Below, one piece after another: positions 1 through 64,000 of a DNA stretch of 64,000 bases. Made by a program: the position numbers and the translations under genes. The notes under the pieces are model-generated. The model was not told the DNA's origin. It ran no database searches and saw nothing but the letters and a program-made list of their open reading frames with translations. Origin of the DNA: an uncultured Bacteroidales bacterium (GTDB taxonomy: Bacteria > Bacteroidota > Bacteroidia > Bacteroidales > UBA11471); the NCBI GenBank assembly GCA_947625885.1, contig CANQQA010000008.1, positions 12,492-76,491 on the forward strand, given 5' to 3'. Every line of letters starts with the position of its first letter. The stretch's first letter is position 1.

Positions 1-71
1 TGATATCATCGAATACTCTAAACTTACTAATATGCAACCGGCTTAAATACATACTCTTATAAATTTTTACA

Positions 72-1202
72 TTACACAAATTCTAAATAATTTTCCCTGT
101 TCACCACATGAAACTCTACGTGTGGATATGCTTCTTGAAATACTTTTGGAACAGTCGGCATCTTGTTCCCCCATTTAAATTCCAATGCGGTCAGATTATT
201 AGGATTCTCTTCGATAAGATCAATCTCTTGTTTATCGTAAGTACGCCAAAAATAGAACTCCTTATGCAGCCCTTCGTTGAAATTCGCCTTACGACGCTCT
301 CCGATGATATAGTTCTCCCACAATGCACCAACATCCTGCCGAATAGCCAATGGTGAAAAAGCACCTATAATAGCATTTCGAATGCCATTATCATAGAAAT
401 ACCACTTCCCAGCTTTCGTCACCTCCTTGCGAAGATTGCGCGAGTAAGCCCCAAGACGATATATAACGAATACTTTCTCCAAGAGGTCAAGATATTTTTC
501 AACTGTTGTTTTGCTCATGCTGAGCTGTTTACCTAACTCATCGTAAGAAACTTCACTGCCCAACTGAAAAGCTATCAATCGAAGCAGATCGCGCATCTTG
601 CTCGAATTTTTTAAGCCGTCAATTGCTAAGATATCTTTAAGCAGGTATGCACCTACAATATCGCGTAAATAGTCTGTTTTACGTTCATAGTTCTCCATCA
701 TTACTACTTCAGGATATGAACCGTAAATTAAACGGGCTTCAAGATTCTGACGAGTTTCAAAAGGGGTTTCTATTTGTGCTATTTCCCGTTGCGAAAAAGG
801 AGTAAGTAAAAATTGCGTACTGCGACCTACCAACGGTTCACCAGTCTTATTCAGTAAATCGAATGATGAAGAACCACTTGCCAAGACGCTTATTCCCGGT
901 ATTTCATCAACTATCAACTTCAGAATACTACCGATTTGTGGTATGTTCTGTGCCTCATCAATAGCCAGCAAATCAATACCATCCAGCAAATGTCGATAAT
1001 TGGCAATTGAGCGATTCTCCAAAAGTGCTAATGTGTCGTAGTCTTCACCGTTGAGCATCATAGTCCTACCTGAATAGTTGTCCACAATTTTACGCATCAT
1101 TACCGTTTTACCAACACGGCGGGCACCAAAAATTAATACTGCTTTATTGGGCGCGATTCGTGCAGTAATCTTCTCTTGAAGTATTCTATTTACTGTTTCC
1201 AT
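72..1202 (-). CDS. AAA-family ATPase with DUF4143-type C-terminal domain
   Basis: Start trimmed to METVNRILQ (ATG at 1202-1200). Walker A GARRVGKT, Walker B-like LLAIDEAQ; overall AAA_14/DUF4143 architecture as I recall it. Confidence 0.7.
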   Translation of the reverse strand: METVNRILQEKITARIAPNKAVLIFGARRVGKTVMMRKIVDNYSGRTMMLNGEDYDTLALLENRSIANYRHLLDGIDLLAIDEAQNIPQIGSILKLIVDEIPGISVLASGSSSFDLLNKTGEPLVGRSTQFLLTPFSQREIAQIETPFETRQNLEARLIYGSYPEVVMMENYERKTDYLRDIVGAYLLKDILAIDGLKNSSKMRDLLRLIAFQLGSEVSYDELGKQLSMSKTTVEKYLDLLEKVFVIYRLGAYSRNLRKEVTKAGKWYFYDNGIRNAIIGAFSPLAIRQDVGALWENYIIGERRKANFNEGLHKEFYFWRTYDKQEIDLIEENPNNLTALEFKWGNKMPTVPKVFQEAYPHVEFHVVNRENYLEFV

Positions 1203-1450
1203 ACCTTTATGAATTATAGTGCAAAGATAATCATAATTTTTTAATTGGCGAATTTTACACAAAAAACAAACTGCAAAGTGGCGATTTTTATAGATCAATC
1301 TTAAAGTAGTTGTTTCATCGTTCGTAGTAATTATAAATGCTAATAGCACTAATTGTTCTATTATTTCCCAGACATAATGTTTTGCAGTTTATCTTTATCG
1401 GATTGAAAGGTTTCATATAGAACTAATTAGTATGTAATCAAATATAAACT

Positions 1451-1483
1451 AAAAAGACAGGAATACATGCATCCTGTCTTTTT
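1451..1483 (-). terminator. Hairpin terminator downstream of rteC
   Basis: AAAAAGACAGGA / TCCTGTCTTTTT 12-bp arms around a 9-nt loop, flanked by A/T runs; lies 19 nt past the rteC stop. Confidence 0.5.
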
Positions 1484-1501
1484 ATTTATAATGGATATTT
1501 T

Positions 1502-2119
1502 TTATCTTCTCATGCGCTCCATTTCTTCGTCGCGGAGCATTCTCTCGTTCAGTTTCTCCTGCATTCTGTTAAGGAAATAGGTGCGGCTTTCGTTCTTCCG
1601 GCGTTTGATGTCTATATAGAAGCGGTAGCAGTCCTTTGATTCAACCCCGAAAATCTTGTAGAGAAGCGGGGCCAGCTGTTTGAGCGGCATGTTGCCGTTG
1701 TTGATGCAGCCCATCTCGTTGATGCCGTAGATAAGTTCCACGAGGTCGATGGCGTTGCCCGTCCATTGCAGGGGTGAGGCGGGATTTTCGGTTGTGTTGT
1801 CGGAGGATGTACGGATGGGGATTAGTGGTGGCACTTGGGGAGCGGCAAGGAACTTCTGCATCTTCCTCACGAAAGAGAGTGCCTTGCTGATGTAGGCTGC
1901 AACCTCCCTCTTTTCTTCGGGAAGATTGCGCACGGGATGGTGCTGCAACTCGATTTCAATGTAAGCCAGCGCAATGATGGTGCGGTTGGTGTCCACATTG
2001 CCGCTGCATAGTTCGATCACTTGCGTGGCGAAAGCCGTGTATGCCGTTTCCATATTGCAGTCCCCGGCTTCGTTTATACGGCGGAAGAACTCGGTTTCCG
2101 CCAATAAGAAATAATTCAT
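1502..2119 (-). CDS. rteC: RteC-like regulator (activator of the CTnDOT excision operon)
   Basis: 205-aa ORF downstream of tetQ-rteA-rteB in the position and orientation of rteC. Size and sequence are consistent with the RteC family from memory. Confidence 0.75.
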   Translation of the reverse strand: MNYFLLAETEFFRRINEAGDCNMETAYTAFATQVIELCSGNVDTNRTIIALAYIEIELQHHPVRNLPEEKREVAAYISKALSFVRKMQKFLAAPQVPPLIPIRTSSDNTTENPASPLQWTGNAIDLVELIYGINEMGCINNGNMPLKQLAPLLYKIFGVESKDCYRFYIDIKRRKNESRTYFLNRMQEKLNERMLRDEEMERMRR

Positions 2120-2329
2120 GTCCTGTCAATTTTGAAATTTTACACTCTGTTTTTCGGTATGCGCACATGAATATGATTGGCAAAAAGCGTGTACATAAAA
2201 GAAAAAATCCGGCACGCTCTCTGCAAGGTGCTGGATTTCAGTGTGATAATTTCTCAATTTATTTATCCGACAGGAATTGTATTCAGCTTAAAGTGTTCAT
2301 TTACTGAACATTCGTCCACTTTCCGGACA

Positions 2330-2743
2330 TCAAACGCACGCTTTATAGATATGGCGGACCACTCCGTTGCGGTACACCTTCTGTGAGGTCAGCGTCCATT
2401 GTCCCTGTGGCAAGGCGGACTGGAAGAAACGCTTTCCCGTTCCGGCAATGAAAGGAATCGTGTAAAGTATGATTTCATCCACCACACGCATACGCAGCAG
2501 CCCGTTGATGTAGTCCGCCTTTTCAGGAGTGACTTCTGCCAGATAGCAGATGTCTGTTGTGGATTTCCGCCATTCGTCAAGCATAGATATGGAATAATCC
2601 GGTGTGATATGATAAAGGGCGTTTTCCCTTATCTTATTGATGCCGCAATCTTCAAGGCGCAGTTCCTTATACGCTTTGCAACATAACTCGGAGCTTTGAC
2701 AACCGTCCATCGTGAGGACGGCAAGAATCTGTACTTTACCCAT
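2330..2743 (-). CDS. Dihydrofolate reductase-like (RibD C-terminal domain) family protein, short
   Basis: 137 aa; the MGKVQILAVLTMDGC N-terminus and ...IILYTIPFIAGTGKRFF resemble the RibD_C/DHFR-like fold. The start lies only ~25 nt after a terminator, so independent expression is uncertain. Confidence 0.45.
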   Translation of the reverse strand: MGKVQILAVLTMDGCQSSELCCKAYKELRLEDCGINKIRENALYHITPDYSISMLDEWRKSTTDICYLAEVTPEKADYINGLLRMRVVDEIILYTIPFIAGTGKRFFQSALPQGQWTLTSQKVYRNGVVRHIYKACV

Positions 2744-2767
2744 TATCGTTTCCTTTCGTTGGGCAAG

Positions 2768-2800
2768 GACAAAAAAGTAGCGTGCAAATCACACTACTTT
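2768..2800 (-). terminator. Intrinsic terminator of the tetQ-rteA-rteB operon
   Basis: On the minus sense: AAAGTAGTGTG-ATTTG-CACGCTACTTT (11-bp stem with one G.U pair) followed by a T run (complement of the A6 run at 2771-2776). Confidence 0.55.
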
Positions 2801-2921
2801 CGAGCGACGGCTCTGGTAAAGCCTTTTACGGAGAGTACGTGAATGCACGCTATGCGTAGGCATAGCATAAGCATCACGCAATCGTCTCCGTAGTGTCAAT
2901 TTACCAGATTTTCGCTCGAAA
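2798..2921. repeat. 124-nt imperfect multi-segment palindrome
   Basis: Paired segments: 2798-2807/2912-2921 (10 bp), 2813-2820/2900-2907 (8 bp), 2827-2834/2885-2892 (8 bp), 2838-2846/2871-2878 (8 bp, 1 bulge), 2849-2855/2860-2866 (7 bp, loop GTAG). Confidence 0.8.
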
Positions 2922-3024
2922 CGCCTTGCGGTCTTATGTTATATATAGGCGGCAAAAGGCTCTGCCAGTCGCCGTTACCTTCTAATATGTCATGCAAAGA
3001 TAGCCATTTTCAGCGAATTGCGGG

Positions 3025-4347
3025 CTATGGTTGCTCAAATTTATACTTCAATCCATATTCTTCCAGTTTATTATAGAGTGTTGTCCTGCCTATTCCAAGC
3101 AATTCGGCAGCGACCTTCCGGTTCCCGTCAGCCTGCTTCAAAGCACGCAGAATCCGCTCTTTATCTTCCTCATCGTTGCGTAGGGAGAAGCCGGTAATAG
3201 AGGTTGTTTCGGTTATCCCAAGTTCCAGATGCTCTTTCGTGACAAGTCCCGTCTGTGCCTGCAACACCGCGCCCATGATTTTCTGCCGAAGCTCGCGCAC
3301 GTTGCCCGGCCATGAATGGGTCAGCAACGCTTTCCGTGCTTCGGAGCTGAATCCGCTAACCTTGCACTCCAATTCATTATTGGCAATCTCGCGGAAAAAC
3401 TCTGCCAGCGGCATGATGTCTTCCTGACAATCACGCAGCGGCGGAACGGTTATATCGAAGTCGTGCAGACGGTACAGCAAGTCCTGCCGGAAACGCTTTT
3501 CATTGACCGCCTTTTCCAGATTCTCGTTGGTGGCAGCGATAATACGGACATTGAAACTTCTATCCGTCCTGTCACCAACGGGGCGGTATCGCCGCTCCTG
3601 TATGGCACGCAGAAGCATCTGTTGGGTTTCCGGTGCGAGGTTGCCCACTTCGTCCAAAAACAGCGTGCCGCCTTCGGCTTCATGGAAATATCCTTTCTTG
3701 GCACTGTCCGCACCGGTGAATGCGCCTTTGACGTGTCCGAAAAATGCCGATGGAGCAAGCTCTTTGTTTAACGATCCGCAGTCCACAGCCACGAACGGCT
3801 TGCCGGAACGTTTGCTTTTATCATGCAGATGGTGGGCGATATGCTCCTTGCCCGTGCCGTTCTCTCCGAATATCAGTACGCTCATGTCGGTTGGTGCTAC
3901 CAGCCTTATCCGGTGCATGATTTTCCGGAAGGCGGAACCGTCACGGGCAAACACGGGCATACGGCTCCGCCCGATATTCCGCTCTTTCAGTATGGTACGG
4001 AGAAGAGGCACGAGTTTGTCCTCCACGAGTTGTTTGGGTATGTAGTCCAGCGAGCCGAGTTTCATACTTTCAACCGCCGTATGCACTTCGGCATAGTCGG
4101 TCATGATGATGAACGGCTGCGTCATACCCTCTTTGCGCATCCAACGCAACAGGTCGATACCATTGCCGTCAGGTAGGCGCAGGTCTGAAACCACGATGTC
4201 CCCGTCAGCGGCTTGTTGCAGAAGTTTCCTCGCTGTCGAGAGGTGGAAAGCCTGCACGGTACGGAATCCCTCACGTGCCAGCAGGTTACAGACAAACTCG
4301 CAATACACGATGTTGTCCTCCACCACGATGATTTTTATCTTATCCAT
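3025..4347 (-). CDS. rteB: Sigma-54-interacting response regulator RteB (NtrC family)
   Basis: N-terminal receiver (VVSDLRLPDGNG), AAA+ sigma-54 activator core (GENGTGKE, GAFTGA, ...DEVG), C-terminal Fis-type HTH. Follows rteA with an 8-nt overlap. Confidence 0.9.
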   Translation of the reverse strand: MDKIKIIVVEDNIVYCEFVCNLLAREGFRTVQAFHLSTARKLLQQAADGDIVVSDLRLPDGNGIDLLRWMRKEGMTQPFIIMTDYAEVHTAVESMKLGSLDYIPKQLVEDKLVPLLRTILKERNIGRSRMPVFARDGSAFRKIMHRIRLVAPTDMSVLIFGENGTGKEHIAHHLHDKSKRSGKPFVAVDCGSLNKELAPSAFFGHVKGAFTGADSAKKGYFHEAEGGTLFLDEVGNLAPETQQMLLRAIQERRYRPVGDRTDRSFNVRIIAATNENLEKAVNEKRFRQDLLYRLHDFDITVPPLRDCQEDIMPLAEFFREIANNELECKVSGFSSEARKALLTHSWPGNVRELRQKIMGAVLQAQTGLVTKEHLELGITETTSITGFSLRNDEEDKERILRALKQADGNRKVAAELLGIGRTTLYNKLEEYGLKYKFEQP

Positions 4348-6658
4348 TGTTGTATTTCTTCCTTTCTTCTTTTGCCAGCCGGATTATCTCCGAACCCTTA
4401 TCCAGCACAGCTCTTACGGCATTGCCTATTGCTTTGTCGTCAGGTGTGCCATTGTGATGAATCAGTTTATAAAGTTCCCTCAACGGTCTGTCGGCACGGA
4501 GTATCTCCCAAGAGCTGCGCAGGTGGTGTGTTAGGGCGTCCAGTTCCGGAAGGTCTTTCCGTTGTTCCGCATACCTGAGCGACTGCATTTCCTTTTCTGT
4601 TTCCGTTATCAATTTCTCCAGCATGACGGCTTCATTGCCGTAGGATAGCAGGGAGGTGAAACCCGGCTTTTCATTTTGTGCCGCATTCATGGCGCATTTA
4701 TTTGAAATCTCCATCAGTTCAGATATGGAGAACGGCTTGAACAGGCATTCTGTGAATCCATGTTCTATAAGTTCCTCTTTGCCGCAACTGCCCGAAGCGG
4801 TTGTCACGATTACCGGGATATCCCTTGAATTGCCAACGTTGGAAGTGCGCAACAGTTCCAGCAACTCGAAACCGTTTATATCCGGCATATTCAGATCCGT
4901 CAGAAGAAGGCTGTATTCCTTTTTTCGTATCAGTTCCATCAGCTCCGCAGCATTGGTGCAGGTATCGCAGTGTATCCCTTCCTGTGCATACATTTCTTTC
5001 AGCATCAGGAGCAGCACTTCGTCATTGTCGATGGCAACCACATCGTGGAATGTATGGTTATGATGAACCTGTGTTTGATTTATCCGTTCCGGTAGTTCCT
5101 CGGCTGTCTGCATGGGGATTTCCACCGTGAAACGGCTACCTTTGCCTTTATCGCTCTCCAGACGGATTGTGCCGCCGAGCATTGTCACAATACGCTGAAC
5201 AATGGAAAGACCTAATCCGAAGCCATCCTTTGCGGCAGCGTTTGACAGACGTTCAAACGCCCCGAATACCCGTTGCTGTTCCTCTTCGGTCATACCTGTA
5301 CCCGTATCTTCGACGATAAGTTTCAGCAGACCGTTATCATAATCTGCCCGCAAAGAAACACTGCCGTTCTCCGTGAACTTGATAGCGTTGGACAGCAGGT
5401 TGTTCCCGATTTGCAAGATGCGTTCCTTATCTGTACATACAAAGGCATCCTTGTGGCAATGTATTGTCAGAGTCAGTCCTTTGTTTATGGCGATTGGCAT
5501 AAACTCCGTTTCGAGCGTATGTGTGATTGCGGAAATCCTACATGCGGAGAAATTAGGCTGTTCCTTGCCGTTGTCCAGCCGGAAAAAATTCAGCAGGGTG
5601 TTCAGCATTTCACGCATGCGGTCAGAAGATTCCTGAATGTTTCGGATATACGTCCCGGTTTTATCCGTATTGCAGTCTTTCCGCATCAGTCCGGCATAAC
5701 CCGTTATTGCCGTCAGTGGTGTACGTAATTCATGGGTAATGGTATGAACGGCTTTCTTGCGAGAGGCTATCAGTGCCTCGTTTCGCTTTGCCATTTGTTG
5801 CAGTCGCTCAATTAAATCTGCGGTTTCCTGTTTATATCGCTTGATGCGGTTGGCATTTCGGTGTATGATGATATATGATATGACCAGTAGCAGTATAACG
5901 AACCCTGTCAAGCCCCCAATCTGAATGAACGACCGTTCCCGCATGGCTGTTATCTCGGCTTCCCGCTTTTGTAGGTCAGTTTGTACTTTCCCGTCTATTT
6001 GAACAACCAGTCCTTGCAGTTGCCTGTTAAGTTCCGCATTTCGTGCGGCAAGGCTATCGGCATGAACCGATAAGCGACGGCTTTGCGCCTGTTGTTCGGT
6101 TCTCATATTCCGGTTAAAGGAACGGTGCATCGTGGTAGTCACAGTTGGTTTCGCTTCTTCCTTTTTGCCGAAGATGCCCAAGAATCCTTTTCGTTTAGGT
6201 TTCTTGGGTTGTTCTTGCACACTTTTCTGCGCGATTACGGGTACTTGACGGGGTATCTTATCGTTGATGGCTTGTTGCTGTTCAAGTATCTGCACGATTT
6301 GGCACATCTGCCGTTCCTTATCTTCGAGAAGATGGCGTACGCTGTCTATACGCTCTGCCGGATAGGTAGCTTTGAAACGGCAGAGCATACTGTCCATTGC
6401 CATACGCTGTGCATGGTAATGTTCGATATCTTTATCGTTCCATTCCAGTATTGTTTCACCAAATAGAGAGAATTTTATCATTTGAATATTGATATTGTTT
6501 ATCTCTTTTCGGAACTCGTCTATTTTTTTATTGTCAAGTTCTAATGCTTCTATCTCCTGCCATTCATAGAAGCTATTATATGCTATACATCCGATAAGAA
6601 CGGAGATAAGTATATACCCCAACCGTATTGTCTTATAGAAATTCCTGGATCGTTCCAT
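4340..6658 (-). CDS. rteA: Hybrid sensor histidine kinase RteA
   Basis: TM segments; H-box HELRTPLTAI; HATPase (DTGTGM, GFGLGLSIV); C-terminal receiver (LLLTDLNMPDINGFE) and an HPt-like tail. Its start shares 1 nt with the tetQ stop. Confidence 0.85.
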   Translation of the reverse strand: MERSRNFYKTIRLGYILISVLIGCIAYNSFYEWQEIEALELDNKKIDEFRKEINNINIQMIKFSLFGETILEWNDKDIEHYHAQRMAMDSMLCRFKATYPAERIDSVRHLLEDKERQMCQIVQILEQQQAINDKIPRQVPVIAQKSVQEQPKKPKRKGFLGIFGKKEEAKPTVTTTMHRSFNRNMRTEQQAQSRRLSVHADSLAARNAELNRQLQGLVVQIDGKVQTDLQKREAEITAMRERSFIQIGGLTGFVILLLVISYIIIHRNANRIKRYKQETADLIERLQQMAKRNEALIASRKKAVHTITHELRTPLTAITGYAGLMRKDCNTDKTGTYIRNIQESSDRMREMLNTLLNFFRLDNGKEQPNFSACRISAITHTLETEFMPIAINKGLTLTIHCHKDAFVCTDKERILQIGNNLLSNAIKFTENGSVSLRADYDNGLLKLIVEDTGTGMTEEEQQRVFGAFERLSNAAAKDGFGLGLSIVQRIVTMLGGTIRLESDKGKGSRFTVEIPMQTAEELPERINQTQVHHNHTFHDVVAIDNDEVLLLMLKEMYAQEGIHCDTCTNAAELMELIRKKEYSLLLTDLNMPDINGFELLELLRTSNVGNSRDIPVIVTTASGSCGKEELIEHGFTECLFKPFSISELMEISNKCAMNAAQNEKPGFTSLLSYGNEAVMLEKLITETEKEMQSLRYAEQRKDLPELDALTHHLRSSWEILRADRPLRELYKLIHHNGTPDDKAIGNAVRAVLDKGSEIIRLAKEERKKYNNG

Positions 6659-8583
6659 TATTTTGATGATACTGATTTTTCAAACATGAATAAAAGTTTA
6701 TCCTTTTCTTCCATACGGGTATTATCAGAATAACCGCCTTTTGTTATTTGATACCCACACGGCTTAACCATAAAAGTGCCTAAGCCTTTAGTGTATGAAC
6801 TTACTTCTGAGGCATAGTCTTTACTTGTATTTAATGGAACTTTCCCTTCAATAAGACACCACTCATTATTACAACTGATACCTTTAATCTCAGACATCAT
6901 TTTTTGCAGATCTGTAATAGCTTTGGAACTTGCTACTTGTGGTATCTGTAACTCAAAATAGAGCATCGGTTCGAGAATATCCACTCCTGATTGTTGCAAA
7001 GCCAACCTGAAGACATAAGGAGACAATTGTCTAAAATCGGCAGGGGTACTTATCGGACTATAATAAAGGGCATAAGTAAAGGTTACTTTCAAATCCGTCA
7101 CTTCCCATCCATGCAATCCCGATTGGCAAGACATACGGATTCCTTCAAAAACGGCATTTTGAAAAGAATGGTTCAGATAACCAAAGGAGATTTCACTTTC
7201 GATTTGCAACCCTGACCCTATCGGTAAAGGTTCAAGAGTCAGTCCTATGGAGGCCCAGTAAGGGTTGGGAGGGACTTCGATATGGATAATCTTATTCACC
7301 TTCTTTTTAGGTCGTTCTTTGTAGATAGTCTTGATTTCATCAAAATGGGCCTTTACGGAGAATCGTTCTTCCAGCAATGTTTGTATGATTTCTTTTTGGG
7401 TTAAACCATATAACGAGATTTCCAATTCATCACTATATGAATTTATGGAAAAGGACAGAGACGGGTCTTCAATAAACAATACATTTAGAGCGGATATCAA
7501 CTTGCTTCTCTCTTCGGGCTTGTCTGGTCGGACAGAAGATTTGAGGGCGGGATGCTGATGAGATAATCCTTGAATCAGACAAGGTTTAACACCTAAATAA
7601 TCTCCGATTCTTAATTCTTCTATATCTTCTATAATTGCGATATCATTAGCAACCACTTCATCAACATTTATCTCTTTGCCCTGATAAATGGTTTTTAGAT
7701 TTTTAATCTTGATGAATTTTTCAGAATCATTGACTTTTATAACGGTTCGAAGTCTCAGCCTTCCGTCAATAATTTTTAGAAAACTTCTTTTATGCCCTTT
7801 GGGGTCATGTTCTATTTTATAAAGATAAGCTGAAAGTCTATTGGGGACTGATGCCGGAGGAAATATAAAAGAAATGATGGCGTCTAACAACTCATTGATG
7901 CCAATATTGCACATTGCTGATCCATGCAAGACCGGATAGGCTTTGGCTTTTGCCACAAGAGCGATTATCGCATTCCAATAATCTGCCGGTAAGATTTCTT
8001 TATCCGCCAAATATAGTTCTAATATATCGTCGTCATGGTTGCATACAAATTCTTTGTGTTCTGCCCTTATATCTGTTGGGGTGCAAATCGGGTAAACGAC
8101 TCCATCGACAACCGTTTGCATAAACAAGACGTCTTGCGACAGATTTGTTTTTATGTCCAGATATAAACGCTCAAGATTTACGCCGGCACGATCAATCTTA
8201 TTGATAAATATAATTGTCGGGATTTGCAGTTTTTGCAAAGTCTTGAACAGCAACTTTGTTTGTGCTTGTATGCCTTCCTTTGCCGATAATATGAGGACTG
8301 CACCATCAAGCATTTTGAATGTCCGCTCCACCTCTGCAATAAAATCCATGTGTCCCGGAGTGTCAATGATATTGCATTTCACACCATTCCAAACAATAGA
8401 TGTCGTAGAAGCCCGAATAGTAATTCCTCTACGTTTTTCTATATCCATAGAGTCTGTTATGGTGTCACCTTTATCAACACTGCCGCGCTTTTCCGTTGCT
8501 CCGCAGGCAAATAGCAGATTTTCGGTTACGGAAGTTTTTCCTGCATCAATGTGAGCAAGAATTCCTAAATTTATAATGTTCAT
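6658..8583 (-). CDS. tetQ: Tetracycline ribosomal protection protein Tet(Q)-type
   Basis: Start trimmed to [18 protein letters not shown] (ATG at 8583-8581). EF-G-like GTPase motifs [17 protein letters not shown]. Collinear with Tet(Q) as I remember it, ending ...[15 protein letters not shown]. Confidence 0.93.
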
Positions 8584-8740
8584 TTGATTAAGCAATAATA
8601 TACTACAATAGATGCATTGCCGAAACGCACCTTTTAATACCTCCTCGTAGCATGTAGAAAACTACAGGATTCTTAACTCGTATTAATATGTATATTATTA
8701 CTGCCGCATAATTGAACGCAAATTTACGAAAAAAAAGTTC
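8584..8740 (-). promoter_or_regulatory. tetQ operon leader/promoter region (translational-attenuation region in CTnDOT)
   Basis: AT-rich untranslated region directly upstream of tetQ. Contains the mini-ORF ATG-CAT-CTA-TTG-TAG (8617-8603) 19 nt before the tetQ ATG. The function is assigned by analogy to CTnDOT only. Confidence 0.45.
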
Positions 8741-8849
8741 CCTGACAAAAGCACAAAGAACTTTTTTAAACTTTTTTAATCTATGCGTATTTTTATTTGG
8801 TATTATTAATTTGTTATTTGATGATGAGGGCTATTCATATAAATGTAGG

Positions 8850-9707
8850 TTAAATTTTTCTGACCATTTCAAACTGTTGTCCTTTTGGGGTAAGTCCTAA
8901 TGATGACAAGAAACCAGTGACTGATTCACAATCGCAATCAACATTAGTAAATTTGAGTACATCGCTTTGAAAATGACTGACAGCACTTTTAAGCAAAGAC
9001 TTGCCTATTCCTTTACGCCGGTAATCTTTTGCAACTGCGAGGGATGAAATATCGCCAGATGCCGGTTCAAAGATAACAAATCCGACAAGTTCTTCTCTTT
9101 CATAAGCTCCCAATATGTCCAAATTGTCGATTCCGCGTTCCAGTGAAGCCCTGTCATTTTGCCATGAAGGATGAAAATCGAACCAGGCCGTTTGGTTAAG
9201 GCAGTTTTTTAAATCCGATGGGAGTATGCGACATGCGGTATGGTTTACTTGCAATACAGGAACAATATCGCTCAGTTTGGCAGAGTAGTAGTTGAAATTT
9301 CTCTGTGTTTCAAAGCCTAATTTGCGATATATTTTTATTGCTTTGTGATTGTGTTGCAAAACTTCCAGTACATATTGCCGAACTCCTTGTTGACATATCA
9401 ATTCGAGGCTGAAAGTGAATATTTTTTGGGTTAGGTGTAATCCCCGGAATGAAGGTACGGTTCCCGTCCCTGTGTCATAGGCAGTCAAGATGTTGTTGTA
9501 CATGCCTGTTCCGTTAAGCACAAAAGAAATCAGCCGTCCTTCGAAAAATACTCCGAAAGATAGTTGTGGATTGTATCCTCGTCGGTCGAGCATGCGTCGC
9601 AATTCATCCGCATTCAAAGAGAAATCATAATCTTTGAATGCAGATGAGAATGCCGCATACAAATCTTTGAAAGAAACGGACTCTAAAGAATGAATGATGA
9701 TTCCCAT
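8850..9707 (-). CDS. GNAT-family N-acetyltransferase, apparently two tandem GNAT-like halves
   Basis: 285 aa. The C-terminal half has the acetyl-CoA motif RRKGIGKSLL; the N-terminal half has ...VLEVLQHNHKAIKIYRKLGF. Confidence 0.7.
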   Translation of the reverse strand: MGIIIHSLESVSFKDLYAAFSSAFKDYDFSLNADELRRMLDRRGYNPQLSFGVFFEGRLISFVLNGTGMYNNILTAYDTGTGTVPSFRGLHLTQKIFTFSLELICQQGVRQYVLEVLQHNHKAIKIYRKLGFETQRNFNYYSAKLSDIVPVLQVNHTACRILPSDLKNCLNQTAWFDFHPSWQNDRASLERGIDNLDILGAYEREELVGFVIFEPASGDISSLAVAKDYRRKGIGKSLLKSAVSHFQSDVLKFTNVDCDCESVTGFLSSLGLTPKGQQFEMVRKI

Positions 9708-9718
9708 ATCGGACGGTG

Positions 9719-10096
9719 TTATGTGTTTGGATTTTCATCACTATTCTCTACGGGTAAACCGTGCTGTTTGAGAAAGCTGAGCTTATCCCAATAACCTCTT
9801 TGGAAAACTATTTTATCGTTTTGCACATGAAAGAATCCGCATCCTCGCAACCCGAGCGGATCTTTCCATTCCATGATAGCCCATTCTCCATCCTCGAATA
9901 TATGCTCAACAATACAAACCATTTTTGAGGTTGCAAATTCATTTACAAACATTTCATGGATAGCTGTTTTTCCTATAACTGGGGTGTTTGCGACTTGATG
10001 GTTTATGGCATCCTGAGCGTATAAGTTTGCCAAAGCGACTGCATCGGCGGCGTTGAAGCAGTCAATCCATTTTTGTAGTATCTCTTTTGGCGTCAT
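9719..10096 (-). CDS. SnoaL-like / NTF2-fold (ketosteroid isomerase-like) protein
   Basis: 125 aa; N-terminus ...WIDCFNAADAVALANLYAQDAINHQV is typical of SnoaL_2-type proteins. Confidence 0.65.
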   Translation of the reverse strand: MTPKEILQKWIDCFNAADAVALANLYAQDAINHQVANTPVIGKTAIHEMFVNEFATSKMVCIVEHIFEDGEWAIMEWKDPLGLRGCGFFHVQNDKIVFQRGYWDKLSFLKQHGLPVENSDENPNT

Positions 10097-10275
10097 ATTT
10101 TTCGTATCTTTTATTCTTTAATATTTAATTGTTGCTTTTTCCTCTATAAGTTAGAATTAGACATTTTTTCTAATTCCTTTTGGAAGGATCATCAAAAACA
10201 AAATTAGTATTTTTTTCTGTTTTACTGATGATTCTGTAGAAATATTCTCGTTCATATTATTGTGTCATAAGGAAT

Positions 10276-10494
10276 GTGTCAAATAAAGCGGTTTCCACAT
10301 TACAGCTTTATGGTAAAATGAGTTTAACCAACTACATAACGCAATCTGTTGTCGGTGCTGTTATCTATTTCCCATTCGTATTCTATTTAGCCCCTTATTG
10401 TGGGTATGCAGCAAGTTATCTTATCGAATTCATTCTCTTTGGGAGTCAAATATGGTTGTGCAAATGGTGGCTGACAAAACATAAACAAGGTTAG
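10276..10494 (+). pseudogene. C-terminal fragment of a DUF418 (YeiB-like) membrane protein
   Basis: GKMSLTNYITQSVVGAVIYF...WWLTKHKQG resembles the conserved DUF418 tail. It has no matching N-terminal part and is flanked by AT-rich noncoding DNA. Confidence 0.45.
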
Positions 10495-10680
10495 TTGGAA
10501 TGTTTTTGGTATAATGTTTATAAACATAAATCAAGAAAGAGCAAATAAATTTAATAGAGGCTGCCCAAAAAGAAAGAAAGTCTTGCAATCACTCTCCTAC
10601 AGATACTTGCAGAGGGGATATGATTTACTTTTAGACCTTTTGGATAGCCCCTATTAATATTTTATATAAAATTCCTAATT

Positions 10681-12825
10681 TTAAATTTTTATCCCTTTCG
10701 ATCGGTTTTTATTCTTTAACTGAAAACCCGGTCGTCCGATGATGACATGGTCGCCAATGATGTTGCCCGTTGGATTTCGCTCATTCACCGGGCTGCGTAT
10801 CTGCGGTGCATCATCAGTTTGTTGTGGCGATATGCTCCGTACACCTTCCGAAACAGGCTTGACCTCCTGTCCATCCTTTTCTTTTTCGTCGGCTTCCTGC
10901 GTAGGCGGCGCAAGTTCCAGCTGTATCTTTCGGTCAAGTGCGGCAAGTTCGGACTTAAGCTGTTTCAGTTCGTCCTCCTTTTTCCATACCTTGCCCGCTA
11001 TCTCCTGCAACTGCGGAACTTCCTTTTCCAGCACCTCGTTCTTTCCCTTGTACTGGTCGATTATGGACGGAATCCGCTCCAATGCGTTCAGGAAATTACG
11101 TGCGGCGGCTACCGAATCAGCCATCGCCAGATGCCCGTTGTTGTAGGTGTACTTGTAGTTTCCCTCCACCACGAAGCGGTTATCGGTAAACTCCAGCCCC
11201 TCTTTGAGTATCCTCTCGCTTACCACCTTTATCGGAAAGCCGTAAAGTTCCCCGACAGGCTTGTACAGCCCGCCCGTAGTGGCGTTCTTGGCTATCTCCT
11301 GCAAACGCTTTCCGATAACCTTTTCATCGGTAGAATCCACGCCGTCCACCTTGACCGCATTCAGGCGGTTGCCCTCCTTGTCCGTCTGCACAACGGAAAG
11401 AAAGCGGTTCCAATCTTCCGTCATGGCTTCGATGACAGCCGTGTTGTTACGCAGTTCCCCCGTCTTGGCTTCCAGCTTGAACTCCGAATCGCGCTTGCCC
11501 TTGTTGAACGACTTGCGTTCCCCTTCAAGCGATGCGATACGCTTCTCCAGTTTCGCCTTGTCCAAAAGGTCGGTATTGCCGGAGAGCAACGCCATGTACT
11601 CCGAGAAATTCATGCCCGATTTCTCGTCCATCGCCCCCTCGTCGATGGTACGCGCGCCCATCGCCCCGCTTTTAAGCTGCGAGATGAACGTCTGCTTGCA
11701 GTGCAGCAGGTTGAACTTGTAGCTGTCCAGCGACTTTTCCACCGCGTAGATGATGACATCCACATTGTTCCCGGCAAAATGCTTGGCAATCTCGTTGCCT
11801 GCCCTGACTCCCCGTCCGTCACGCTGTTGCAGGTCGGACGGTCGCCAAGGCGTATCCAAATGATGGATGGCGACACACCTTTTTTGCGCATTCACGCCCG
11901 TTCCGAGCATGGAGGTGGAACCGAACAGCACGCGCACCGTTCCGGCGTTCATGGCGTCTATCACCGCCTTGCGCGCCTTGTCGGTCTTGCACTCCTGAAT
12001 GAAGCGCACCTCGCTTGCCGGTATGCCGTAGTCCTCCGTCAGCTTCCGCTTTATCTCACTGTACACGTTCCACCCGTCGCCCGGCTGGTACGTCCCCAGA
12101 TCCGAGAACACGAACTGCGTGCCTTTCTGCGCGTCGTATTTATGGTAATACTCCGCAATCGTCTTGGCACAGTGGGAAGCCTTGTTGTCGGGGTGGTCTT
12201 CGTAGTTCGGGTCTATCATGCGCATATCGAGAGCCATCTTCCGTGCGTAATCGGTGGCGATCAGCATCTTTGCCTTCTCTTCCGTTTCCGACAGGGGCGG
12301 TCTACCGAGCAGCGTGGCGTCGCCCGTCTTGGCGAACTGCATCAGTTTTTGAATGAAGTCCTCCTGCTCCGGCGTGGGCGGTATATGGTGCAGTATCTCG
12401 TTCTTGTGCGGACGATCCACACCCACATCCTCTGCCGTGCGGTAGTCGGTTATCTCGTTGTAGAAGGCGGCAAGCTCCGGCACTTTGATGAAGTAGCGGA
12501 AACGCTCCTTCTGCACCACGTTGTTCGTCACGTTGAACTCGAAATCGGTCGTCTTCTTGGCGAAGATAGCCGCCCATGCGTCAAAGCACCGGATATCCTG
12601 CCGTTCCAGTTCCTTCGGGCGCAGGTACTTGAAGAGCAGGTACAGTTCCGTCAGCGAGTTGCTGATGGTCGTGCCGGATAGGAACGTCGCCCCCAAGTCC
12701 TTACCCGTGCGCTCTTGTATGGTGCGGATGGCAAAAAGCATATTCAGGGCTTTCTGGCTTCCTTCCGAGTTGCCCAAACCAGCCACACGGTCATGCCGCG
12801 TGTTGAAAGTCAAGTTCTTAAATTG
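10681..12825 (-). pseudogene. C-terminal half (helicase C-terminal domain onward) of the split CTn methylase-helicase, bmhA-like
   Basis: The frame resumes [19 protein letters not shown]... immediately outside the inserted element. Helicase motifs [13 protein letters not shown]-like ([11 protein letters not shown]), ...GTGVNAQ, ...QRDGRGVR. The name bmhA is recalled from CTn341 literature and should be verified. Confidence 0.85.
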
Positions 12826-12859
12826 ATGGCTCAAATCCAAAATTTCGGATTTGAGCCAT
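12826..12859. repeat. lox-like 13-8-13 site: ATGGCTCAAATCC-AAAATTTC-GGATTTGAGCCAT
   Basis: Perfect 13-bp inverted arms with an 8-bp spacer, read directly from the sequence at the left junction of the RIT element. Confidence 0.85.
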
Positions 12860-12884
12860 TATCAGAACTTTTATGAGTTTCCTA
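12857..12884. repeat. Left terminal inverted repeat of the RIT element
   Basis: CATTATCAGAACTTTTATGAGTTTCCTA equals the reverse complement of 16306-16333 at 27/28 positions. Confidence 0.9.
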
Positions 12885-12985
12885 TTAAATCACTCAATTA
12901 TTTAGTAATCATTTGTTTTGATCTGTAAACAGTTCTGATTATATTCCGTCATAATTGTAGAATAACTTTTAAACAAGATGCGATT

Positions 12986-14197
12986 ATGGACATATTTAAT
13001 CTGAATGAAAAAGTCGAGGGGCTTGTTTCTTATTTACAAGAAACCGGTTATTCAGCCATGTACATAGGCTATGTGAAGAAAATGGCTGAGTGGCTATCGG
13101 AAAATACTAACCATTATAAATGGCAGAGTTTCTCCGACGTTGAACCGACATTAAAAGAATTGTGGTCCAACAAGTATACCTACAGGAACAAGGTACGCCT
13201 GTTGCGTGTAATCTGCCAATATATTGAGAATGGATTATTACCCGATGGTTGCAAACACTACAGCAAGCCTCACCACTATGAGTTGCTCGGCGCAGAATAC
13301 AAGGATGTAACGGACATGGCTTTCAACATGGTAGACAGACGTTGCAAATTTTCAATAAATGTGAAGTATGCGCTATCTTCGTTCTTCTTCCGGCTACAGG
13401 AAATGGGAGTGTACTCATTCGAATCAATAACAGAAGATGCGGTATTGGAAGTGTTTTCCAAAGACGGAAAACCGAAAATGGGCCATTCGCTCAAATATTC
13501 GGTGGAATATGGGCTGAAAGCCTGTTTGCCTCACTATGGCAAATCCGTTGAACGTATAATCGCATACCTGCCGTCCATACCCAATATGCGGAAAAACATT
13601 CAATACCTTACGGAGCAAGAACTGACTGCTATCAGGCATACTTTAGAACACGATAGCACAATATCTCTACAGGACAAAGCCATCATAACCTTGGCCATGT
13701 ACACGGGATTGCGTGGATGTGACATCTCTGCACTCACGCTTGACAGCTTCGATTGGGAACACGACCTGATAAAAATCACTCAGGCAAAGACGGGACAGCC
13801 CCTGACATTGCCACTTCGTGCCGTGGTAGGAAACGCTGTATTTGATTACCTGCTCAAAGAACGTCCCCGAAGCCCGGAACCATATGTTTTTCTCACAGTA
13901 CAGGTGCCATACAGAAGGCTTCATACAAGCAATCTCGATGCTATATGCTCAAAAGTCATGTGCAAAGCAGGAATAAGACAAGGTGAAAATGAGAGAAAGA
14001 GTCTGCATCTGTTCCGCCACAATGTGGCAACGGCCCTGTTGCAGGGCGGTGTGCAGCAACCTGTCATAAGTGCCACCCTCGGCCATGCGTCCCCGGATTC
14101 TCTCGACCGCTACCTTAGTGCGGAATTCAAGAGGCTGAAGGAATGTTCATTGAGCATAGAATACTTTCCCGTAGGAAAGGGGGTGTTTGACGTATGA
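12986..14197 (+). CDS. Tyrosine recombinase, first of trio (RitA position)
   Basis: 403 aa; C-terminal catalytic region LHLFRHNVATALLQGG...LGHASPDSLDRYL. Confidence 0.85.
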   Translation: MDIFNLNEKVEGLVSYLQETGYSAMYIGYVKKMAEWLSENTNHYKWQSFSDVEPTLKELWSNKYTYRNKVRLLRVICQYIENGLLPDGCKHYSKPHHYELLGAEYKDVTDMAFNMVDRRCKFSINVKYALSSFFFRLQEMGVYSFESITEDAVLEVFSKDGKPKMGHSLKYSVEYGLKACLPHYGKSVERIIAYLPSIPNMRKNIQYLTEQELTAIRHTLEHDSTISLQDKAIITLAMYTGLRGCDISALTLDSFDWEHDLIKITQAKTGQPLTLPLRAVVGNAVFDYLLKERPRSPEPYVFLTVQVPYRRLHTSNLDAICSKVMCKAGIRQGENERKSLHLFRHNVATALLQGGVQQPVISATLGHASPDSLDRYLSAEFKRLKECSLSIEYFPVGKGVFDV

Positions 14198-15150
14198 AAA
14201 CTATTTCATTCCTATCCAACGCTATAGAAGGGTATGTAAAATACCGCAAGGCTTCCGGGCGTAACAGCCATAGCTATGTCAAGAACGTAATATTGTTCGA
14301 TCATTTTTGCGCAAGGGAATATCCGGGACAAACTGAGCTTACCCAAGAAATCGTGGACAGATGGTGCAGGCAACGTCCGACTGAATGCACAAACTCCTGC
14401 GTGTCACGTGTCTATCCTGTCTTGGACTTCATCAAGTACATGAACAAGCGTGGAATGACGAAAATTGACTTGCCGCAAGTGCCAAGGTCTGTGCCGAGGA
14501 CTTATACGCCGCATCCTTTTACACACGATGAATTGAAACGCTTCTTTGACGCTTGCGACAACATAAAGCCAAGGCGTGGCAGACTCGCGGCCATCCAGCG
14601 CATGACACTGCCGGTGTTCTTCCGTTTACTGTACAGTTCAGGAATAAGGACAACCGAAGCCATCCTGCTGGAATGCGATGACGTAAACCTTGAAAATGGC
14701 GTGGTATCCATCAAACGTGGCAAAGGGTATGACCAGCATTATGTAGTCCTCCATGACACAATGTTGCCCCTGATGCGTACTTATGACGGAAAAATAGATG
14801 GGCTGATTCCGAACCGCAGGGTGTTTTTCCCGACACCGGATGACAAGCCGCACCCTCCTGTATGGGTAACGTACCACTTCAGGGTGCTGTGGCAAAGCTG
14901 CAATTCATCCCGCGCAATCCCATACGAACTAAGGCACAACTACGCCATAGAGAACATAAACAGCTGGACACACCAAGGATTTGCCGTACATGACAAATTG
15001 CTGGCTCTAAGCAAGAGTATGGGGCACAGGCAAATAGAAAGTACATTGGCTTACTACTCTTTGACTCCGGCGATTTCGGACATAATGGCGTGTACCGACA
15101 ATGAAATCAGCCAACAATTAACGCAAGACGATTATGAAAAAGAAGATTAA
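14194..15150 (+). CDS. Tyrosine recombinase, second of trio (RitB position)
   Basis: 318 aa; ATGA overlap with the upstream ORF; SSGIRTTEAILL..., ELRHNYAIENI..., MGHRQIESTLAYY. Confidence 0.85.
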   Translation: MKTISFLSNAIEGYVKYRKASGRNSHSYVKNVILFDHFCAREYPGQTELTQEIVDRWCRQRPTECTNSCVSRVYPVLDFIKYMNKRGMTKIDLPQVPRSVPRTYTPHPFTHDELKRFFDACDNIKPRRGRLAAIQRMTLPVFFRLLYSSGIRTTEAILLECDDVNLENGVVSIKRGKGYDQHYVVLHDTMLPLMRTYDGKIDGLIPNRRVFFPTPDDKPHPPVWVTYHFRVLWQSCNSSRAIPYELRHNYAIENINSWTHQGFAVHDKLLALSKSMGHRQIESTLAYYSLTPAISDIMACTDNEISQQLTQDDYEKED

Positions 15151-16183
15151 CCCACAGGCCATGCAGATTGCCGCGTGCCTGCATGACTGGCTTGAACACC
15201 ATGTGCCTTCCATCAAGGCGTGCAGCCGACATACCCTAAGAAACTACCATGTTTCCATGACGCTTTATGCAGAGTTCCTCAGAACGGTAAAAGGCATAAC
15301 GCCCGAAACGTTGAATGCTGATTGCTTTTGCAAGAAAAACATTGAGGAGTGGATTGTTTGGATGAAAAAAGTCCGTAACTGTAGCCCGGCAACCTGCAAT
15401 GTGAGATTGTCCGCCTTGCGCGCTTTTCTGAAATACCTATCAGATAATGACATATCATTCGTTTCAGTGTTCCTGCAGGCGGAGAATGTGCCGAATGAAA
15501 AAACTCCAAAAAGGAAAGTGATCGGGCTCAGCAAGTTGGCTGTTGACACGCTTTTATCCATGCCAAACCAAAGAACCGCCATTGGTTTTCGTGATTACAC
15601 GCTTCTGCTTCTTCTGTATTCGACTGCCGTGCGCATCAATGAGCTTTTGACGCTGAAGATTTGCAATATTACCATGGACTGCGCAAAGCCTCACATAATT
15701 GTCATAGGAAAAGGACGAAAGAGACGCCCAATACCTCTTCTGGCAAAGCCTGTTCAATATTTGAAGAAATACCTTACCGAGTATCATCCTAATCCTGGCG
15801 ATGCTGAAGCATTACTCTTCAGTTCAAAAAGCAGAGGTATATACACGCCCATGTCTGCGGAAAATGTTAATAAAATGCTGAAAAGGTACGCAAAGATGGC
15901 GCATGGCAAATGCAGTGACGTTCCTTTGGACATACATGCGCATCAGTTCAGGCACGCCAAAGCATCCCATTGGCTTGAAAACGGCATGAACATTGCCCAA
16001 ATCTCTTATTTGCTTGGGCATGAGAATATCCAAACGACAATGGTATATCTTGACATAACTACCGAACAAGAGGAAAAAGCATTGGAAACGCTTGAGGATG
16101 AAAACCAGAGGTGCGTTGGTAAGAAATGGAAATCGGCAAAAGGTAAAATGGAACTTGAGGTTTTCTTGGGTTTGCATAAATGA
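15134..16183 (+). CDS. Tyrosine recombinase, third of trio (RitC position)
   Basis: 349 aa; 17-nt overlap with the upstream ORF; STAVRINELLTL..., HAHQFRHAKASHWLENG..., LGHENIQTTMVYL. Confidence 0.85.
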   Translation: MKKKINPQAMQIAACLHDWLEHHVPSIKACSRHTLRNYHVSMTLYAEFLRTVKGITPETLNADCFCKKNIEEWIVWMKKVRNCSPATCNVRLSALRAFLKYLSDNDISFVSVFLQAENVPNEKTPKRKVIGLSKLAVDTLLSMPNQRTAIGFRDYTLLLLLYSTAVRINELLTLKICNITMDCAKPHIIVIGKGRKRRPIPLLAKPVQYLKKYLTEYHPNPGDAEALLFSSKSRGIYTPMSAENVNKMLKRYAKMAHGKCSDVPLDIHAHQFRHAKASHWLENGMNIAQISYLLGHENIQTTMVYLDITTEQEEKALETLEDENQRCVGKKWKSAKGKMELEVFLGLHK

Positions 16184-16305
16184 CGAATGTGGGGTATTGT
16201 GCTTGTAATAAGTACAATGCCTCATTTCATAACAACTCACTCAATAAATAATCCGAACTATATTAAAATGCAACAAAATAAGAATCAGCAACTTGATGCG
16301 AAATT

Positions 16306-16333
16306 TAGGAAATTCATAAAAGTTCTGATAATG
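16306..16333. repeat. Right terminal inverted repeat of the RIT element
   Basis: TAGGAAATTCATAAAAGTTCTGATAATG; pairs with 12857-12884. Confidence 0.9.
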
Positions 16334-19300
16334 CGATTCGTCAATAAAAATATGGTCGATGCCCATCTGCTTGAAGTCCACCACGTCGTCCGTGCGCGAC
16401 TTGATGGCGTGTTCCACCTTCTCCAGCTTCGCTTCAAGGTTGTGCTTGCGCTTTTCCAGACCTTTCAGCATCGCCCTCGATACGTTCTTGCCCTGCTGCC
16501 GCAAGACTTCGAGGTTTTCCTCCACCGTGTCAAGCTCCGCTTGCAGGATGCGCTGCTGCAACTCCGGCGACTGCGGAATCTTGCCGAACTGGTCGTGCGA
16601 CATGATGACGCAATCATAGTCGTTGTTCTTGATGTTGTTGAAGAAACGCACGCGGTTGGCGGTCGAAAAGTCCTTCTCCGAGGCATAGAGAATCCGCGCG
16701 TTCGGGTATGCCGCCTGATAGGTGGCGGCAATCTCCGCGACATTGGCTTTCAGCCCGATAATCATCGGTTTGTGCGCCAAGTTCAGACGCTTCATCTCAT
16801 GCGCTGCAATGCACATTATCAGCGTCTTGCCTGTACCGACTTCGTGGTCGCAGATGCCACCGCCGTTCTGTTTGAGCATCCAGACGCAATCCATCTGCGA
16901 CGGATAGACGCTCTTGATACCCCTGCTTGCCAGCCCTTTGAGGTTGAGGTCCGGAAAGGTCTGGTGTGAGCCGTCATATTTCGGGCGCACGAAACAGTTG
17001 AACTTGCGGTTGTACATCGTCGTCAGCCGTTCCTTGAACTGCGGCGACTGCTCTTCCAGCCATTCCGAGAACCCGTTACGGATTTCGTCAATCTTGGCGT
17101 TGGCGAGCTGTATGCCCTCGCTGTCGCGTACCTTGATGTCGTTTCCGTGTTCATCCTTTCCTATGGACTTCATCATATCCGGGCAGGTGTTATGCAGGGC
17201 GTGTTTCAACAGGTGCATGCCGTCATAGTTCCGGTAATAGCCCTTCACTAAAAACTCGTCCGTGATTTTCATGGTGCGGTAGCCGCACGCCACCGAAAAT
17301 TCGTCCATGCTTGCGGAGTAGGCGATTTTCACGTCCGTGTCAAAAAGACGGCTCATGTAGGCGGCATATACGCCCGTCGGAATCCAGCGTTCCCCGAAAT
17401 TGAAGTCGAGGTCTTCAAAAGCGATGCGCGGCGGCTCGGCTTCTTTCAGAGCCTCCAACGCCTGCTTCACTTCCGGCATACGCCCGTTTTCGGGGTTGTC
17501 GCCCATCCATGCCTCGATGCGTTCCGCCTTCTCTATCACGTTCCCGGCGATGAACCTGTCCTTTATCTCGTAACCGGTTACGAGCGGGTTGTAGAAGATG
17601 CGTCCTTTGAGGGCGTCAAGCAATCCCTCCTCCGTACTGTCGGTTATCTCCCGCATATAGTCGAGATTGACCGTGCCGAACTTGTTGAGCGATGCGGAGA
17701 GTGCCTCTTCGGGAGAGCTTACGTTGGCATGGCTCTCTACCGAGAAGGAAACGGGACGCTCGAAAATGTCCGCCTTGACGAACCTGCCGTCCTCCGCACG
17801 TTCCAGCGAAAGGATGTCGCGTCCTCCTGCATCCATCACCACCAGTTTCACGTTCTGCTTGGCGTTGAGGTTGCCGTAGCGCATGACAAACTCGTCATAG
17901 CAGGTGTTCAGATGCTCACGCCACTGCGGGTTTTCCTCGCGCCTGTTCGATTCATAACGGTACAGACGCTCGTATGCGTCACGGAGCGACACATACAGCA
18001 ACGCCTTCTCTTTCTGATAGCCTGTCAGTCCAAGCGGCTGGAATGTCGCGCCGTAAGGCGTGATGTCTTTCAGATAACCGATGTTACGACGCCCACTGTC
18101 AGCCACTAACGAGCCTTCACGCAAGTGCATTTCCGGCGTGCGGTGGTAGGGACGCGGCGACAGGTCGGGAGCTTCCTCTTTCGGTTTTTCCGCTTCCATT
18201 TCGGGAAAAAGGGAGGTTGCAGCCGCTTCCGTTGCGGGAGCGACAGGAATGGCGGCAACTTCCGGCTGTGTTTCGGGTTGCCGTGTTTCCTGCTCCGGCG
18301 CGGCTTTCACGTCCGGGACATGCTGCCGTTTCTCCTGATGCTGTGCCGCCAGCCTGCGAAGTTCCTTGCGTCGCTCCGGCGTGAGGTCCATCATCATTTC
18401 ATAGAAGCCGTTGATGGGCGGATTGGTGTCCCAATCCAAAGTAGCGTAAATATCATCCGGATCGGCTTTGGCTGCGACACTCACCGGCTTTGTTTCATGG
18501 CTGTCCCTGCTTTCCGTCGGCGGTGCGGCAGACGGCTGTGGCGGTGCGGTCGTAACCTTCGGCGTAACCTGCGCCTGCGGTTTGGGAGGCATGCGCCTTG
18601 CCGGGCTTTCCTTTTTCGCCGTCTTTTTCTTCTTGGCGGGTGCTTCCTGCTTGCGTACTTCCTCCGTCATGCCCCAGAGGTCGAGCAGGGAGAGCTGCAC
18701 GCCCTCCGAATAATCGGGGCGGCGCGGCTCTATCTCCGACTTTTCTTCCTCCGGCTGCGGTGTTGCCGCTTCGGGCTTCACTGCCATTTCATGACGTGGC
18801 TGTATCTCAGGAGTGACAACCGGTGTGGAAATGGTTTCTGTCACCGTGCTTTTCCCCTGTGCCGGATGCAGGCTGTGCATTTCATACAGCTTTTTGTCCA
18901 ACTTATACAGCTCAATATCCATATGTTCCCGCAAATCCTCCGCCATTTGCTCGATGCCGTCCCGGTGCATGACTTTATAGGCTGGTTTCCCGTAAGGGTC
19001 TGTGCCGCTTATCAGATCCGAGTGGGGAATCATGCCGATGCTGCCGACATACCCGTTCTGGAAACTACCTATCGGTGTCTTTTCCGTCTGCACGAACAAC
19101 TCTTCATAATCGTACAGCTCCCGTTTCTTGCCGCTGTTCTTTTGCAGGATAATCAGGTCGCTACCCACTTCCGTACCCGCGTTGTCCGTGAAGAGGTTGT
19201 TCGGCAGGCGTGCGACTCCCACCAGATTGGCATTACGCATCATATACTCGCGTATGGGCGCGTTGGACGGTGCGTCCAGTACCCCTTGAGAGGTGATGAA

Positions 19301-20029
19301 CGCCACGATGCCGCCCTCACGCACCGCGTCAAGGCTTTTCAGGAAGAAGTAGTTGTGTATTGCCTTCGGTGCGGAACGCCTTGCCGGGTCTTGGCTGCCC
19401 GTGAACTCCGGGTCGAACACAGCCACGTCGCCGAACGGGATGTTCGAGATAGCAAGGTCGAAATAGTCCGTGAATGGCTTCTCTATCTTCTCGAATCCCT
19501 GCACCCTTACCTTTTGGTCTGGATGCAGGTATCCCAATATTTTGCCCGTCATCAGGTCTTTCTCGAAAGCCATGATATCCGCGTCCGGCTTGTTTTCCAG
19601 CACGGCATCCACGAATGCGCCCACGCCCGCCGACGGCTCCAATACGCGATCGGGACGTATGCCGTGTTCATGCAGTACATCCGCGATAGTGCCGGTTATC
19701 TCCGGCGGGGTGTAGAAAGCGGTCAGCACGGACTGCTTCATGGCATCCACGTACCGCTTGTACTCCGTATCGTCCTTGCTGTTTTCACGCACCAGCCTGT
19801 GCAGCTCCACCGTAGGGGCAAACAGTTCGAGGTCCGATTTCGCCCAATGCACGGCATCCGTCAGTTCCTTTGCCGGGTTCAGTATGCACTTCAATCCGCC
19901 GAAACCGCAATACTTCCGAAGTATGGCTTGTTCCTCGGCGGTTGCCGTCCTCCGTTCCCTGTCAAGGATGAATGCCGTCCGTATCGCCTCGATGTTGTCC
20001 CGCAGCCGTTGTTTGCGGTTAAACGCCAT
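16331..20029 (-). pseudogene. N-terminal 1233 codons of the split CTn methylase-helicase, bmhA-like (N6-adenine methyltransferase plus helicase N-terminal domain)
   Basis: The authentic frame ends ...GIDHIFIDESH, then runs 29 junk codons into the inserted element. Contains a methylase-like region (LEPSAGVGAF, ...SNIPFG), a Pro/Glu-rich linker and helicase motif I (HEVGTGKT). Confidence 0.85.
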
Positions 20030-20471
20030 ACTCGTCGATATAAAGGACGGCGGCTCCCGTCAGCTCCGTGTAGAGCAGGTCGTATTCGGGCGACAGGGCG
20101 AAGTTGTCGTCCGAAAGGTCATAGGCGGAGAATACATTACCGACAGGCGGCAGCAGCTTTCGGATGAAGGCTTCGCGTTTCTTTTCCGGCACTTCGTTGG
20201 CAAACTCGTTTTCCACGACTTCGCGGAGGATGGCGTACTTGGAATAGCGAAGCCCCCGCAGGAGCGTGTCCATCGCCAACTCCTGCGCCCCTTCGGGCGG
20301 ATAGCCTTCGAGCCGCACACGCTCATACGTTTCGGCGGCACGGTCGGCACGCTCCCGGATGAAGGCATCATCGGAAGCCTGTTCAAACCTGTTCGTGCGG
20401 AGGTAGTCCAGCAGGTACAGACCGTAATAGGAAAAGTCGGTCTGACCCTCGTTTTTCTTCTTGTTGTTCAT
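20019..20471 (-). CDS. DUF1896 domain protein (conserved CTn gene upstream of the methylase-helicase)
   Basis: Start trimmed to MNNKKKNEGQTDFSYYGLYLLDYL (ATG at 20471-20469); 11-nt overlap with the downstream gene start. Confidence 0.65.
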   Translation of the reverse strand: MNNKKKNEGQTDFSYYGLYLLDYLRTNRFEQASDDAFIRERADRAAETYERVRLEGYPPEGAQELAMDTLLRGLRYSKYAILREVVENEFANEVPEKKREAFIRKLLPPVGNVFSAYDLSDDNFALSPEYDLLYTELTGAAVLYIDEYGV

Positions 20472-20633
20472 TACTTTGGATTTAGCGGATTGATAATTAA
20501 CGGGATAATCGGTTGGAAAAAGGAAGAAAAAGGCACTCGGTATCCCTCCGAGTGCCACCACTAAATCCAAAGTATGAGTGTAATCCGGTATCGAAGAACA
20601 ATTCATTACTCTGAACCAGTGGCAAAGGTAATA

Positions 20634-22724
20634 CTATTTCTTCCGTCCTGAAAATTTCCTGCTCGTTTTCCTTTCGGGGAACACGAAAGTCGTGTTATAG
20701 TCCCCGTCAAAGGCGACTATGGCATCAAAGCTCTTGCCCTGTTTGCTTTTGAAGCCTTTGAGCAGCTTCGTATGCCCGTCGGTGAGCAGCTCTTTGATCT
20801 CGTCGTCGGAAAGGGTGCGGTTCGCCTTCAGGCGGAACACGGGCAGCCCGCACTCCGCGTTGTCGCAGCGTACCACCTTGCCGTAGAACTGCATGCTGCC
20901 CGTCCCGCACTTGGGACACTTGCAGCCGGAATCCCTGCGGGAGAACAGTTTGTCGCACGAGAGCAGTTCGGAGGTGATTTCACGTGTGTACGCCTCTATC
21001 TCCCTGCGGAAGGTGTCAGCGGGCAGTTCCCCGCGCTCGATGCGTGCCAGATTCTTCTCCCATTCGCCCGTCATGGCTACGTCGGCGATGCGCATCGTCT
21101 TCACGACCGAGTAGAGGGCAAGCCCTTTTTCTGTCGGCACAAGCGATTTCTTGCAGCGTTCCATGTAGCCGCGTTTGAAGAGCGTTTCGATAATCGCCGC
21201 ACGGGTGGCGGGCGTGCCGATGCCGCAGTCCTTCAACGCCTGACGCAATGCGTCGTCCTCTATGTCCTTGCCCGCCGTTTCCATTGCCGACAACAGTGTC
21301 GCTTCGGTATGCAGCGGTTTGGGTTTGGTCTTGCCCTCCGTGATGGAGCAGCCTTTCAGCGTCAGCGTGTCGCCTTCCCGCCAATCGGGGATGGCGGTTT
21401 CTTCCTTGTCCTCCCCGCCATAGACGGCACGCCATCCGGCTTGCCTGATGATGCTGCCTTTCACCGTGAACTCCACTCCGGCACATTCCGCCGTGACGGT
21501 GGCGGTGTCCTTGACGCATTTCTCGGAGAAAGCCTCAATCATGCGCCCGGCAACCATCTGATAAATGGTGCTGTCCTCTTTGGAGAGGAACAGCGGCTTC
21601 TCGCCAGTGACGAGCAGGGCGTGGTGGTCCGTCACCTTGCCGCCGTCCACACTGCGGCGTGTCGGCTGCGCTTTCGGCTGCACCTTGCCTTTCCATTCGG
21701 GCAAAGCCCCGATGAAGGCGAGCAGCTTGGGGATTTCAGCGAACATGTCTTCGGGTATGTAGCGGCTTCCGGTTCGCGGATAGGTGATGAGCTTCTTCTC
21801 ATAGAGCTTCTGCGCGATTTCAAGCGTCTGTTCCGCCGTGAAGCCGTGCTTGGCGTTGGCTTCCTTCTGGAGCGTCGTCAGGTCGTACAGGAGCGGTGTT
21901 TCCTCCGTCTTCTCCTTGCGTTCGGCTTTCGTGACGGTGGCTGTGCCTGCCGACTTCACCTTATCATACAGTTCCGTCGCAGGCTCTTTCTCTTTCCACT
22001 TTTCGGAAGAGGAAAACTTCACTGTTCCTTCGTCGCAGCCGTCCGTTGCGATATGGAGCTGCCAAAAGGCTTCGGGTGTGAAGCGGCGGTTCTCCCAATA
22101 GCGTGCGCACACCATTGCCAATGTAGGTGTCTGCACCCGTCCGATGGAATATGTGCCGTGTCCGGCGGCGATGGAGAGTGCCTGCGTGCCGTTGATGCCC
22201 ACGAGCCAGTCTGATTCGCTCCGCGCTTTGGCGGCAAGATAGAGATTGTCGTATTTGCCGCCCGCTTCGAGGTTGCGCAGCCCCTCGCGGATAGCCTTGT
22301 CGGTAAGCGAGCTTATCCAAAGGCGCACAAACGGGGTGGTGCATCCGATATAATGGTAGAGGTATCGGAAGATAAGCTCACCCTCACGCCCTGCATCGGT
22401 CGCCACGATGATTTGTTCGCTCCTGTTGAACAGGGTGGCGATAACCTTTATCTGCGCCGCCACACCGCTGTCAGGCTTGTAACCCTTCTCCGTCTTGGTC
22501 TGGCGGGGGACGAGCGTGAAGGTGTCGGGGATGACGGGCAGGTTGTCACGGACGAAGCCGCGTATGCCGTAGCCGTCGGGCATGGCAAGCTGCACGAGGT
22601 GTCCGAACGCCCATGTCACGGCGTAGCCGCCTCCCTCGAAATATCCTTCCTCTCTCTTTGTCGCGCCCACGATACGGGCGATCTCACGTGCCACAGACGG
22701 CTTTTCTGCAATGATTGTCTTCAT
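20634..22724 (-). CDS. exc: Type IA DNA topoisomerase III; occupies the exc position of the CTnDOT excision operon
   Basis: Toprim N-terminus MKTIIAEKPSVAREIA; ...ATDAGREGELIF; active-site region ITYPRTGSRY; C-terminal zinc-ribbon CPKCGTG...C..AEC. Confidence 0.9.
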   Translation of the reverse strand: MKTIIAEKPSVAREIARIVGATKREEGYFEGGGYAVTWAFGHLVQLAMPDGYGIRGFVRDNLPVIPDTFTLVPRQTKTEKGYKPDSGVAAQIKVIATLFNRSEQIIVATDAGREGELIFRYLYHYIGCTTPFVRLWISSLTDKAIREGLRNLEAGGKYDNLYLAAKARSESDWLVGINGTQALSIAAGHGTYSIGRVQTPTLAMVCARYWENRRFTPEAFWQLHIATDGCDEGTVKFSSSEKWKEKEPATELYDKVKSAGTATVTKAERKEKTEETPLLYDLTTLQKEANAKHGFTAEQTLEIAQKLYEKKLITYPRTGSRYIPEDMFAEIPKLLAFIGALPEWKGKVQPKAQPTRRSVDGGKVTDHHALLVTGEKPLFLSKEDSTIYQMVAGRMIEAFSEKCVKDTATVTAECAGVEFTVKGSIIRQAGWRAVYGGEDKEETAIPDWREGDTLTLKGCSITEGKTKPKPLHTEATLLSAMETAGKDIEDDALRQALKDCGIGTPATRAAIIETLFKRGYMERCKKSLVPTEKGLALYSVVKTMRIADVAMTGEWEKNLARIERGELPADTFRREIEAYTREITSELLSCDKLFSRRDSGCKCPKCGTGSMQFYGKVVRCDNAECGLPVFRLKANRTLSDDEIKELLTDGHTKLLKGFKSKQGKSFDAIVAFDGDYNTTFVFPERKTSRKFSGRKK

Positions 22725-22783
22725 ATTCTTCTGTCGTTTTGAATTTTACAAATGGTACTTCGGATTTAGTGGCGGACACCGGA

Positions 22784-24373
22784 TTACATCTTCATGCCCT
22801 TATTGTTTCTTTTCTGCGGCTTCTCCTGCTGCTGTTGCTGTGCGGTGTCCTTCGGGGCGGTCTGTCCCTTCCGCAACGGTTCTTTCAGGTTCTTGGTAGC
22901 CTCGTTGGTCTTGCCCTCGCTGTTCACCGCCACCTGCGTGCGGCTCTCGTTGGACGGGGCGACCTTCTGAGCGTTGTCGGGGTTGGTGTCGTAGCGGTAC
23001 GGGCGTCCCTTCTCCGGATTGAACTTGATGTACATCGTGGCGTGGAAGCCTTGCTTGTCGGTCACGTTCTCTAATTTCACGGCTTTGCCAGCCACGTAGT
23101 CGGCTTTCTGCTGCTCGGTGAAGTCCACGCCGCTCCATTTGCTGATGGGTCGGATGCTGCCGTCGGCGTTAGTCCACGTGTTGCGGCGTTGCTCCTTCTG
23201 CGTGTTGGCGGCATTCTCCGTACCCTGCGCCTGTCCCTGTGCGGGGTTGTTCTTCGTTTCCTGCGTCTGGACGGCACGGGGCGACCTGCCGGTTCCCGGC
23301 ACGAACTCCACGCCGCGCTGCTCCACGTTCACTTGCAGGGTGGTGACGAACTTCCTGCCGTCCTTGCGCTCGATGAGCTTGTCACGCACGGGCAGCCCGG
23401 CACGCAGCATGTCCTGCTCCTGCTTGGTGATTTCCGTCTTGCCGATGCGCTCCGGTATGCGCACCTTGTTTGCCGGGACATCCGTGATTTCGTTCGTCTT
23501 GCGGTCGATGCTGACGAACGAGGGGATGATCTCGCCCGTTCCCCTGTCCACGAGGTCCACGACCCTGCCGAGGTTGCCCGTTTCGCGCAGGTTCTTCCGG
23601 TCATCGTCGGAGAACTTGTGTTCCTTATACTCGTCGAGCTTCTGCTCCTTGCGGATGAAGTGCGGCACAAGGCTGACATTGCCCTCGCCGTCCTTCTTGA
23701 AGGAGAGGCGGGCGTCCAGTTCGAAAGCCTCTCCGCCGAAATTGGGCGACACCCTCACCAAGTCGGACTTGCCGTAGTTGAGCATCCTGTTAAGATCGCC
23801 CGACTTTTCAAGGTCGTCGCGCTTCACGCCCCATTTCTCCTCCAACTCCTGCCAGTTGATCTTGCTCTCGTCGATGGGCTGGTAGCCCCGGTTGCCCTGC
23901 GTCTGTTGCGGGCTTTCCTGATTCTGTTCGTTTTTCTGTTCCATTTCTTCCTGTTTTTTAGGTTCGTCATCTTGTTTCTGTTCCGGTTGTTCCTGCTTTT
24001 CGGCGGACTGCTCCTCCTGTACTTTCTTTTCGTAGCCGGAGGTGTCCACCTTGTGGGGCGCAAGCATCTCCTTGTTGCCGTCGGGGTCTTTCAGCAAGTC
24101 CTTGATAACCTCCAGCAGTTTGTCGGCTTGGTCCGCCGCGACACGGTAGAAACCGAAGCGGCTGGGTTCCTTGCACTGGCGGAAGAAGTTCTTGAAGAAG
24201 TTGTCCAGCACGTCGCCGTGCCGGTCGAATTGCAGGAAGCTCTGCGAGTTCTCCGCTTTCGCGGGGATACGCTTGGGGGAGCCGTCGGCGTTCAGCCCGG
24301 CTACCACGCTGATTTCGCCCGTCTTCTCGTCACGGACAACCAGCACGTCCTTTTCGTCTTTTTTCTTTGCCAT
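22784..24373 (-). CDS. DUF3945/DUF4099-type CTn protein (orf3 position of the excision operon)
   Basis: 529 aa with a Glu/Gln/Lys-rich low-complexity middle. Position between the xis-like genes and topoisomerase III. Family assignment is from memory. Confidence 0.6.
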   Translation of the reverse strand: MAKKKDEKDVLVVRDEKTGEISVVAGLNADGSPKRIPAKAENSQSFLQFDRHGDVLDNFFKNFFRQCKEPSRFGFYRVAADQADKLLEVIKDLLKDPDGNKEMLAPHKVDTSGYEKKVQEEQSAEKQEQPEQKQDDEPKKQEEMEQKNEQNQESPQQTQGNRGYQPIDESKINWQELEEKWGVKRDDLEKSGDLNRMLNYGKSDLVRVSPNFGGEAFELDARLSFKKDGEGNVSLVPHFIRKEQKLDEYKEHKFSDDDRKNLRETGNLGRVVDLVDRGTGEIIPSFVSIDRKTNEITDVPANKVRIPERIGKTEITKQEQDMLRAGLPVRDKLIERKDGRKFVTTLQVNVEQRGVEFVPGTGRSPRAVQTQETKNNPAQGQAQGTENAANTQKEQRRNTWTNADGSIRPISKWSGVDFTEQQKADYVAGKAVKLENVTDKQGFHATMYIKFNPEKGRPYRYDTNPDNAQKVAPSNESRTQVAVNSEGKTNEATKNLKEPLRKGQTAPKDTAQQQQQEKPQKRNNKGMKM

Positions 24374-24392
24374 CTGAAAAATGTTTTAATGG

Positions 24393-24743
24393 TTATTTTT
24401 GAAAGAAATTATGGATACGAGCCTTGTAGAAGGCTATATCTTCCTTGCGGAAGTCCTTTACATGTTCGGAGAGGAACGTCAGCACGTCCGCCTCGCTGTA
24501 ATAGGTCTTTTTGCCGAGCGTCTTGTAGGGCAATGCGCCGATGCTGCGGTAGCGTTGCAGGGTGCGCTTGCTGATCTGGAGCAGCATGCACAGGTCTTGG
24601 TTGTCGAAAAGCCTGATCCCGTCCATCGGGTTCGGGGCTTTGCCGGACGGCTGCATGGAGAGCAGCATCTCGTCCTGACGGTCGAGCCGTTCCATAACTT
24701 TCTGCATCCAGTTCTCGAAATTGTTGCGGGTAAGCAGTTCCAT
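24393..24743 (-). CDS. Small HTH_17 (excisionase/MerR-type) protein, xis2d position
   Basis: 116 aa; LLQISKRTLQRYRSIGALPYKTLGKKTYYSEADV helix-turn-helix. Confidence 0.7.
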   Translation of the reverse strand: MELLTRNNFENWMQKVMERLDRQDEMLLSMQPSGKAPNPMDGIRLFDNQDLCMLLQISKRTLQRYRSIGALPYKTLGKKTYYSEADVLTFLSEHVKDFRKEDIAFYKARIHNFFQK

Positions 24744-24746
24744 GTC

Positions 24747-25103
24747 CTACGTCCTCCTTCCTTTGGGTTTGCCGCCCGTGCGCAGCGTGTGGTTGCGTTT
24801 CATCTGTTCCGGGGTCGCGGCATCACCCGTAATGGTGCTGTCTTCGAGCAGGCGGTCGATTTCCGACTGCCGGTAGCGGCACTTGCCGCGCAGCACGACA
24901 TAGGCGATGCGCTGTTCGCTGCGCATGCGCTGGAGGGTGCGGCAACTCACGTTCAGCAGGTGCGCCGCCTCGCGGGTGGTGAGCAGCCTGTCGGGGGATT
25001 CTTCCTTCCTCCCGCCGGAAACGGCACGCACGTGTGCCGCTATCTCGGCTATCTGTTCCGTCAATGCGGTGAAGGCGGAACTTTCCATCGTTATCACTTT
25101 CAT
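24747..25103 (-). CDS. Small HTH_17 (excisionase-type) protein, xis2c position
   Basis: 118 aa; LTTREAAHLLNVSCRTLQRMRSEQRIAYVVLRGKCRYRQSEI. Confidence 0.7.
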   Translation of the reverse strand: MKVITMESSAFTALTEQIAEIAAHVRAVSGGRKEESPDRLLTTREAAHLLNVSCRTLQRMRSEQRIAYVVLRGKCRYRQSEIDRLLEDSTITGDAATPEQMKRNHTLRTGGKPKGRRT

Positions 25104-25171
25104 ATTCAGTCTTTTCTTTTGGTTTCTGCGGCAAAATTCGGCAATAAACCAAAGGGGCTTTAACAGCTCAC

Positions 25172-25186
25172 TACGTGGCTCACGTA
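25172..25186. promoter_or_regulatory. Perfect palindrome TACGTG-GCT-CACGTA upstream of the excision-operon start; candidate operator
   Basis: Read directly from the sequence; lies 69-83 nt upstream of the xis2c-position ATG (25103), just upstream of a TTG-containing -33-like stretch. Confidence 0.35.
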
Positions 25187-25305
25187 AGATTTTTATGGAT
25201 AATGGCTCCGTAACCCGGACAGACGGCGCAACAAGCTGCCTTTTAGCGGGAAACGGTGCGTGTTCATGGCGGCTTCGTTACCTTTGCGGCAAACTCTGAA
25301 ATGTT

Positions 25306-25605
25306 TTGCTTATGGAAATAGTATCTATCGAGAAAAAGACCTTCGAGATGATGGTGGTGTCCTTCAACGCCCTCGCGGAGAAGGTAGCCACCCTTAGGCG
25401 CAGGAGCGACGGCGGGCGGATGGAAAGGTGGCTCACGGGCGAGGAGGTCTGCGGGCAGTTGAGGATCAGCCCGCGCACGTTGCAGACCTTGCGCGACAGG
25501 CGGCTTATCGGCTACTCGCAGATTAACCGCAGGTTCTATTACAAGCCGGAGGAGGTCAAAAGGCTCATTCCGCTTGTCGGCACGCTCTATCCCGGCGGAA
25601 AATGA
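25306..25605 (+). CDS. HTH_17 domain protein
   Basis: 99 aa; LTGEEVCGQLRISPRTLQTLRDRRLIGYSQINRRFYYKPEEV; preceded by the -7-like box TACCTTTG (25279-25286). Confidence 0.65.
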   Translation: MLMEIVSIEKKTFEMMVVSFNALAEKVATLRRRSDGGRMERWLTGEEVCGQLRISPRTLQTLRDRRLIGYSQINRRFYYKPEEVKRLIPLVGTLYPGGK

Positions 25606-25636
25606 TTTTTATTATTCACAACCCACTGAATCCGAA

Positions 25637-25945
25637 ATGATGATGAACGAGAACAATGAAGTGTTTACGATGGAGGACGAGCCGCTTGCCACCCTTGTGC
25701 AGAACATGCGCAAAGGCTCGAAATGGCTCTCCGCCTTTCTGGAAAGTTACCGCCCGCCGTTGGACGGGGAGCGTTACCTGACGGACAGGGAGGTGGCGGA
25801 ACTGCTCCGTGTCAGCCGCCGCACCTTGCAGGAGTACCGCAACAACAGGGTGTTGCCCTTTATCCTTTTGGGAGGGAAGGTGCTTTACCCTGAATCGGGG
25901 TTGCGTGAATTGTTGGAGGCGAACTATCGCAAGCCGATGGAATAA
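25637..25945 (+). CDS. HTH_17 domain protein
   Basis: Start trimmed to MMMNENNEVF (ATG at 25637); LTDREVAELLRVSRRTLQEYRNNRVLPFILLGGKVLYPESGL. Confidence 0.65.
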   Translation: MMMNENNEVFTMEDEPLATLVQNMRKGSKWLSAFLESYRPPLDGERYLTDREVAELLRVSRRTLQEYRNNRVLPFILLGGKVLYPESGLRELLEANYRKPME

Positions 25946-26022
25946 GGCGGCTGCATGAAAAAAGGAAACGGACAACTCCTTCACGGGGCTGTCCGTTTCC
26001 TTTTTCTTATTTATATGCGTTA

Positions 26023-26385
26023 TCAGCAATACCCGGCTTTTCCGTTCTGTATGAACATCACGTATGCCTGCCGCTTTTCCTTCGAGAGTGCTTTCTCTAC
26101 CAGCCACGTGCGGAACACATGCGCATGGTAGGTGTTCAGCCGGAAGGCGACGGGGATGATGATTTCAAGAGAGTAAACATCCGCGTGCAGCCCGTTTTCA
26201 AGCCGCATGTAGCGGCACACTTCGTAGTCGTTCAGCACGTCCGGCTTGCGGACGGCTCTGATGGCGGCGTTCACTGCCGGGACGCCCGTGTGGAACAGTC
26301 CGGCGATTTCTGTGGCGGTCATCCATATCTCGTTACCGTTTACGCTGATCGTGTTGTCCTCTATGATGATTATATCACGTTTCAT
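26023..26385 (-). CDS. Hypothetical conserved CTn protein adjacent to int
   Basis: 120-aa ORF with protein-like composition, 13 nt downstream of int; no motif that I can name. Confidence 0.45.
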   Translation of the reverse strand: MKRDIIIIEDNTISVNGNEIWMTATEIAGLFHTGVPAVNAAIRAVRKPDVLNDYEVCRYMRLENGLHADVYSLEIIIPVAFRLNTYHAHVFRTWLVEKALSKEKRQAYVMFIQNGKAGYC

Positions 26386-26397
26386 GGCTTCTCTGTT

Positions 26398-27633
26398 TTA
26401 GATGGTGCAACCTGCAAATTCCTCGATGCCGTTCAACCTTGCCGCAAGGTTTTCCATGTCTTGGTTGAGCTTCTCTTTGGTGATTTTCGCGTATATCTGT
26501 GTCGTCTTTATGCTCTTGTGTCCCAGCATGGAACTCACCGTTTCGATGGGTACGCCGTTGGAGAGGAACACCGTCGTGGCTGCCGTGTGGCGGCTCTGAT
26601 GCCACGTGATATGCTTGGTGATGCCGCAACGCTTGGCGACGGAACGGATTCCGGCAAGGCACGTGTTGTAGTGGGGAACGGGGAAAATCCTGCCGTTCCC
26701 GCACAGACCCCGGTATTTGTCGATGATGCGCTTTGCGATGTCGAGCAGGCGGATATTGGACACCACGCCCGTCTTCTGGCGGTTGATGTTTATCCACTCG
26801 TGTTCGTCGAAGTAGGTGTGGATGTTCTCTTCCGTCAGGTTGCGCATGTCGGCGAACGACAAGCCGGTGAAGGCGCAGAACAGGTAGAGGTCGCGGTAAA
26901 GCTCCTGCTTGGCGTTTTTCAGCCTGCCCTCCATCAGCAGCCGGATTTCCTCTTTCGTCAGGAAACTGCGCACAGTTTCCTCCTTCTTGATTTCGTACTC
27001 CCGGAACGGGTCGCGTGTGAGCCACTCGTTGTTGATAGCGATGAACACCATCGTCCGCAAAGGGCAGACATACAGCCACACGGTGTTGGTGCAGCAGTGC
27101 TTGTCCGTGCGCAGGAACATCTCGAAGTCGGAGATGAAGGCGGGCGTAAGCTCTTTCAGCGCGATGTCCTTCACGCGGTAGCGGATGGAGAGGAACTCTT
27201 GCAGGTGCTTGTAAACGGTCTTGTATTTCAAGAGTGTACCTTTGGCTTTCATGCCGGCCTCCACCTGTTTCTCGTAGTCCTCGTTGTGCTGGCGGAACAC
27301 CTGCATCAGCGTGTGGTAGCGGTGTTCCAGTCCGAGAAAGGCGTTCTTGACCTTCTCTGCCGTGACAAAGTTGTCACGCTCCATGATTTCCTGATAATGT
27401 CTGTTGATGCGTACACGCATCTTGTCGAGCATGCGGTTCGTTTCGAGTGCCGCCGTGCTTCTGCCCGTGACACGTCCCCCTTTGGTGTCCCACAGCTTGG
27501 GATCGACGGTCAGTTTGCAGCTGAACTGCATCTGGGTGCCGTCCACCGTGATGCGTCCCATGACGGGTACTGTCCCGTCCTTTTTCACTACCTGACGCTT
27601 GAGGTAGTAGATTACTGAAAATGTACTCTTCAT
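26398..27633 (-). CDS. int: IntDOT-like tyrosine integrase
   Basis: Start trimmed to MKSTFSVIYYLKRQ (ATG at 27633-27631), giving 411 aa. N-terminal arm-binding-type domain, SAM-like core, catalytic tail WHQSRHTAATT...LGHKSIKTTQIYAK. Confidence 0.9.
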   Translation of the reverse strand: MKSTFSVIYYLKRQVVKKDGTVPVMGRITVDGTQMQFSCKLTVDPKLWDTKGGRVTGRSTAALETNRMLDKMRVRINRHYQEIMERDNFVTAEKVKNAFLGLEHRYHTLMQVFRQHNEDYEKQVEAGMKAKGTLLKYKTVYKHLQEFLSIRYRVKDIALKELTPAFISDFEMFLRTDKHCCTNTVWLYVCPLRTMVFIAINNEWLTRDPFREYEIKKEETVRSFLTKEEIRLLMEGRLKNAKQELYRDLYLFCAFTGLSFADMRNLTEENIHTYFDEHEWININRQKTGVVSNIRLLDIAKRIIDKYRGLCGNGRIFPVPHYNTCLAGIRSVAKRCGITKHITWHQSRHTAATTVFLSNGVPIETVSSMLGHKSIKTTQIYAKITKEKLNQDMENLAARLNGIEEFAGCTI

Positions 27634-27984
27634 CGTCCTTAATTTTTTTAGGTTCAAAATTAGTTGGTGAAGAGTCCGTTGTCGGTACGCAAAACGGGGA
27701 GGAACGGCGCAATCTTTTTCCGTAACCGGATTTGTTGCGTGGGTTGTCAGTAACTCACTAATCCTTAACGCCTTGTTTCGCTATCCGTGTCCGTTTGTCG
27801 CCCTTTCGGGCATGGTTACGGACAAGTAACGTAGCGGCGTCCTGATTTGGCTTCAGCGGTGATTGCGATGGCTTCACGAATAATCGGAAGCACGACTGAA
27901 ACCCTTGTAACTCAATTCTATCACTATTTCTTTCCGCATTTCACTTTTTTGTAGTAACTTTGTTATAATAAAAAATTTTTTGCC

Positions 27985-29472
27985 ATGAAAAAAATCGTAT
28001 TGCTGCTATGCGCTTTTTTAGGCGGCGCGGCAGTCCTGCGGGCACAGGCGATACGCCCCCTGCCCGACGACATCTACCAAGATATTCCTTTTGAAATGCA
28101 GGCGGTTGCGCTGCCGACGTTTCCCGACTATCGGGTGAGCATCGTCGATTTCGGCGCGACAGCGGGCGCCGGCACCCTCAACACGCAGGCTATCGACGCG
28201 GCGATACGCCACGTAAACGGCAAAGGAGGCGGCACGGTGGTGATTCCGGCTGGACTGTGGATTACGGGACCCATCGAGCTGCGGAGCAACGTGCGGCTCC
28301 ACACCGAAGCCAACGCCTTCGTGCTGTTCACCGACGACCACACGCAATACCCGCTGCTGCCCAACGACAACAGCATGGACAACCGCAAGATACACGCCAC
28401 CTCGCCCATTTATGCCAACGGCGCACACGACATCGCCATTACGGGGAAGGGCGTGTTCGACGGCAACGGCAACACGTGGCGCATGGTGAGGCGCAGCAAA
28501 CTCACGGAAAGCCAATGGAAGCAGCTCGTCGCTTCGGGCGGCGTGCTCAGCAGCGACGGCGACACGTGGTACCCCAATGCCGCAGCCGCCACCGAAGAGG
28601 GCGAAGGTCGCCCCAACATGGTGCGGCTGTTCGAATGCAAACGGGTGGTGCTGCAAGATGCCGTTTTCCGCAATTCGCCGGCATGGTGCATTCACCCGCT
28701 GCATTGTGAAGACCTTGTGATACAAGGCGTTTCGGTCATCAACCCGTGGTACGCCCAAAACGGCGACGCGCTCGACGTAGAGTCGTGCGACCGCGTAATC
28801 GTCTGCGGCTGTTCGTTCGACGCCGGCGACGATGCCATCTGCATCAAATCGGGCAAAGATGCCGCCGGACGCCGCAGAGGGTGGCCGTGCCAAAACGTCG
28901 TAGCGCGCGACAACACGGTGTATCACGGACACGGCGGCTTCGTGGTGGGCAGCGAAATGTCGGGCGACGTGCGCAACGTGGTCATCGACCGCTGCACGTT
29001 CATCGGCACCGACGTGGGTCTGCGCTTCAAGAGCACGCGCGGCAGAGGCGGCACGGTGGAAAACATCTACTGCCGCCGCATCAATATGTTCGACATCGCC
29101 AACGAAAACATACTTTTCGACCTCTATTACGCCACGAAAGAGGCGGACTCGCCGCGACCCGCCGCCGTAGATGAAGGCACGCCGGTATTCCGGAATATCC
29201 ATATCAGCGACATCACGGGCATCGGCGGGAAAAAAGCCGTCTATTTCAACGGCCTGCCTGAAATGCCGATACAGGACATCGAGCTGCGAAACATCTCTCT
29301 TGCCGACACCGACAAGGGCGTCATCATACGGCAGGCGGAAAACGTCGTGCTCGAAAACGTCGCCGTCGCACCCCGCGACCAACGACCCTACGTGTTGCAA
29401 AACGTGAAAAACGTACGCCTCAACGGGCGCACGATTCCCGCCGTCGAAAAATCCAAAACGTTCGAACGGTAG
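27985..29472 (+). CDS. Glycoside hydrolase family 28 (polygalacturonase-type), secreted
   Basis: Signal peptide MKKIVLLLCAFLGGAAVLRAQ. GH28 motifs NGDALD, GDDAICIKSG, GHGGFVVGSE, GLRFKS. Confidence 0.85.
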   Translation: MKKIVLLLCAFLGGAAVLRAQAIRPLPDDIYQDIPFEMQAVALPTFPDYRVSIVDFGATAGAGTLNTQAIDAAIRHVNGKGGGTVVIPAGLWITGPIELRSNVRLHTEANAFVLFTDDHTQYPLLPNDNSMDNRKIHATSPIYANGAHDIAITGKGVFDGNGNTWRMVRRSKLTESQWKQLVASGGVLSSDGDTWYPNAAAATEEGEGRPNMVRLFECKRVVLQDAVFRNSPAWCIHPLHCEDLVIQGVSVINPWYAQNGDALDVESCDRVIVCGCSFDAGDDAICIKSGKDAAGRRRGWPCQNVVARDNTVYHGHGGFVVGSEMSGDVRNVVIDRCTFIGTDVGLRFKSTRGRGGTVENIYCRRINMFDIANENILFDLYYATKEADSPRPAAVDEGTPVFRNIHISDITGIGGKKAVYFNGLPEMPIQDIELRNISLADTDKGVIIRQAENVVLENVAVAPRDQRPYVLQNVKNVRLNGRTIPAVEKSKTFER

Positions 29473-29492
29473 CAACTGCCTGTACACATCAC

Positions 29493-29525
29493 ACGCTCAG
29501 CCTTGACTCAGGGCTGGGCGTTTTT
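29493..29525 (+). terminator. Terminator after the GH28 gene
   Basis: CGCTCAGCC ... GGCTGGGCG stem (one G.U pair) followed by TTTTT. Confidence 0.5.
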
Positions 29526-30095
29526 CATTTATAAGCCTAACCGGCAAATAAAATAAACCTTTTTTTGCTAACATCAAAATATTTCGTATATTTACCGCCG
29601 ACTTCCACCATCTCAAAACTTTGCCGGCGACGCCGGAGAAATCCGCCCGATACTTTCAAAGTTGCGAGTACCTGCGCCGAAGCCGCATGACGAATCCCGT
29701 CCCAACGGGAAACGGCATGACGACGGTTTGTGGTGGGAACGGAAGTCGCTATATTGAAAAAGCGTTTATCATGCGCTTTTGTTCCTGATCGCTTGAAATT
29801 CTCGCAAAGTTTCAATTCTAAGTAGGAACATGGCAACGATAGATGCTCATGGGATTGTTTTTACTGACCTTCCCCGAAACATATACACACTATTGTGCAT
29901 ACGGGAAAGAGATGTATAGACCATCGGCGTGGGTTCTGCGTTGCTCGTTCGACTTAGAAAGGCAATGCGAGAAGCCTCAAGCGATGGAACGGGCACAAGG
30001 TCAGATTTCCACGCTTTTTTTGTATAGATCAAGTGCTTATTTTATTTACGTCCTGCCGGGAAATCAAGGACAGAAAATTCACATTACATTATGTT

Positions 30096-31160
30096 ATGAA
30101 AAGACGAATTTTTACGGTTGCAATGGCAGCTATTTCGCTCCTTGCGGCAAAAGCGCAAAACAACGAATTACCTATGGCTACCCTGCAACACGGCGAGCAA
30201 ACCATGGTATTCATCGGGGTAGATGCTTTCAAAAACGCATACGATGCAGCTGCCGACTCCGGCGATGTGATAACCCTGTCGTCGGGACTATTCAACTCTA
30301 TCCTCATTTCAAAATCAATATCCGTCTATGGAGCCGGATTTGAAGACGACGAAGCCACCGGTACCAAAGCGACAATCATAGACGGATATATCGGTCTAAA
30401 AAATGAAGAAATTGCAACAGAAGACGGCGACGGAAATATCACTAAAAACATACGCAAACCGAACAAATGCCGGTTTGAAGGAATTGCCTTTGTTGTTAAT
30501 TATAGTCCTGATAAGACATTCCGAATAGATTCGGACATGAGTGATATAATCTTTTCCAAATGTATGTTTAACAATATAATCATTTACAACGATATTAAAC
30601 ATCTAATGGTTAATCAATGTGTTGGTAATAATATTTCAGGATATTATACTCCCGTAGTTAAAAGCCTTTATGTTGTAAACTCCCATTTGTATGAAATCGC
30701 CGGATATAGTTTAGATAAAACAAGTGCCATTAAAATAGACCATTGCATTATTTCTCACAACGGTACCCCAAGCGGTATTGGATTTTACAGCAATAACATT
30801 CTTTATTCCAGTCTTCACAGCGGTGCAATGGCTGAAAACAATATCTTCGTCGGTCTCAACTCTTCCGTCGGCATGGGTGTTCAAGATATGGGCAACAATT
30901 GGACAGGCGTTGCCGACGCCGACGTTTGGGCGGAAGAAAATGCCGACGGTAGTTATGCCGAAGACAAAACTTTCGAACTGAAATACCCCGAAAAATACGT
31001 AGGAACGGACGGTACGCAGATAGGGCTGCACGGCGGACTCTATCCGTGGAACAAAATACCCGGTACTCCCCGAATCGTGGAAAGCAATATCGACACCAAG
31101 ACCTCGGCAGAGGGTAAACTCAAAGTGAGCATCAAAGTAGAAGCACAAACGAAAGAATAA
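30096..31160 (+). CDS. Secreted hypothetical protein, beta-helix-like repeats
   Basis: Start trimmed to MKRRIFTVAMAAISLLAAKAQ (signal peptide). Repetitive hydrophobic/Asn-rich strands (IIFSKCMFNNIIIYN, LMVNQCVGNNISG, IDHCIISHNG). Confidence 0.6.
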   Translation: MKRRIFTVAMAAISLLAAKAQNNELPMATLQHGEQTMVFIGVDAFKNAYDAAADSGDVITLSSGLFNSILISKSISVYGAGFEDDEATGTKATIIDGYIGLKNEEIATEDGDGNITKNIRKPNKCRFEGIAFVVNYSPDKTFRIDSDMSDIIFSKCMFNNIIIYNDIKHLMVNQCVGNNISGYYTPVVKSLYVVNSHLYEIAGYSLDKTSAIKIDHCIISHNGTPSGIGFYSNNILYSSLHSGAMAENNIFVGLNSSVGMGVQDMGNNWTGVADADVWAEENADGSYAEDKTFELKYPEKYVGTDGTQIGLHGGLYPWNKIPGTPRIVESNIDTKTSAEGKLKVSIKVEAQTKE

Positions 31161-31164
31161 CGAT

Positions 31165-32461
31165 ATGAAGATACAGAACATCATCATGTCGGTGGTCGGA
31201 TTGCTGACGGCAGTACTGCCCGTATCGGCTCAGAAAGTCGTTTTGCAAAAGGGCGAATACTGGCTCGACGGCGATTTCGACAACCGGACAAGCATTGCGC
31301 TTACAGACAAATGGGAAACCGAGCTCGACGTATCGTCCCTCTGCGAAGGAATACACACGTTGGGATTCCGCGCCTCCGACAGCGAGGGTCGATGGAGTTC
31401 GCCGAACGTACATTATTTCTTGCGAAGCGGACGCACGATCGAGGGCAACCAGCCGGCAAGTTACGAATTGTGGATAGACGACGATTTCGACCATCGTACC
31501 ACCGGAGTGCTTACCGACGGAACGGCAGACATGGAACTCGACCTTGCCCGACTGCACACGGGATTGCACCGCCTTACACTTCGCGTGAAAGACACACAAG
31601 GTCTATGGAGTACACCTATGGTAAGATTTTTCGCCGTACCCGACACGCTGCCCGCCGAGAACGCTATCGGAGGGTACAGTTATTGGTTCAATCGCGGACC
31701 CCGCATTCGTATAACGACAGCGCCAGCCAATCCGCTGGAAATCGTCGATTTGACAGTTGAGATAAAAGATGTCGTACCCAACGAGATTCCTGCCGATTAC
31801 CGATTCGACGTCGGCACGAAAACCGTTTATTGCAACGACAACGTATTTTTCGGCATAGAGGCTTATGACCTCGCGGGACGTTCCACCCAAGCGGTATTGT
31901 CGGATACGTTCCCGATGACCGTACCCGTCCGCATCGACTTCCGCGAACTCGAAAACGGCCACCCCCGCAATCTTCGACGCTCCGCAAGCCGGACACATCG
32001 GCGGCTTCTTCATGCAAGCCGTTGCCGGAGATACCTTGATATGGACGGTAAACAACGACTGCGCCGTCGATTTTTATACGGAAAAGGGCGAGCGAATAAA
32101 TGCGGAAAAGCAAACGGACACAGAAGGTCTGATAACATATCGAATGAATGTAGAGAGCAAAACGACTTATGCCCTCGTGCATCACGCCCAAATGATTCCT
32201 GCTAAAATGGAAATCTGCTGCACCCGAACAATTCCTACGTCGGCTATCGCCGAACATACGGAAGGTTTCGCCTATCATGCCGACAAAACGGGTCTGACCG
32301 TCGAAACGACCGACGGTGGTATATTGTGCATCGTCGGTACGACCGGCATCACGATGTATCAGAACAATCTGCCTGCCGGCTCTACACGCATAAACCTGCC
32401 CTCCAGCATCTATCTGCTGTTGTGGAACGGCTCGCCTGTCGGCAAAATACTCGTGCCTTGA
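31165..32461 (+). pseudogene. Secreted repeat protein with a T9SS-type C-terminal domain, interrupted by a +1 frameshift
   Basis: Signal peptide MKIQNIIMSVVGLLTAVLPVSAQ; two ~60-aa W(L/I)D.DFD.RT modules plus a weaker third. Frame 1 degenerates after ...ELENGHP, and frame 2 continues AIFDAPQAGH...LLLWNGSPVGKILVP. The shift is at the C5 run 31962-31966. Confidence 0.7.
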
Positions 32462-32565
32462 TACGTGAGATTTCTATTTCCGAACAAGGGAAAACAAAAA
32501 AAGAAAGGCGCGGAACAGTTCCGCGCCTTTCTTTTTTCTTCTTGCTTTCACAACGGAATTACGCA

Positions 32566-33147
32566 TTACCGCAGGTGGAGGAGTTTGTGGGTTTGGAGGG
32601 AGAGCGTCCAGCAGGGGTGCGCCTCGACGTAGGCAATCGCGGCGGCGAGGAGTTCGGCATTGCGCGCCGCATCGCTGCAATCGCAGGGTTGCAGGGAATA
32701 GACTTTCGCCGCGATGCTGTCGTACGGCTCCATAGGCTGCCCGCAATAAACGACTTTCAATTCATCGACGGATTGCAGGCGGAGCGGTGCATCGGGGCAA
32801 AAATCGAATTTCGGGGAGCAGGTGTACCAATCGACGGCAAGAGCGTCGGCAGCAGGTACGGTGCCGTTGGTTTCGACCTGTACGAATTTGCCGGCACGGT
32901 GCAGGCGCTCCACGAGCGAGGGCGTGAGCTGGAGCATCGGCTCTCCGCCGGTAACGACCACATGACGCGCAGGGTACGGGGCAATCGCCTGCATGATGTC
33001 CTCCTCCGAGAGTTCGCGGAAAGCGCGATGGTCGGTGTCGCAGAAGCTGCACCGCAGGTTGCACCCTGCCAAGCGAATGAAAATGGCGGGCGTGCCGGTG
33101 AAGTGCCCTTCGCCTTGCAGCGAATAGAAAATTTCGTTTACTCTCAT
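32566..33147 (-). CDS. queE: 7-carboxy-7-deazaguanine synthase (radical SAM)
   Basis: MRVNEIFYSLQGEGHFTGTPAIFIRLAGCNLRCSFCDT with a CxxxCxxC cluster. Confidence 0.88.
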   Translation of the reverse strand: MRVNEIFYSLQGEGHFTGTPAIFIRLAGCNLRCSFCDTDHRAFRELSEEDIMQAIAPYPARHVVVTGGEPMLQLTPSLVERLHRAGKFVQVETNGTVPAADALAVDWYTCSPKFDFCPDAPLRLQSVDELKVVYCGQPMEPYDSIAAKVYSLQPCDCSDAARNAELLAAAIAYVEAHPCWTLSLQTHKLLHLR

Positions 33148-33503
33148 AGGGCGTCGTCTTCGCCACCGGCGGAGTCAGCTACATAGAGGGCGGTGTTGTT
33201 TTCGCTCTCCTGCACCTTACATTTGTAACACTCGGGTATGCGTTCGACGACCCAGCGGGCAATGTTCTCGGCGGTGGGGTTGAACGGCAGCAGCTCGTTG
33301 AGGTTACCGTGGTCGAGGTAGCCGTGTATCTGCTCCTTGATGTGGGTGAAATCGCACACCATGCCGTCGGCATTGAGCGTTTCCGACTTGCAATATACGG
33401 TAACAATCTAGTTGTGCCCGTGCAGGCTTTCGCACTTGCTTTCGTAAGAGAGGGTCAGGCTGTGCGAGCCCGCTATTTCCATGCGTTTCGAGATATAGAA
33501 CAT
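33144..33503 (-). pseudogene. queD: 6-carboxytetrahydropterin synthase QueD with an in-frame TAG
   Basis: MFYISKRMEIAGSHSLTLSYESKCESLHGHN-[TAG 33410-33408]-IVTVYCKSETLNADGMVCDFTHIKE... Both parts are in the same frame; 4-nt overlap with queE. Confidence 0.8.
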
Positions 33504-33695
33504 CGGTATTCGTTTTTTGTCGCTTTCGTTACCGGAAACTCCCGCGTAACAAACAGGCACACAAAAGTAACAATTTCTTGCATACGGGCGTGCTTTTTTC
33601 AAACAGATTCGATGCGGAGTGTAAAAATTCGGGAAAGAGATTCTGCGAATTTGCTTGCGCGGAATCGAATATGAATTAATTTTGCAGCGGAAAAT

Positions 33696-34937
33696 TTGTA
33701 TGACACCATGACCGGAAAAAATGCAGCTTCCGAAACGAAAGAGCCCATCGCCGCCCGCCCTTCCGAGCGCCTTTGGAACAAGGAATACATCAAGGTGATG
33801 ACGGGAAATTTCCTGCTGTTTTTCTCGTTCTATATCCTCACTCCGCTCCTGCCGCTCTACCTCAACTCCCAGTTTACGGCAAACAAAGACATGATAGGCT
33901 TCGTGCTGTCGGGCTACGTGGTCGCCGCGCTCGTGGTGCGCCCGTTCAGCGGATTCATCGTCGATACGTTCGACCGGCGGAAGGTGCTGATGCTTTGCTT
34001 TTTCTGTTTCTTCATCTGCTTTGCGGGGTATCTCGGGGCAGCGTCGATACTGATGTTCGCCATCGTGCGCACCCTGCACGGGCTGCCGTTCGGCGCCACT
34101 ACGGTGGCAAACAGCACGGTGGCGATAGACGTGCTGCCTTCGTCGCGCCGCAACGAAGGGGTGGGCTATTACGGACTGAGCAACAACCTCGCCATGGCTA
34201 TCGCCCCTACGGTGGGCATCTACCTCTACTCCGTAACCGACAACTTCCGGCTGCTTTTCTGGCTGTCGCTCGTCGTGGCTTTCTTCGGTTTCATTACCGT
34301 ATCGACCATAAAAACCCGCCCCCGCGAACGCGTGGCGGAGAAACCGAAACTGAGCCTCGACCACTTCTTCCTCGCACGGGGGTGGCTGCCGGCGGTGAAC
34401 ATCATGCTGTTCGGCTTGTGCTGGGGCGTGCTGAGCAACTACGTGGCGATATACAGCAAAGAGAAATTGGGCATCACCGACGGCACGGGACTGTTTTTCG
34501 CCATCATCGCGACGGGGCTTTTCGTCTCGCGCCTGACGGGCGCCCGCTCGCTGCGGAAAGGACGACTTACGGAAAACGCCCTGCAAGGGACGATACTTTC
34601 GTCGGTGGGGCTGACGCTGTTCGCATGGTCGCCCGGCATGTGGGCTTACTACGTGTCGCCGCTGCTGCTGGGACTGGGCAACGGACGTATGTATCCGGCT
34701 TTTCTGAATATGTTTATCAACATGGCGCGCAACGACCAGCGGGGCACGGCAAACTCCACCATACTCACGTCGTGGGACTTGGGCATGGGCATAGGCATAC
34801 TGCTCGGCGGCGTCTTGGCGGAATATTTCGACTACACGGTGGCGTTTTGGTTCACCGCCGCCACGCAAGTGGCAGGGACGCTGCTGTTGCTGCTGTTCAC
34901 GCGCAGCTTCTTCCTGCGCCGCAAGCTGCACGACTGA
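33696..34937 (+). CDS. MFS transporter
   Basis: 12-TM-like hydrophobic pattern; DTFDRRKVL loop motif between TM2 and TM3. The long ORFs on other frames and strands here are shadows. Confidence 0.8.
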   Translation: MYDTMTGKNAASETKEPIAARPSERLWNKEYIKVMTGNFLLFFSFYILTPLLPLYLNSQFTANKDMIGFVLSGYVVAALVVRPFSGFIVDTFDRRKVLMLCFFCFFICFAGYLGAASILMFAIVRTLHGLPFGATTVANSTVAIDVLPSSRRNEGVGYYGLSNNLAMAIAPTVGIYLYSVTDNFRLLFWLSLVVAFFGFITVSTIKTRPRERVAEKPKLSLDHFFLARGWLPAVNIMLFGLCWGVLSNYVAIYSKEKLGITDGTGLFFAIIATGLFVSRLTGARSLRKGRLTENALQGTILSSVGLTLFAWSPGMWAYYVSPLLLGLGNGRMYPAFLNMFINMARNDQRGTANSTILTSWDLGMGIGILLGGVLAEYFDYTVAFWFTAATQVAGTLLLLLFTRSFFLRRKLHD

Positions 34938-34969
34938 ATCGAGGAATAACCCAATAAAAACATATCGAC

Positions 34970-35584
34970 ATGAAAGTAGTTTTGATAAACGGAAGTCCGC
35001 ACGAAAAGGGGTGCACCTACACGGCGCTGGCAGAAGTCGCCGCCGCACTGAACAAGAACGGCATCGACACCGAAATATGCTCTATCGGCACCAAGCCTGT
35101 GCGGGGCTGCATAGCCTGCGGCAGGTGTTGCGAACTCGGACGATGCGCTTTCGACGACGACCCTGCCAACGAGATATTGAAACGTCTGCGGCAAGCCGAC
35201 GGCATGGTGGTAGGCTCGCCCGTATATTACGGCGGACCGAACGGCGCGCTGTGCGCCCTCTTAGACCGCATATTCTACGCAGGCGGCGACGCGCTGCAAT
35301 TCAAGCCTGCCGCAGCCGTGGTAAGCGCACGCCGCAGCGGCACGACGGCGACATTCGATCGGCTGAACAAATATTTCACGATAAACCGCATGCCGGTGGT
35401 GTCGTCGCAATACTGGAACGCCGTGCACGGTCTCACGCCCGCCGATGTGTTGAAAGACAAGGAGGGATTGCAGACCATGCGCACGCTGGGCAACAACATG
35501 GCGTGGCTGCTGAAAAGCATTGCCGCAGGCAGACAGCAACTCCCCGAAATCGAAGACCGCACTCCGACCAACTTTATCCGATAA
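34970..35584 (+). CDS. Flavodoxin-like fold NAD(P)H-dependent FMN reductase / iron-sulfur flavoprotein family
   Basis: MKVVLINGSPHEKGCT...VRGCIACGRCCELGRC...GSPVYYGGPNG. Confidence 0.7.
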   Translation: MKVVLINGSPHEKGCTYTALAEVAAALNKNGIDTEICSIGTKPVRGCIACGRCCELGRCAFDDDPANEILKRLRQADGMVVGSPVYYGGPNGALCALLDRIFYAGGDALQFKPAAAVVSARRSGTTATFDRLNKYFTINRMPVVSSQYWNAVHGLTPADVLKDKEGLQTMRTLGNNMAWLLKSIAAGRQQLPEIEDRTPTNFIR

Positions 35585-35807
35585 TAGATTCGGTTGCGCG
35601 TCAGCATGCAAGAAAATTTTCGGCTGCGTTCGCAAAAAGCGACAGCCATGACACACTGCGTGCAAACGATATTTTCCGAGAGCGGGATTTACGATGATAC
35701 ACGAAAGAGAAAAATATTTTTGGTATCTGAAAAAAATTCCATAAATTGCGCTGTTTTTCGACCGTCGAACCGGCGTGGAAAACCCTCGCTGTCCGACACA
35801 AGAAGGA

Positions 35808-37874
35808 ATGAACATGAAAAAATTTTTCCGGCACATATTCATGAGCCGTATCGGTTGGTGCCAGTTGGCTTATTTCATCGGTGCAGTGGCTTTGGTATTG
35901 TACTTTTTCCCAAGAAAAGAAAAATCGGAATACATATTCCAAGAGGGGAAACCGTGGCGATACAACCTGCTTACCGCCGACAGGGATTTTCCCATTTACA
36001 AGGACGAAGCCCAATTCCGCCGCGAACAGGACAGCGTGCGAAAAAGCGCACTGCCGTTTTTTGAAATCGGGACGAACATCGGGGCAGAAGAAATTGAGAA
36101 TTTCAAGACCGATCACCAATATCTTTTGGAAAACAAACAGTCGGTCGGGGCTTACCGATATGCCATAAAGGCATTGAACGACGTTTACAATCAAGGTATT
36201 ATCGACATAAATACCTACAACGACCTTTCACAAAAGAGTACTCGCGGCGTACGCATCGTCAATCGCAATACACTGCGAGGCGAATACTCTATCGACAACC
36301 TGTTTACTCCGCGTTCGGCATACGAATATATCATAAGCAGGGCGGATAACAAACAGCAGGAGATTCTGAACCATTGCAACCTCAACAGCTATCTGGTGGC
36401 GAACCTTCTGTACGACAGCATAAAGTCGCAAGACGCCCTCAACATCATGCTGCAACGCATACCGCAATCGACAGGCATGGTGCAAAAGGGTGAAAAAATC
36501 ATCGGGCGAGGCGACATCGTCACGCCGCAAATTTACCTTATCCTGCAATCAATGAATCGCACGTCGCAGAAAGACAATCGGCGCAGCGACAAACAATACG
36601 AGATGTTTTCATTTGCCGGACAGGTCATTATCATACTTATACTGTTCATCTTCCTGTACCGCTACTTGGCGATATTCTACTCCCGCACGTTCTACGACTT
36701 GAAGAAGTTGGGCTTTGTGGTACTCATGGTTACAGCAACGACCGTCGTCTGCTATGTATTGTGCGACCTGTACACGACAGCGGGCATGTACGTCATGCCG
36801 TTCGCCATTCTGCCGATTACGGTCGTGGTATTTCTGAAAAAGTCGATTGCGCTGATTTCGAGCGCCATTGCGCTGCTGCTCTGCACGTTTGCCGTACCGT
36901 ATCATTTGGAGTTCATTTTCTTCCAATTAGCAGTAACGATTACAGCCATTAACAACCTGAAAGAATTGGTGCGCCGCTCGCAATTGCTGCGTTGCGTCAT
37001 CTTGATATTCCTCACCTATTCATGCACCTACACGGGTTATACGCTCATCTTCGAGGGCGCCGACAAACTCGACCCGCAAATATTCTTCTACTTTGGCATC
37101 AACTGCACGCTGTTGTTCTTTACTTATCTGTCGATATACCTGCTCGAAAAAACGTTCGGATTCATATCCACCGTAACGCTGGTGGAGCTGTCGGACATCA
37201 ACCTGCCGATATTCCGGCAGATGTCGGAAACGGCGCCGGGCACATTCCAACACTCCATACAGGTGTCGAATCTGGCAGCCGACGCCGCCAACCGCATCGG
37301 CGCGCAAGCGCAGCTCATACGCACGGGCGCCCTCTATCACGATATCGGAAAATTGGAAAATCCGGCATTTTTCACCGAGAACCAATCGGGCATCAACCCG
37401 CACGACACGCTGCCTTACGAGGAGAGCGCCCAAATCATCATCAGCCATGTAAAAAACGGTGTGAAAGGTGCCGAAAAGCTCGGACTTCCACAAATGATCA
37501 CCAACTTCATAAGCACGCACCACGGACTTGGGAAAACGCGCTATTTCTACAACAAATATGTGAATGAACACCCGAATGAGCCTGTCGATGAAGATATGTT
37601 TACCTACCCGGGACCGAATCCTTCGACGAAAGAGGAATCCCTGCTGATGATGGCAGACTCGGTGGAGGCGGCTTCGCGCAGCTTAAAAGAATATACGGAA
37701 GAAAGCATTTCAAAGCTCGTCAATGCCATCATCGACGCGCAGATAGCCGACGGGCTGCACAAAGACAGTCCTATCAGTTTCAGAGAAATTTCCGAAATAA
37801 AGGAGGCTTTCATCGAGAAACTGAAAACGGTGTATCACACGCGTATCAGCTATCCCGAACTGAAAAAGAAATGA
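35808..37874 (+). CDS. HD/HDIG-domain membrane phosphohydrolase (7TM-HD, PgpH-like)
   Basis: Extracellular N-terminal domain, seven predicted TM helices, HD domain with GALYHDIGKLENP and ISTHHG. Start ambiguous (35775, 35808 or 35814). Confidence 0.8.
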   Translation: MNMKKFFRHIFMSRIGWCQLAYFIGAVALVLYFFPRKEKSEYIFQEGKPWRYNLLTADRDFPIYKDEAQFRREQDSVRKSALPFFEIGTNIGAEEIENFKTDHQYLLENKQSVGAYRYAIKALNDVYNQGIIDINTYNDLSQKSTRGVRIVNRNTLRGEYSIDNLFTPRSAYEYIISRADNKQQEILNHCNLNSYLVANLLYDSIKSQDALNIMLQRIPQSTGMVQKGEKIIGRGDIVTPQIYLILQSMNRTSQKDNRRSDKQYEMFSFAGQVIIILILFIFLYRYLAIFYSRTFYDLKKLGFVVLMVTATTVVCYVLCDLYTTAGMYVMPFAILPITVVVFLKKSIALISSAIALLLCTFAVPYHLEFIFFQLAVTITAINNLKELVRRSQLLRCVILIFLTYSCTYTGYTLIFEGADKLDPQIFFYFGINCTLLFFTYLSIYLLEKTFGFISTVTLVELSDINLPIFRQMSETAPGTFQHSIQVSNLAADAANRIGAQAQLIRTGALYHDIGKLENPAFFTENQSGINPHDTLPYEESAQIIISHVKNGVKGAEKLGLPQMITNFISTHHGLGKTRYFYNKYVNEHPNEPVDEDMFTYPGPNPSTKEESLLMMADSVEAASRSLKEYTEESISKLVNAIIDAQIADGLHKDSPISFREISEIKEAFIEKLKTVYHTRISYPELKKK

Positions 37875-37889
37875 TTTTCATAAAAGCAT

Positions 37890-37925
37890 AAAAAGCCCTG
37901 TTTTCACATGAAAACAGGGCTTTTT
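37890..37925. terminator. Bidirectional terminator between convergent genes
   Basis: AAAAAGCCCTGTTTTC-ACAT-GAAAACAGGGCTTTTT, perfect 16-bp arms. Confidence 0.75.
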
Positions 37926-37941
37926 GCATTCATCAAACGAT

Positions 37942-39084
37942 TTATCTGCCGTGTTGCAACGCGGCTCTGATACGGAAAAATATTTCGGTGTTTTCGAGCA
38001 CGCCGCAAAAATCGTCGGCGTGCGGACCGTAGGCATATACGGGCACGGGCACAGGGGAGTGTCCTGTCGAGGTAAAGCGCCCTGATACCCGACCTTCGCT
38101 TATATCGCCATCGCCCAATGCCAAACCGCCGGTTTCGTGGTCGGCGAGTATGACGACAAGAGTTTCGCCATTGCTGTCGGCAAAACGCAAGGCTTCGGCA
38201 ACGGCTTTATCGAAATCAAGGGTTTCGCGCACAACACCTTCAATGTCGTTTCCGTGTGCGGCATGGTCTATTTCCGCTCCTTCGATGAGCAGAAAAAATC
38301 CTTTGTCGGACTTGTCGGCAAGAAATTTCATGGCAAATTCGGATACCGAACGCAGGTAGTCGGAGTCGCGTCCGTTTTGCACCTGTTCGGCATCACGGTC
38401 GCAGGCAATCAAGGCTACTTTTTTATCGGCAGCGAGCTCGGGCAGTGTGCGAAAGTCGTGCACGACAGTAAAACCGTGCGCCCGCAACGAATCGAGCTTT
38501 CCGCCTCCCACATTCTCGAAGAGCGATACGCTGCTGCCGGCAACAAAAGAAGCACGCGTGTCGGCAAGGTCGGTAAGTATTTCGGCAGTCATACTCCGTT
38601 TGGGTTGATGAGCATAAAAAGCAGCAGGCGTAGCGCCCGAAATTTTGTCGGTGGTAACGATACCGGTGGCATAACCGCGAGCGGCAAGTATCTCGGTCAT
38701 ATTTTCGAGGGTGTCGCCGGCAGCGGCGGTGCCGACACAACTGTTATCGGTTTTCCTGCCTGTGGCATAAGCGGTGCCGGCAGCTGCCGAGTCGGTGATG
38801 TAGCGGTTGCCCGACTGCGTGCGGACAAGCCCGATATGATGCAGTCGTGCAATGGTGAGATCGCCGCGGTTGGCATAGAGGGCAGAAGCCATGTGTGCCA
38901 GCCCCATGCCGTCGCCCACCATCAGTATGACGTTCTTCACGGGAGCATTTACACCGTCGTTGCGGTAGGTCGGCTCGTAAACAGGCTGTGCCGACGGCAG
39001 GATATAGACTTTTTCGTCCTGCGCCTTTATTGCTGTCGGAAGCAACAAGGCTGCCAACAGCAGAATGATTCCATATTTTTTCAT
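37942..39084 (-). CDS. Alkaline phosphatase (PhoA family), secreted
   Basis: Start trimmed to MKKYGIILLLAALLLPTAIKAQ. VILMVGDGMG and the active-site TDSAAAGTAYATG. Confidence 0.85.
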   Translation of the reverse strand: MKKYGIILLLAALLLPTAIKAQDEKVYILPSAQPVYEPTYRNDGVNAPVKNVILMVGDGMGLAHMASALYANRGDLTIARLHHIGLVRTQSGNRYITDSAAAGTAYATGRKTDNSCVGTAAAGDTLENMTEILAARGYATGIVTTDKISGATPAAFYAHQPKRSMTAEILTDLADTRASFVAGSSVSLFENVGGGKLDSLRAHGFTVVHDFRTLPELAADKKVALIACDRDAEQVQNGRDSDYLRSVSEFAMKFLADKSDKGFFLLIEGAEIDHAAHGNDIEGVVRETLDFDKAVAEALRFADSNGETLVVILADHETGGLALGDGDISEGRVSGRFTSTGHSPVPVPVYAYGPHADDFCGVLENTEIFFRIRAALQHGR

Positions 39085-39167
39085 GATTAAACTCTTTTTT
39101 AACGGGGACAAATATAATCATTCGTTCCGATTCCATTGCGGAATTTTACATTTTTTTGGAAAAAACA

Positions 39168-39198
39168 AAAGAGCGCGTATGTCGTATACGCGCTCTTT
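39168..39198 (-). terminator. rpsA terminator
   Basis: AAAGAGCGCGTAT / ATACGCGCTCTTT 13-bp arms with a 5-nt loop; on the minus strand it is followed by a T-rich run. Confidence 0.7.
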
Positions 39199-39218
39199 CT
39201 ATCAGCGTTCCGGAACGA

Positions 39219-41003
39219 TTATTTTCCGGAGAGTTTTTCTTTGAGGGCAGCCAATTCTTCGATGTCGCCGAGCGTGGTTTTTTCCACTTGGGGAGCTGCG
39301 ATTTCTTCGGCTGCTTTGGCAGCTTTTTTGGCGGCTTTCTTGGCGGAAGCCTCTTTGTGGGCTTCGGCTTTGGCTACATCTTCGAATATGCGGCTGTGCG
39401 AGAGTATGATACGTTTGGCGTCTTTGTTGAACTCGATGACTTTGAAATCGAGTTTTTCATCGACTTGTGCCTGCGTACCGTCTTCTTTCACCAGATGTTT
39501 GGGGGTGGCGAAACCTTCGACGCCGTAGGGCAATGCTACGACAGCGCCTTTTTCCTGCATATCGACGATGGTGCCCGGGTGTACGGAACCTACGGTAAAT
39601 ACGCTCTCGAATGCGTCCCACGGGTTGTCTTCGAGCTGTTTGTGTCCAAGACTGAGGCGACGGTTTTCCTTGTCGATTTCGAGCACTTGTACTTCGATGT
39701 CGGCACCGATTTGGGTAAATTCGGAGGGGTGTTTGATTTTCTTCGTCCACGACAGGTCGGAGATATGAATCAAGCCCTCGACACCTTCTTCTATTTCGAC
39801 GAACACGCCGAAGTTGGTGAAGTTGCGCACTTTTGCCTGATGACGCGAACCTACGGCATATTTGGTCTCGATGCTCTCCCAAGGATCGGGTTTCAGTTGT
39901 TTGATACCGAGCGACATTTTACGTTCTTCACGGTCGAGGGTGAGTACGACGGCTTCGACTTCGTCACCGACTTTCATAAAGTCTTGTGCGCTACGCAGGT
40001 GCTGCGACCACGACATTTCCGATACGTGGATAAGCCCTTCGACGCCCGGAGCTATTTCTACGAATGCGCCGTAGTCTGCCATAACGGCGACTTTGCCTTT
40101 CACTTTGTCGCCCACTTTGAGGTCGGGGTCGAGAGCGTCCCACGGGTGCGGGGTGAGTTGTTTCAGACCGAGTGCGATGCGTTTCTTCTCGTCATCGAAG
40201 TCAAGTATCACGACGTTGAGTTTCTGGTCGAGCGAAACGATTTCTTCGGGGTGGCTTACGCGACCCCACGAGAGGTCGGTGATGTGGATAAGACCGTCTA
40301 CGCCGCCGAGGTCGATGAACACGCCGTAAGAGGTGATGTTCTTGACGGTACCTTCGAGCACCTGACCTTTTTCGAGTTTGGCGATGATTTCTTTTTTCTG
40401 TTGTTCGAGCTCGGCTTCGATGAGAGCTTTGTGCGAAACAACGACGTTTTTGAATTCCTGATTGATTTTTACGACCTTAAATTCCATCGTTTTGCCGACG
40501 AATACATCGTAATCGCGTATGGGTTTTACGTCGATTTGCGAACCGGGCAAGAAGGCTTCGATGCCGAATACATCGACAATCATACCGCCTTTGGTACGGC
40601 ACTTGATGTAACCTTTGATGATTTCGTCGTTTTCGAGGGCAGCGTTTACACGGTCCCACGAGCGGGTTGCGCGCGCTTTTTTGTGGGAGAGTACCAACTG
40701 ACCTTTTTTGTCTTCCTGATTTTCGATGTACACTTCTACTTTGTCACCGACTTTGAGGTCGGGGTTGTAGCGAAATTCGTTCATCGAGATGACGCCGTCC
40801 GATTTGTAACCGATGTTCACCACCACTTCTCTTTTGTTGAGGGAGATTACGGTGCCTTCGATTACCTCTTTGTCGTTTACGGTGTTGAGCGAGCGATCGT
40901 AGGTTTCGATCAGCTCTTCGCGGCTTTTGCCGGTAACTACGTCGCCTTTTTCATAGGCGTCCCAGTCGAAATTTTCAACGGGATTGACTTGTTTTTCTTC
41001 CAT
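39219..41003 (-). CDS. rpsA: 30S ribosomal protein S1
   Basis: 594 aa with six S1 repeats (GTV..., GLIHISD/GLIHVSE motifs). Confidence 0.95.
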   Translation of the reverse strand: MEEKQVNPVENFDWDAYEKGDVVTGKSREELIETYDRSLNTVNDKEVIEGTVISLNKREVVVNIGYKSDGVISMNEFRYNPDLKVGDKVEVYIENQEDKKGQLVLSHKKARATRSWDRVNAALENDEIIKGYIKCRTKGGMIVDVFGIEAFLPGSQIDVKPIRDYDVFVGKTMEFKVVKINQEFKNVVVSHKALIEAELEQQKKEIIAKLEKGQVLEGTVKNITSYGVFIDLGGVDGLIHITDLSWGRVSHPEEIVSLDQKLNVVILDFDDEKKRIALGLKQLTPHPWDALDPDLKVGDKVKGKVAVMADYGAFVEIAPGVEGLIHVSEMSWSQHLRSAQDFMKVGDEVEAVVLTLDREERKMSLGIKQLKPDPWESIETKYAVGSRHQAKVRNFTNFGVFVEIEEGVEGLIHISDLSWTKKIKHPSEFTQIGADIEVQVLEIDKENRRLSLGHKQLEDNPWDAFESVFTVGSVHPGTIVDMQEKGAVVALPYGVEGFATPKHLVKEDGTQAQVDEKLDFKVIEFNKDAKRIILSHSRIFEDVAKAEAHKEASAKKAAKKAAKAAEEIAAPQVEKTTLGDIEELAALKEKLSGK

Positions 41004-41147
41004 TGTTGTTTAATAATTTGATTTTCTTACTACTAAATTAGACATTATATGGTCTTAAAAATCGGGAGCAAAGGTAGTATTTTTTTTCGAGCGGGCAAAA
41101 TAATAGGGACGCAAAAGATTACGTCCGTAAAAATATGTTCCATTTTC

Positions 41148-42143
41148 TCAGTGGTGGCGGTCGATGAAGAGTTCGTCGATGAGTTCTTTCGGCGGGGCAG
41201 GCAGTGCGGGCAGTGTGTCGCGCCGGCTTCCGCGTGTACTTTTATCGGATTCGCAGCCGCGTATATGGGCGCGGTATTCCAGCGGAGTATATCCGGTCTT
41301 TTTCTTGAATATGGCGAAGAAGTGCTCCGACGATTTATAATTGAGCATGTAGGCTACTTCTTTCACGGAGAAAGAGGTATGCACGAGCAGGTCTTCGGCT
41401 TTTTTTATTTTGAGTTCCTGATAGTATTTGGCGGGAGCATAGCCGGTGTGCTCTTTGAAGAGCTTGCGAAACCAGCTGTACGAAAGATTGAGTTTGGCTG
41501 CAAGCTCCTCGACATCGACCTCTTTGTAGAGGTTTTCTATCATGATGATTTTGGCTCGCTCTATTTTCTGACTGATGTTGTCTTCTTCAAAGACGTTGTT
41601 GTGCGAAAGGTAACACGACAAACCGAGCATGTGCACGATAATGCCGCAAAGACGTTCCTGCACAGCATTTTTGTCGGCTTTTCCTACTTCTATGGCTTCT
41701 TGAAAAAGACGCACCAACTCGGCATTGAAGCCTACTTTCAGTATGGGACGGGCAGGCGACATTCCGGCTTCATCGAGGTACGACAGCGCGGCGCTGCCGT
41801 TGAAACCTATGTAGTATTCGTTCCAGCCGGTCTTTTCGTTTGGGGAATAGGTGTGCCACTCGTCCGGAAAGAGACACACCAGCGAACCTTTTTCCAACGG
41901 TTGCGTAGAGAGGTGTGCTGAAGCAAACGTACCGCCGCCTTTGGTGATATAGAGGAGCTGGTATTCTTGAAGTATCCGTCCCTTGCCGGCATTGAAGAAG
42001 TAACCCGACGGGTGATTTCTCAGCGGATAGTGCTCGCCCGATTTCACCGACTGAAAACCGACGGCATCGACGCAGAGTCCGAAATGTGCGTCGTGCGCCC
42101 CCGAGAAGTATTTTACAGAGTTTTCCAAATTGTTATAATTCAT
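41148..42143 (-). CDS. AraC-family transcriptional regulator
   Basis: Cupin-like N-terminal domain and C-terminal HTH_18 (...VEELAAKLNLSYSWFRKLFKEHTGYAPAKYY...SEHFFAIFKKKTGYTPLEYR). Confidence 0.8.
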   Translation of the reverse strand: MNYNNLENSVKYFSGAHDAHFGLCVDAVGFQSVKSGEHYPLRNHPSGYFFNAGKGRILQEYQLLYITKGGGTFASAHLSTQPLEKGSLVCLFPDEWHTYSPNEKTGWNEYYIGFNGSAALSYLDEAGMSPARPILKVGFNAELVRLFQEAIEVGKADKNAVQERLCGIIVHMLGLSCYLSHNNVFEEDNISQKIERAKIIMIENLYKEVDVEELAAKLNLSYSWFRKLFKEHTGYAPAKYYQELKIKKAEDLLVHTSFSVKEVAYMLNYKSSEHFFAIFKKKTGYTPLEYRAHIRGCESDKSTRGSRRDTLPALPAPPKELIDELFIDRHH

Positions 42144-42332
42144 AAATTCTGTTTATAAATACCTTACTTGACGCAAATATAATATATTTTTTGAAAAAGA
42201 CAAAAAGATATGTATAAAAATCAATTTGTGGGGAGTCGGGATTTTCCCGAAATAAAAAAGCAAGACGGGGAAAAAAGAAAATAAAAAAATGGGACAACGG
42301 ATCGGAAACGAGTGGACGCACTTCTCTCTCCC

Positions 42333-42369
42333 GCCACCCGCGTAGGCGGGTGGCTTTCTCTTTTTCTTT
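42333..42369 (+). terminator. Orphan plus-strand intrinsic terminator
   Basis: GCCACCCGC-GTAG-GCGGGTGGC followed by TTTCTCTTTTTCTTT; no annotated plus-strand gene upstream. Confidence 0.5.
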
Positions 42370-42485
42370 GCGGCACGGCGGGTAGAGTGCAGCGGGGAAA
42401 AACGGCGAGGTGGAAAATTTTTCTGTTTTCTTTTGCGGGTAATAAATTTATTACCTATATTTATATTTTCCAAATATTGAAAGCA

Positions 42486-42717
42486 ACGCCTACTATTTTT
42501 ATTTTATTCGGTTTCCGATTCATGTTTTACGCCAACGACCACGAGCCTATTCACGTACACGTCGTGAAAGGGGATACGGGCAAAGTTTTCTTTGAACCCT
42601 GTTTCGTTGGTCGAAAATCACGGCTTAAAGCCGGCGGAGCTGAAAATGGTTGAAGCGGTCATCGAAGAAAACCGCGAAATCATTGCCGAACATTGGAACA
42701 AATTTTTTAACAGCTAA
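42486..42717 (+). pseudogene. DUF4160 family gene, degraded (start codon lost and frameshifted)
   Basis: T-PTIFILFGFRFMFYANDHEPIHVHV matches the MPTI...NDH.P.H.H family pattern but begins ACG. After ...KVFFEP the frame shifts to SLVENHGLKPAELKMVEAVIEENREIIAEHWNKFFNS*. Confidence 0.55.
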
Positions 42718-42723
42718 ATAGTT

Positions 42724-43125
42724 ATGATTACGATTAGGGATATATGGCTTTCCGATACGGGGGTGTGCATTCGGACGGACGACAGCAGGGTGGCTTGCGA
42801 AAAGTTTGCCGACTACCCGCGTCTGAAATATGCAACGCCGGCGCAGCGGGCGAATTTCTCGCACGATGCTTTCGGCATTCACTGGGAGGAACTCGACGAG
42901 GATTTGAGTTTCGAGGGATTTTTCCGTTCCAAAAAGGAGAATACGTTATACGACCTGTTCATGGCACACCCCGAAATCAACGCTTCTGCCATAGCGCGGC
43001 GATTGGGTATGGCGCAAAGCCTGTTGGCGCAGTATATCAGCGGGTCGAAACGTCCGTCGCCCGAACGGTTGGAATCTATAAAAGCGGAAATCCGGCGCAT
43101 CGGGGCGGAACTGGCGGCGGTGTGA
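42724..43125 (+). CDS. DUF2442 domain protein fused to an XRE-type HTH
   Basis: N-terminus ...LSDTGVCIRTDDSRV...YPRLKYATPAQRANF...GIHWEELDEDLS; C-terminus INASAIARRLGMAQSLLAQYISGSKRPSPERL. Confidence 0.65.
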   Translation: MITIRDIWLSDTGVCIRTDDSRVACEKFADYPRLKYATPAQRANFSHDAFGIHWEELDEDLSFEGFFRSKKENTLYDLFMAHPEINASAIARRLGMAQSLLAQYISGSKRPSPERLESIKAEIRRIGAELAAV

Positions 43126-43325
43126 ACGGCTTTTACGGAGAAACGCTCTCCCTTTGCGGATAACCCGCAAGGAGATTTTTTATGCCGTTTTGCGTGGGCG
43201 ATACCTCCCCCCTCTCCTGTTGTTGGAATAAAAAACGGGACGGCAAGCCGTCCCGTTTCAGGTATTGGGTGTCGGGAAGTGCGGAAACCGTCCGGTTTCT
43301 TTCTCCCGCCAAATGTATGGTTCGA

Positions 43326-44378
43326 TTATTTTACGATAATCACTTTCTTGCCGTTTACGATGTAAAGTCCGCTTTCGAGGGTGTTGAGGACGGCTGCATC
43401 GTCGGATTTGAGTACCAGCACGCCTTGCAGGTTGTAAACGGTTACGCCTTCAGCGGCAGCTTCTACTTTTACCGTAGAGTCGACAGAGGGGTCATCGGCT
43501 GGTATCTGATACATGAAACCCCAGTCTGTATTAGTTACGCTCTCGACTTCGCCTTTACTGAATGCTTCGTCGCCAAATGTACTGGCAGGTATTATTACTT
43601 GCAAAAAAGAACCGGGTGAGGCAAGAGTTGTATCCTGACCGTTTGCGCCTATGGGAGTAACGGTTGCGCTCATTCCGTCGTCAGCAAGGTCGATACGGGA
43701 AGAATACATTTCATATGTTCCCCAATCCAAAATTCCTTGACCTTGTATTTCGACAGAAGATTTCCCCTCTGCAAGGTAGGCTTTTTTGGCAAAGGTAATG
43801 GTAACTTTTTTGAGGGTATCTATAACTCCTCCCTCATAATCACCGGTCATGGGATCGACCAATACAGCAGAAGCGGGTGAAACCTCAACATACTTAAGCA
43901 CTTCCGGAATCAGGTAGAATGCGCTAACATCGGCATTGACTTTGCCTTTTGTGTTATCGCTCACCCATTCTTTGGTACCAAGTGTTCCACCCGGCAAGAA
44001 AAACGCAAGGGAATCAGGCTCTGTCAATTCAATCGGATTACCGTCTGCATCGAGAGGAAACATCAAAACAGAAGATCCATTCTTGTTATCTAATATAGTA
44101 GCATAGAGATCGTACTGCAGACCCCCTTTTTTCATAGAACCCAAAGCCACTTTCACCGTATCACTCTTCTTTTCCTCCCTGAAATAAAGCGTGTCGGGAA
44201 ATGCTACTATTATAGACGAGAGAGGAGCCAACTCTCCATACTCATTTACAACCACTTCCAGCTTTGTGGCATCGGTACCACCTTTCGGAGAAATGGACGT
44301 CGGGTTAATTTCTGTCTGTGCCGAAGCACCGAATGCAGCCAATGTCATAGCTGCAACAAAAAGTAGTTTTTTCTTCAT
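43326..44378 (-). CDS. Secreted hypothetical protein with a T9SS C-terminal sorting domain
   Basis: Signal peptide MKKKLLFVAAMTLAAFGASAQ; tail ...VTVYNLQGVLVLKSDDAAVLNTLESGLYIVNGKKVIIVK. Confidence 0.7.
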   Translation of the reverse strand: MKKKLLFVAAMTLAAFGASAQTEINPTSISPKGGTDATKLEVVVNEYGELAPLSSIIVAFPDTLYFREEKKSDTVKVALGSMKKGGLQYDLYATILDNKNGSSVLMFPLDADGNPIELTEPDSLAFFLPGGTLGTKEWVSDNTKGKVNADVSAFYLIPEVLKYVEVSPASAVLVDPMTGDYEGGVIDTLKKVTITFAKKAYLAEGKSSVEIQGQGILDWGTYEMYSSRIDLADDGMSATVTPIGANGQDTTLASPGSFLQVIIPASTFGDEAFSKGEVESVTNTDWGFMYQIPADDPSVDSTVKVEAAAEGVTVYNLQGVLVLKSDDAAVLNTLESGLYIVNGKKVIIVK

Positions 44379-44677
44379 AACAACTTTTTTAATTACACAA
44401 TAAAGTTTATTATTTCATTTTTTGATTATTATACCTATTTCTTTCGTTTTCCGTGCACACCTATACAATCTTTGCTTTTAGTAGCAAAGTAAAGAAATAT
44501 TTAGGAAAATGATATACTATATGATACTTATTTATATTTTTTTAACATCGGAGAAAACAGAAGAAGGGAGAGAAAACGAGTGACTTTTTTTTGCACGTCC
44601 TATACCGTGCAAAAAAATCGGGCAGACGTATAGAGTCTGCCCGACCGGATAATGAAAAGAAACTATTGTTTTTTAGG

Positions 44678-45406
44678 CTATTCTTCTTCGTCGGGTTCTT
44701 TCATGTTGTGGAAGACGTTTTGCACGTCTTCATCGTCTTCGATGCGCTCGATGAGTTTTTCGATTTGGGCGCGCTGTTCGTCGGTAACTTCCTTCGTGTC
44801 GTTGGGAATGCGCTCGAACTCGGCAGAGGTAATCTCGAAACCGTTGTCTTCGAGGTATTTCTGTATGGCGTTGAAGGATTCAAATTCGCCGTAGAGTACG
44901 ATTTCTTCGTCGTCGGCATCGAGTTCGTCGACACCGAAGTCGATGAGTTCGAGTTCGAGGTCGTCGAGCGACACGCCGTCTTTGGGTTTGACGTGGAAAA
45001 CGCTCTTGTGCTCGAAAAGGAAAGAGAGGCTTCCGGAGGTGCCGAGCGAGCCGCCGGCTTTGTTGAAATAGCTGCGAATGTTGGCGACGGTGCGGTTGTT
45101 GTTGTCGGTGGCGGTTTCGACGACGATGGCGATGCCGTAAGGTCCGTAGCCCTCGAAGAGTACTTCCTTGTAGTCGCCTTCGTCTTTGGAGGTGGCTTTT
45201 TTGATGGCGCGCTCGACGTTTTCTTTCGGCATATTGGCGGCTTTGGCGTTCTGAATGAGGACGCGGAGGCGGGGGTTGGCGTCGGGGTCGGGACCGCCGG
45301 CTTTTACGGCGATGGATATTTCTTTTCCGAGTTTGGTAAAGGTGCGTGCCATGTTGCCCCACCGTTTGAGTTTACGGGCTTTCCGGTATTCAAATGCTCT
45401 TCCCAT
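44678..45406 (-). CDS. yebC: YebC/PmpR-family transcriptional regulator
   Basis: MGRAFEYRKARKLKRWGNMARTFTKLGKEI...; 242 aa. Confidence 0.9.
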   Translation of the reverse strand: MGRAFEYRKARKLKRWGNMARTFTKLGKEISIAVKAGGPDPDANPRLRVLIQNAKAANMPKENVERAIKKATSKDEGDYKEVLFEGYGPYGIAIVVETATDNNNRTVANIRSYFNKAGGSLGTSGSLSFLFEHKSVFHVKPKDGVSLDDLELELIDFGVDELDADDEEIVLYGEFESFNAIQKYLEDNGFEITSAEFERIPNDTKEVTDEQRAQIEKLIERIEDDEDVQNVFHNMKEPDEEE

Positions 45407-45453
45407 ATTGTTCTGTTTTTTTCTGTATATATAATGTATGAAATTTTCGGAGT

Positions 45454-47916
45454 TTATCGCAGCTCGGCACCGAGTTTGTTGCGAAGATTGGCGACGACGC
45501 GCTGCATGATGTTTTCAATTTGCCGCTCGTCGAGGGTCTTTGTCTCGTCCTGCAAAAGCAGGGCTACGGCATACGACTTTTTGCCGGCGGGGAGATTTTT
45601 GCCTTCGTAGACGTCGAAGAGGGTTACGCTGCGTATGATGCGGCGGTCGGACTCGAGCACGGTTTTCTCGACGTCGGCAAAGGTAACGGCGTTGTCGAGC
45701 AAGAGCGCCAAATCGCGTCTGACGGGGGGATATTTGGGTATCTCGGTGAAAGTAACTTTCTTGCCTGCCATACGCATGAGGAGCGACCAGTCGAGTTCGG
45801 CGAAAGCGACTTCGGCGTCGATGTCGCATTTTTTCAGCATCTTGCGGGCGACGATACCGAGACGGCCGACCGCACGACCGTCGCGCGAGGCGATGTCGAG
45901 GGCGGCGGAGAAAAGCTCGTCGGCGCTCTGCGTAAAGGTGAGGCGGCGGCTCTCGATTCCGATGCGGGCGAAGATGTTTTCGACGTGGGCTTTCAGCTCG
46001 AATACGCCGGATTTTTCATCGGGGTGCGCCCAGCTGCCGGCGACGCGGTTTCCGGTAATCCACAAGGCGAGGTGTTGCGTTTCGCTGTACGGAGCGAGCA
46101 CCTTAGCGGAGGCATCGGCGACGGGGTCGAAGCGGTAGCAGTTGCCGAACTCGTAGAAACGGAGGTCGGGACGGCGGCGGTTGATATTGCGGGCAATGCT
46201 CTCCAACCCGCCGAACAGAAGGGTCTGGCGCAGGACGCTGAGGTCGGCGCTCAGGGGGTTGAGCAGGCGGACGCAACGGTCGGCGGGGAACAGGGCAGAG
46301 TCGGCATAATAGGCTACTTTCGTGAGCGAATTGTTCATAATTTCGTTGAAGCCGCAGCCGGTGAGCTGTTCGGAGATAAGCCGCTGCATGGCGTAGCTGC
46401 TGTCGGTCGGGGTTTTATAGGAGAGGTTGGAGTGTACGGTGTCGGTAACCTCCACGTTGTTGTAACCGTAAATGCGGAGTATGTCTTCGATAACATCGAC
46501 GGGGCGCTGCACATCGACACGGTAGGTGGGGACGCGCAGGGTGAGCACACCGTCGGCATCGGCGACGATTTCGACTTCGAGGGAGCGAAGTATTTCACGC
46601 ACGACGTCATGGGGTATCTGTTTGCCGACGAGGGCGTCAATGTGGTCGTAGGCGAGGGTTACGGGGTACGGGGCGACCGGCTCGGGATAGATATCAACGA
46701 TGTCGCCGGTGATTTCGCCGCCTGCCAACTCCTTGACTAAGAGGGCGGCACGTTTGAGTACATAGATAGTGTCGTTGGGGTCGACGCCGCGCTCGAAGCG
46801 GAAAGAGGCGTCGGTGGAGAGCCCGTGCCGGCGGGCTGTCTTGCGCACCCACGTGGGGTGGAAACAGGCGGATTCGAGAAAGACGTCGGTGGTGGCAGCG
46901 GTTACGCCCGACTGCAACCCGCCGAATACGCCGGCGATGCACATACCTTCACGGTCGTTGCATATCATGAGGTCGCGGTCGGAGAGCTTGCGCTCTACCT
47001 CGTCGAGGGTTACGAAGGGGGTGCCTTCGGGGAGGGTCTTCACCCGAACAGTGCCGCCCGATATCTGTTTCACATCGAAACAGTGGAGGGGCTGCCCTGT
47101 GGCGTGCAGCAGGTAGTTGGTAATATCGACGATGTTGTTGATGGGTCGCAAGCCGATGGCGGAGAGGCGTTTTTTCAGCCAGTCGGGGCTTTCGGCGACG
47201 CGGACGCCGCGTATCGTCAAGCCGCTGTATCGAATGCAGGCTTCGGGATTTTCGACGGAAACTTTTATGGCATCGCCCGCCGGATTGTCGATGCGGAAAG
47301 CTTCGACGGAGGGGCGGTGCAGCTCGGGCTCGACTCCCTGCCGGCGCAGCCATGCCGCCAAATCGCGCGCCACGCCGTAATGCGAGGCGGCATCGATGCG
47401 GTTGGGGGTAATATCGACTTCGAGTATATAATCGCTTTCGAGGTGGTAGTATTCTTTGGCAGGGGTGCCCGGACGGGCAGTGTCGGGCAAGACGATGATG
47501 CCGTCGTGCGAGGTGCCGATGCCTATTTCGTCTTCGGCGCAAATCATGCCGAAACTCTCGGCGCCGCGTATTTTCGATTTCTTGATAGTGAAACTTTGAT
47601 CGCCGGAGTAGAGCACCGTGCCTATGGTGGCAACGATGACGTGCTGTCCGGCGGCGACGTTGGGTGCGCCGCAGACTATCTGCACGGGCTGCCCGTCGCC
47701 CAAATCGACGGTGGTGATGTGCAGGTGGTCGGAATCGGGGTGGTCGATGCAGGTAAGCACTTTGCCTACGACCAGCCCTTCGAGTCCGCCGCGTATGGCT
47801 TGCACCTCTTCGATGCCGCCGGTTTCAAGACCTATGGAGGTGAGGGCTGCCGCCGTTTCTTCGGGGGTGAGCGCCAGATGCAGGTACTCTTTCAGCCAAT
47901 TATACGAAATATTCAT
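45454..47916 (-). CDS. pheT: Phenylalanine--tRNA ligase beta subunit
   Basis: MNISYNWLKEYL...; tRNA-binding, B3/4, B5 and FDX-ACB regions; 820 aa. Confidence 0.95.
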   Translation of the reverse strand: MNISYNWLKEYLHLALTPEETAAALTSIGLETGGIEEVQAIRGGLEGLVVGKVLTCIDHPDSDHLHITTVDLGDGQPVQIVCGAPNVAAGQHVIVATIGTVLYSGDQSFTIKKSKIRGAESFGMICAEDEIGIGTSHDGIIVLPDTARPGTPAKEYYHLESDYILEVDITPNRIDAASHYGVARDLAAWLRRQGVEPELHRPSVEAFRIDNPAGDAIKVSVENPEACIRYSGLTIRGVRVAESPDWLKKRLSAIGLRPINNIVDITNYLLHATGQPLHCFDVKQISGGTVRVKTLPEGTPFVTLDEVERKLSDRDLMICNDREGMCIAGVFGGLQSGVTAATTDVFLESACFHPTWVRKTARRHGLSTDASFRFERGVDPNDTIYVLKRAALLVKELAGGEITGDIVDIYPEPVAPYPVTLAYDHIDALVGKQIPHDVVREILRSLEVEIVADADGVLTLRVPTYRVDVQRPVDVIEDILRIYGYNNVEVTDTVHSNLSYKTPTDSSYAMQRLISEQLTGCGFNEIMNNSLTKVAYYADSALFPADRCVRLLNPLSADLSVLRQTLLFGGLESIARNINRRRPDLRFYEFGNCYRFDPVADASAKVLAPYSETQHLALWITGNRVAGSWAHPDEKSGVFELKAHVENIFARIGIESRRLTFTQSADELFSAALDIASRDGRAVGRLGIVARKMLKKCDIDAEVAFAELDWSLLMRMAGKKVTFTEIPKYPPVRRDLALLLDNAVTFADVEKTVLESDRRIIRSVTLFDVYEGKNLPAGKKSYAVALLLQDETKTLDERQIENIMQRVVANLRNKLGAELR

Positions 47917-48018
47917 TTTTTTTCTTGCTTTTATCGAACGATGCGGCGGCTTCGGCGAAAACGCCGCTTCTTTTTTTGCGTATGCAAAGGTAATAAGATT
48001 TTTGTTTATTTATGTTTT

Positions 48019-48924
48019 TCAATGCACAATTTGTCGGAAACCTGCCGGCAAAGGTGTTTCGAAAAACATATCGCGCCGTGTAACGGGGTGGACGAAGCGC
48101 AGGCGGACGGCGTGCAGCGCCAGCCGCCCGAGCGGATTGCCGGCGGCACCGTACTTGCGGTCGCCGGCAATGGGGTGCCCGATGTCATGCAGGTGCACGC
48201 GAATCTGATTTTTGCGTCCGGTAGCCAATTGCAACTCGACGAGGGAGTAGCGTCCGTTGGTCGCCAAGACTTCGTAAGCGGTGCGGGCGAATTTGCCGTT
48301 CTCGCGGTCGTCGGTGGAATAGACCTGAAAGGCGGCGTTTTCTTTGAGGTAAGAGGTGATTTCGCCTTTCGGCGGGTCGGGCTCGCCCTCGACCACAGCG
48401 ACGTAGCGGCGGTCGATGACCATGTCGTTCCACGCACGCTGCATCGCCTCCTGCACGGCTTGGCTCTTGGCAAACATCATCAGTCCCGACGTGTCGCGGT
48501 CGAGCCGGTGGAGAATGAATATGCGGGCGGCGGGGTCGGACTGCCGCACGTAGTCTGCCAGTATGCGGTATGCGGTCTTTTCGCGGACGCGGTCGGTCGC
48601 CATGGAGAGCAAGCCGTAGCCTTTATCGACGACCAACAGGTATTCGTCTTCATAGACAATGCGCAGGCGGGGGTGGCGAAACTCGGGAAACCCGCGCGTG
48701 AAATCGACCGACACTTCGTCACCCGCGTGCAGGGGCGTGTCGAAGCGCGTGGCGACCGCATTGTTCACCGTGACCTGCCGGTGGGCAAGGTACGACTTGA
48801 CGGTCGTCTTGCTCCTGTCGCCGAAGGTGGCGAAAAGGAAGTCGAGCAGGCGGGCGTCTTCGGCGACCCGATAGAAAGCCGTCTTGTCGGGACGGCGGGT
48901 GCGGCGTGCATCTTTCTTGTCCAT
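48019..48924 (-). CDS. RluA-family 23S rRNA pseudouridine synthase (S4 domain plus catalytic domain)
   Basis: S4-like N-terminus ...TVKSYLAHRQVTVNN; catalytic HRLDRDTSGLMMFAKS. Confidence 0.85.
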   Translation of the reverse strand: MDKKDARRTRRPDKTAFYRVAEDARLLDFLFATFGDRSKTTVKSYLAHRQVTVNNAVATRFDTPLHAGDEVSVDFTRGFPEFRHPRLRIVYEDEYLLVVDKGYGLLSMATDRVREKTAYRILADYVRQSDPAARIFILHRLDRDTSGLMMFAKSQAVQEAMQRAWNDMVIDRRYVAVVEGEPDPPKGEITSYLKENAAFQVYSTDDRENGKFARTAYEVLATNGRYSLVELQLATGRKNQIRVHLHDIGHPIAGDRKYGAAGNPLGRLALHAVRLRFVHPVTRRDMFFETPLPAGFRQIVH

Positions 48925-49085
48925 GAACGGAATTTTATCGGCGCAAAGGTAGTCAATTTATCGCGAAACAAAAACAGATGCAGCGAAAAAGCCGCTCCCC
49001 TGCCCCGCCGAACAGCGCGACAAAAGAGATCACGGAAAGGCAAAGGGTGTCGGAAAAATCGCTACCTTTGCAAAAATTATTTTTT

Positions 49086-49907
49086 ATGGTCGTTTTTCCG
49101 AATGCCAAAATCAATCTGGGCTTGCAGGTGATTGCCCGCCGCGCGGACGGCTATCACGACATCGCCACCGCTTTCTACCCCGTCGGGTGGTGCGATGCCC
49201 TCGAAATGGTGCCCGCCGACGGCGAGGGGTGCCGGCTGCATCTGTCGGGCATCGCCATCGACGGCGACCCGCAAAACAACCTCGTGGCAAAAGCCTACCG
49301 ACTGCTGGCGGCGGACTTCGCGCTGCCGCCGGTGGAGGCGTACCTGCACAAAAACGTTCCTTTCGGGGCGGGTCTCGGCGGCGGCTCGTCGGACGCAGCC
49401 CATGCCCTGCGCCTCTTGCGCGACCTCTGCGCCCTGCCGCTCACCGACGAGGCGCTGGCGCACTATGCCGCCCGATTAGGCGCGGACTGCGCTTTCTTCA
49501 TATACGACCGCCCCATGTTGGCGGAGGGAATCGGCGACCGACTGTCGCCTCTCGCGCTGTCGCTGAAAGGGTATCACCTGTTGTTGGTGAAGCCACCTGT
49601 GGCAGTTTCCACTGCCGAAGCCTACTCCGCCGTAACGCCCACCGTGCCGCCCGTCGCCCTGCGCGACCTGCTGCAACGCCCCGTAACGGAGTGGAAAGGT
49701 CTGGTGGAAAACGATTTCGAGAAAAGCGTCTTTGCCCTCCACCCGCAGCTGGCGGAGTTGAAAAAACGGCTTTACGAGGCGGGCGCGGCTTATGCAGCGA
49801 TGTCGGGCTCCGGCTCGACGGTTTACGGGCTGTTCGAGCAGCTGCCCGAAGATGCGGAAAAGATTTTTGCCGGCTGCCGGATTTGGAGCGGAGCGTGCGC
49901 CTATTAA
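49086..49907 (+). CDS. ispE: 4-diphosphocytidyl-2-C-methyl-D-erythritol kinase
   Basis: Start trimmed to MVVFPNAKINLGLQV; GHMP kinase motif PFGAGLGGGSSDAA. Confidence 0.9.
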   Translation: MVVFPNAKINLGLQVIARRADGYHDIATAFYPVGWCDALEMVPADGEGCRLHLSGIAIDGDPQNNLVAKAYRLLAADFALPPVEAYLHKNVPFGAGLGGGSSDAAHALRLLRDLCALPLTDEALAHYAARLGADCAFFIYDRPMLAEGIGDRLSPLALSLKGYHLLLVKPPVAVSTAEAYSAVTPTVPPVALRDLLQRPVTEWKGLVENDFEKSVFALHPQLAELKKRLYEAGAAYAAMSGSGSTVYGLFEQLPEDAEKIFAGCRIWSGACAY

Positions 49908-50019
49908 GGCGGGCTGTCAAAAAGACTTATTTGCCATTTTGGCAATATTTTTGCATAAATAGAGTTGCCGGCGCGATGCCGGCGACTGCCCGTAAAACGG
50001 TAAAAGAAATTGCAATTTA

Positions 50020-50613
50020 TTGATTATGAAAAACAAACATACGAAAGAGCAACCGGAGGAAGAGTTGGAAACCCCGAAGGAAGCGACGCCGGAAACACCG
50101 GAAGCGAATGCAGAGGTGTCAGCAGAAGAAAATGCCGACACCCCCAAAACTGACACATTGGCAGAGGAAAACGAACGCCTCAAAGCCGAAGCAGAACAAT
50201 TGAAAAAAGATTATCTGCTGGCGCGCGCCGACCTCGAAAATTTCAGAAAACGTACCCTCAAAGAGAAAGCCGACCTCATACGCAACGGCGGCGAAGGGTG
50301 CCTGAAAGATATTCTGCCCGTCATCGACGACTTCGAGCGCGGCATGCAAGCCATCGCCTCCAACGCCGACGTGGAAGCCGTGAAGAAAGGCATCGAGCTG
50401 ATTTACAACAAATTCAAAAGCTATCTCGAACAGCACGGCGTGAAAGAAATTCCAACCGAAAACGCCGACTTCGATACCGAATACCACGAGGCGGTAACCA
50501 CCTTCCCCGCTCCCACTCCGGAACAGAAAGGGAAAGTGATAGATTGCGTGCAGAAAGGCTACACGATGAACGACAAAGTGATACGCTTCGCCAAAGTGGT
50601 CGTGGGCGAATAA
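50020..50613 (+). CDS. grpE: Nucleotide exchange factor GrpE
   Basis: Acidic N-terminus, coiled coil, ...ADLENFRKRT..., ...GYTMNDKVIRFAKVVV. Confidence 0.92.
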   Translation: MIMKNKHTKEQPEEELETPKEATPETPEANAEVSAEENADTPKTDTLAEENERLKAEAEQLKKDYLLARADLENFRKRTLKEKADLIRNGGEGCLKDILPVIDDFERGMQAIASNADVEAVKKGIELIYNKFKSYLEQHGVKEIPTENADFDTEYHEAVTTFPAPTPEQKGKVIDCVQKGYTMNDKVIRFAKVVVGE

Positions 50614-50631
50614 TCGTAAAAACAAATTGCC

Positions 50632-51786
50632 ATGAGCGAGAAACGAGATTATTATGAAGTGCTGGAAGTCGCCAAAACAGCGACGGCAGATGAGATAAAA
50701 AAAGCCTACCGCAAAAAAGCCATTCAATATCACCCCGACAAAAATCCGGGCGACAAGACGGCGGAAGAAAAATTCAAAGAGGCGGCAGAGGCTTATTCGG
50801 TGTTGAGCGACCCCGACAAACGGGCGCGCTACGACCGCTTCGGACACGCCGGTATGGAAGGCGGCGCAGGCGGATTCGGCGGTGCGGGCGGCATGTCGAT
50901 GGAAGATATATTCTCACACTTCGGCGATATATTCGGCGGGTTCGGAGGTTTTGGCGGATTCAGCGGATTCGGCGGCGGCAGCCGTCGCGGCAAACGGGTG
51001 AATCGCGGTACCGACCTACGTGTGCGCGTGAAACTTACTTTACAGGAAATAGCCACCGGCGTCGAGAAAAAAATCAAGGTGAAAAAATATGTCGCCTGCC
51101 CCGACTGCAAAGGTACGGGCGCAGAAAACGGCACGGCATCGGAAACCTGCCCGCAATGCAACGGCAGCGGTGTCGTAACGCAGGTGCGGCAGACCATACT
51201 CGGCACCATGCAATCGACTTCGCCCTGCCCCAAATGCGGCGGCGAAGGGCGCATCATCACCCACAAATGCCCCAAATGCAACGGCGAGGGCATCTTGAAA
51301 GAAGACGAAGTGATTTCGCTGAACATTCCGGCGGGCGTGTCGGAGGGCATGCAGCTCTCGATGAACGGCGCGGGAAATGCGGCACGGCACGGCGGCGTGA
51401 ACGGCGACCTGCTGATTCTCGTACAGGAAGAACCGCACCCCGATTTGCTGCGCGACGAAAATGACTTGATATACAACGCACTGATAGATTTCCCGACAGC
51501 AGCGTTGGGCGGTACGCTCGAAGTGCCCACCATCGAAGGAAAAGCCAAAGTAAAGATAGAAGCCGGCACGCAACCCGGCAAAGTGCTGCGGCTGCGGGGC
51601 AAAGGGTTGCCCTCCGTCAATAGCTACGGCACGGGCGACCTGCTGGTAAACCTTTCTGTTTATGTACCGGAGAATCTGAGTGCCGACGAGCGGAAAAAAA
51701 TCGAGGAGCTGCGCACTGCCAACTTCACGCCGAGCCGTTCGGTAAAAGACCGTATTTTCAGCAAGCTGCGCCACATGTTCGAATAA
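50632..51786 (+). CDS. dnaJ: Molecular chaperone DnaJ
   Basis: J domain (DYYEVLEV...YHPDKNPGD), G/F region, four CxxCxGxG zinc repeats. Confidence 0.95.
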
Positions 51787-51805
51787 TCCTCAACGACAAT
51801 AAACA

Positions 51806-51837
51806 ATAGAGGCGGAAATGAAGATTTCCGCCTCTAT
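51806..51837. terminator. Bidirectional terminator between dnaJ and mgtE
   Basis: ATAGAGGCGGAAAT-GAAG-ATTTCCGCCTCTAT, perfect 14-bp arms. Confidence 0.75.
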
Positions 51838-51857
51838 TTATATATATAAGGTATTAG

Positions 51858-53207
51858 CTACAACAGCAGGGCGCAGATGCCCATGTAGATGAGCATACCG
51901 ATGATGTCGTTGGTAATGGTGATGAAAGGACCGGTGGCAATAGCCGGGTCGAAATTCATCTTTTCGAGGGCAATGGGTACGCACGTGCCGAATATCGAAG
52001 CAAAAATGACTACGGCAAAAAGCGAAAGCGATACCGATATGGTCAGCGCAGCACTGCCCAAGTGCAGGAGGTAGCAGGCGGCGAACACCAATACCGAAAT
52101 CATGCAGGCGTTGATGATGGAGACGCCCAACTCTTTGAAAATCTGCCGACCGGCGTGTTCGAGCGAGAGCGATTTGTTGGCAAGACCCTGCACGATGATA
52201 GCCGACGACTGTATGCCCACATTACCGCCCGTACCGCCGACCAGCGGGATAAAGAGCGCCATGGCGGGATTGAGGGCGAAACCGTTCTCGAAATTTCCCA
52301 GTATCACGGAGTTGGCTATACCGCCTATCATGCCGATGAGCAGCCACGGCAGGCGGGCGTAGGTCTGGGCGAAAATGTTATCGGTCGTCTCCACGTCCTG
52401 CGAGATACCCGAAGCCATCTGGTAGTCGCGCTCCGCCTGTTCGCGCACCTCGTCCATGACATCGTCGACGGTGATGCGACCGACCAGCCGCCCGATGCTA
52501 TCGACGACGGGTATCGCCACCAAGTCGTATTTTTCGATGGTCTGCGCCACTGTTTCTATCGTATCGTCGGTGCGCACGGACACGGGGTCTTTCTTCATGA
52601 CGTGCTTTATTTTCGAAACCGACGGGTGGGTAATCATCTTTTTCAACGGAAAGACGCCGCGCAGCTTGCCGTCGTCATCGACGACATAGACGTAATAGAT
52701 TTCGTCCATTTCTTCGGCTTGCCGGCGCATCTCTTTCACGCACTCGGGCATACTCCAATTTTCGTTCACAATCACCATTTCGGTGCCCATGATACCGCCG
52801 GCGGTGTCTTCGTCGTACTTCAACAAATCGACAATATCGCCCGCCTGTTCGGCGTCGTCGATGTGCGAAAGCACTTCTTCCTGCGCCTCCTCATCGAGGT
52901 TTCGTATGAGATCGACGGCATCGTCGGTGTCGAGGTGGTCGATAAATTCGCGGGCAATCGTTTCGGTAGGAATTTCTTTGAGCAGCTTTTTACGCTCGTC
53001 TTCATCGAATTCCATCAGTACGTCGGCGGCTTTCTCCTTGTCGAGCAGCTGGTTGAGAAACTCGGCATCGTCGAGTTCCAGCTCCCGATAGAGTTCGGCA
53101 ATGTCGGCAGGGTGCAGCTTTTGAAGCTCGGCTTTCGCCTGCTCAACATTTTTTTCGGCAACGATGGCGCGAATCATCTCCAAATATTCCGGTGTGAATT
53201 TTTCCAT
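51858..53207 (-). CDS. mgtE: Magnesium transporter MgtE
   Basis: MgtE N-domain, tandem CBS domains, C-terminal TM domain with ...GGTGGNVGIQS... Confidence 0.92.
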   Translation of the reverse strand: MEKFTPEYLEMIRAIVAEKNVEQAKAELQKLHPADIAELYRELELDDAEFLNQLLDKEKAADVLMEFDEDERKKLLKEIPTETIAREFIDHLDTDDAVDLIRNLDEEAQEEVLSHIDDAEQAGDIVDLLKYDEDTAGGIMGTEMVIVNENWSMPECVKEMRRQAEEMDEIYYVYVVDDDGKLRGVFPLKKMITHPSVSKIKHVMKKDPVSVRTDDTIETVAQTIEKYDLVAIPVVDSIGRLVGRITVDDVMDEVREQAERDYQMASGISQDVETTDNIFAQTYARLPWLLIGMIGGIANSVILGNFENGFALNPAMALFIPLVGGTGGNVGIQSSAIIVQGLANKSLSLEHAGRQIFKELGVSIINACMISVLVFAACYLLHLGSAALTISVSLSLFAVVIFASIFGTCVPIALEKMNFDPAIATGPFITITNDIIGMLIYMGICALLL

Positions 53208-53213
53208 TCTGCG

Positions 53214-54008
53214 CTATTGTTTGACGGGTAGTACATAGGGTTGCATTTGTCCGGTGAGCGTTACGAACTGGGCAACGGTAAGTTGTTCCGGACGTTTATC
53301 GAAAACAGGCTCGTTCAGCAGCGGGCAATCTTTTTCCACCAACGACCGCAGCGAATTGCGCAACGTTTTGCGCCGCTGGTTGAATCCAGTTTTCACGATT
53401 TGGCGGAACAGCCGCTCGTCACAGCCGAGCGAAACCGAGCGGTTGCGCGTCATGCGAATGACCGCCGACTTCACTTTGGGCGGCGGCTCGAACACGTGTT
53501 CGGGTACGGTGAAAAGGTATTCTATATCGTACCATGCCTGCATGAGCACGCTCAATATGCCGTAGGCTTTGCAGCACGGCTTTGCCGCCATGCGCTCCGC
53601 CACCTCTTTCTGTATCATGCCGCTGCAACAGGGTATGCGGTCTTTGTAGTCGAGCACCTTGAAAAATATCTGGCTCGATATGTTGTAGGGATAATTGCCG
53701 ATGATGCAGAAGCGGTCGGGGAACAGTTCGTCGAGACGCAGCCGCAAAAAGTCGTCCTCGACGATGCGACCGTCGAGGTCGGGAAAATGCGTCCGCAGGT
53801 AGGCGACCGATTCGCGGTCGAGCTCCACGACGGAGAGGTCGTGATGCGCCGCGAGCAGAAATTGCGTAAGTACGCCCGTGCCCGGACCCACTTCGAGAAG
53901 GGGCATACCCTTGTAAGCGTCCATCGTATCGGCAATGCGACGGGCGATGTCGAGGTCTTTCAAGAAGTGCTGCCCCAACGATTTTTTAGGTTTTACAGGC
54001 GACCGCAT
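53214..54008 (-). CDS. rsmA: 16S rRNA (adenine1518/1519-N6)-dimethyltransferase
   Basis: KKSLGQHFL...LEVGPGTGVLT...GNYPYNISS. Confidence 0.92.
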   Translation of the reverse strand: MRSPVKPKKSLGQHFLKDLDIARRIADTMDAYKGMPLLEVGPGTGVLTQFLLAAHHDLSVVELDRESVAYLRTHFPDLDGRIVEDDFLRLRLDELFPDRFCIIGNYPYNISSQIFFKVLDYKDRIPCCSGMIQKEVAERMAAKPCCKAYGILSVLMQAWYDIEYLFTVPEHVFEPPPKVKSAVIRMTRNRSVSLGCDERLFRQIVKTGFNQRRKTLRNSLRSLVEKDCPLLNEPVFDKRPEQLTVAQFVTLTGQMQPYVLPVKQ

Positions 54009-54237
54009 ATTTTTTGCAATCCGAAAATTAACGGCATTAACTAATTATACGCCAAGATAGTCCGCAATGAAATCGTAAACTTCACCGTGAAAAATCAGGG
54101 CATAGAAATCGTAATTACAAAGATATACAAATTCTTTTGAAAGCAAACGGCTGCCGCAAAGAAATATTTTATCAAGAGCAAGGGTAAAACATGGCAGAGA
54201 CAATCGACATGAATATTTTTCGGTGAAAAAAGTCCGC

Positions 54238-54273
54238 ATTTATTGTACAAAACAAAAATATCGCTTATCTTTG
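54238..54273 (+). promoter_or_regulatory. Bacteroides-type promoter for tRNA-Asp
   Basis: -7 box TATCTTTG (54266-54273) matches TAnnTTTG; a TTG-containing -33-like stretch lies near 54239-54245. Confidence 0.4.
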
Positions 54274-54315
54274 CAACCGCAATTCGGAAGAGAAATCGCG
54301 AGTTGCAGACCCGAA

Positions 54316-54389
54316 GGTGCGGTAGTTCAGCTGGTTAGAATACATGCCTGTCACGCATGGGGTCGCGGGTTCGAGTCCCGTCCGCACCG
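54316..54389 (+). tRNA. tRNA-Asp (anticodon GTC)
   Basis: Hand-folded cloverleaf: acceptor GGTGCGG/CCGCACC, anticodon stem CATGC/GCATG with loop CTGTCAC, T arm GCGGG-TTCGAGT-CCCGT, discriminator G; CCA not encoded. Confidence 0.9.
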
Positions 54390-54398
54390 CAGACGACC

Positions 54399-54441
54399 AA
54401 CAAAAAGCTATACAAATCAATGATTTGTATAGCTTTTTGTT
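54399..54441 (+). terminator. Terminator after tRNA-Asp
   Basis: AACAAAAAGCTATACAAATCA / TGATTTGTATAGCTTTTTGTT long perfect inverted repeat followed by T residues. Confidence 0.7.
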
Positions 54442-54555
54442 TTCACGGACGGCGCAAGCTATGCCGTCATTCAATTCTTTTCCGCGTTCAATTCGATTAC
54501 TTTCACCTTGGCTTGTTTATATTGGGGCATACTCTCGCCGATATTGGCGTTGATA

Positions 54556-55152
54556 TCAGCGGCGACCGAGCATCGAGAAAAATTCTTCGCGGCGGGCGAT
54601 GTCTTCGAACACACCGGTATAGGAGCAGGTGGTCGTTACGGTGCCCTGCTTTTCGACGCCGCGCATCTGCATGCAGAGGTGACGCGACTCCATCATGACA
54701 ATGGCGCCCTGCGGGGCGAGCGTCTTTTGCAGGGCTTCGCAAATTTCGAGGGTGAGGCGCTCCTGCAACTGCAAGCGGCGGGCAAAGGCATCGACCAGAC
54801 GCGCCAACTTGCTAAGCCCCGTTACGTAGCCGGTGGGTATGTACCCGATGTGTACTTTGCCGAAAAACGGCAGTATATGGTGTTCGCAGAAAGAATAAAA
54901 TTCGATATCGCGTGCGACGACGATTTGTCCGTGCGAGCCGTACTCCTCTTTGAAAAGCGCCGAGCGGAGTATCTCTTCGGGCGACTGCCGGTATCCGGCT
55001 GTGAGCGCCAGCATGGCGCGTGCCGCCCGACAAGGGGTTTTCAGCAAGCCTTCCCGCGAAGGGTCTTCGCCCAACAATTCGAGTATGGCTTTGTAATGTT
55101 CTGCCAACAACGCCACGCGCTGCTCGTCGGAAAGCGATTTTATATCTGGCAT
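54556..55152 (-). CDS. folE: GTP cyclohydrolase I
   Basis: ...FYSFCEHHILPFFGKVHIGYIP...; 198 aa. Confidence 0.92.
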   Translation of the reverse strand: MPDIKSLSDEQRVALLAEHYKAILELLGEDPSREGLLKTPCRAARAMLALTAGYRQSPEEILRSALFKEEYGSHGQIVVARDIEFYSFCEHHILPFFGKVHIGYIPTGYVTGLSKLARLVDAFARRLQLQERLTLEICEALQKTLAPQGAIVMMESRHLCMQMRGVEKQGTVTTTCSYTGVFEDIARREEFFSMLGRR

Positions 55153-55155
55153 AAT

Positions 55156-55659
55156 CTATTGTGCGGAAAGGGGTAGGACGATTTCATCTTTGACGATTCG
55201 CATCTCGGAGGCGTATCGCGGGAATTGTTTTTTTATCGTCTGCATCTGTATGAAGGCTTCTTCGTACGTGCGGTAGTCGCCTATACGCAGCCGCCAAAAC
55301 GGCGACAGATAGGTAACGTATACGGGTATGAGCGTATCGGACTCGGCGATGTATTGCGAACGAACGTCGGCTTCTTCCCGCGCGTTGCGCCGGTTGTCGG
55401 AGAAAACCTGTATCCGATACCCCTGCGTAAAAAGATTTTCTTCTTCGTTCACTTTCAACGAGCCGCTGTTGCGCGAAAGACGGACGTCGAGCACGGGATT
55501 CTGTACGACAGCGACCTGCGCTCCGCCGGACGGTCGAGTCAATGACTGCACGATAGAGGTATCGGCGGCGGCAGCTTCGGTGCCGGTCGCCACTCCTTGC
55601 GCGCCTGCCGACAGGGCAAGGGCAAAGGAGATGAAAAGAAAAAGAATTTTTTTATTCAT
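55156..55659 (-). CDS. SPOR domain-containing protein
   Basis: Start trimmed to MNKKILFLFISFALALSAGAQG. C-terminus GYRIQVFSDN...WRLRIGDYRTYEEA is typical of SPOR. Confidence 0.7.
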   Translation of the reverse strand: MNKKILFLFISFALALSAGAQGVATGTEAAAADTSIVQSLTRPSGGAQVAVVQNPVLDVRLSRNSGSLKVNEEENLFTQGYRIQVFSDNRRNAREEADVRSQYIAESDTLIPVYVTYLSPFWRLRIGDYRTYEEAFIQMQTIKKQFPRYASEMRIVKDEIVLPLSAQ

Positions 55660-55734
55660 ACGTTCGGAATCTTTACGTCCCAAAGAGATGTTCAGTCTGC
55701 TCTTGCAAGAGCAGACTGAACGGAAATTTTTCAA

Positions 55735-56499
55735 TTACGAAAAGGCTTCGATGATGCCCATGAACGATTCGACTTCGAGGGCAGCGCCTCCGATGAGTCC
55801 GCCATCGACATCGGGATTGGCGAAAAGTTCTTTGGCGTTGGAGGGCTTGCAGCTGCCGCCATAGAGAATGGAGCAATCGTCGGCTACCGTCTTGCCGTAT
55901 TTGGCAGCGAGCGTGGCGCGTATGAAAGCGTGCATCTCCTGAGCCTGTGCGGCAGTTGCCGTCTTGCCGGTGCCGATAGCCCATACGGGTTCGTATGCCA
56001 GCACGATTTTACCGAACTCTTCGGCGGAAAGGTTGAAAAGCGAATTTTCAATCTGCGATTTTACGACCTCGAAGTGTTTGCCGGCTTCGCGTTCTTCGAG
56101 CACTTCGCCGATGCAGAAAATCGGGGTCAGGTTGTTAGCGAGCGCCAAGAGCACTTTTTCTTTCAGTATCTCGGGCGTTTCGTGATAGTAAGCGCGACGC
56201 TCGGAGTGTCCCAGTATGACATACTTCGCTCCGGTGGAAGCAACCATGCTTGCCGACACTTCGCCGGTGTATGCGCCCGAAACCTTGTCGGCGCAGTTTT
56301 CAGCGGCGATGCCTATTTTTTTCGTGTCGATGGTCTGCGCCAACGATGCCAAGTGGATAAACGGCGTACCGATAATGACTTCGCAATTTACCTTTTTTCC
56401 TGCCAAAGCAGCTTCAATACCTTTTGCCAAATTCAAACCTTCTTGCAGGGTTTTGTTCATTTTCCAGTTTCCTGCGACAATGTTCTTTCTCATATTCAT
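55735..56499 (-). CDS. tpiA: Triose-phosphate isomerase
   Basis: IVAGNWKMN..., ILGHSERR..., [14 protein letters not shown]. Confidence 0.95.
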
Positions 56500-56503
56500 T
56501 AGA

Positions 56504-57850
56504 TTAGTTGATAGTATCTTTTTTCGGATTCTTTTTCATTTTTTCAGACAAGGCTTCCCGCAGTTTCTGCAAGCGGGCTACCCGACGGGCACGGGCGCGT
56601 ATGACATACGCCTCGACGATTTTCGACATGAGCAGCAACAGCAGCAAGGGTACGAGAAATATGATTATCACCGCCATAAGCGGTCTGAAAATTCCGTATT
56701 CCATCGGTGCGCCGGAAGCATATCTTTCCAGAAAATCGGTCAAGCGAGATTCTTCGGGCAGATTTGCCGCCCGCATTTTCTGCACGATAACGCCGTCGTG
56801 CAGCAGCACGATGCCCGGGTCGCCGCGCACGACGGTGCGTATCGTCGAAGCCTCCATCGTGTAGAAAGGATAATCGGCGCCCGTATCGTCCTGCCATTCG
56901 GCAATTTCTTCGGCAGACGAGGCTGTCAGACAATAGAGGTTGTACCCGTGCCACAACACGTATTCGTAGAGTTCGTCGATTTTGTCGATAGCATCGTTTT
57001 CGGTATCGCGAAGCGAAGGTATCATCAAGAGAAACGTATAGCCCTTGTCGGCAAGAATATTTTCGGTAATATCTTCATCATCGTCGTATATGACGAAATT
57101 CCGTATATCGTCCACCCTGCCTGCCGGCGTTTCCGTCCTGTCGATGAAATGCCACGCCGTATCGGTAGGCAGCGTGTCTATCGTAAATTCCTGTCGCACG
57201 CCGTTTTTTTCATAGATGAAACGCGGGGCGTCGTAAGAGTCGGCGGCAAGAGCCTCCCGCAAGTTCACGCCCCTTTTGTACGGACGAAAATCGAACAAGG
57301 GGTGATAATAGTAAGCATAGAGCGACAGCCCTACCGAAAAGAGCAGGAAGAAATAGACCGTAAGCGATTGCAGCTCTTTATGATATACCCCTTTCACCTG
57401 TTCGTTGTAAGCCAACAGGAAGAGGACGAGCAGCAGCAAAACGACGTTTTTCCCGAACGACTGCCACGGGGTAAGATGCACGGCTTCGCCGAAACAGCCG
57501 CAATCGGCTATCGGCTCCGCCACGACCAGATAGAGCGTGAGCAACGTCATAAACGACATCGTGAACAGCAGCAGCCACGAAGTAAGCCGGCGGTAAGTGC
57601 CGAAGAGCGTACCCGCCCCCAACATAAATTCGTATGCCCCGAAAGCCACCGCCAAAAAGAAAGAGAACGACCGGAAATAGTCCAGTCCGAAAGTGAGCAG
57701 GTATTCCTCGATTTTCAGCGACATACCGACGGGATCGACCGCCTTCACGAATCCGGAAAAAAGGAATGTGCCGCCGACAACGAGCCGCGCTGCCACGACA
57801 AGTACCGGCAAAACATATTGTCCGAGCGTTTTTTTCTGCTTAATCGCCAT
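56504..57850 (-). CDS. DoxX/MauE-type membrane protein with an extra C-terminal domain
   Basis: N-terminal TM helices ([19 protein letters not shown]...); 448 aa; conserved Bacteroidetes neighbour of tpiA as I recall. Confidence 0.5.
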
Positions 57851-58382
57851 ATTCGAGTTTTATCAGACCGAACAAGGAATAATTGACCATATCCATGTAG
57901 TTGGCATCGACACCTTCCGATACGAGGGTTTTGCCTTCGTGGTTTTCTATCTGTTTGGTGCGATATATCTTCATCAGTATCAGGTCGGTATATGAAGTGG
58001 TGCGCATGCCGCGCCAAGCCTCGTCGTAGTCATGGTTTTTGGCGTACATGAGATTCTTGGTAACGGTCATGTGCTTGTCGTACAGTTCCAACGCTTTTTC
58101 GTTGGTGATATCGACCGTATCGGTATATCCCAACTCCAACTGTATCAATGCAATGATTCCGTAATTGACGATGCCGATGATTTCGGAGCGAATGCCTTCG
58201 TCTATCAGCGCCTCCCCTTTTTCTTCGATACTGCGAATACGTTTCGCCTTGATGAATATCTGGTCGGTGAGCGATGCCGGACGCATGATGCGCCACGATG
58301 CCCCGTAATCTTGCAATTTCCGTGCATACAAGTCGCGGCAAATCGCAATGACATGCTCGAACTGTTTCTCTGTATCGGACAT
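57840..58382 (-). CDS. DUF1599 domain protein (tandem repeat)
   Basis: Start trimmed to MSDTEKQFEHVI. Two related halves (...KLQDYGASWRIMRP...IKAKRIRSIE and ...KNHDYDEAWRGMRT...MKIYRTKQIE). Confidence 0.5.
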   Translation of the reverse strand: MSDTEKQFEHVIAICRDLYARKLQDYGASWRIMRPASLTDQIFIKAKRIRSIEEKGEALIDEGIRSEIIGIVNYGIIALIQLELGYTDTVDITNEKALELYDKHMTVTKNLMYAKNHDYDEAWRGMRTTSYTDLILMKIYRTKQIENHEGKTLVSEGVDANYMDMVNYSLFGLIKLEYGD

Positions 58383-58567
58383 AGGTAAAATTTTTAGCCG
58401 CAAAGGTAGCAAAAAAATCGGAAATAGACCGGTCGTTTCCGCCGCATTTTCTTCTTACTTTACCAAGTATTCCTGAAAAAATTTTTCCCATTGCTTTTTT
58501 CTTTGACAAATTGCCGTCGTTTTTAATAATTTTTCTACATTTGTTCCCCTTATTCATGGAAAATAAA

Positions 58568-60082
58568 ATGAAAACAAAATTCTTTCTTGCGCTGGCAGCG
58601 GCTTGCTGCGTGTTGTCGGCGTGTTCCCGAAAAGAGGTTCGCATACACACGATAGGCGACTCCACCATGGCAGACTATGCCGAAAATACCACCCGCGCAC
58701 GCGGCTGGGGAGAGATGTTCCAAGAATTTTTCACCGACGACGCCGTAGTGATAAACTACGCGCGCAACGGTCGCAGCACCCGCTCCTTCATGAGCGAAGG
58801 GCTGTGGGATAAAGTGAAAGCCGCCGTACAGCCGGGCGACTACGTGCTGATACAGTTCGCCCACAACGACGAGAAAGGCAACGGCACATACAGCGACGAT
58901 GGGCGCGGCACCGACCCGTGGGGACACTACAAATCCAACCTCGAAACCTACGTGAACGAAACCCGCGCTCTCGGCGCCACCCCGATACTCATTACGCCTA
59001 TCGTGCGGCGCTATTACACCGCCGACGGGACGATTTCACCGAAAGGGTGCCACAACTTGGGCGCAGTGGGCGACACCACGCTCGACTACGTGTACGTAAT
59101 GAAACAGGTCGCCCGCGAAATGCAGGTGCCCCTCATCGACCACACTGCCCTCACGAAAGCCTTTATCGAGGAGCTGGGCGAGCAACAGGCGACCGACCTC
59201 ATCTACGCGCCCACCGACGGCACGCACACGCAGGCTACGGGTGCGGCGCTCTACGCCCGCATGGTGGCGCAGGCGCTGCAACAGGCGGGCATCTTGACGG
59301 AGTATGTACGCCCCGACGTGCCTATCGTTCTCAATCCGGATACCTTGAACTTCGGACAGATGTACGTGGGCGACGAGGCGTGTATGCGTTTCGACCTGAC
59401 GGGTCTGGCGCTGCCCGAACGCGAAGGTGAAATCGTCGTTACCGCCCCGAAGGGCATGACCGTCGCCTCCGCCCCCGACGCCCAACGGCAGGAATCGTTG
59501 GCGTTAGCCTACACCGACGGCAAGCTGTGGAACCAATGCTGCTACCTCTACTTCACCCCCGAACAGGCAGGGACGATAAACGATGCGATAACCGTCGTGT
59601 GCGGAAAGGTGAAACGCGAAATTCCCGTCGTAGCCGAGAGCCGCGTCATCACGCTCGAAACGCCCGAAAAAGCCGAAATCGGGAAATATACGTTGAAAGG
59701 ACTTGACGAGAACGAAACCGGCATCGCCATCGCCGGCGGCAAATGGCCTGCCGACATCGACGAGGCGGGCGACCGTTACGTGGAGTTCGTATTCAAAGGA
59801 AACAAAAAAACATTCCTCGCCCGTCAAATCACTTTCACGCTGGACGGCGGCGTAGCCTATCGGGCTGCCCTGTCGAAAAGCAACGACTTCTACCCCCGCA
59901 CCATTTTAGGCGAAAACCAACGCCCCGAAAGCGGCGTCCGCACCATCACGCTGCCGACCAACACCACCGTAAAGCCGGGTGAACGGCTGGCAGTGCGCAT
60001 CTACCCGTGGAGCGTCGCCGAGAGCGACAACCTCCGTTTCCGCATCAGCGATTTCGTCATCGACGGCATTGCTGTGGAATAA
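58568..60082 (+). CDS. SGNH/GDSL hydrolase, rhamnogalacturonan acetylesterase-like (CE12) with a C-terminal beta-rich domain
   Basis: Lipoprotein-type signal MKTKFFLALAAACCVLSAC; block I IHTIGDSTMADY; ...FAHNDE...; DGTHT catalytic block. An alternative start exists at 58556. Confidence 0.75.
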   Translation: MKTKFFLALAAACCVLSACSRKEVRIHTIGDSTMADYAENTTRARGWGEMFQEFFTDDAVVINYARNGRSTRSFMSEGLWDKVKAAVQPGDYVLIQFAHNDEKGNGTYSDDGRGTDPWGHYKSNLETYVNETRALGATPILITPIVRRYYTADGTISPKGCHNLGAVGDTTLDYVYVMKQVAREMQVPLIDHTALTKAFIEELGEQQATDLIYAPTDGTHTQATGAALYARMVAQALQQAGILTEYVRPDVPIVLNPDTLNFGQMYVGDEACMRFDLTGLALPEREGEIVVTAPKGMTVASAPDAQRQESLALAYTDGKLWNQCCYLYFTPEQAGTINDAITVVCGKVKREIPVVAESRVITLETPEKAEIGKYTLKGLDENETGIAIAGGKWPADIDEAGDRYVEFVFKGNKKTFLARQITFTLDGGVAYRAALSKSNDFYPRTILGENQRPESGVRTITLPTNTTVKPGERLAVRIYPWSVAESDNLRFRISDFVIDGIAVE

Positions 60083-60112
60083 CCCTCATGTTGCACCCAA
60101 AAACAAATCGCT

Positions 60113-60661
60113 ATGAATATATCGTACTTGTTCCTTGCAGAAGGATTTGAAGAAATCGAAGCCTTGACCGTCGTCGATATGATGCGACGCGCAGGCATGG
60201 AGATACGCACCGTCGCCATTACCGGCGAAAAGAGCGTAACCGGTGCGCACGGCATTCCCGTTACCGCCGACCTTACGCTTGCCGAAGCTCCGCTCGACGA
60301 GGCGTTGTGGCTTATCCTGCCCGGCGGTCTGCCCGGCGCCGACAATCTGGCAAACTGCGCGCCGCTCATCGAGGCGCTGAAAGCCCATGCCGCCCAAGAG
60401 CGTCCGGTGGCTGCCATCTGCGCCGCGCCTTACGTGCTCGGTGCGTGCGGCATTCTTAAAGGGCGAAAAGCCACCTGCTATCCGGGGTTCGAAAAACGCA
60501 TGTCGGGTGCGACGCCCACCGGCAACATGGTCGAGATAGACGGCTCTGTGGTTACGGGCAAAGGTCCTGCCGCCGCTGCCGAATTCGCCTCGACAATTAT
60601 CCGCCTGACATACGGCGACGAAGCCGCCCGCACAGTACGCAAAGGTATGCTGCTCGACTGA
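60113..60661 (+). CDS. DJ-1/PfpI family protein
   Basis: ...LPGGLPGADNL...VAAICAAPYVLG (nucleophile-elbow Cys)...; 182 aa. Confidence 0.85.
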   Translation: MNISYLFLAEGFEEIEALTVVDMMRRAGMEIRTVAITGEKSVTGAHGIPVTADLTLAEAPLDEALWLILPGGLPGADNLANCAPLIEALKAHAAQERPVAAICAAPYVLGACGILKGRKATCYPGFEKRMSGATPTGNMVEIDGSVVTGKGPAAAAEFASTIIRLTYGDEAARTVRKGMLLD

Positions 60662-60683
60662 CAGCCGCCCTGCGAAAACCTTT

Positions 60684-60722
60684 ATCCCCTCCCGACGCTT
60701 TCTGTCGGGAGGGGATTTTTTG
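60684..60722 (+). terminator. Intrinsic terminator after the DJ-1 gene
   Basis: ATCCCCTCCCGAC-GCTTTCT-GTCGGGAGGGGAT followed by TTTTTT. Confidence 0.8.
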
Positions 60723-60926
60723 TACCGGAAAAACTCCGAATCCTAACTCTGTTTTTCCAATATGCCTTTCTCTACTGTCCCGAAAATTTATTTGATTTTT
60801 CGCTTGCCGCTTTTCTGAAAATTTTCCGCGAATGAAAACAAAAATTTTTAGCGAAAAGTTTTGCGAATCGACATTTATAAATTAATTTTGCAAAAACAAT
60901 TTATCAATTAAGAAAATTCGATTATA

Positions 60927-61925
60927 ATGAAAAATTCACTCATTTATTTTTTGCAAACATGGGGAATTCTTTTGGTCGTATTAGGACATTCTGAAACAGA
61001 AGCACCTCAATCCACGCTTCTGCATATGTGGATTTATTCTTTCCATATGCCACTTTTTATGTTTATTTCCGGCTATTTGTTACGTTATGGATGCGATGTA
61101 CGCAGGCAGACATTTGTACAGACTATTTGCAATCGTAAGTTTCTTATTAAAAAAGTCAAACGATTGCTTGTCCCTTACTTTATTATCAGCACATTGACAT
61201 TCGTTCCGAAAGTATTGATGAGCCAATTTGCCATAAGACCCACAACATTTTCATTCAAGGAGTATTTTTCCATGTTAATATATCCATGTGAAAATATTAT
61301 CATGCTTTTTTGGTTCTTACCGACTCTATTTTTAATTTTCTGTATTTTACATATAGGAGGGCGCATTTTGCAAAAGTGGAATATACCATTGTGGGGCTGC
61401 CTTGCTGTTGCATTGGCACTCCATTTGTTCAATCCTGTCCTCGAAATCAAAATCTTTAATATTTCCGGAGTTGTCAATTATCTTTTTTATTTCCTTTTCG
61501 GATATTTCGTCTGTCGATACCACTCTTTCGATTTCATTACCCATCATCCGGCAATCGTATTCTCCTCAACCTTTGCTTTATCTGCTGCCTTACTCACTTT
61601 ACCCGATTTTCAAGGCAGAGATGTATTGACAGCGATGAACGGTATTATGATGAGTTACGCTCTCGGAAGGCTCTATTTTCGATATAACTGCACCATACTG
61701 CATCATCTGTTCGGCGCCTCTTATACGATTTATCTTTATTCTTGGTTTCCGCAAGTATTGGCACAACAAGTTTTTTGTGCGCTTACAGGAGCTCCATGGT
61801 GGATTGGGGGCATACTAGCTTTCTTTACAGGAGTTTATATTCCACTCCTCATTTATCGCTGGATAATGAAATATCGGGAAACTCGTATTGGTAAGGCAAT
61901 GGCATTTATATCCGGCATAGCATAG
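60927..61925 (+). CDS. Acyltransferase family 3 (membrane O-acyltransferase)
   Basis: 332 aa, ~10 hydrophobic helices; N-terminus ...WGILLVVLGHS and FHMPLFMFISGYL are typical of the Acyl_transf_3 family; low GC. Confidence 0.75.
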   Translation: MKNSLIYFLQTWGILLVVLGHSETEAPQSTLLHMWIYSFHMPLFMFISGYLLRYGCDVRRQTFVQTICNRKFLIKKVKRLLVPYFIISTLTFVPKVLMSQFAIRPTTFSFKEYFSMLIYPCENIIMLFWFLPTLFLIFCILHIGGRILQKWNIPLWGCLAVALALHLFNPVLEIKIFNISGVVNYLFYFLFGYFVCRYHSFDFITHHPAIVFSSTFALSAALLTLPDFQGRDVLTAMNGIMMSYALGRLYFRYNCTILHHLFGASYTIYLYSWFPQVLAQQVFCALTGAPWWIGGILAFFTGVYIPLLIYRWIMKYRETRIGKAMAFISGIA

Positions 61926-62199
61926 ACCTTTTTTGCTTATACTGTTGTCTCTCGATGCAATCGAAGTTTTGCCGTGAAAGATAAAGTCGCGCTCGCGTAT
62001 TTTCACACATAACAGAATCTTTGTCAGCACTCTTGCAAGCAAATGGGCTTAAAACGAGAACGAAAGAAATTTTTCTCTTTGAGAAACAAAAAATTTTCCG
62101 TTGCCGGCAGGGAGCATTGCACCGGCGAGCCAAAGGCGGAAACGACTGCCGCCGAAACCCTCTTGTTTCGGCGGCAAGCATATTCAGACGAAGATTGTT

Positions 62200-62958
62200 T
62201 CAGACAGCCGTATAACCGCCGTCGACGGGCAGAATGACGCCCGTAACATACGAGGCTTCGTCGCTGGCAAGGAATATCGCGGCGGCATTCAGTTCGCCCT
62301 CGCGACCGTAACGCCCCATAGGCACGGTGCGTTTCATATACTCCTTGAAGAAGTCGGTTTCGAGCGTTTCGACGGTCAGCTCCGTAGCGAAGTAGCCCGG
62401 ACAAATGGCGTTGCAGGTGATGTTGTATTTCGCCAGCTCCGCCGCCATGGCGCGGGTCATGTTCACCACGCCGCCCTTCGTGGCGTGATAGGCGACGACG
62501 TCCATCGCCGTATTGCCGACCAGTCCGTACATCGAGGCGATGTTGATGATGCGTCCGTAGTTGTGTTTCTTCATGATGTTGCCGAAAGCGCGCGACACCT
62601 TGAATACGCTCGTGAAGTCGGTATCGACGGTAAACTGCCAATCGGCGTCGGAGGTGTCGAGCACGCCCGTGCCCTTGTTGGCGCCGGCGCAGTTCACGAG
62701 AATATCGACTTTTCCGTACTCTTTTTCGACGGCGGCAGCGGCAGCCTCCACCGACTCCGTAACCGTAACGTCGCATTTCACGGGCAGGCATTTCACGCCC
62801 ATTTTGCGAATCTCCTCCGCCAGCGACTCCAACCGCTCCAAGCGGCGGGCGGTAATCGCTACGTCCGCACCCTGTGCGGCGAATCCTTTTGCCATTTGCG
62901 CGCCGAGCCCGCTGCTTGCACCCGATACTACGGCGACTCTTCCTTTCAAATCGAACAT
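62200..62958 (-). CDS. SDR-family oxidoreductase
   Basis: Start trimmed to MFDLKGRVAVVSGASSGLG (TGxxxGxG); NCAG; catalytic YHATKGG (YxxxK). Confidence 0.88.
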   Translation of the reverse strand: MFDLKGRVAVVSGASSGLGAQMAKGFAAQGADVAITARRLERLESLAEEIRKMGVKCLPVKCDVTVTESVEAAAAAVEKEYGKVDILVNCAGANKGTGVLDTSDADWQFTVDTDFTSVFKVSRAFGNIMKKHNYGRIINIASMYGLVGNTAMDVVAYHATKGGVVNMTRAMAAELAKYNITCNAICPGYFATELTVETLETDFFKEYMKRTVPMGRYGREGELNAAAIFLASDEASYVTGVILPVDGGYTAV

Positions 62959-63124
62959 GGTTTTTCTATTTAGGTTAAACTTGACGGACGACAACCGTGT
63001 CCGTTCACTCCTACAAATATATAAAAAATAATTTTGTTCGGTAACTCCGTCCGATATGATGGGTTTCAATCTTTCCATTCAAAAAAATGGTCGTTACTAT
63101 CGTAACATTATTATCATCACATTT

Positions 63125-64000
63125 TTAATCTATAATACTTTCGCTACTATCGCTATGCCGAGAAACATTTCTTAATACACAATTTTTACTTGCATTAGCA
63201 TAACAATAAACACAAAAGTGTAAACACGTATTATACATACCGATATCTTTACTTATCATACAGCCACAAACCTTACGTTGTCCTCTATCCTTAAGATTTT
63301 TACCCTTAGGCGGAATCATATGTTTAGAATAGAACATATCGGTTGAAGTTTCTGGCAACTTGCCAGTGTGCAGGTAATACACAAGTTCCCAATCTTCTGA
63401 AAATATACGTTCCATCAGATCTCCGTCTATGCAACGATTATGTTCAATTCCGTATAAATCAAGGTTTATCTCCTCAGAACAAGTTGCAAGTGTCAAATTC
63501 CAACCCATTTCTGCCCAATAGTCCCGTATCTTTGTAAGACCTTTCACAAGCTCCATTTTCCTATCCCCTACAGGTTCAGCTGTTTCAACATTTTCCCTCG
63601 TAAAATAAGGCGTCTCTTTGATCAAATTGCTCTGTACCTTACGGTATGCCTTTACATCAATAAAACTGAAAACTAATTTATCGGTGTATCCTTTCAACTG
63701 ATTGCCAATGTGATAAATTTTTGCAAGCAAGTGACGTGGCGTTAATTGGTCTGTCAATACAAGAGGATCAAAACGCCAAATTATTTTTTCCTTTCCTATC
63801 TTGTCAGACAATTTTTTAAACACTTCAATTCGATGTTGAAGTGCCGGTACATTAGGTTCAAATCCCTCACGTTCGTAATCATTGAGTGTAACCTGAAAGT
63901 AATAATGAATACCACGTTTGTCGAGTTCGGGCAAATACTCAATCATCGGTTCTGGATTTTTTGTCCAAAACACAACAACTTTCATATTATTGAATGAGAT
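63125..64000 (-). CDS. DUF1848 domain protein, N-terminus beyond the window edge
   Basis: ...VVFWTKNPEPM...YYFQVTLNDY...; C-terminal Cys cluster CGC...C..C.YCYA. The frame stays open upstream of the first ATG to the window end. Confidence 0.6.
   Translation of the reverse strand: MSFNNMKVVVFWTKNPEPMIEYLPELDKRGIHYYFQVTLNDYEREGFEPNVPALQHRIEVFKKLSDKIGKEKIIWRFDPLVLTDQLTPRHLLAKIYHIGNQLKGYTDKLVFSFIDVKAYRKVQSNLIKETPYFTRENVETAEPVGDRKMELVKGLTKIRDYWAEMGWNLTLATCSEEINLDLYGIEHNRCIDGDLMERIFSEDWELVYYLHTGKLPETSTDMFYSKHMIPPKGKNLKDRGQRKVCGCMISKDIGMYNTCLHFCVYCYANASKNCVLRNVSRHSDSSESIID

Follow-up and report, generated by a model that had tools for sequence, protein, structure and literature searches.

The closest described systems are the RIT (recombinase-in-trio) elements, whose archetype is the ritA-ritB-ritC trio Rmet_1271-1273 of Cupriavidus metallidurans CH34 (Van Houdt 2009/2012; Ricker 2013). 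Palindromic ends have been noted for the RITs of Sphingobium, and a 2023 listing gives 'not tested' for the target specificity of these elements, for an empty site and for how they move. Here we describe a trio found in a 64,000-nt stretch of DNA (the window) from an uncultured Bacteroidales bacterium. It resembles the RITs in having three adjacent genes on one strand, ordered A-B-C and slightly overlapping, for proteins of about 400, 315 and 340 aa; like them it ends in inverted repeats, holds no other genes and exists in multiple identical copies. It differs in its Bacteroidales host and in the 3-4 kb of defence cargo carried by some of its relatives; and, unlike the RIT record, its natural copies reveal exactly where it inserts, the empty sites, a permuted joint and junction bases that appear to be exchanged. 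The comparison set amounted to about 100 related copies, mostly metagenome contigs; the library scan asked for repeat plus palindrome, so that palindrome-free copies could not be found.

Two further groups of elements bear comparison. CTnDOT (with its integrase IntDOT) and Tn916/Tn1549 recombine through non-homologous coupling sequences and a circular intermediate; they use one integrase and an excisionase, have asymmetric ends with arm sites, and lack a palindromic joint with two alternative crossover sites. Like CTnDOT and Tn916, the present element has a short invariant homology (here CA) beside a few variable bases that appear to be exchanged and carried onward; unlike them, it has three simple Xer-like recombinases and no Xis-like gene. 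Tn554, SE and GInt elements resemble it in combining several tyrosine recombinases with a site-specific target and in copying donor flank bases into the new site. They depend on a fourth protein that is not a recombinase (TnpC; Tfp and Srap; GinC/GinD), whereas none is encoded between the repeats here, and they lack long inverted repeats ending in a palindrome.

Layout of the element and its host gene

The features of the locus, in window coordinates, are as follows:

1502-2119: RteC, neighbourhood of the split gene
3025-4347: RteB, neighbourhood of the split gene
4340-6658: RteA, neighbourhood of the split gene
6658-8595: EF-G-like TetQ, neighbourhood of the split gene
10681-12825, minus strand: C-terminal half of the split methylase-helicase gene (BmhA type), from homologs and the HSP with the empty allele
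12826-12828, minus strand: the target's own His codon of DESH (CAT on the gene strand), from the triplet that tracks the allele in relatives and the empty-allele sequence
12829-12856, no strand: terminal palindrome (hairpin), from folding and copies at either end in relatives
12857-12884, plus strand: IR-L, CATTATCAGAACTTTTATGAGTTTCCTA, 27/28 with IR-R
12928-12942, minus strand: subterminal inverted copy of the repeat core, ATAATCAGAACTGTT, from an inverted-pair search; contains ATCAGAAC at 12932-12939
12986-14197, plus strand: ritA-type tyrosine recombinase, 403 aa, from PF00589 and a position-specific match to an RIT trio
14194-15150, plus strand: ritB-type tyrosine recombinase, 318 aa, from PF00589 and a position-specific match; ATGA overlap with ritA
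15134-16183, plus strand: ritC-type tyrosine recombinase, Xer-like, 349 aa, from PF00589 and a position-specific match
16306-16333, minus strand: IR-R, pairs with IR-L; its terminal ATG (CAT on the gene strand) is the element's
16334-20029, minus strand: N-terminal half of the split methylase-helicase gene (BmhA type), ending ...GIDHIFIDES, from the N6_Mtase domain and homologs
20019-20606: DUF1896, neighbourhood of the split gene
20634-22724: topoisomerase, neighbourhood of the split gene

The element spans 12829-16333 (3505 bp), that is, a 28-nt terminal palindrome followed by 3477 bp from repeat to repeat, and between the repeats only the three recombinase ORFs were found, the remainder being short antisense ORFs of 85-138 aa. 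The first-pass annotation had described three tightly packed recombinase ORFs between 28-bp terminal inverted repeats, of lower GC than their surroundings. The 4-nt and 17-nt overlaps and the ORF lengths were recovered as claimed; the repeats pair at 27/28 positions (96% complementary) and form the longest inverted pair of the region; and GC ranges over 0.34-0.50 within the element and 0.53-0.60 in its flanks. The 28-nt repeats recur, conserved, in about 100 related copies, and the outer 16 nt of IR-L are kept across the element subfamilies. The repeat is not a generic one: in the window the terminal motif is restricted to the ends of the element plus one chance-level match, and three of the four ATCAGAAC motifs lie in those ends. 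The subterminal copy of the repeat core has no counterpart on the ritC side and is a candidate for an extra recombinase-binding site.

All three ORFs match PF00589 (E = 1.6e-24, 9.8e-15 and 2e-31 in ORF order). The RIT type, proposed earlier from their arrangement, is borne out by position-specific scores that place them in three distinct subfamilies: against the trio of Dinoroseobacter shibae pDSHI03, same-position matches reach 76-89, 57-60 and 102-106 bits and cross-position matches 0-54, and trios from Priestia and B. ovatus give the same pattern. Table S2 of Van Houdt et al. 2012 includes the RitA proteins of D. shibae as RIT(A). The catalytic tails quoted in the first-pass annotation are present in all three proteins; in the second, as distinct from the described RITs, the first His of HxxR is replaced by Tyr (YELRH) and R-H...Y is kept. 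Invariant positions are R243, K268, H341, R344, H367 and Y376 in RitA (48 homologs) and H270, R273, H296 and Y305 in RitC (47 sequences), and a catalytic motif R...H-x-x-R...Y is possible in all three proteins. RitA gives its best structural matches with XerA, XerH, IntI and Cre, although Xer, Cre and IntI structures cover only about 300 of its 403 residues. Its AF2 model (pLDDT 84) places two helical N-terminal modules (residues 3-82 and 97-194) before a catalytic domain (210-388); by inspection this appears to fit the two sequential core-binding domains reported as an RIT feature of RitA (Smyshlyaev 2021). RitC continues for 44 conserved residues beyond its nucleophile Y305, with E313, A316, T319, E321, E323, K330 and K333 invariant; this tail can be aligned with that of D. 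shibae RitC, and AF2 predicts a helix at 310-325, but at pLDDT below 50.

The claim that the flanks are two halves of one reading frame is confirmed. Removal of 12826-16330 in silico (3505 bp) yields a 1947-aa minus-strand ORF reading through ...FIDESH|..., and removal of 12829-16333 is equivalent and yields the same ORF. The fused protein is continuous through DE[SR]H-x[FY]KN in 118 of its 120 best homologs, and the fused flanks align to an uninterrupted gene, the empty allele L223, as a single 1204-nt HSP at 89.4% identity; at the site that allele reads GAC GAG AGC CAC CAA TTC. The 3.5-kb element thus disrupts a conserved gene and sits exactly in the codons of helicase motif II, 'DExH' (D-E-S-H | Q-F-K-N). 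Only the ATG found at both junctions was partly misread. Of its two suggested explanations, a 3-bp target duplication is wrong: the bare terminus is constant and the opposite triplet tracks the target allele. ATG as part of the element end is right for IR-R, where it stands at 36 of 36 bare termini in related copies, whereas the triplet beyond the palindrome varies with the allele (CAC 104, CAT 28, CAG 8, CAA 3). In the window this triplet, 12826-12828, is the first codon of the downstream gene half and holds the invariant CA at the crossover.

A host of CTnDOT/CTn341 type, as annotated, is supported by RteC, RteB, RteA, a TetQ-like GTPase, DUF1896, topoisomerase and DUF4099/DUF3945 around the split gene; the order RteA...BmhA has been reported for CTn341. 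Among the window ORFs scanned there was no IntDOT-type integrase and there were no tra/mob genes, and from about 28 kb onward the genes are chromosomal (GH28, pheT, mgtE); the remainder of the conjugative transposon would lie to the left of the window. Group II introns are also found in the same bmhA gene.

One target position in many alleles

The related copies show that insertion is discrete, at one exact nucleotide position, and that the same or a near-identical element occupies this position in many different helicase alleles and, in addition, a few look-alike sites elsewhere. On the hairpin side, [HQ]x[FLY]K[NT] occurs in frame in 58 of 76 distinct flanks; on the bare side, 22 of 24 distinct flanks end in D-E-x and the other two in D-D-x. 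The two helicase halves are concordant in about 28 of 35 complete copies. Off-target sites lie near the consensus GAYGAR-nnn-CAY-nnn-TTC-AAG-AAY: two copies (L007 and L009) are inserted in a SNF2-type helicase (DEA|Q-M-L-K-N), and two (L004 and L140) in non-helicase look-alike sites, L004 reading GACGAC GGT|CAG AGT TCG AAG AAC.

The exact RitA protein occurs in 432 indexed blocks of the collection, mostly contigs of 2-5 kb, and the repeat-to-repeat length is constant at 3477 bp across different flanks; such multiple identical copies point to movement as a unit. One could instead read the site specificity as inheritance, a single ancient insertion in the ancestor of bmhA having diverged with the gene and spread with conjugative transposons. 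Most copies do lie in a single, itself horizontally mobile gene family, and the element falls into subfamilies (RitA 60-100% identity). We hold this to be very improbable, as 100%-identical trios occur in helicase alleles that differ from one another at many flank positions, the same allele carries both layouts (see below) with different junction tetranucleotides (L002 vs L008), insertions occur in the SNF2-type helicase and in non-helicase sites, and intact alleles at 98% protein identity are common (cluster P0001, n = 382).

The choice of target recalls that of group II introns, inteins and homing endonucleases, which likewise insert in DNA encoding an invariant catalytic motif; the site is thereby conserved across divergent hosts. 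Unlike introns and inteins the element is not spliced, so the gene is broken, and the mechanism is site-specific recombination by tyrosine recombinases, not retrohoming or double-strand-break repair.

The terminal palindrome and the mode of movement

The first-pass annotation did not include a 34-nt palindrome at 12826-12859 (ATGGCTCAAATCCAAAA/TTTCGGATTTGAGCCAT), which takes up all 31 nt that separate the junction from the left repeat and folds at -14.5 kcal/mol (z = -5.1). Positions 12829-12856 read GCTC AAATCC AAAATTTC GGATTT GAGC, and relatives show arm changes that preserve pairing (GCAT...ATGC in L003). Across the related copies the palindrome can occupy either end of the element; it always adjoins the H-x-F-K-N half of the target, and the bare repeat always stands against D-E-x. 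This separability from the repeats might suggest an independent small repeat or target feature beside which the trio merely inserts, as some insertion sequences target REP hairpins, and one locus (L114) consists of a solo repeat terminus and palindrome without recombinase genes. Such independence is extremely unlikely, for uninterrupted genes read D-E-S-H-Q-F-K-N without a palindrome, the palindrome accompanies the element into unrelated targets, it lies between both repeats in the joint described below, and in 2.16 Mb of fetched DNA all 139 of 139 palindromes touch a repeat terminus, with no solo palindrome there and none in intact genes. Judged from these sequences, the palindrome is not a target feature.

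In the family of at least 98% identity the palindrome is on the ritA side in 23 copies and on the ritC side in 20. Where its loop is asymmetric (AAAATTCC), the loop's orientation with respect to the genes does not change between the two layouts (5 and 6 cases; reverse complement 0), from which we infer that the layouts arise by permutation rather than inversion. The loop AAAATTTC occurs in both orientations (21 vs 10), so that some inversion or lineage mixing exists. A joint of the kind expected from permutation is seen in metagenome contig L125, which runs from an element tail through IR-R, palindrome and IR-L into an element head, with 99.5-99.7% identity to a 7.2-kb relative; a head-to-tail tandem, and no circle, could account for it, and its source is a 91% relative, not the 3.5-kb form. 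A second contig (L177) has an element-to-element joint through the palindrome. The palindrome is at both ends in 7 of 42 copies; these, and chimeric flank pairs, may stem from faulty assembly instead of recombination.

The four bases next to the crossover vary for one and the same target allele: one 40-nt allele occurs with up to five distal tetranucleotides, and one bare-side allele has ATGC in L002 and GAGC in L008. Their repertoire is that of the four bases preceding the His codon of the target; all three slots share the same eight tetranucleotides, each made up of the last base of a Glu codon and a codon for Ser or Cys. In each palindrome arm, the outer 4 nt are probably exchangeable 'coupling' tetranucleotides. 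The bare-junction tetranucleotide mostly tracks the target allele, so the exchange could be rare or of other origin.

From these observations we consider it probable that the trio is an RIT element of gut Bacteroidales, site-specific for the motif II DNA of bmhA in a CTnDOT/CTn341-type transposon, and moving by way of a circular or permuted palindromic joint. The element would excise as a circle, or be joined head to tail, and IR-R, palindrome and IR-L would then make up one palindrome of about 87 bp carrying two inverted copies of a core site GGATTT-nnnn-CA-T-TATCAGAAC. Either copy could cross over with the target GAYGA-nnnn-CA-Y-nnnTTCAAGAAY, which would give the two observed layouts at about equal frequency. 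Strand exchange would run across the four variable bases and the invariant CA, so that target and element would sometimes trade tetranucleotides, which would move on to the next site as coupling sequences do in Tn916 and CTnDOT. Presumably the three recombinases divide among them three kinds of half-site: repeat arm, palindrome arm and target arms. The right arm of the target matches the repeat arm only with a 3-bp offset, so the half-site logic is not simple.

The main competitor has the element moving as a linear intermediate with covalently closed hairpin ends, made by telomere-resolvase-like chemistry on the terminal palindrome, and with no circle. After exonuclease treatment, Nielsen et al. 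2017 saw enrichment of RIT DNA but no circle junctions, and from terminal palindromes of 47-51 bp they proposed hairpin intermediates; the palindrome here is perfect and stable. We regard this route as unlikely, since a hairpin-ended linear form alone leaves unexplained the same-orientation palindrome at either end, the IR-R-palindrome-IR-L joint of L125 and the element-to-element joint of L177.

Relatives, cargo and significance

Repeats with a one-sided palindrome are also found in distant trios, namely in Priestia (L220), at a metagenome locus (L234) and on a B. ovatus plasmid (L221). Distant relatives use other targets; the Priestia trio has the same architecture within the HExxH codons of an ArdC-like gene. 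Some relatives of the bmhA element carry the 3-4 kb defence cargo already mentioned, which is Thoeris-like. These relatives also bear on whether the insertion might be a domesticated, reversible on/off switch for the methylase-helicase instead of a selfish transposon. GAGC, the commonest element-borne tetranucleotide, also encodes Glu-Ser, and excision would therefore restore D-E-S-H by rebuilding GA-G AGC CAY (E-S-H); the empty allele L223 does read GAG AGC CAC. A switch is nonetheless highly improbable: off-target insertions in unrelated genes, cargo-bearing relatives and the other targets of distant relatives fit a mobile element better.

For the mobile element that we favour, a conserved catalytic-motif target in a gene of a conjugative element would provide both a dependable site and a ride between species. 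Tentatively, and with more doubt than confidence, we extend this to RIT elements in general as 'motif-homing' elements, whose palindromic joint with two mirror-image crossover sites would be aimed at DNA for invariant catalytic motifs, in genes that conjugative elements use against restriction or carry in their leading region. Two cases are in line with this: DExH of the Bacteroidales BmhA methylase-helicase and HExxH of the ArdC-like protein, the latter on a Priestia plasmid. Some of this architecture may already be described in Ricker et al. 2013, the main RIT paper. If motif-homing is true, a conserved landing site and transfer between species would be guaranteed to these elements, with some lineages ferrying anti-phage defence cargo, and it would explain for the first time, in mechanism and in ecology, a class of elements whose movement has gone untested since 2009.

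Insertion of a RIT element into a conjugative-transposon gene

The element (window 12829-16333) has inserted into a gene that is otherwise intact. The upstream minus-strand reading frame ends in ...GIDHIFIDESH and continues into the element, while the downstream frame resumes beyond it; the first-pass annotation had taken the two for halves of one frame, and removing the 3505 bp indeed gives an ORF of 1947 aa. The homolog search, with a query of 520 aa across the in-silico junction and a cut-off of E <= 1e-30, matched 1761 proteins, several of which cover the query completely (100%), with identities of up to 98% (e.g., 'DNA methylase, partial [Bacteroides uniformis]'). Intact homologs are collinear across the junction, DE[SR]H-x[FY]KN being uninterrupted in 118 of the best 120 of these 1761, and the joined flanks align to an uninterrupted allele in a single HSP of 1204 nt at 89.4% identity. 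At the target site this allele reads GAC GAG AGC CAC CAA TTC AAG AAC.

The host gene combines an N6-methylase domain with new-style helicase domains (BmhA in the CTn341 nomenclature). From its neighbours, namely RteC, RteB, RteA, a TetQ-like GTPase, DUF1896, a topoisomerase and DUF4099/DUF3945, the surrounding mobile element is of the CTnDOT/CTn341 type, in keeping with the family first assigned to it; chromosomal genes start about 28 kb into the window. The tetQ-like gene and the C-terminal bmhA half are separated by genes for a GNAT acetyltransferase (window 8850-9707) and a SnoaL-like protein (9719-10096); this low-GC stretch (8850-10096; 0.33-0.42) may be cargo of the conjugative transposon or a further insertion within it. 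Other bmhA-type alleles are split by group II introns, at L223:2996-4663 (an allele uninterrupted at motif II; intron domains RVT_N/RVT_1/GIIM) and at L006:9968-11770 (RVT_1/Intron_maturas2/HNH), and the bmhA-type gene looks like a hotspot where selfish elements insert.

RIT (recombinase-in-trio) elements are defined as three adjacent, overlapping tyrosine-recombinase genes of the families RitA, RitB and RitC, bounded by inverted repeats. The trio of packed same-strand recombinase ORFs is present as first described, with overlaps of ATGA and of 17 nt:

Recombinase genes of the element (window coordinates, strand), each with a Pfam phage-integrase catalytic domain, and best same-position scores against the Dinoroseobacter shibae trio
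12986-14197, +, ORF1, RitA type, 403 aa; 76-89 bits
14194-15150, +, ORF2, RitB type, 318 aa; 57-60 bits
15134-16183, +, ORF3, RitC type, 349 aa; 102-106 bits

In an NCBIfam search of the three ORFs no model passed its curated threshold, and the highest-ranking partial matches were to Xer-type recombinases. Full-length plasmid relatives found by tblastn are, without exception, the first genes of trios. When the proteins were compared all against all with the trios of D. shibae pDSHI03, Priestia megaterium and Bacteroides ovatus, every Rit protein of the window scored highest with the protein in the same position; cross-position scores against the D. shibae trio, whose RitA proteins appear as RIT(A) in Van Houdt et al. 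2012, were 0-54 bits. These position-specific best matches to a RIT trio, in three distinct families, uphold the original RIT-type reading, and we are all but certain that a RIT-type element has inserted into bmhA.

Homologs of RitA and RitC show no variation at the catalytic residues. In RitB (window 14194-15150) the first His of HxxR is replaced by Tyr (YELRH) in the Bacteroides and Priestia lineages, and D. shibae RitB retains the His. The AlphaFold model of RitA (pLDDT 84) has two helical modules N-terminal to the catalytic domain and aligns with Xer, IntI and Cre structures across only ~300 of 403 residues, in agreement with the reported presence of two core-binding domains in RitA. RitC carries a conserved tail of 44 residues beyond the nucleophile Tyr, where a helix is predicted at low confidence.

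Element ends and target site

The 28-nt inverted repeats at 12857-12884 (IR-L) and 16306-16333 (IR-R) match at 27 of 28 positions and form the region's longest inverted pair, and GC is lower within the element (0.34-0.50) than outside (0.53-0.60), both as initially reported. Unnoticed by that first reading was a palindrome, ATG-GCTCAAATCC-AAAATTTC-GGATTTGAGC-CAT, which fills the 31 nt from the left junction to the left repeat and folds at -14.5 kcal/mol (z = -5.1). The palindrome is ruled out as a feature of the target, because uninterrupted genes are without it and all of the palindromes found in 2.16 Mb of fetched DNA (139/139) touch a repeat terminus. At L114:4175-4235 a solo repeat terminus of ~20 nt with its palindrome lies within a metallophosphatase-like ORF, beside an hsdR fragment, and has no recombinase gene closer than 4 kb; it may represent a non-autonomous derivative or what a deletion left behind.

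In the index of the assembly collection, 432 blocks hold exactly this RitA protein, mostly on contigs of 2-5 kb, which is the signature of a collapsed repeat. The copies analysed came from the ten best-flanked places, seven genome loci and at least ~120 metagenome stretches, the comparative loci (L-numbers) being almost all metagenome contigs. A viral-contig scan with the 16-nt repeat terminus matched at least 83 stretches, all by chance except L039, and for this reason the metagenomes were scanned with a 22-base pattern, AAAAGTTCTGATAATGnnnnAAATCC, that covers repeat and palindrome and leaves the target unspecified. A RitA scan of the genome collection gave 7 loci among the matches listed, too few for copies per genome, and PLSDB plasmids searched with the element DNA gave zero matches. 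Bacteroides acidifaciens DSM 15896 is one of the strains in which the element is present. Two loci binned as Firmicutes, L012 (5.5 kb, a Faecalimonas MAG) and L013 (2.2 kb, an Oscillospiraceae MAG), hold a 92% element beside a Bacteroidales-type H-x-F-K-N flank and are probably a mis-binned repeat rather than cross-phylum spread.

Every repeat terminus, read outward, leads into one of two kinds of junction. At the bare junction the consensus is nnnn followed by TCATCGACAAAGATGTGGTCGATGCCCAT, the reverse complement of which encodes M-G-I-D-H-I-F-V-D-E-x. The hairpin (palindrome) junction reads nnnn-AAATCC-RRAATTYY-GGATTT-nnnn and then CAY-nnn-TTC-AAG-AAY-CTn, encoding H-x-F-K-N-L. The distinct bare-side flanks end in D-E-x in 22/24 cases and in D-D-x in the remaining 2; on the hairpin side, 58 of 76 distinct flanks carry an in-frame [HQ]x[FLY]K[NT]. 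Concordant helicase halves, from at least 5 helicase subfamilies, flank ~28 of the 35 complete copies with one bare and one palindrome end. An SNF2-type helicase is also occupied, being split between DEA and QMLKN (L007, L009), and the few non-helicase sites (L004, L140) retain the DNA consensus GAYGAR-nnn-CAY-nnn-TTC-AAG-AAY. Judged from this flank consensus, which extends to the non-helicase sites, the target is recognised at the DNA level and at one exact phosphodiester position.

Two layouts and the inferred joint

Among copies of the ≥98% family the palindrome lies on the ritA side in 23 and on the ritC side in 20, and it invariably adjoins the downstream (H-x-F-K-N) target half. An inverted gene segment inside the repeats was considered as the main cause of the two layouts and rejected: with respect to the genes, the asymmetric loop AAAATTCC points the same way in both layouts (5 and 6 cases), and in neither does its reverse complement occur. 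Such a constant orientation is what circular permutation predicts. In the joint that we propose (IR-R-palindrome-IR-L) the sequence would be ...CTGATAATG-nnnn-AAATCC-nnAATTnn-GGATTT-nnnn-CATTATCAG..., an overall palindrome of ~87 bp with two mirror-image copies of GGATTT-nnnn-CAT-TATCAGAAC, and crossover at either copy would leave the palindrome at one or the other end of the element. One contig, L125, has precisely the order element tail (99.5%), IR-R, palindrome, IR-L, element head (99.7%), with identities to a 7.2-kb relative, though a tandem, instead of a circle, could give the same order. At L177:83-10833, two different members of the family, one of 3.5 kb and one of 7.2 kb, stand head to tail with a palindrome between them, which looks like a site-specific cointegrate of element with element. 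We consider this model of joint and crossover probable.

In 7 of 42 copies (e.g., L007, L106, L113, L162, L165) the palindrome is present at both ends, and in these five each flank is the downstream half of a different helicase gene. The doubled palindromes and chimeric flank pairs may reflect recombination between copies in opposite layouts, or they may be assembly artefacts or chimeras; the reciprocal form, bare at both ends, lay beyond the reach of the scan because its pattern demanded the palindrome.

The repeat terminus is ATG in 36 of 36 bare ends, and the triplet past the palindrome tracks the target allele (CAC 104, CAT 28, CAG 8, CAA 3). The ATG first seen at both junctions is therefore real but is no 3-bp target-site duplication, one being the element's own CAT and the other the target His codon. 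A 7-bp duplication, nnnnCAY, was likewise rejected, since bare and distal tetranucleotides are unequal in most complete copies. The tetranucleotide beside CA occupies three slots (bare junction, proximal and distal palindrome arms), and eight are common to all three: GAGC, ATGC, ATCG, GTCG, GAGT, ATCA, GTGC and ATGT, each of them composed of the final base of the target's Glu codon and a codon for Ser or Cys. As many as 5 different distal tetranucleotides accompany one and the same 40-nt target allele, one bare-side allele has ATGC in L002 and GAGC in L008, where the element layouts are opposite, and the palindrome arms are frequently non-complementary at the four variable bases. These patterns suggest that junction bases are exchanged by crossover within nnnnCA: strands would be exchanged across these bases with heterology tolerated, and target-derived bases would occasionally be captured and carried onward. 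Such exchange has parallels in the coupling sequences of Tn916 and CTnDOT, and also in the copying of flanks that is described for Tn554 and SEs.

Relatives, cargo and significance

Subfamilies with RitA identities of ~92, 85, 69 and 60% have the terminal 16 nt, the palindrome and the target in common. Several relatives are 6-7.3 kb long. The 7.2-kb relative (RitA 91%; L101:2215-9486, also L171, L124, L186 and L177:3596-10833) carries, between ritC and IR-R on the opposite strand, genes for two ThsB-like TIR proteins (173 and 198 aa) and for a 655-aa protein with TIR and SLOG (LD_cluster2) domains, so that this RIT element contains a Thoeris-like defence module. In another family member, at L108:5715-7556 (minus strand) in a locus with one element end, a 613-aa PHP-like/ATPase protein lies immediately within the repeat and matches the PADLOC candidate defence family PDC-M49A (E = 2e-219).

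For trios at 50% and 41% RitA identity a helicase-gene site was rejected; they are true trios in other locations, and the 41% trio has 93-nt repeats with a palindrome at one end only. A trio with a 37% identical RitA on the Priestia megaterium plasmid NZ_CP069608.1 (L220:3876-7349) likewise has repeats and a one-sided palindrome, in the layout left flank-GTTGAC-IR...IR-GTCAAC-AAATCCAAAC/GTTTGGATTT-GTTGAC-right flank, with the GTTGAC core repeated; its joined flanks give a 447-aa ArdC-like (anti-restriction) protein, interrupted exactly within the HELTH zincin motif. The 29% identical trio of B. ovatus plasmid NZ_CP041396.1 (L221:30-100) has repeats of its own (TTATCCAAACTTTTTAG...), and its left-end palindrome, CCATATTATC...GATAATATGG, includes a stretch that closely resembles the window family's repeat terminus, AAAAGTTCTGATAAT. 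In the GC-rich surroundings of the D. shibae RIT a search for repeats and palindrome gave nothing convincing, and we therefore do not claim this architecture for proteobacterial RITs; a motif II insertion was rejected there, the adjacent DEAD/DEAH helicase having a normal end.

In a 2023 review table (PMC10214605) the target specificity, empty site and movement of RIT elements are listed as "not tested". Our literature search, with Ricker 2013 and Bacic 2005 outside its scope, returned no RIT from Bacteroidales or Bacteroides, no helicase-motif target and no permuted palindrome. The first-pass finding was real and its interpretation right, and the element belongs to a known class, as a variant in which the natural copies bring to light the choice of target and a likely mechanism for that class. 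RIT elements are widespread, and the Bacteroidales family amounts to a natural experiment of ~100 insertions that gives a base-pair-exact target consensus, a predicted joint with two alternative crossovers, and evidence suggestive of junction-base exchange. For annotation, a split 'DNA methylase/helicase' together with triple 'XerC/XerD' calls in a Bacteroidales genome can now be interpreted as a single element. The strategy is that of a parasite on a parasite: the element homes to the sequence of a conserved catalytic motif in a gene of conjugative transposons, which spread tetQ among gut Bacteroidales, and breaks that gene, and some of its lineages bring along Thoeris-like or other candidate defence genes.
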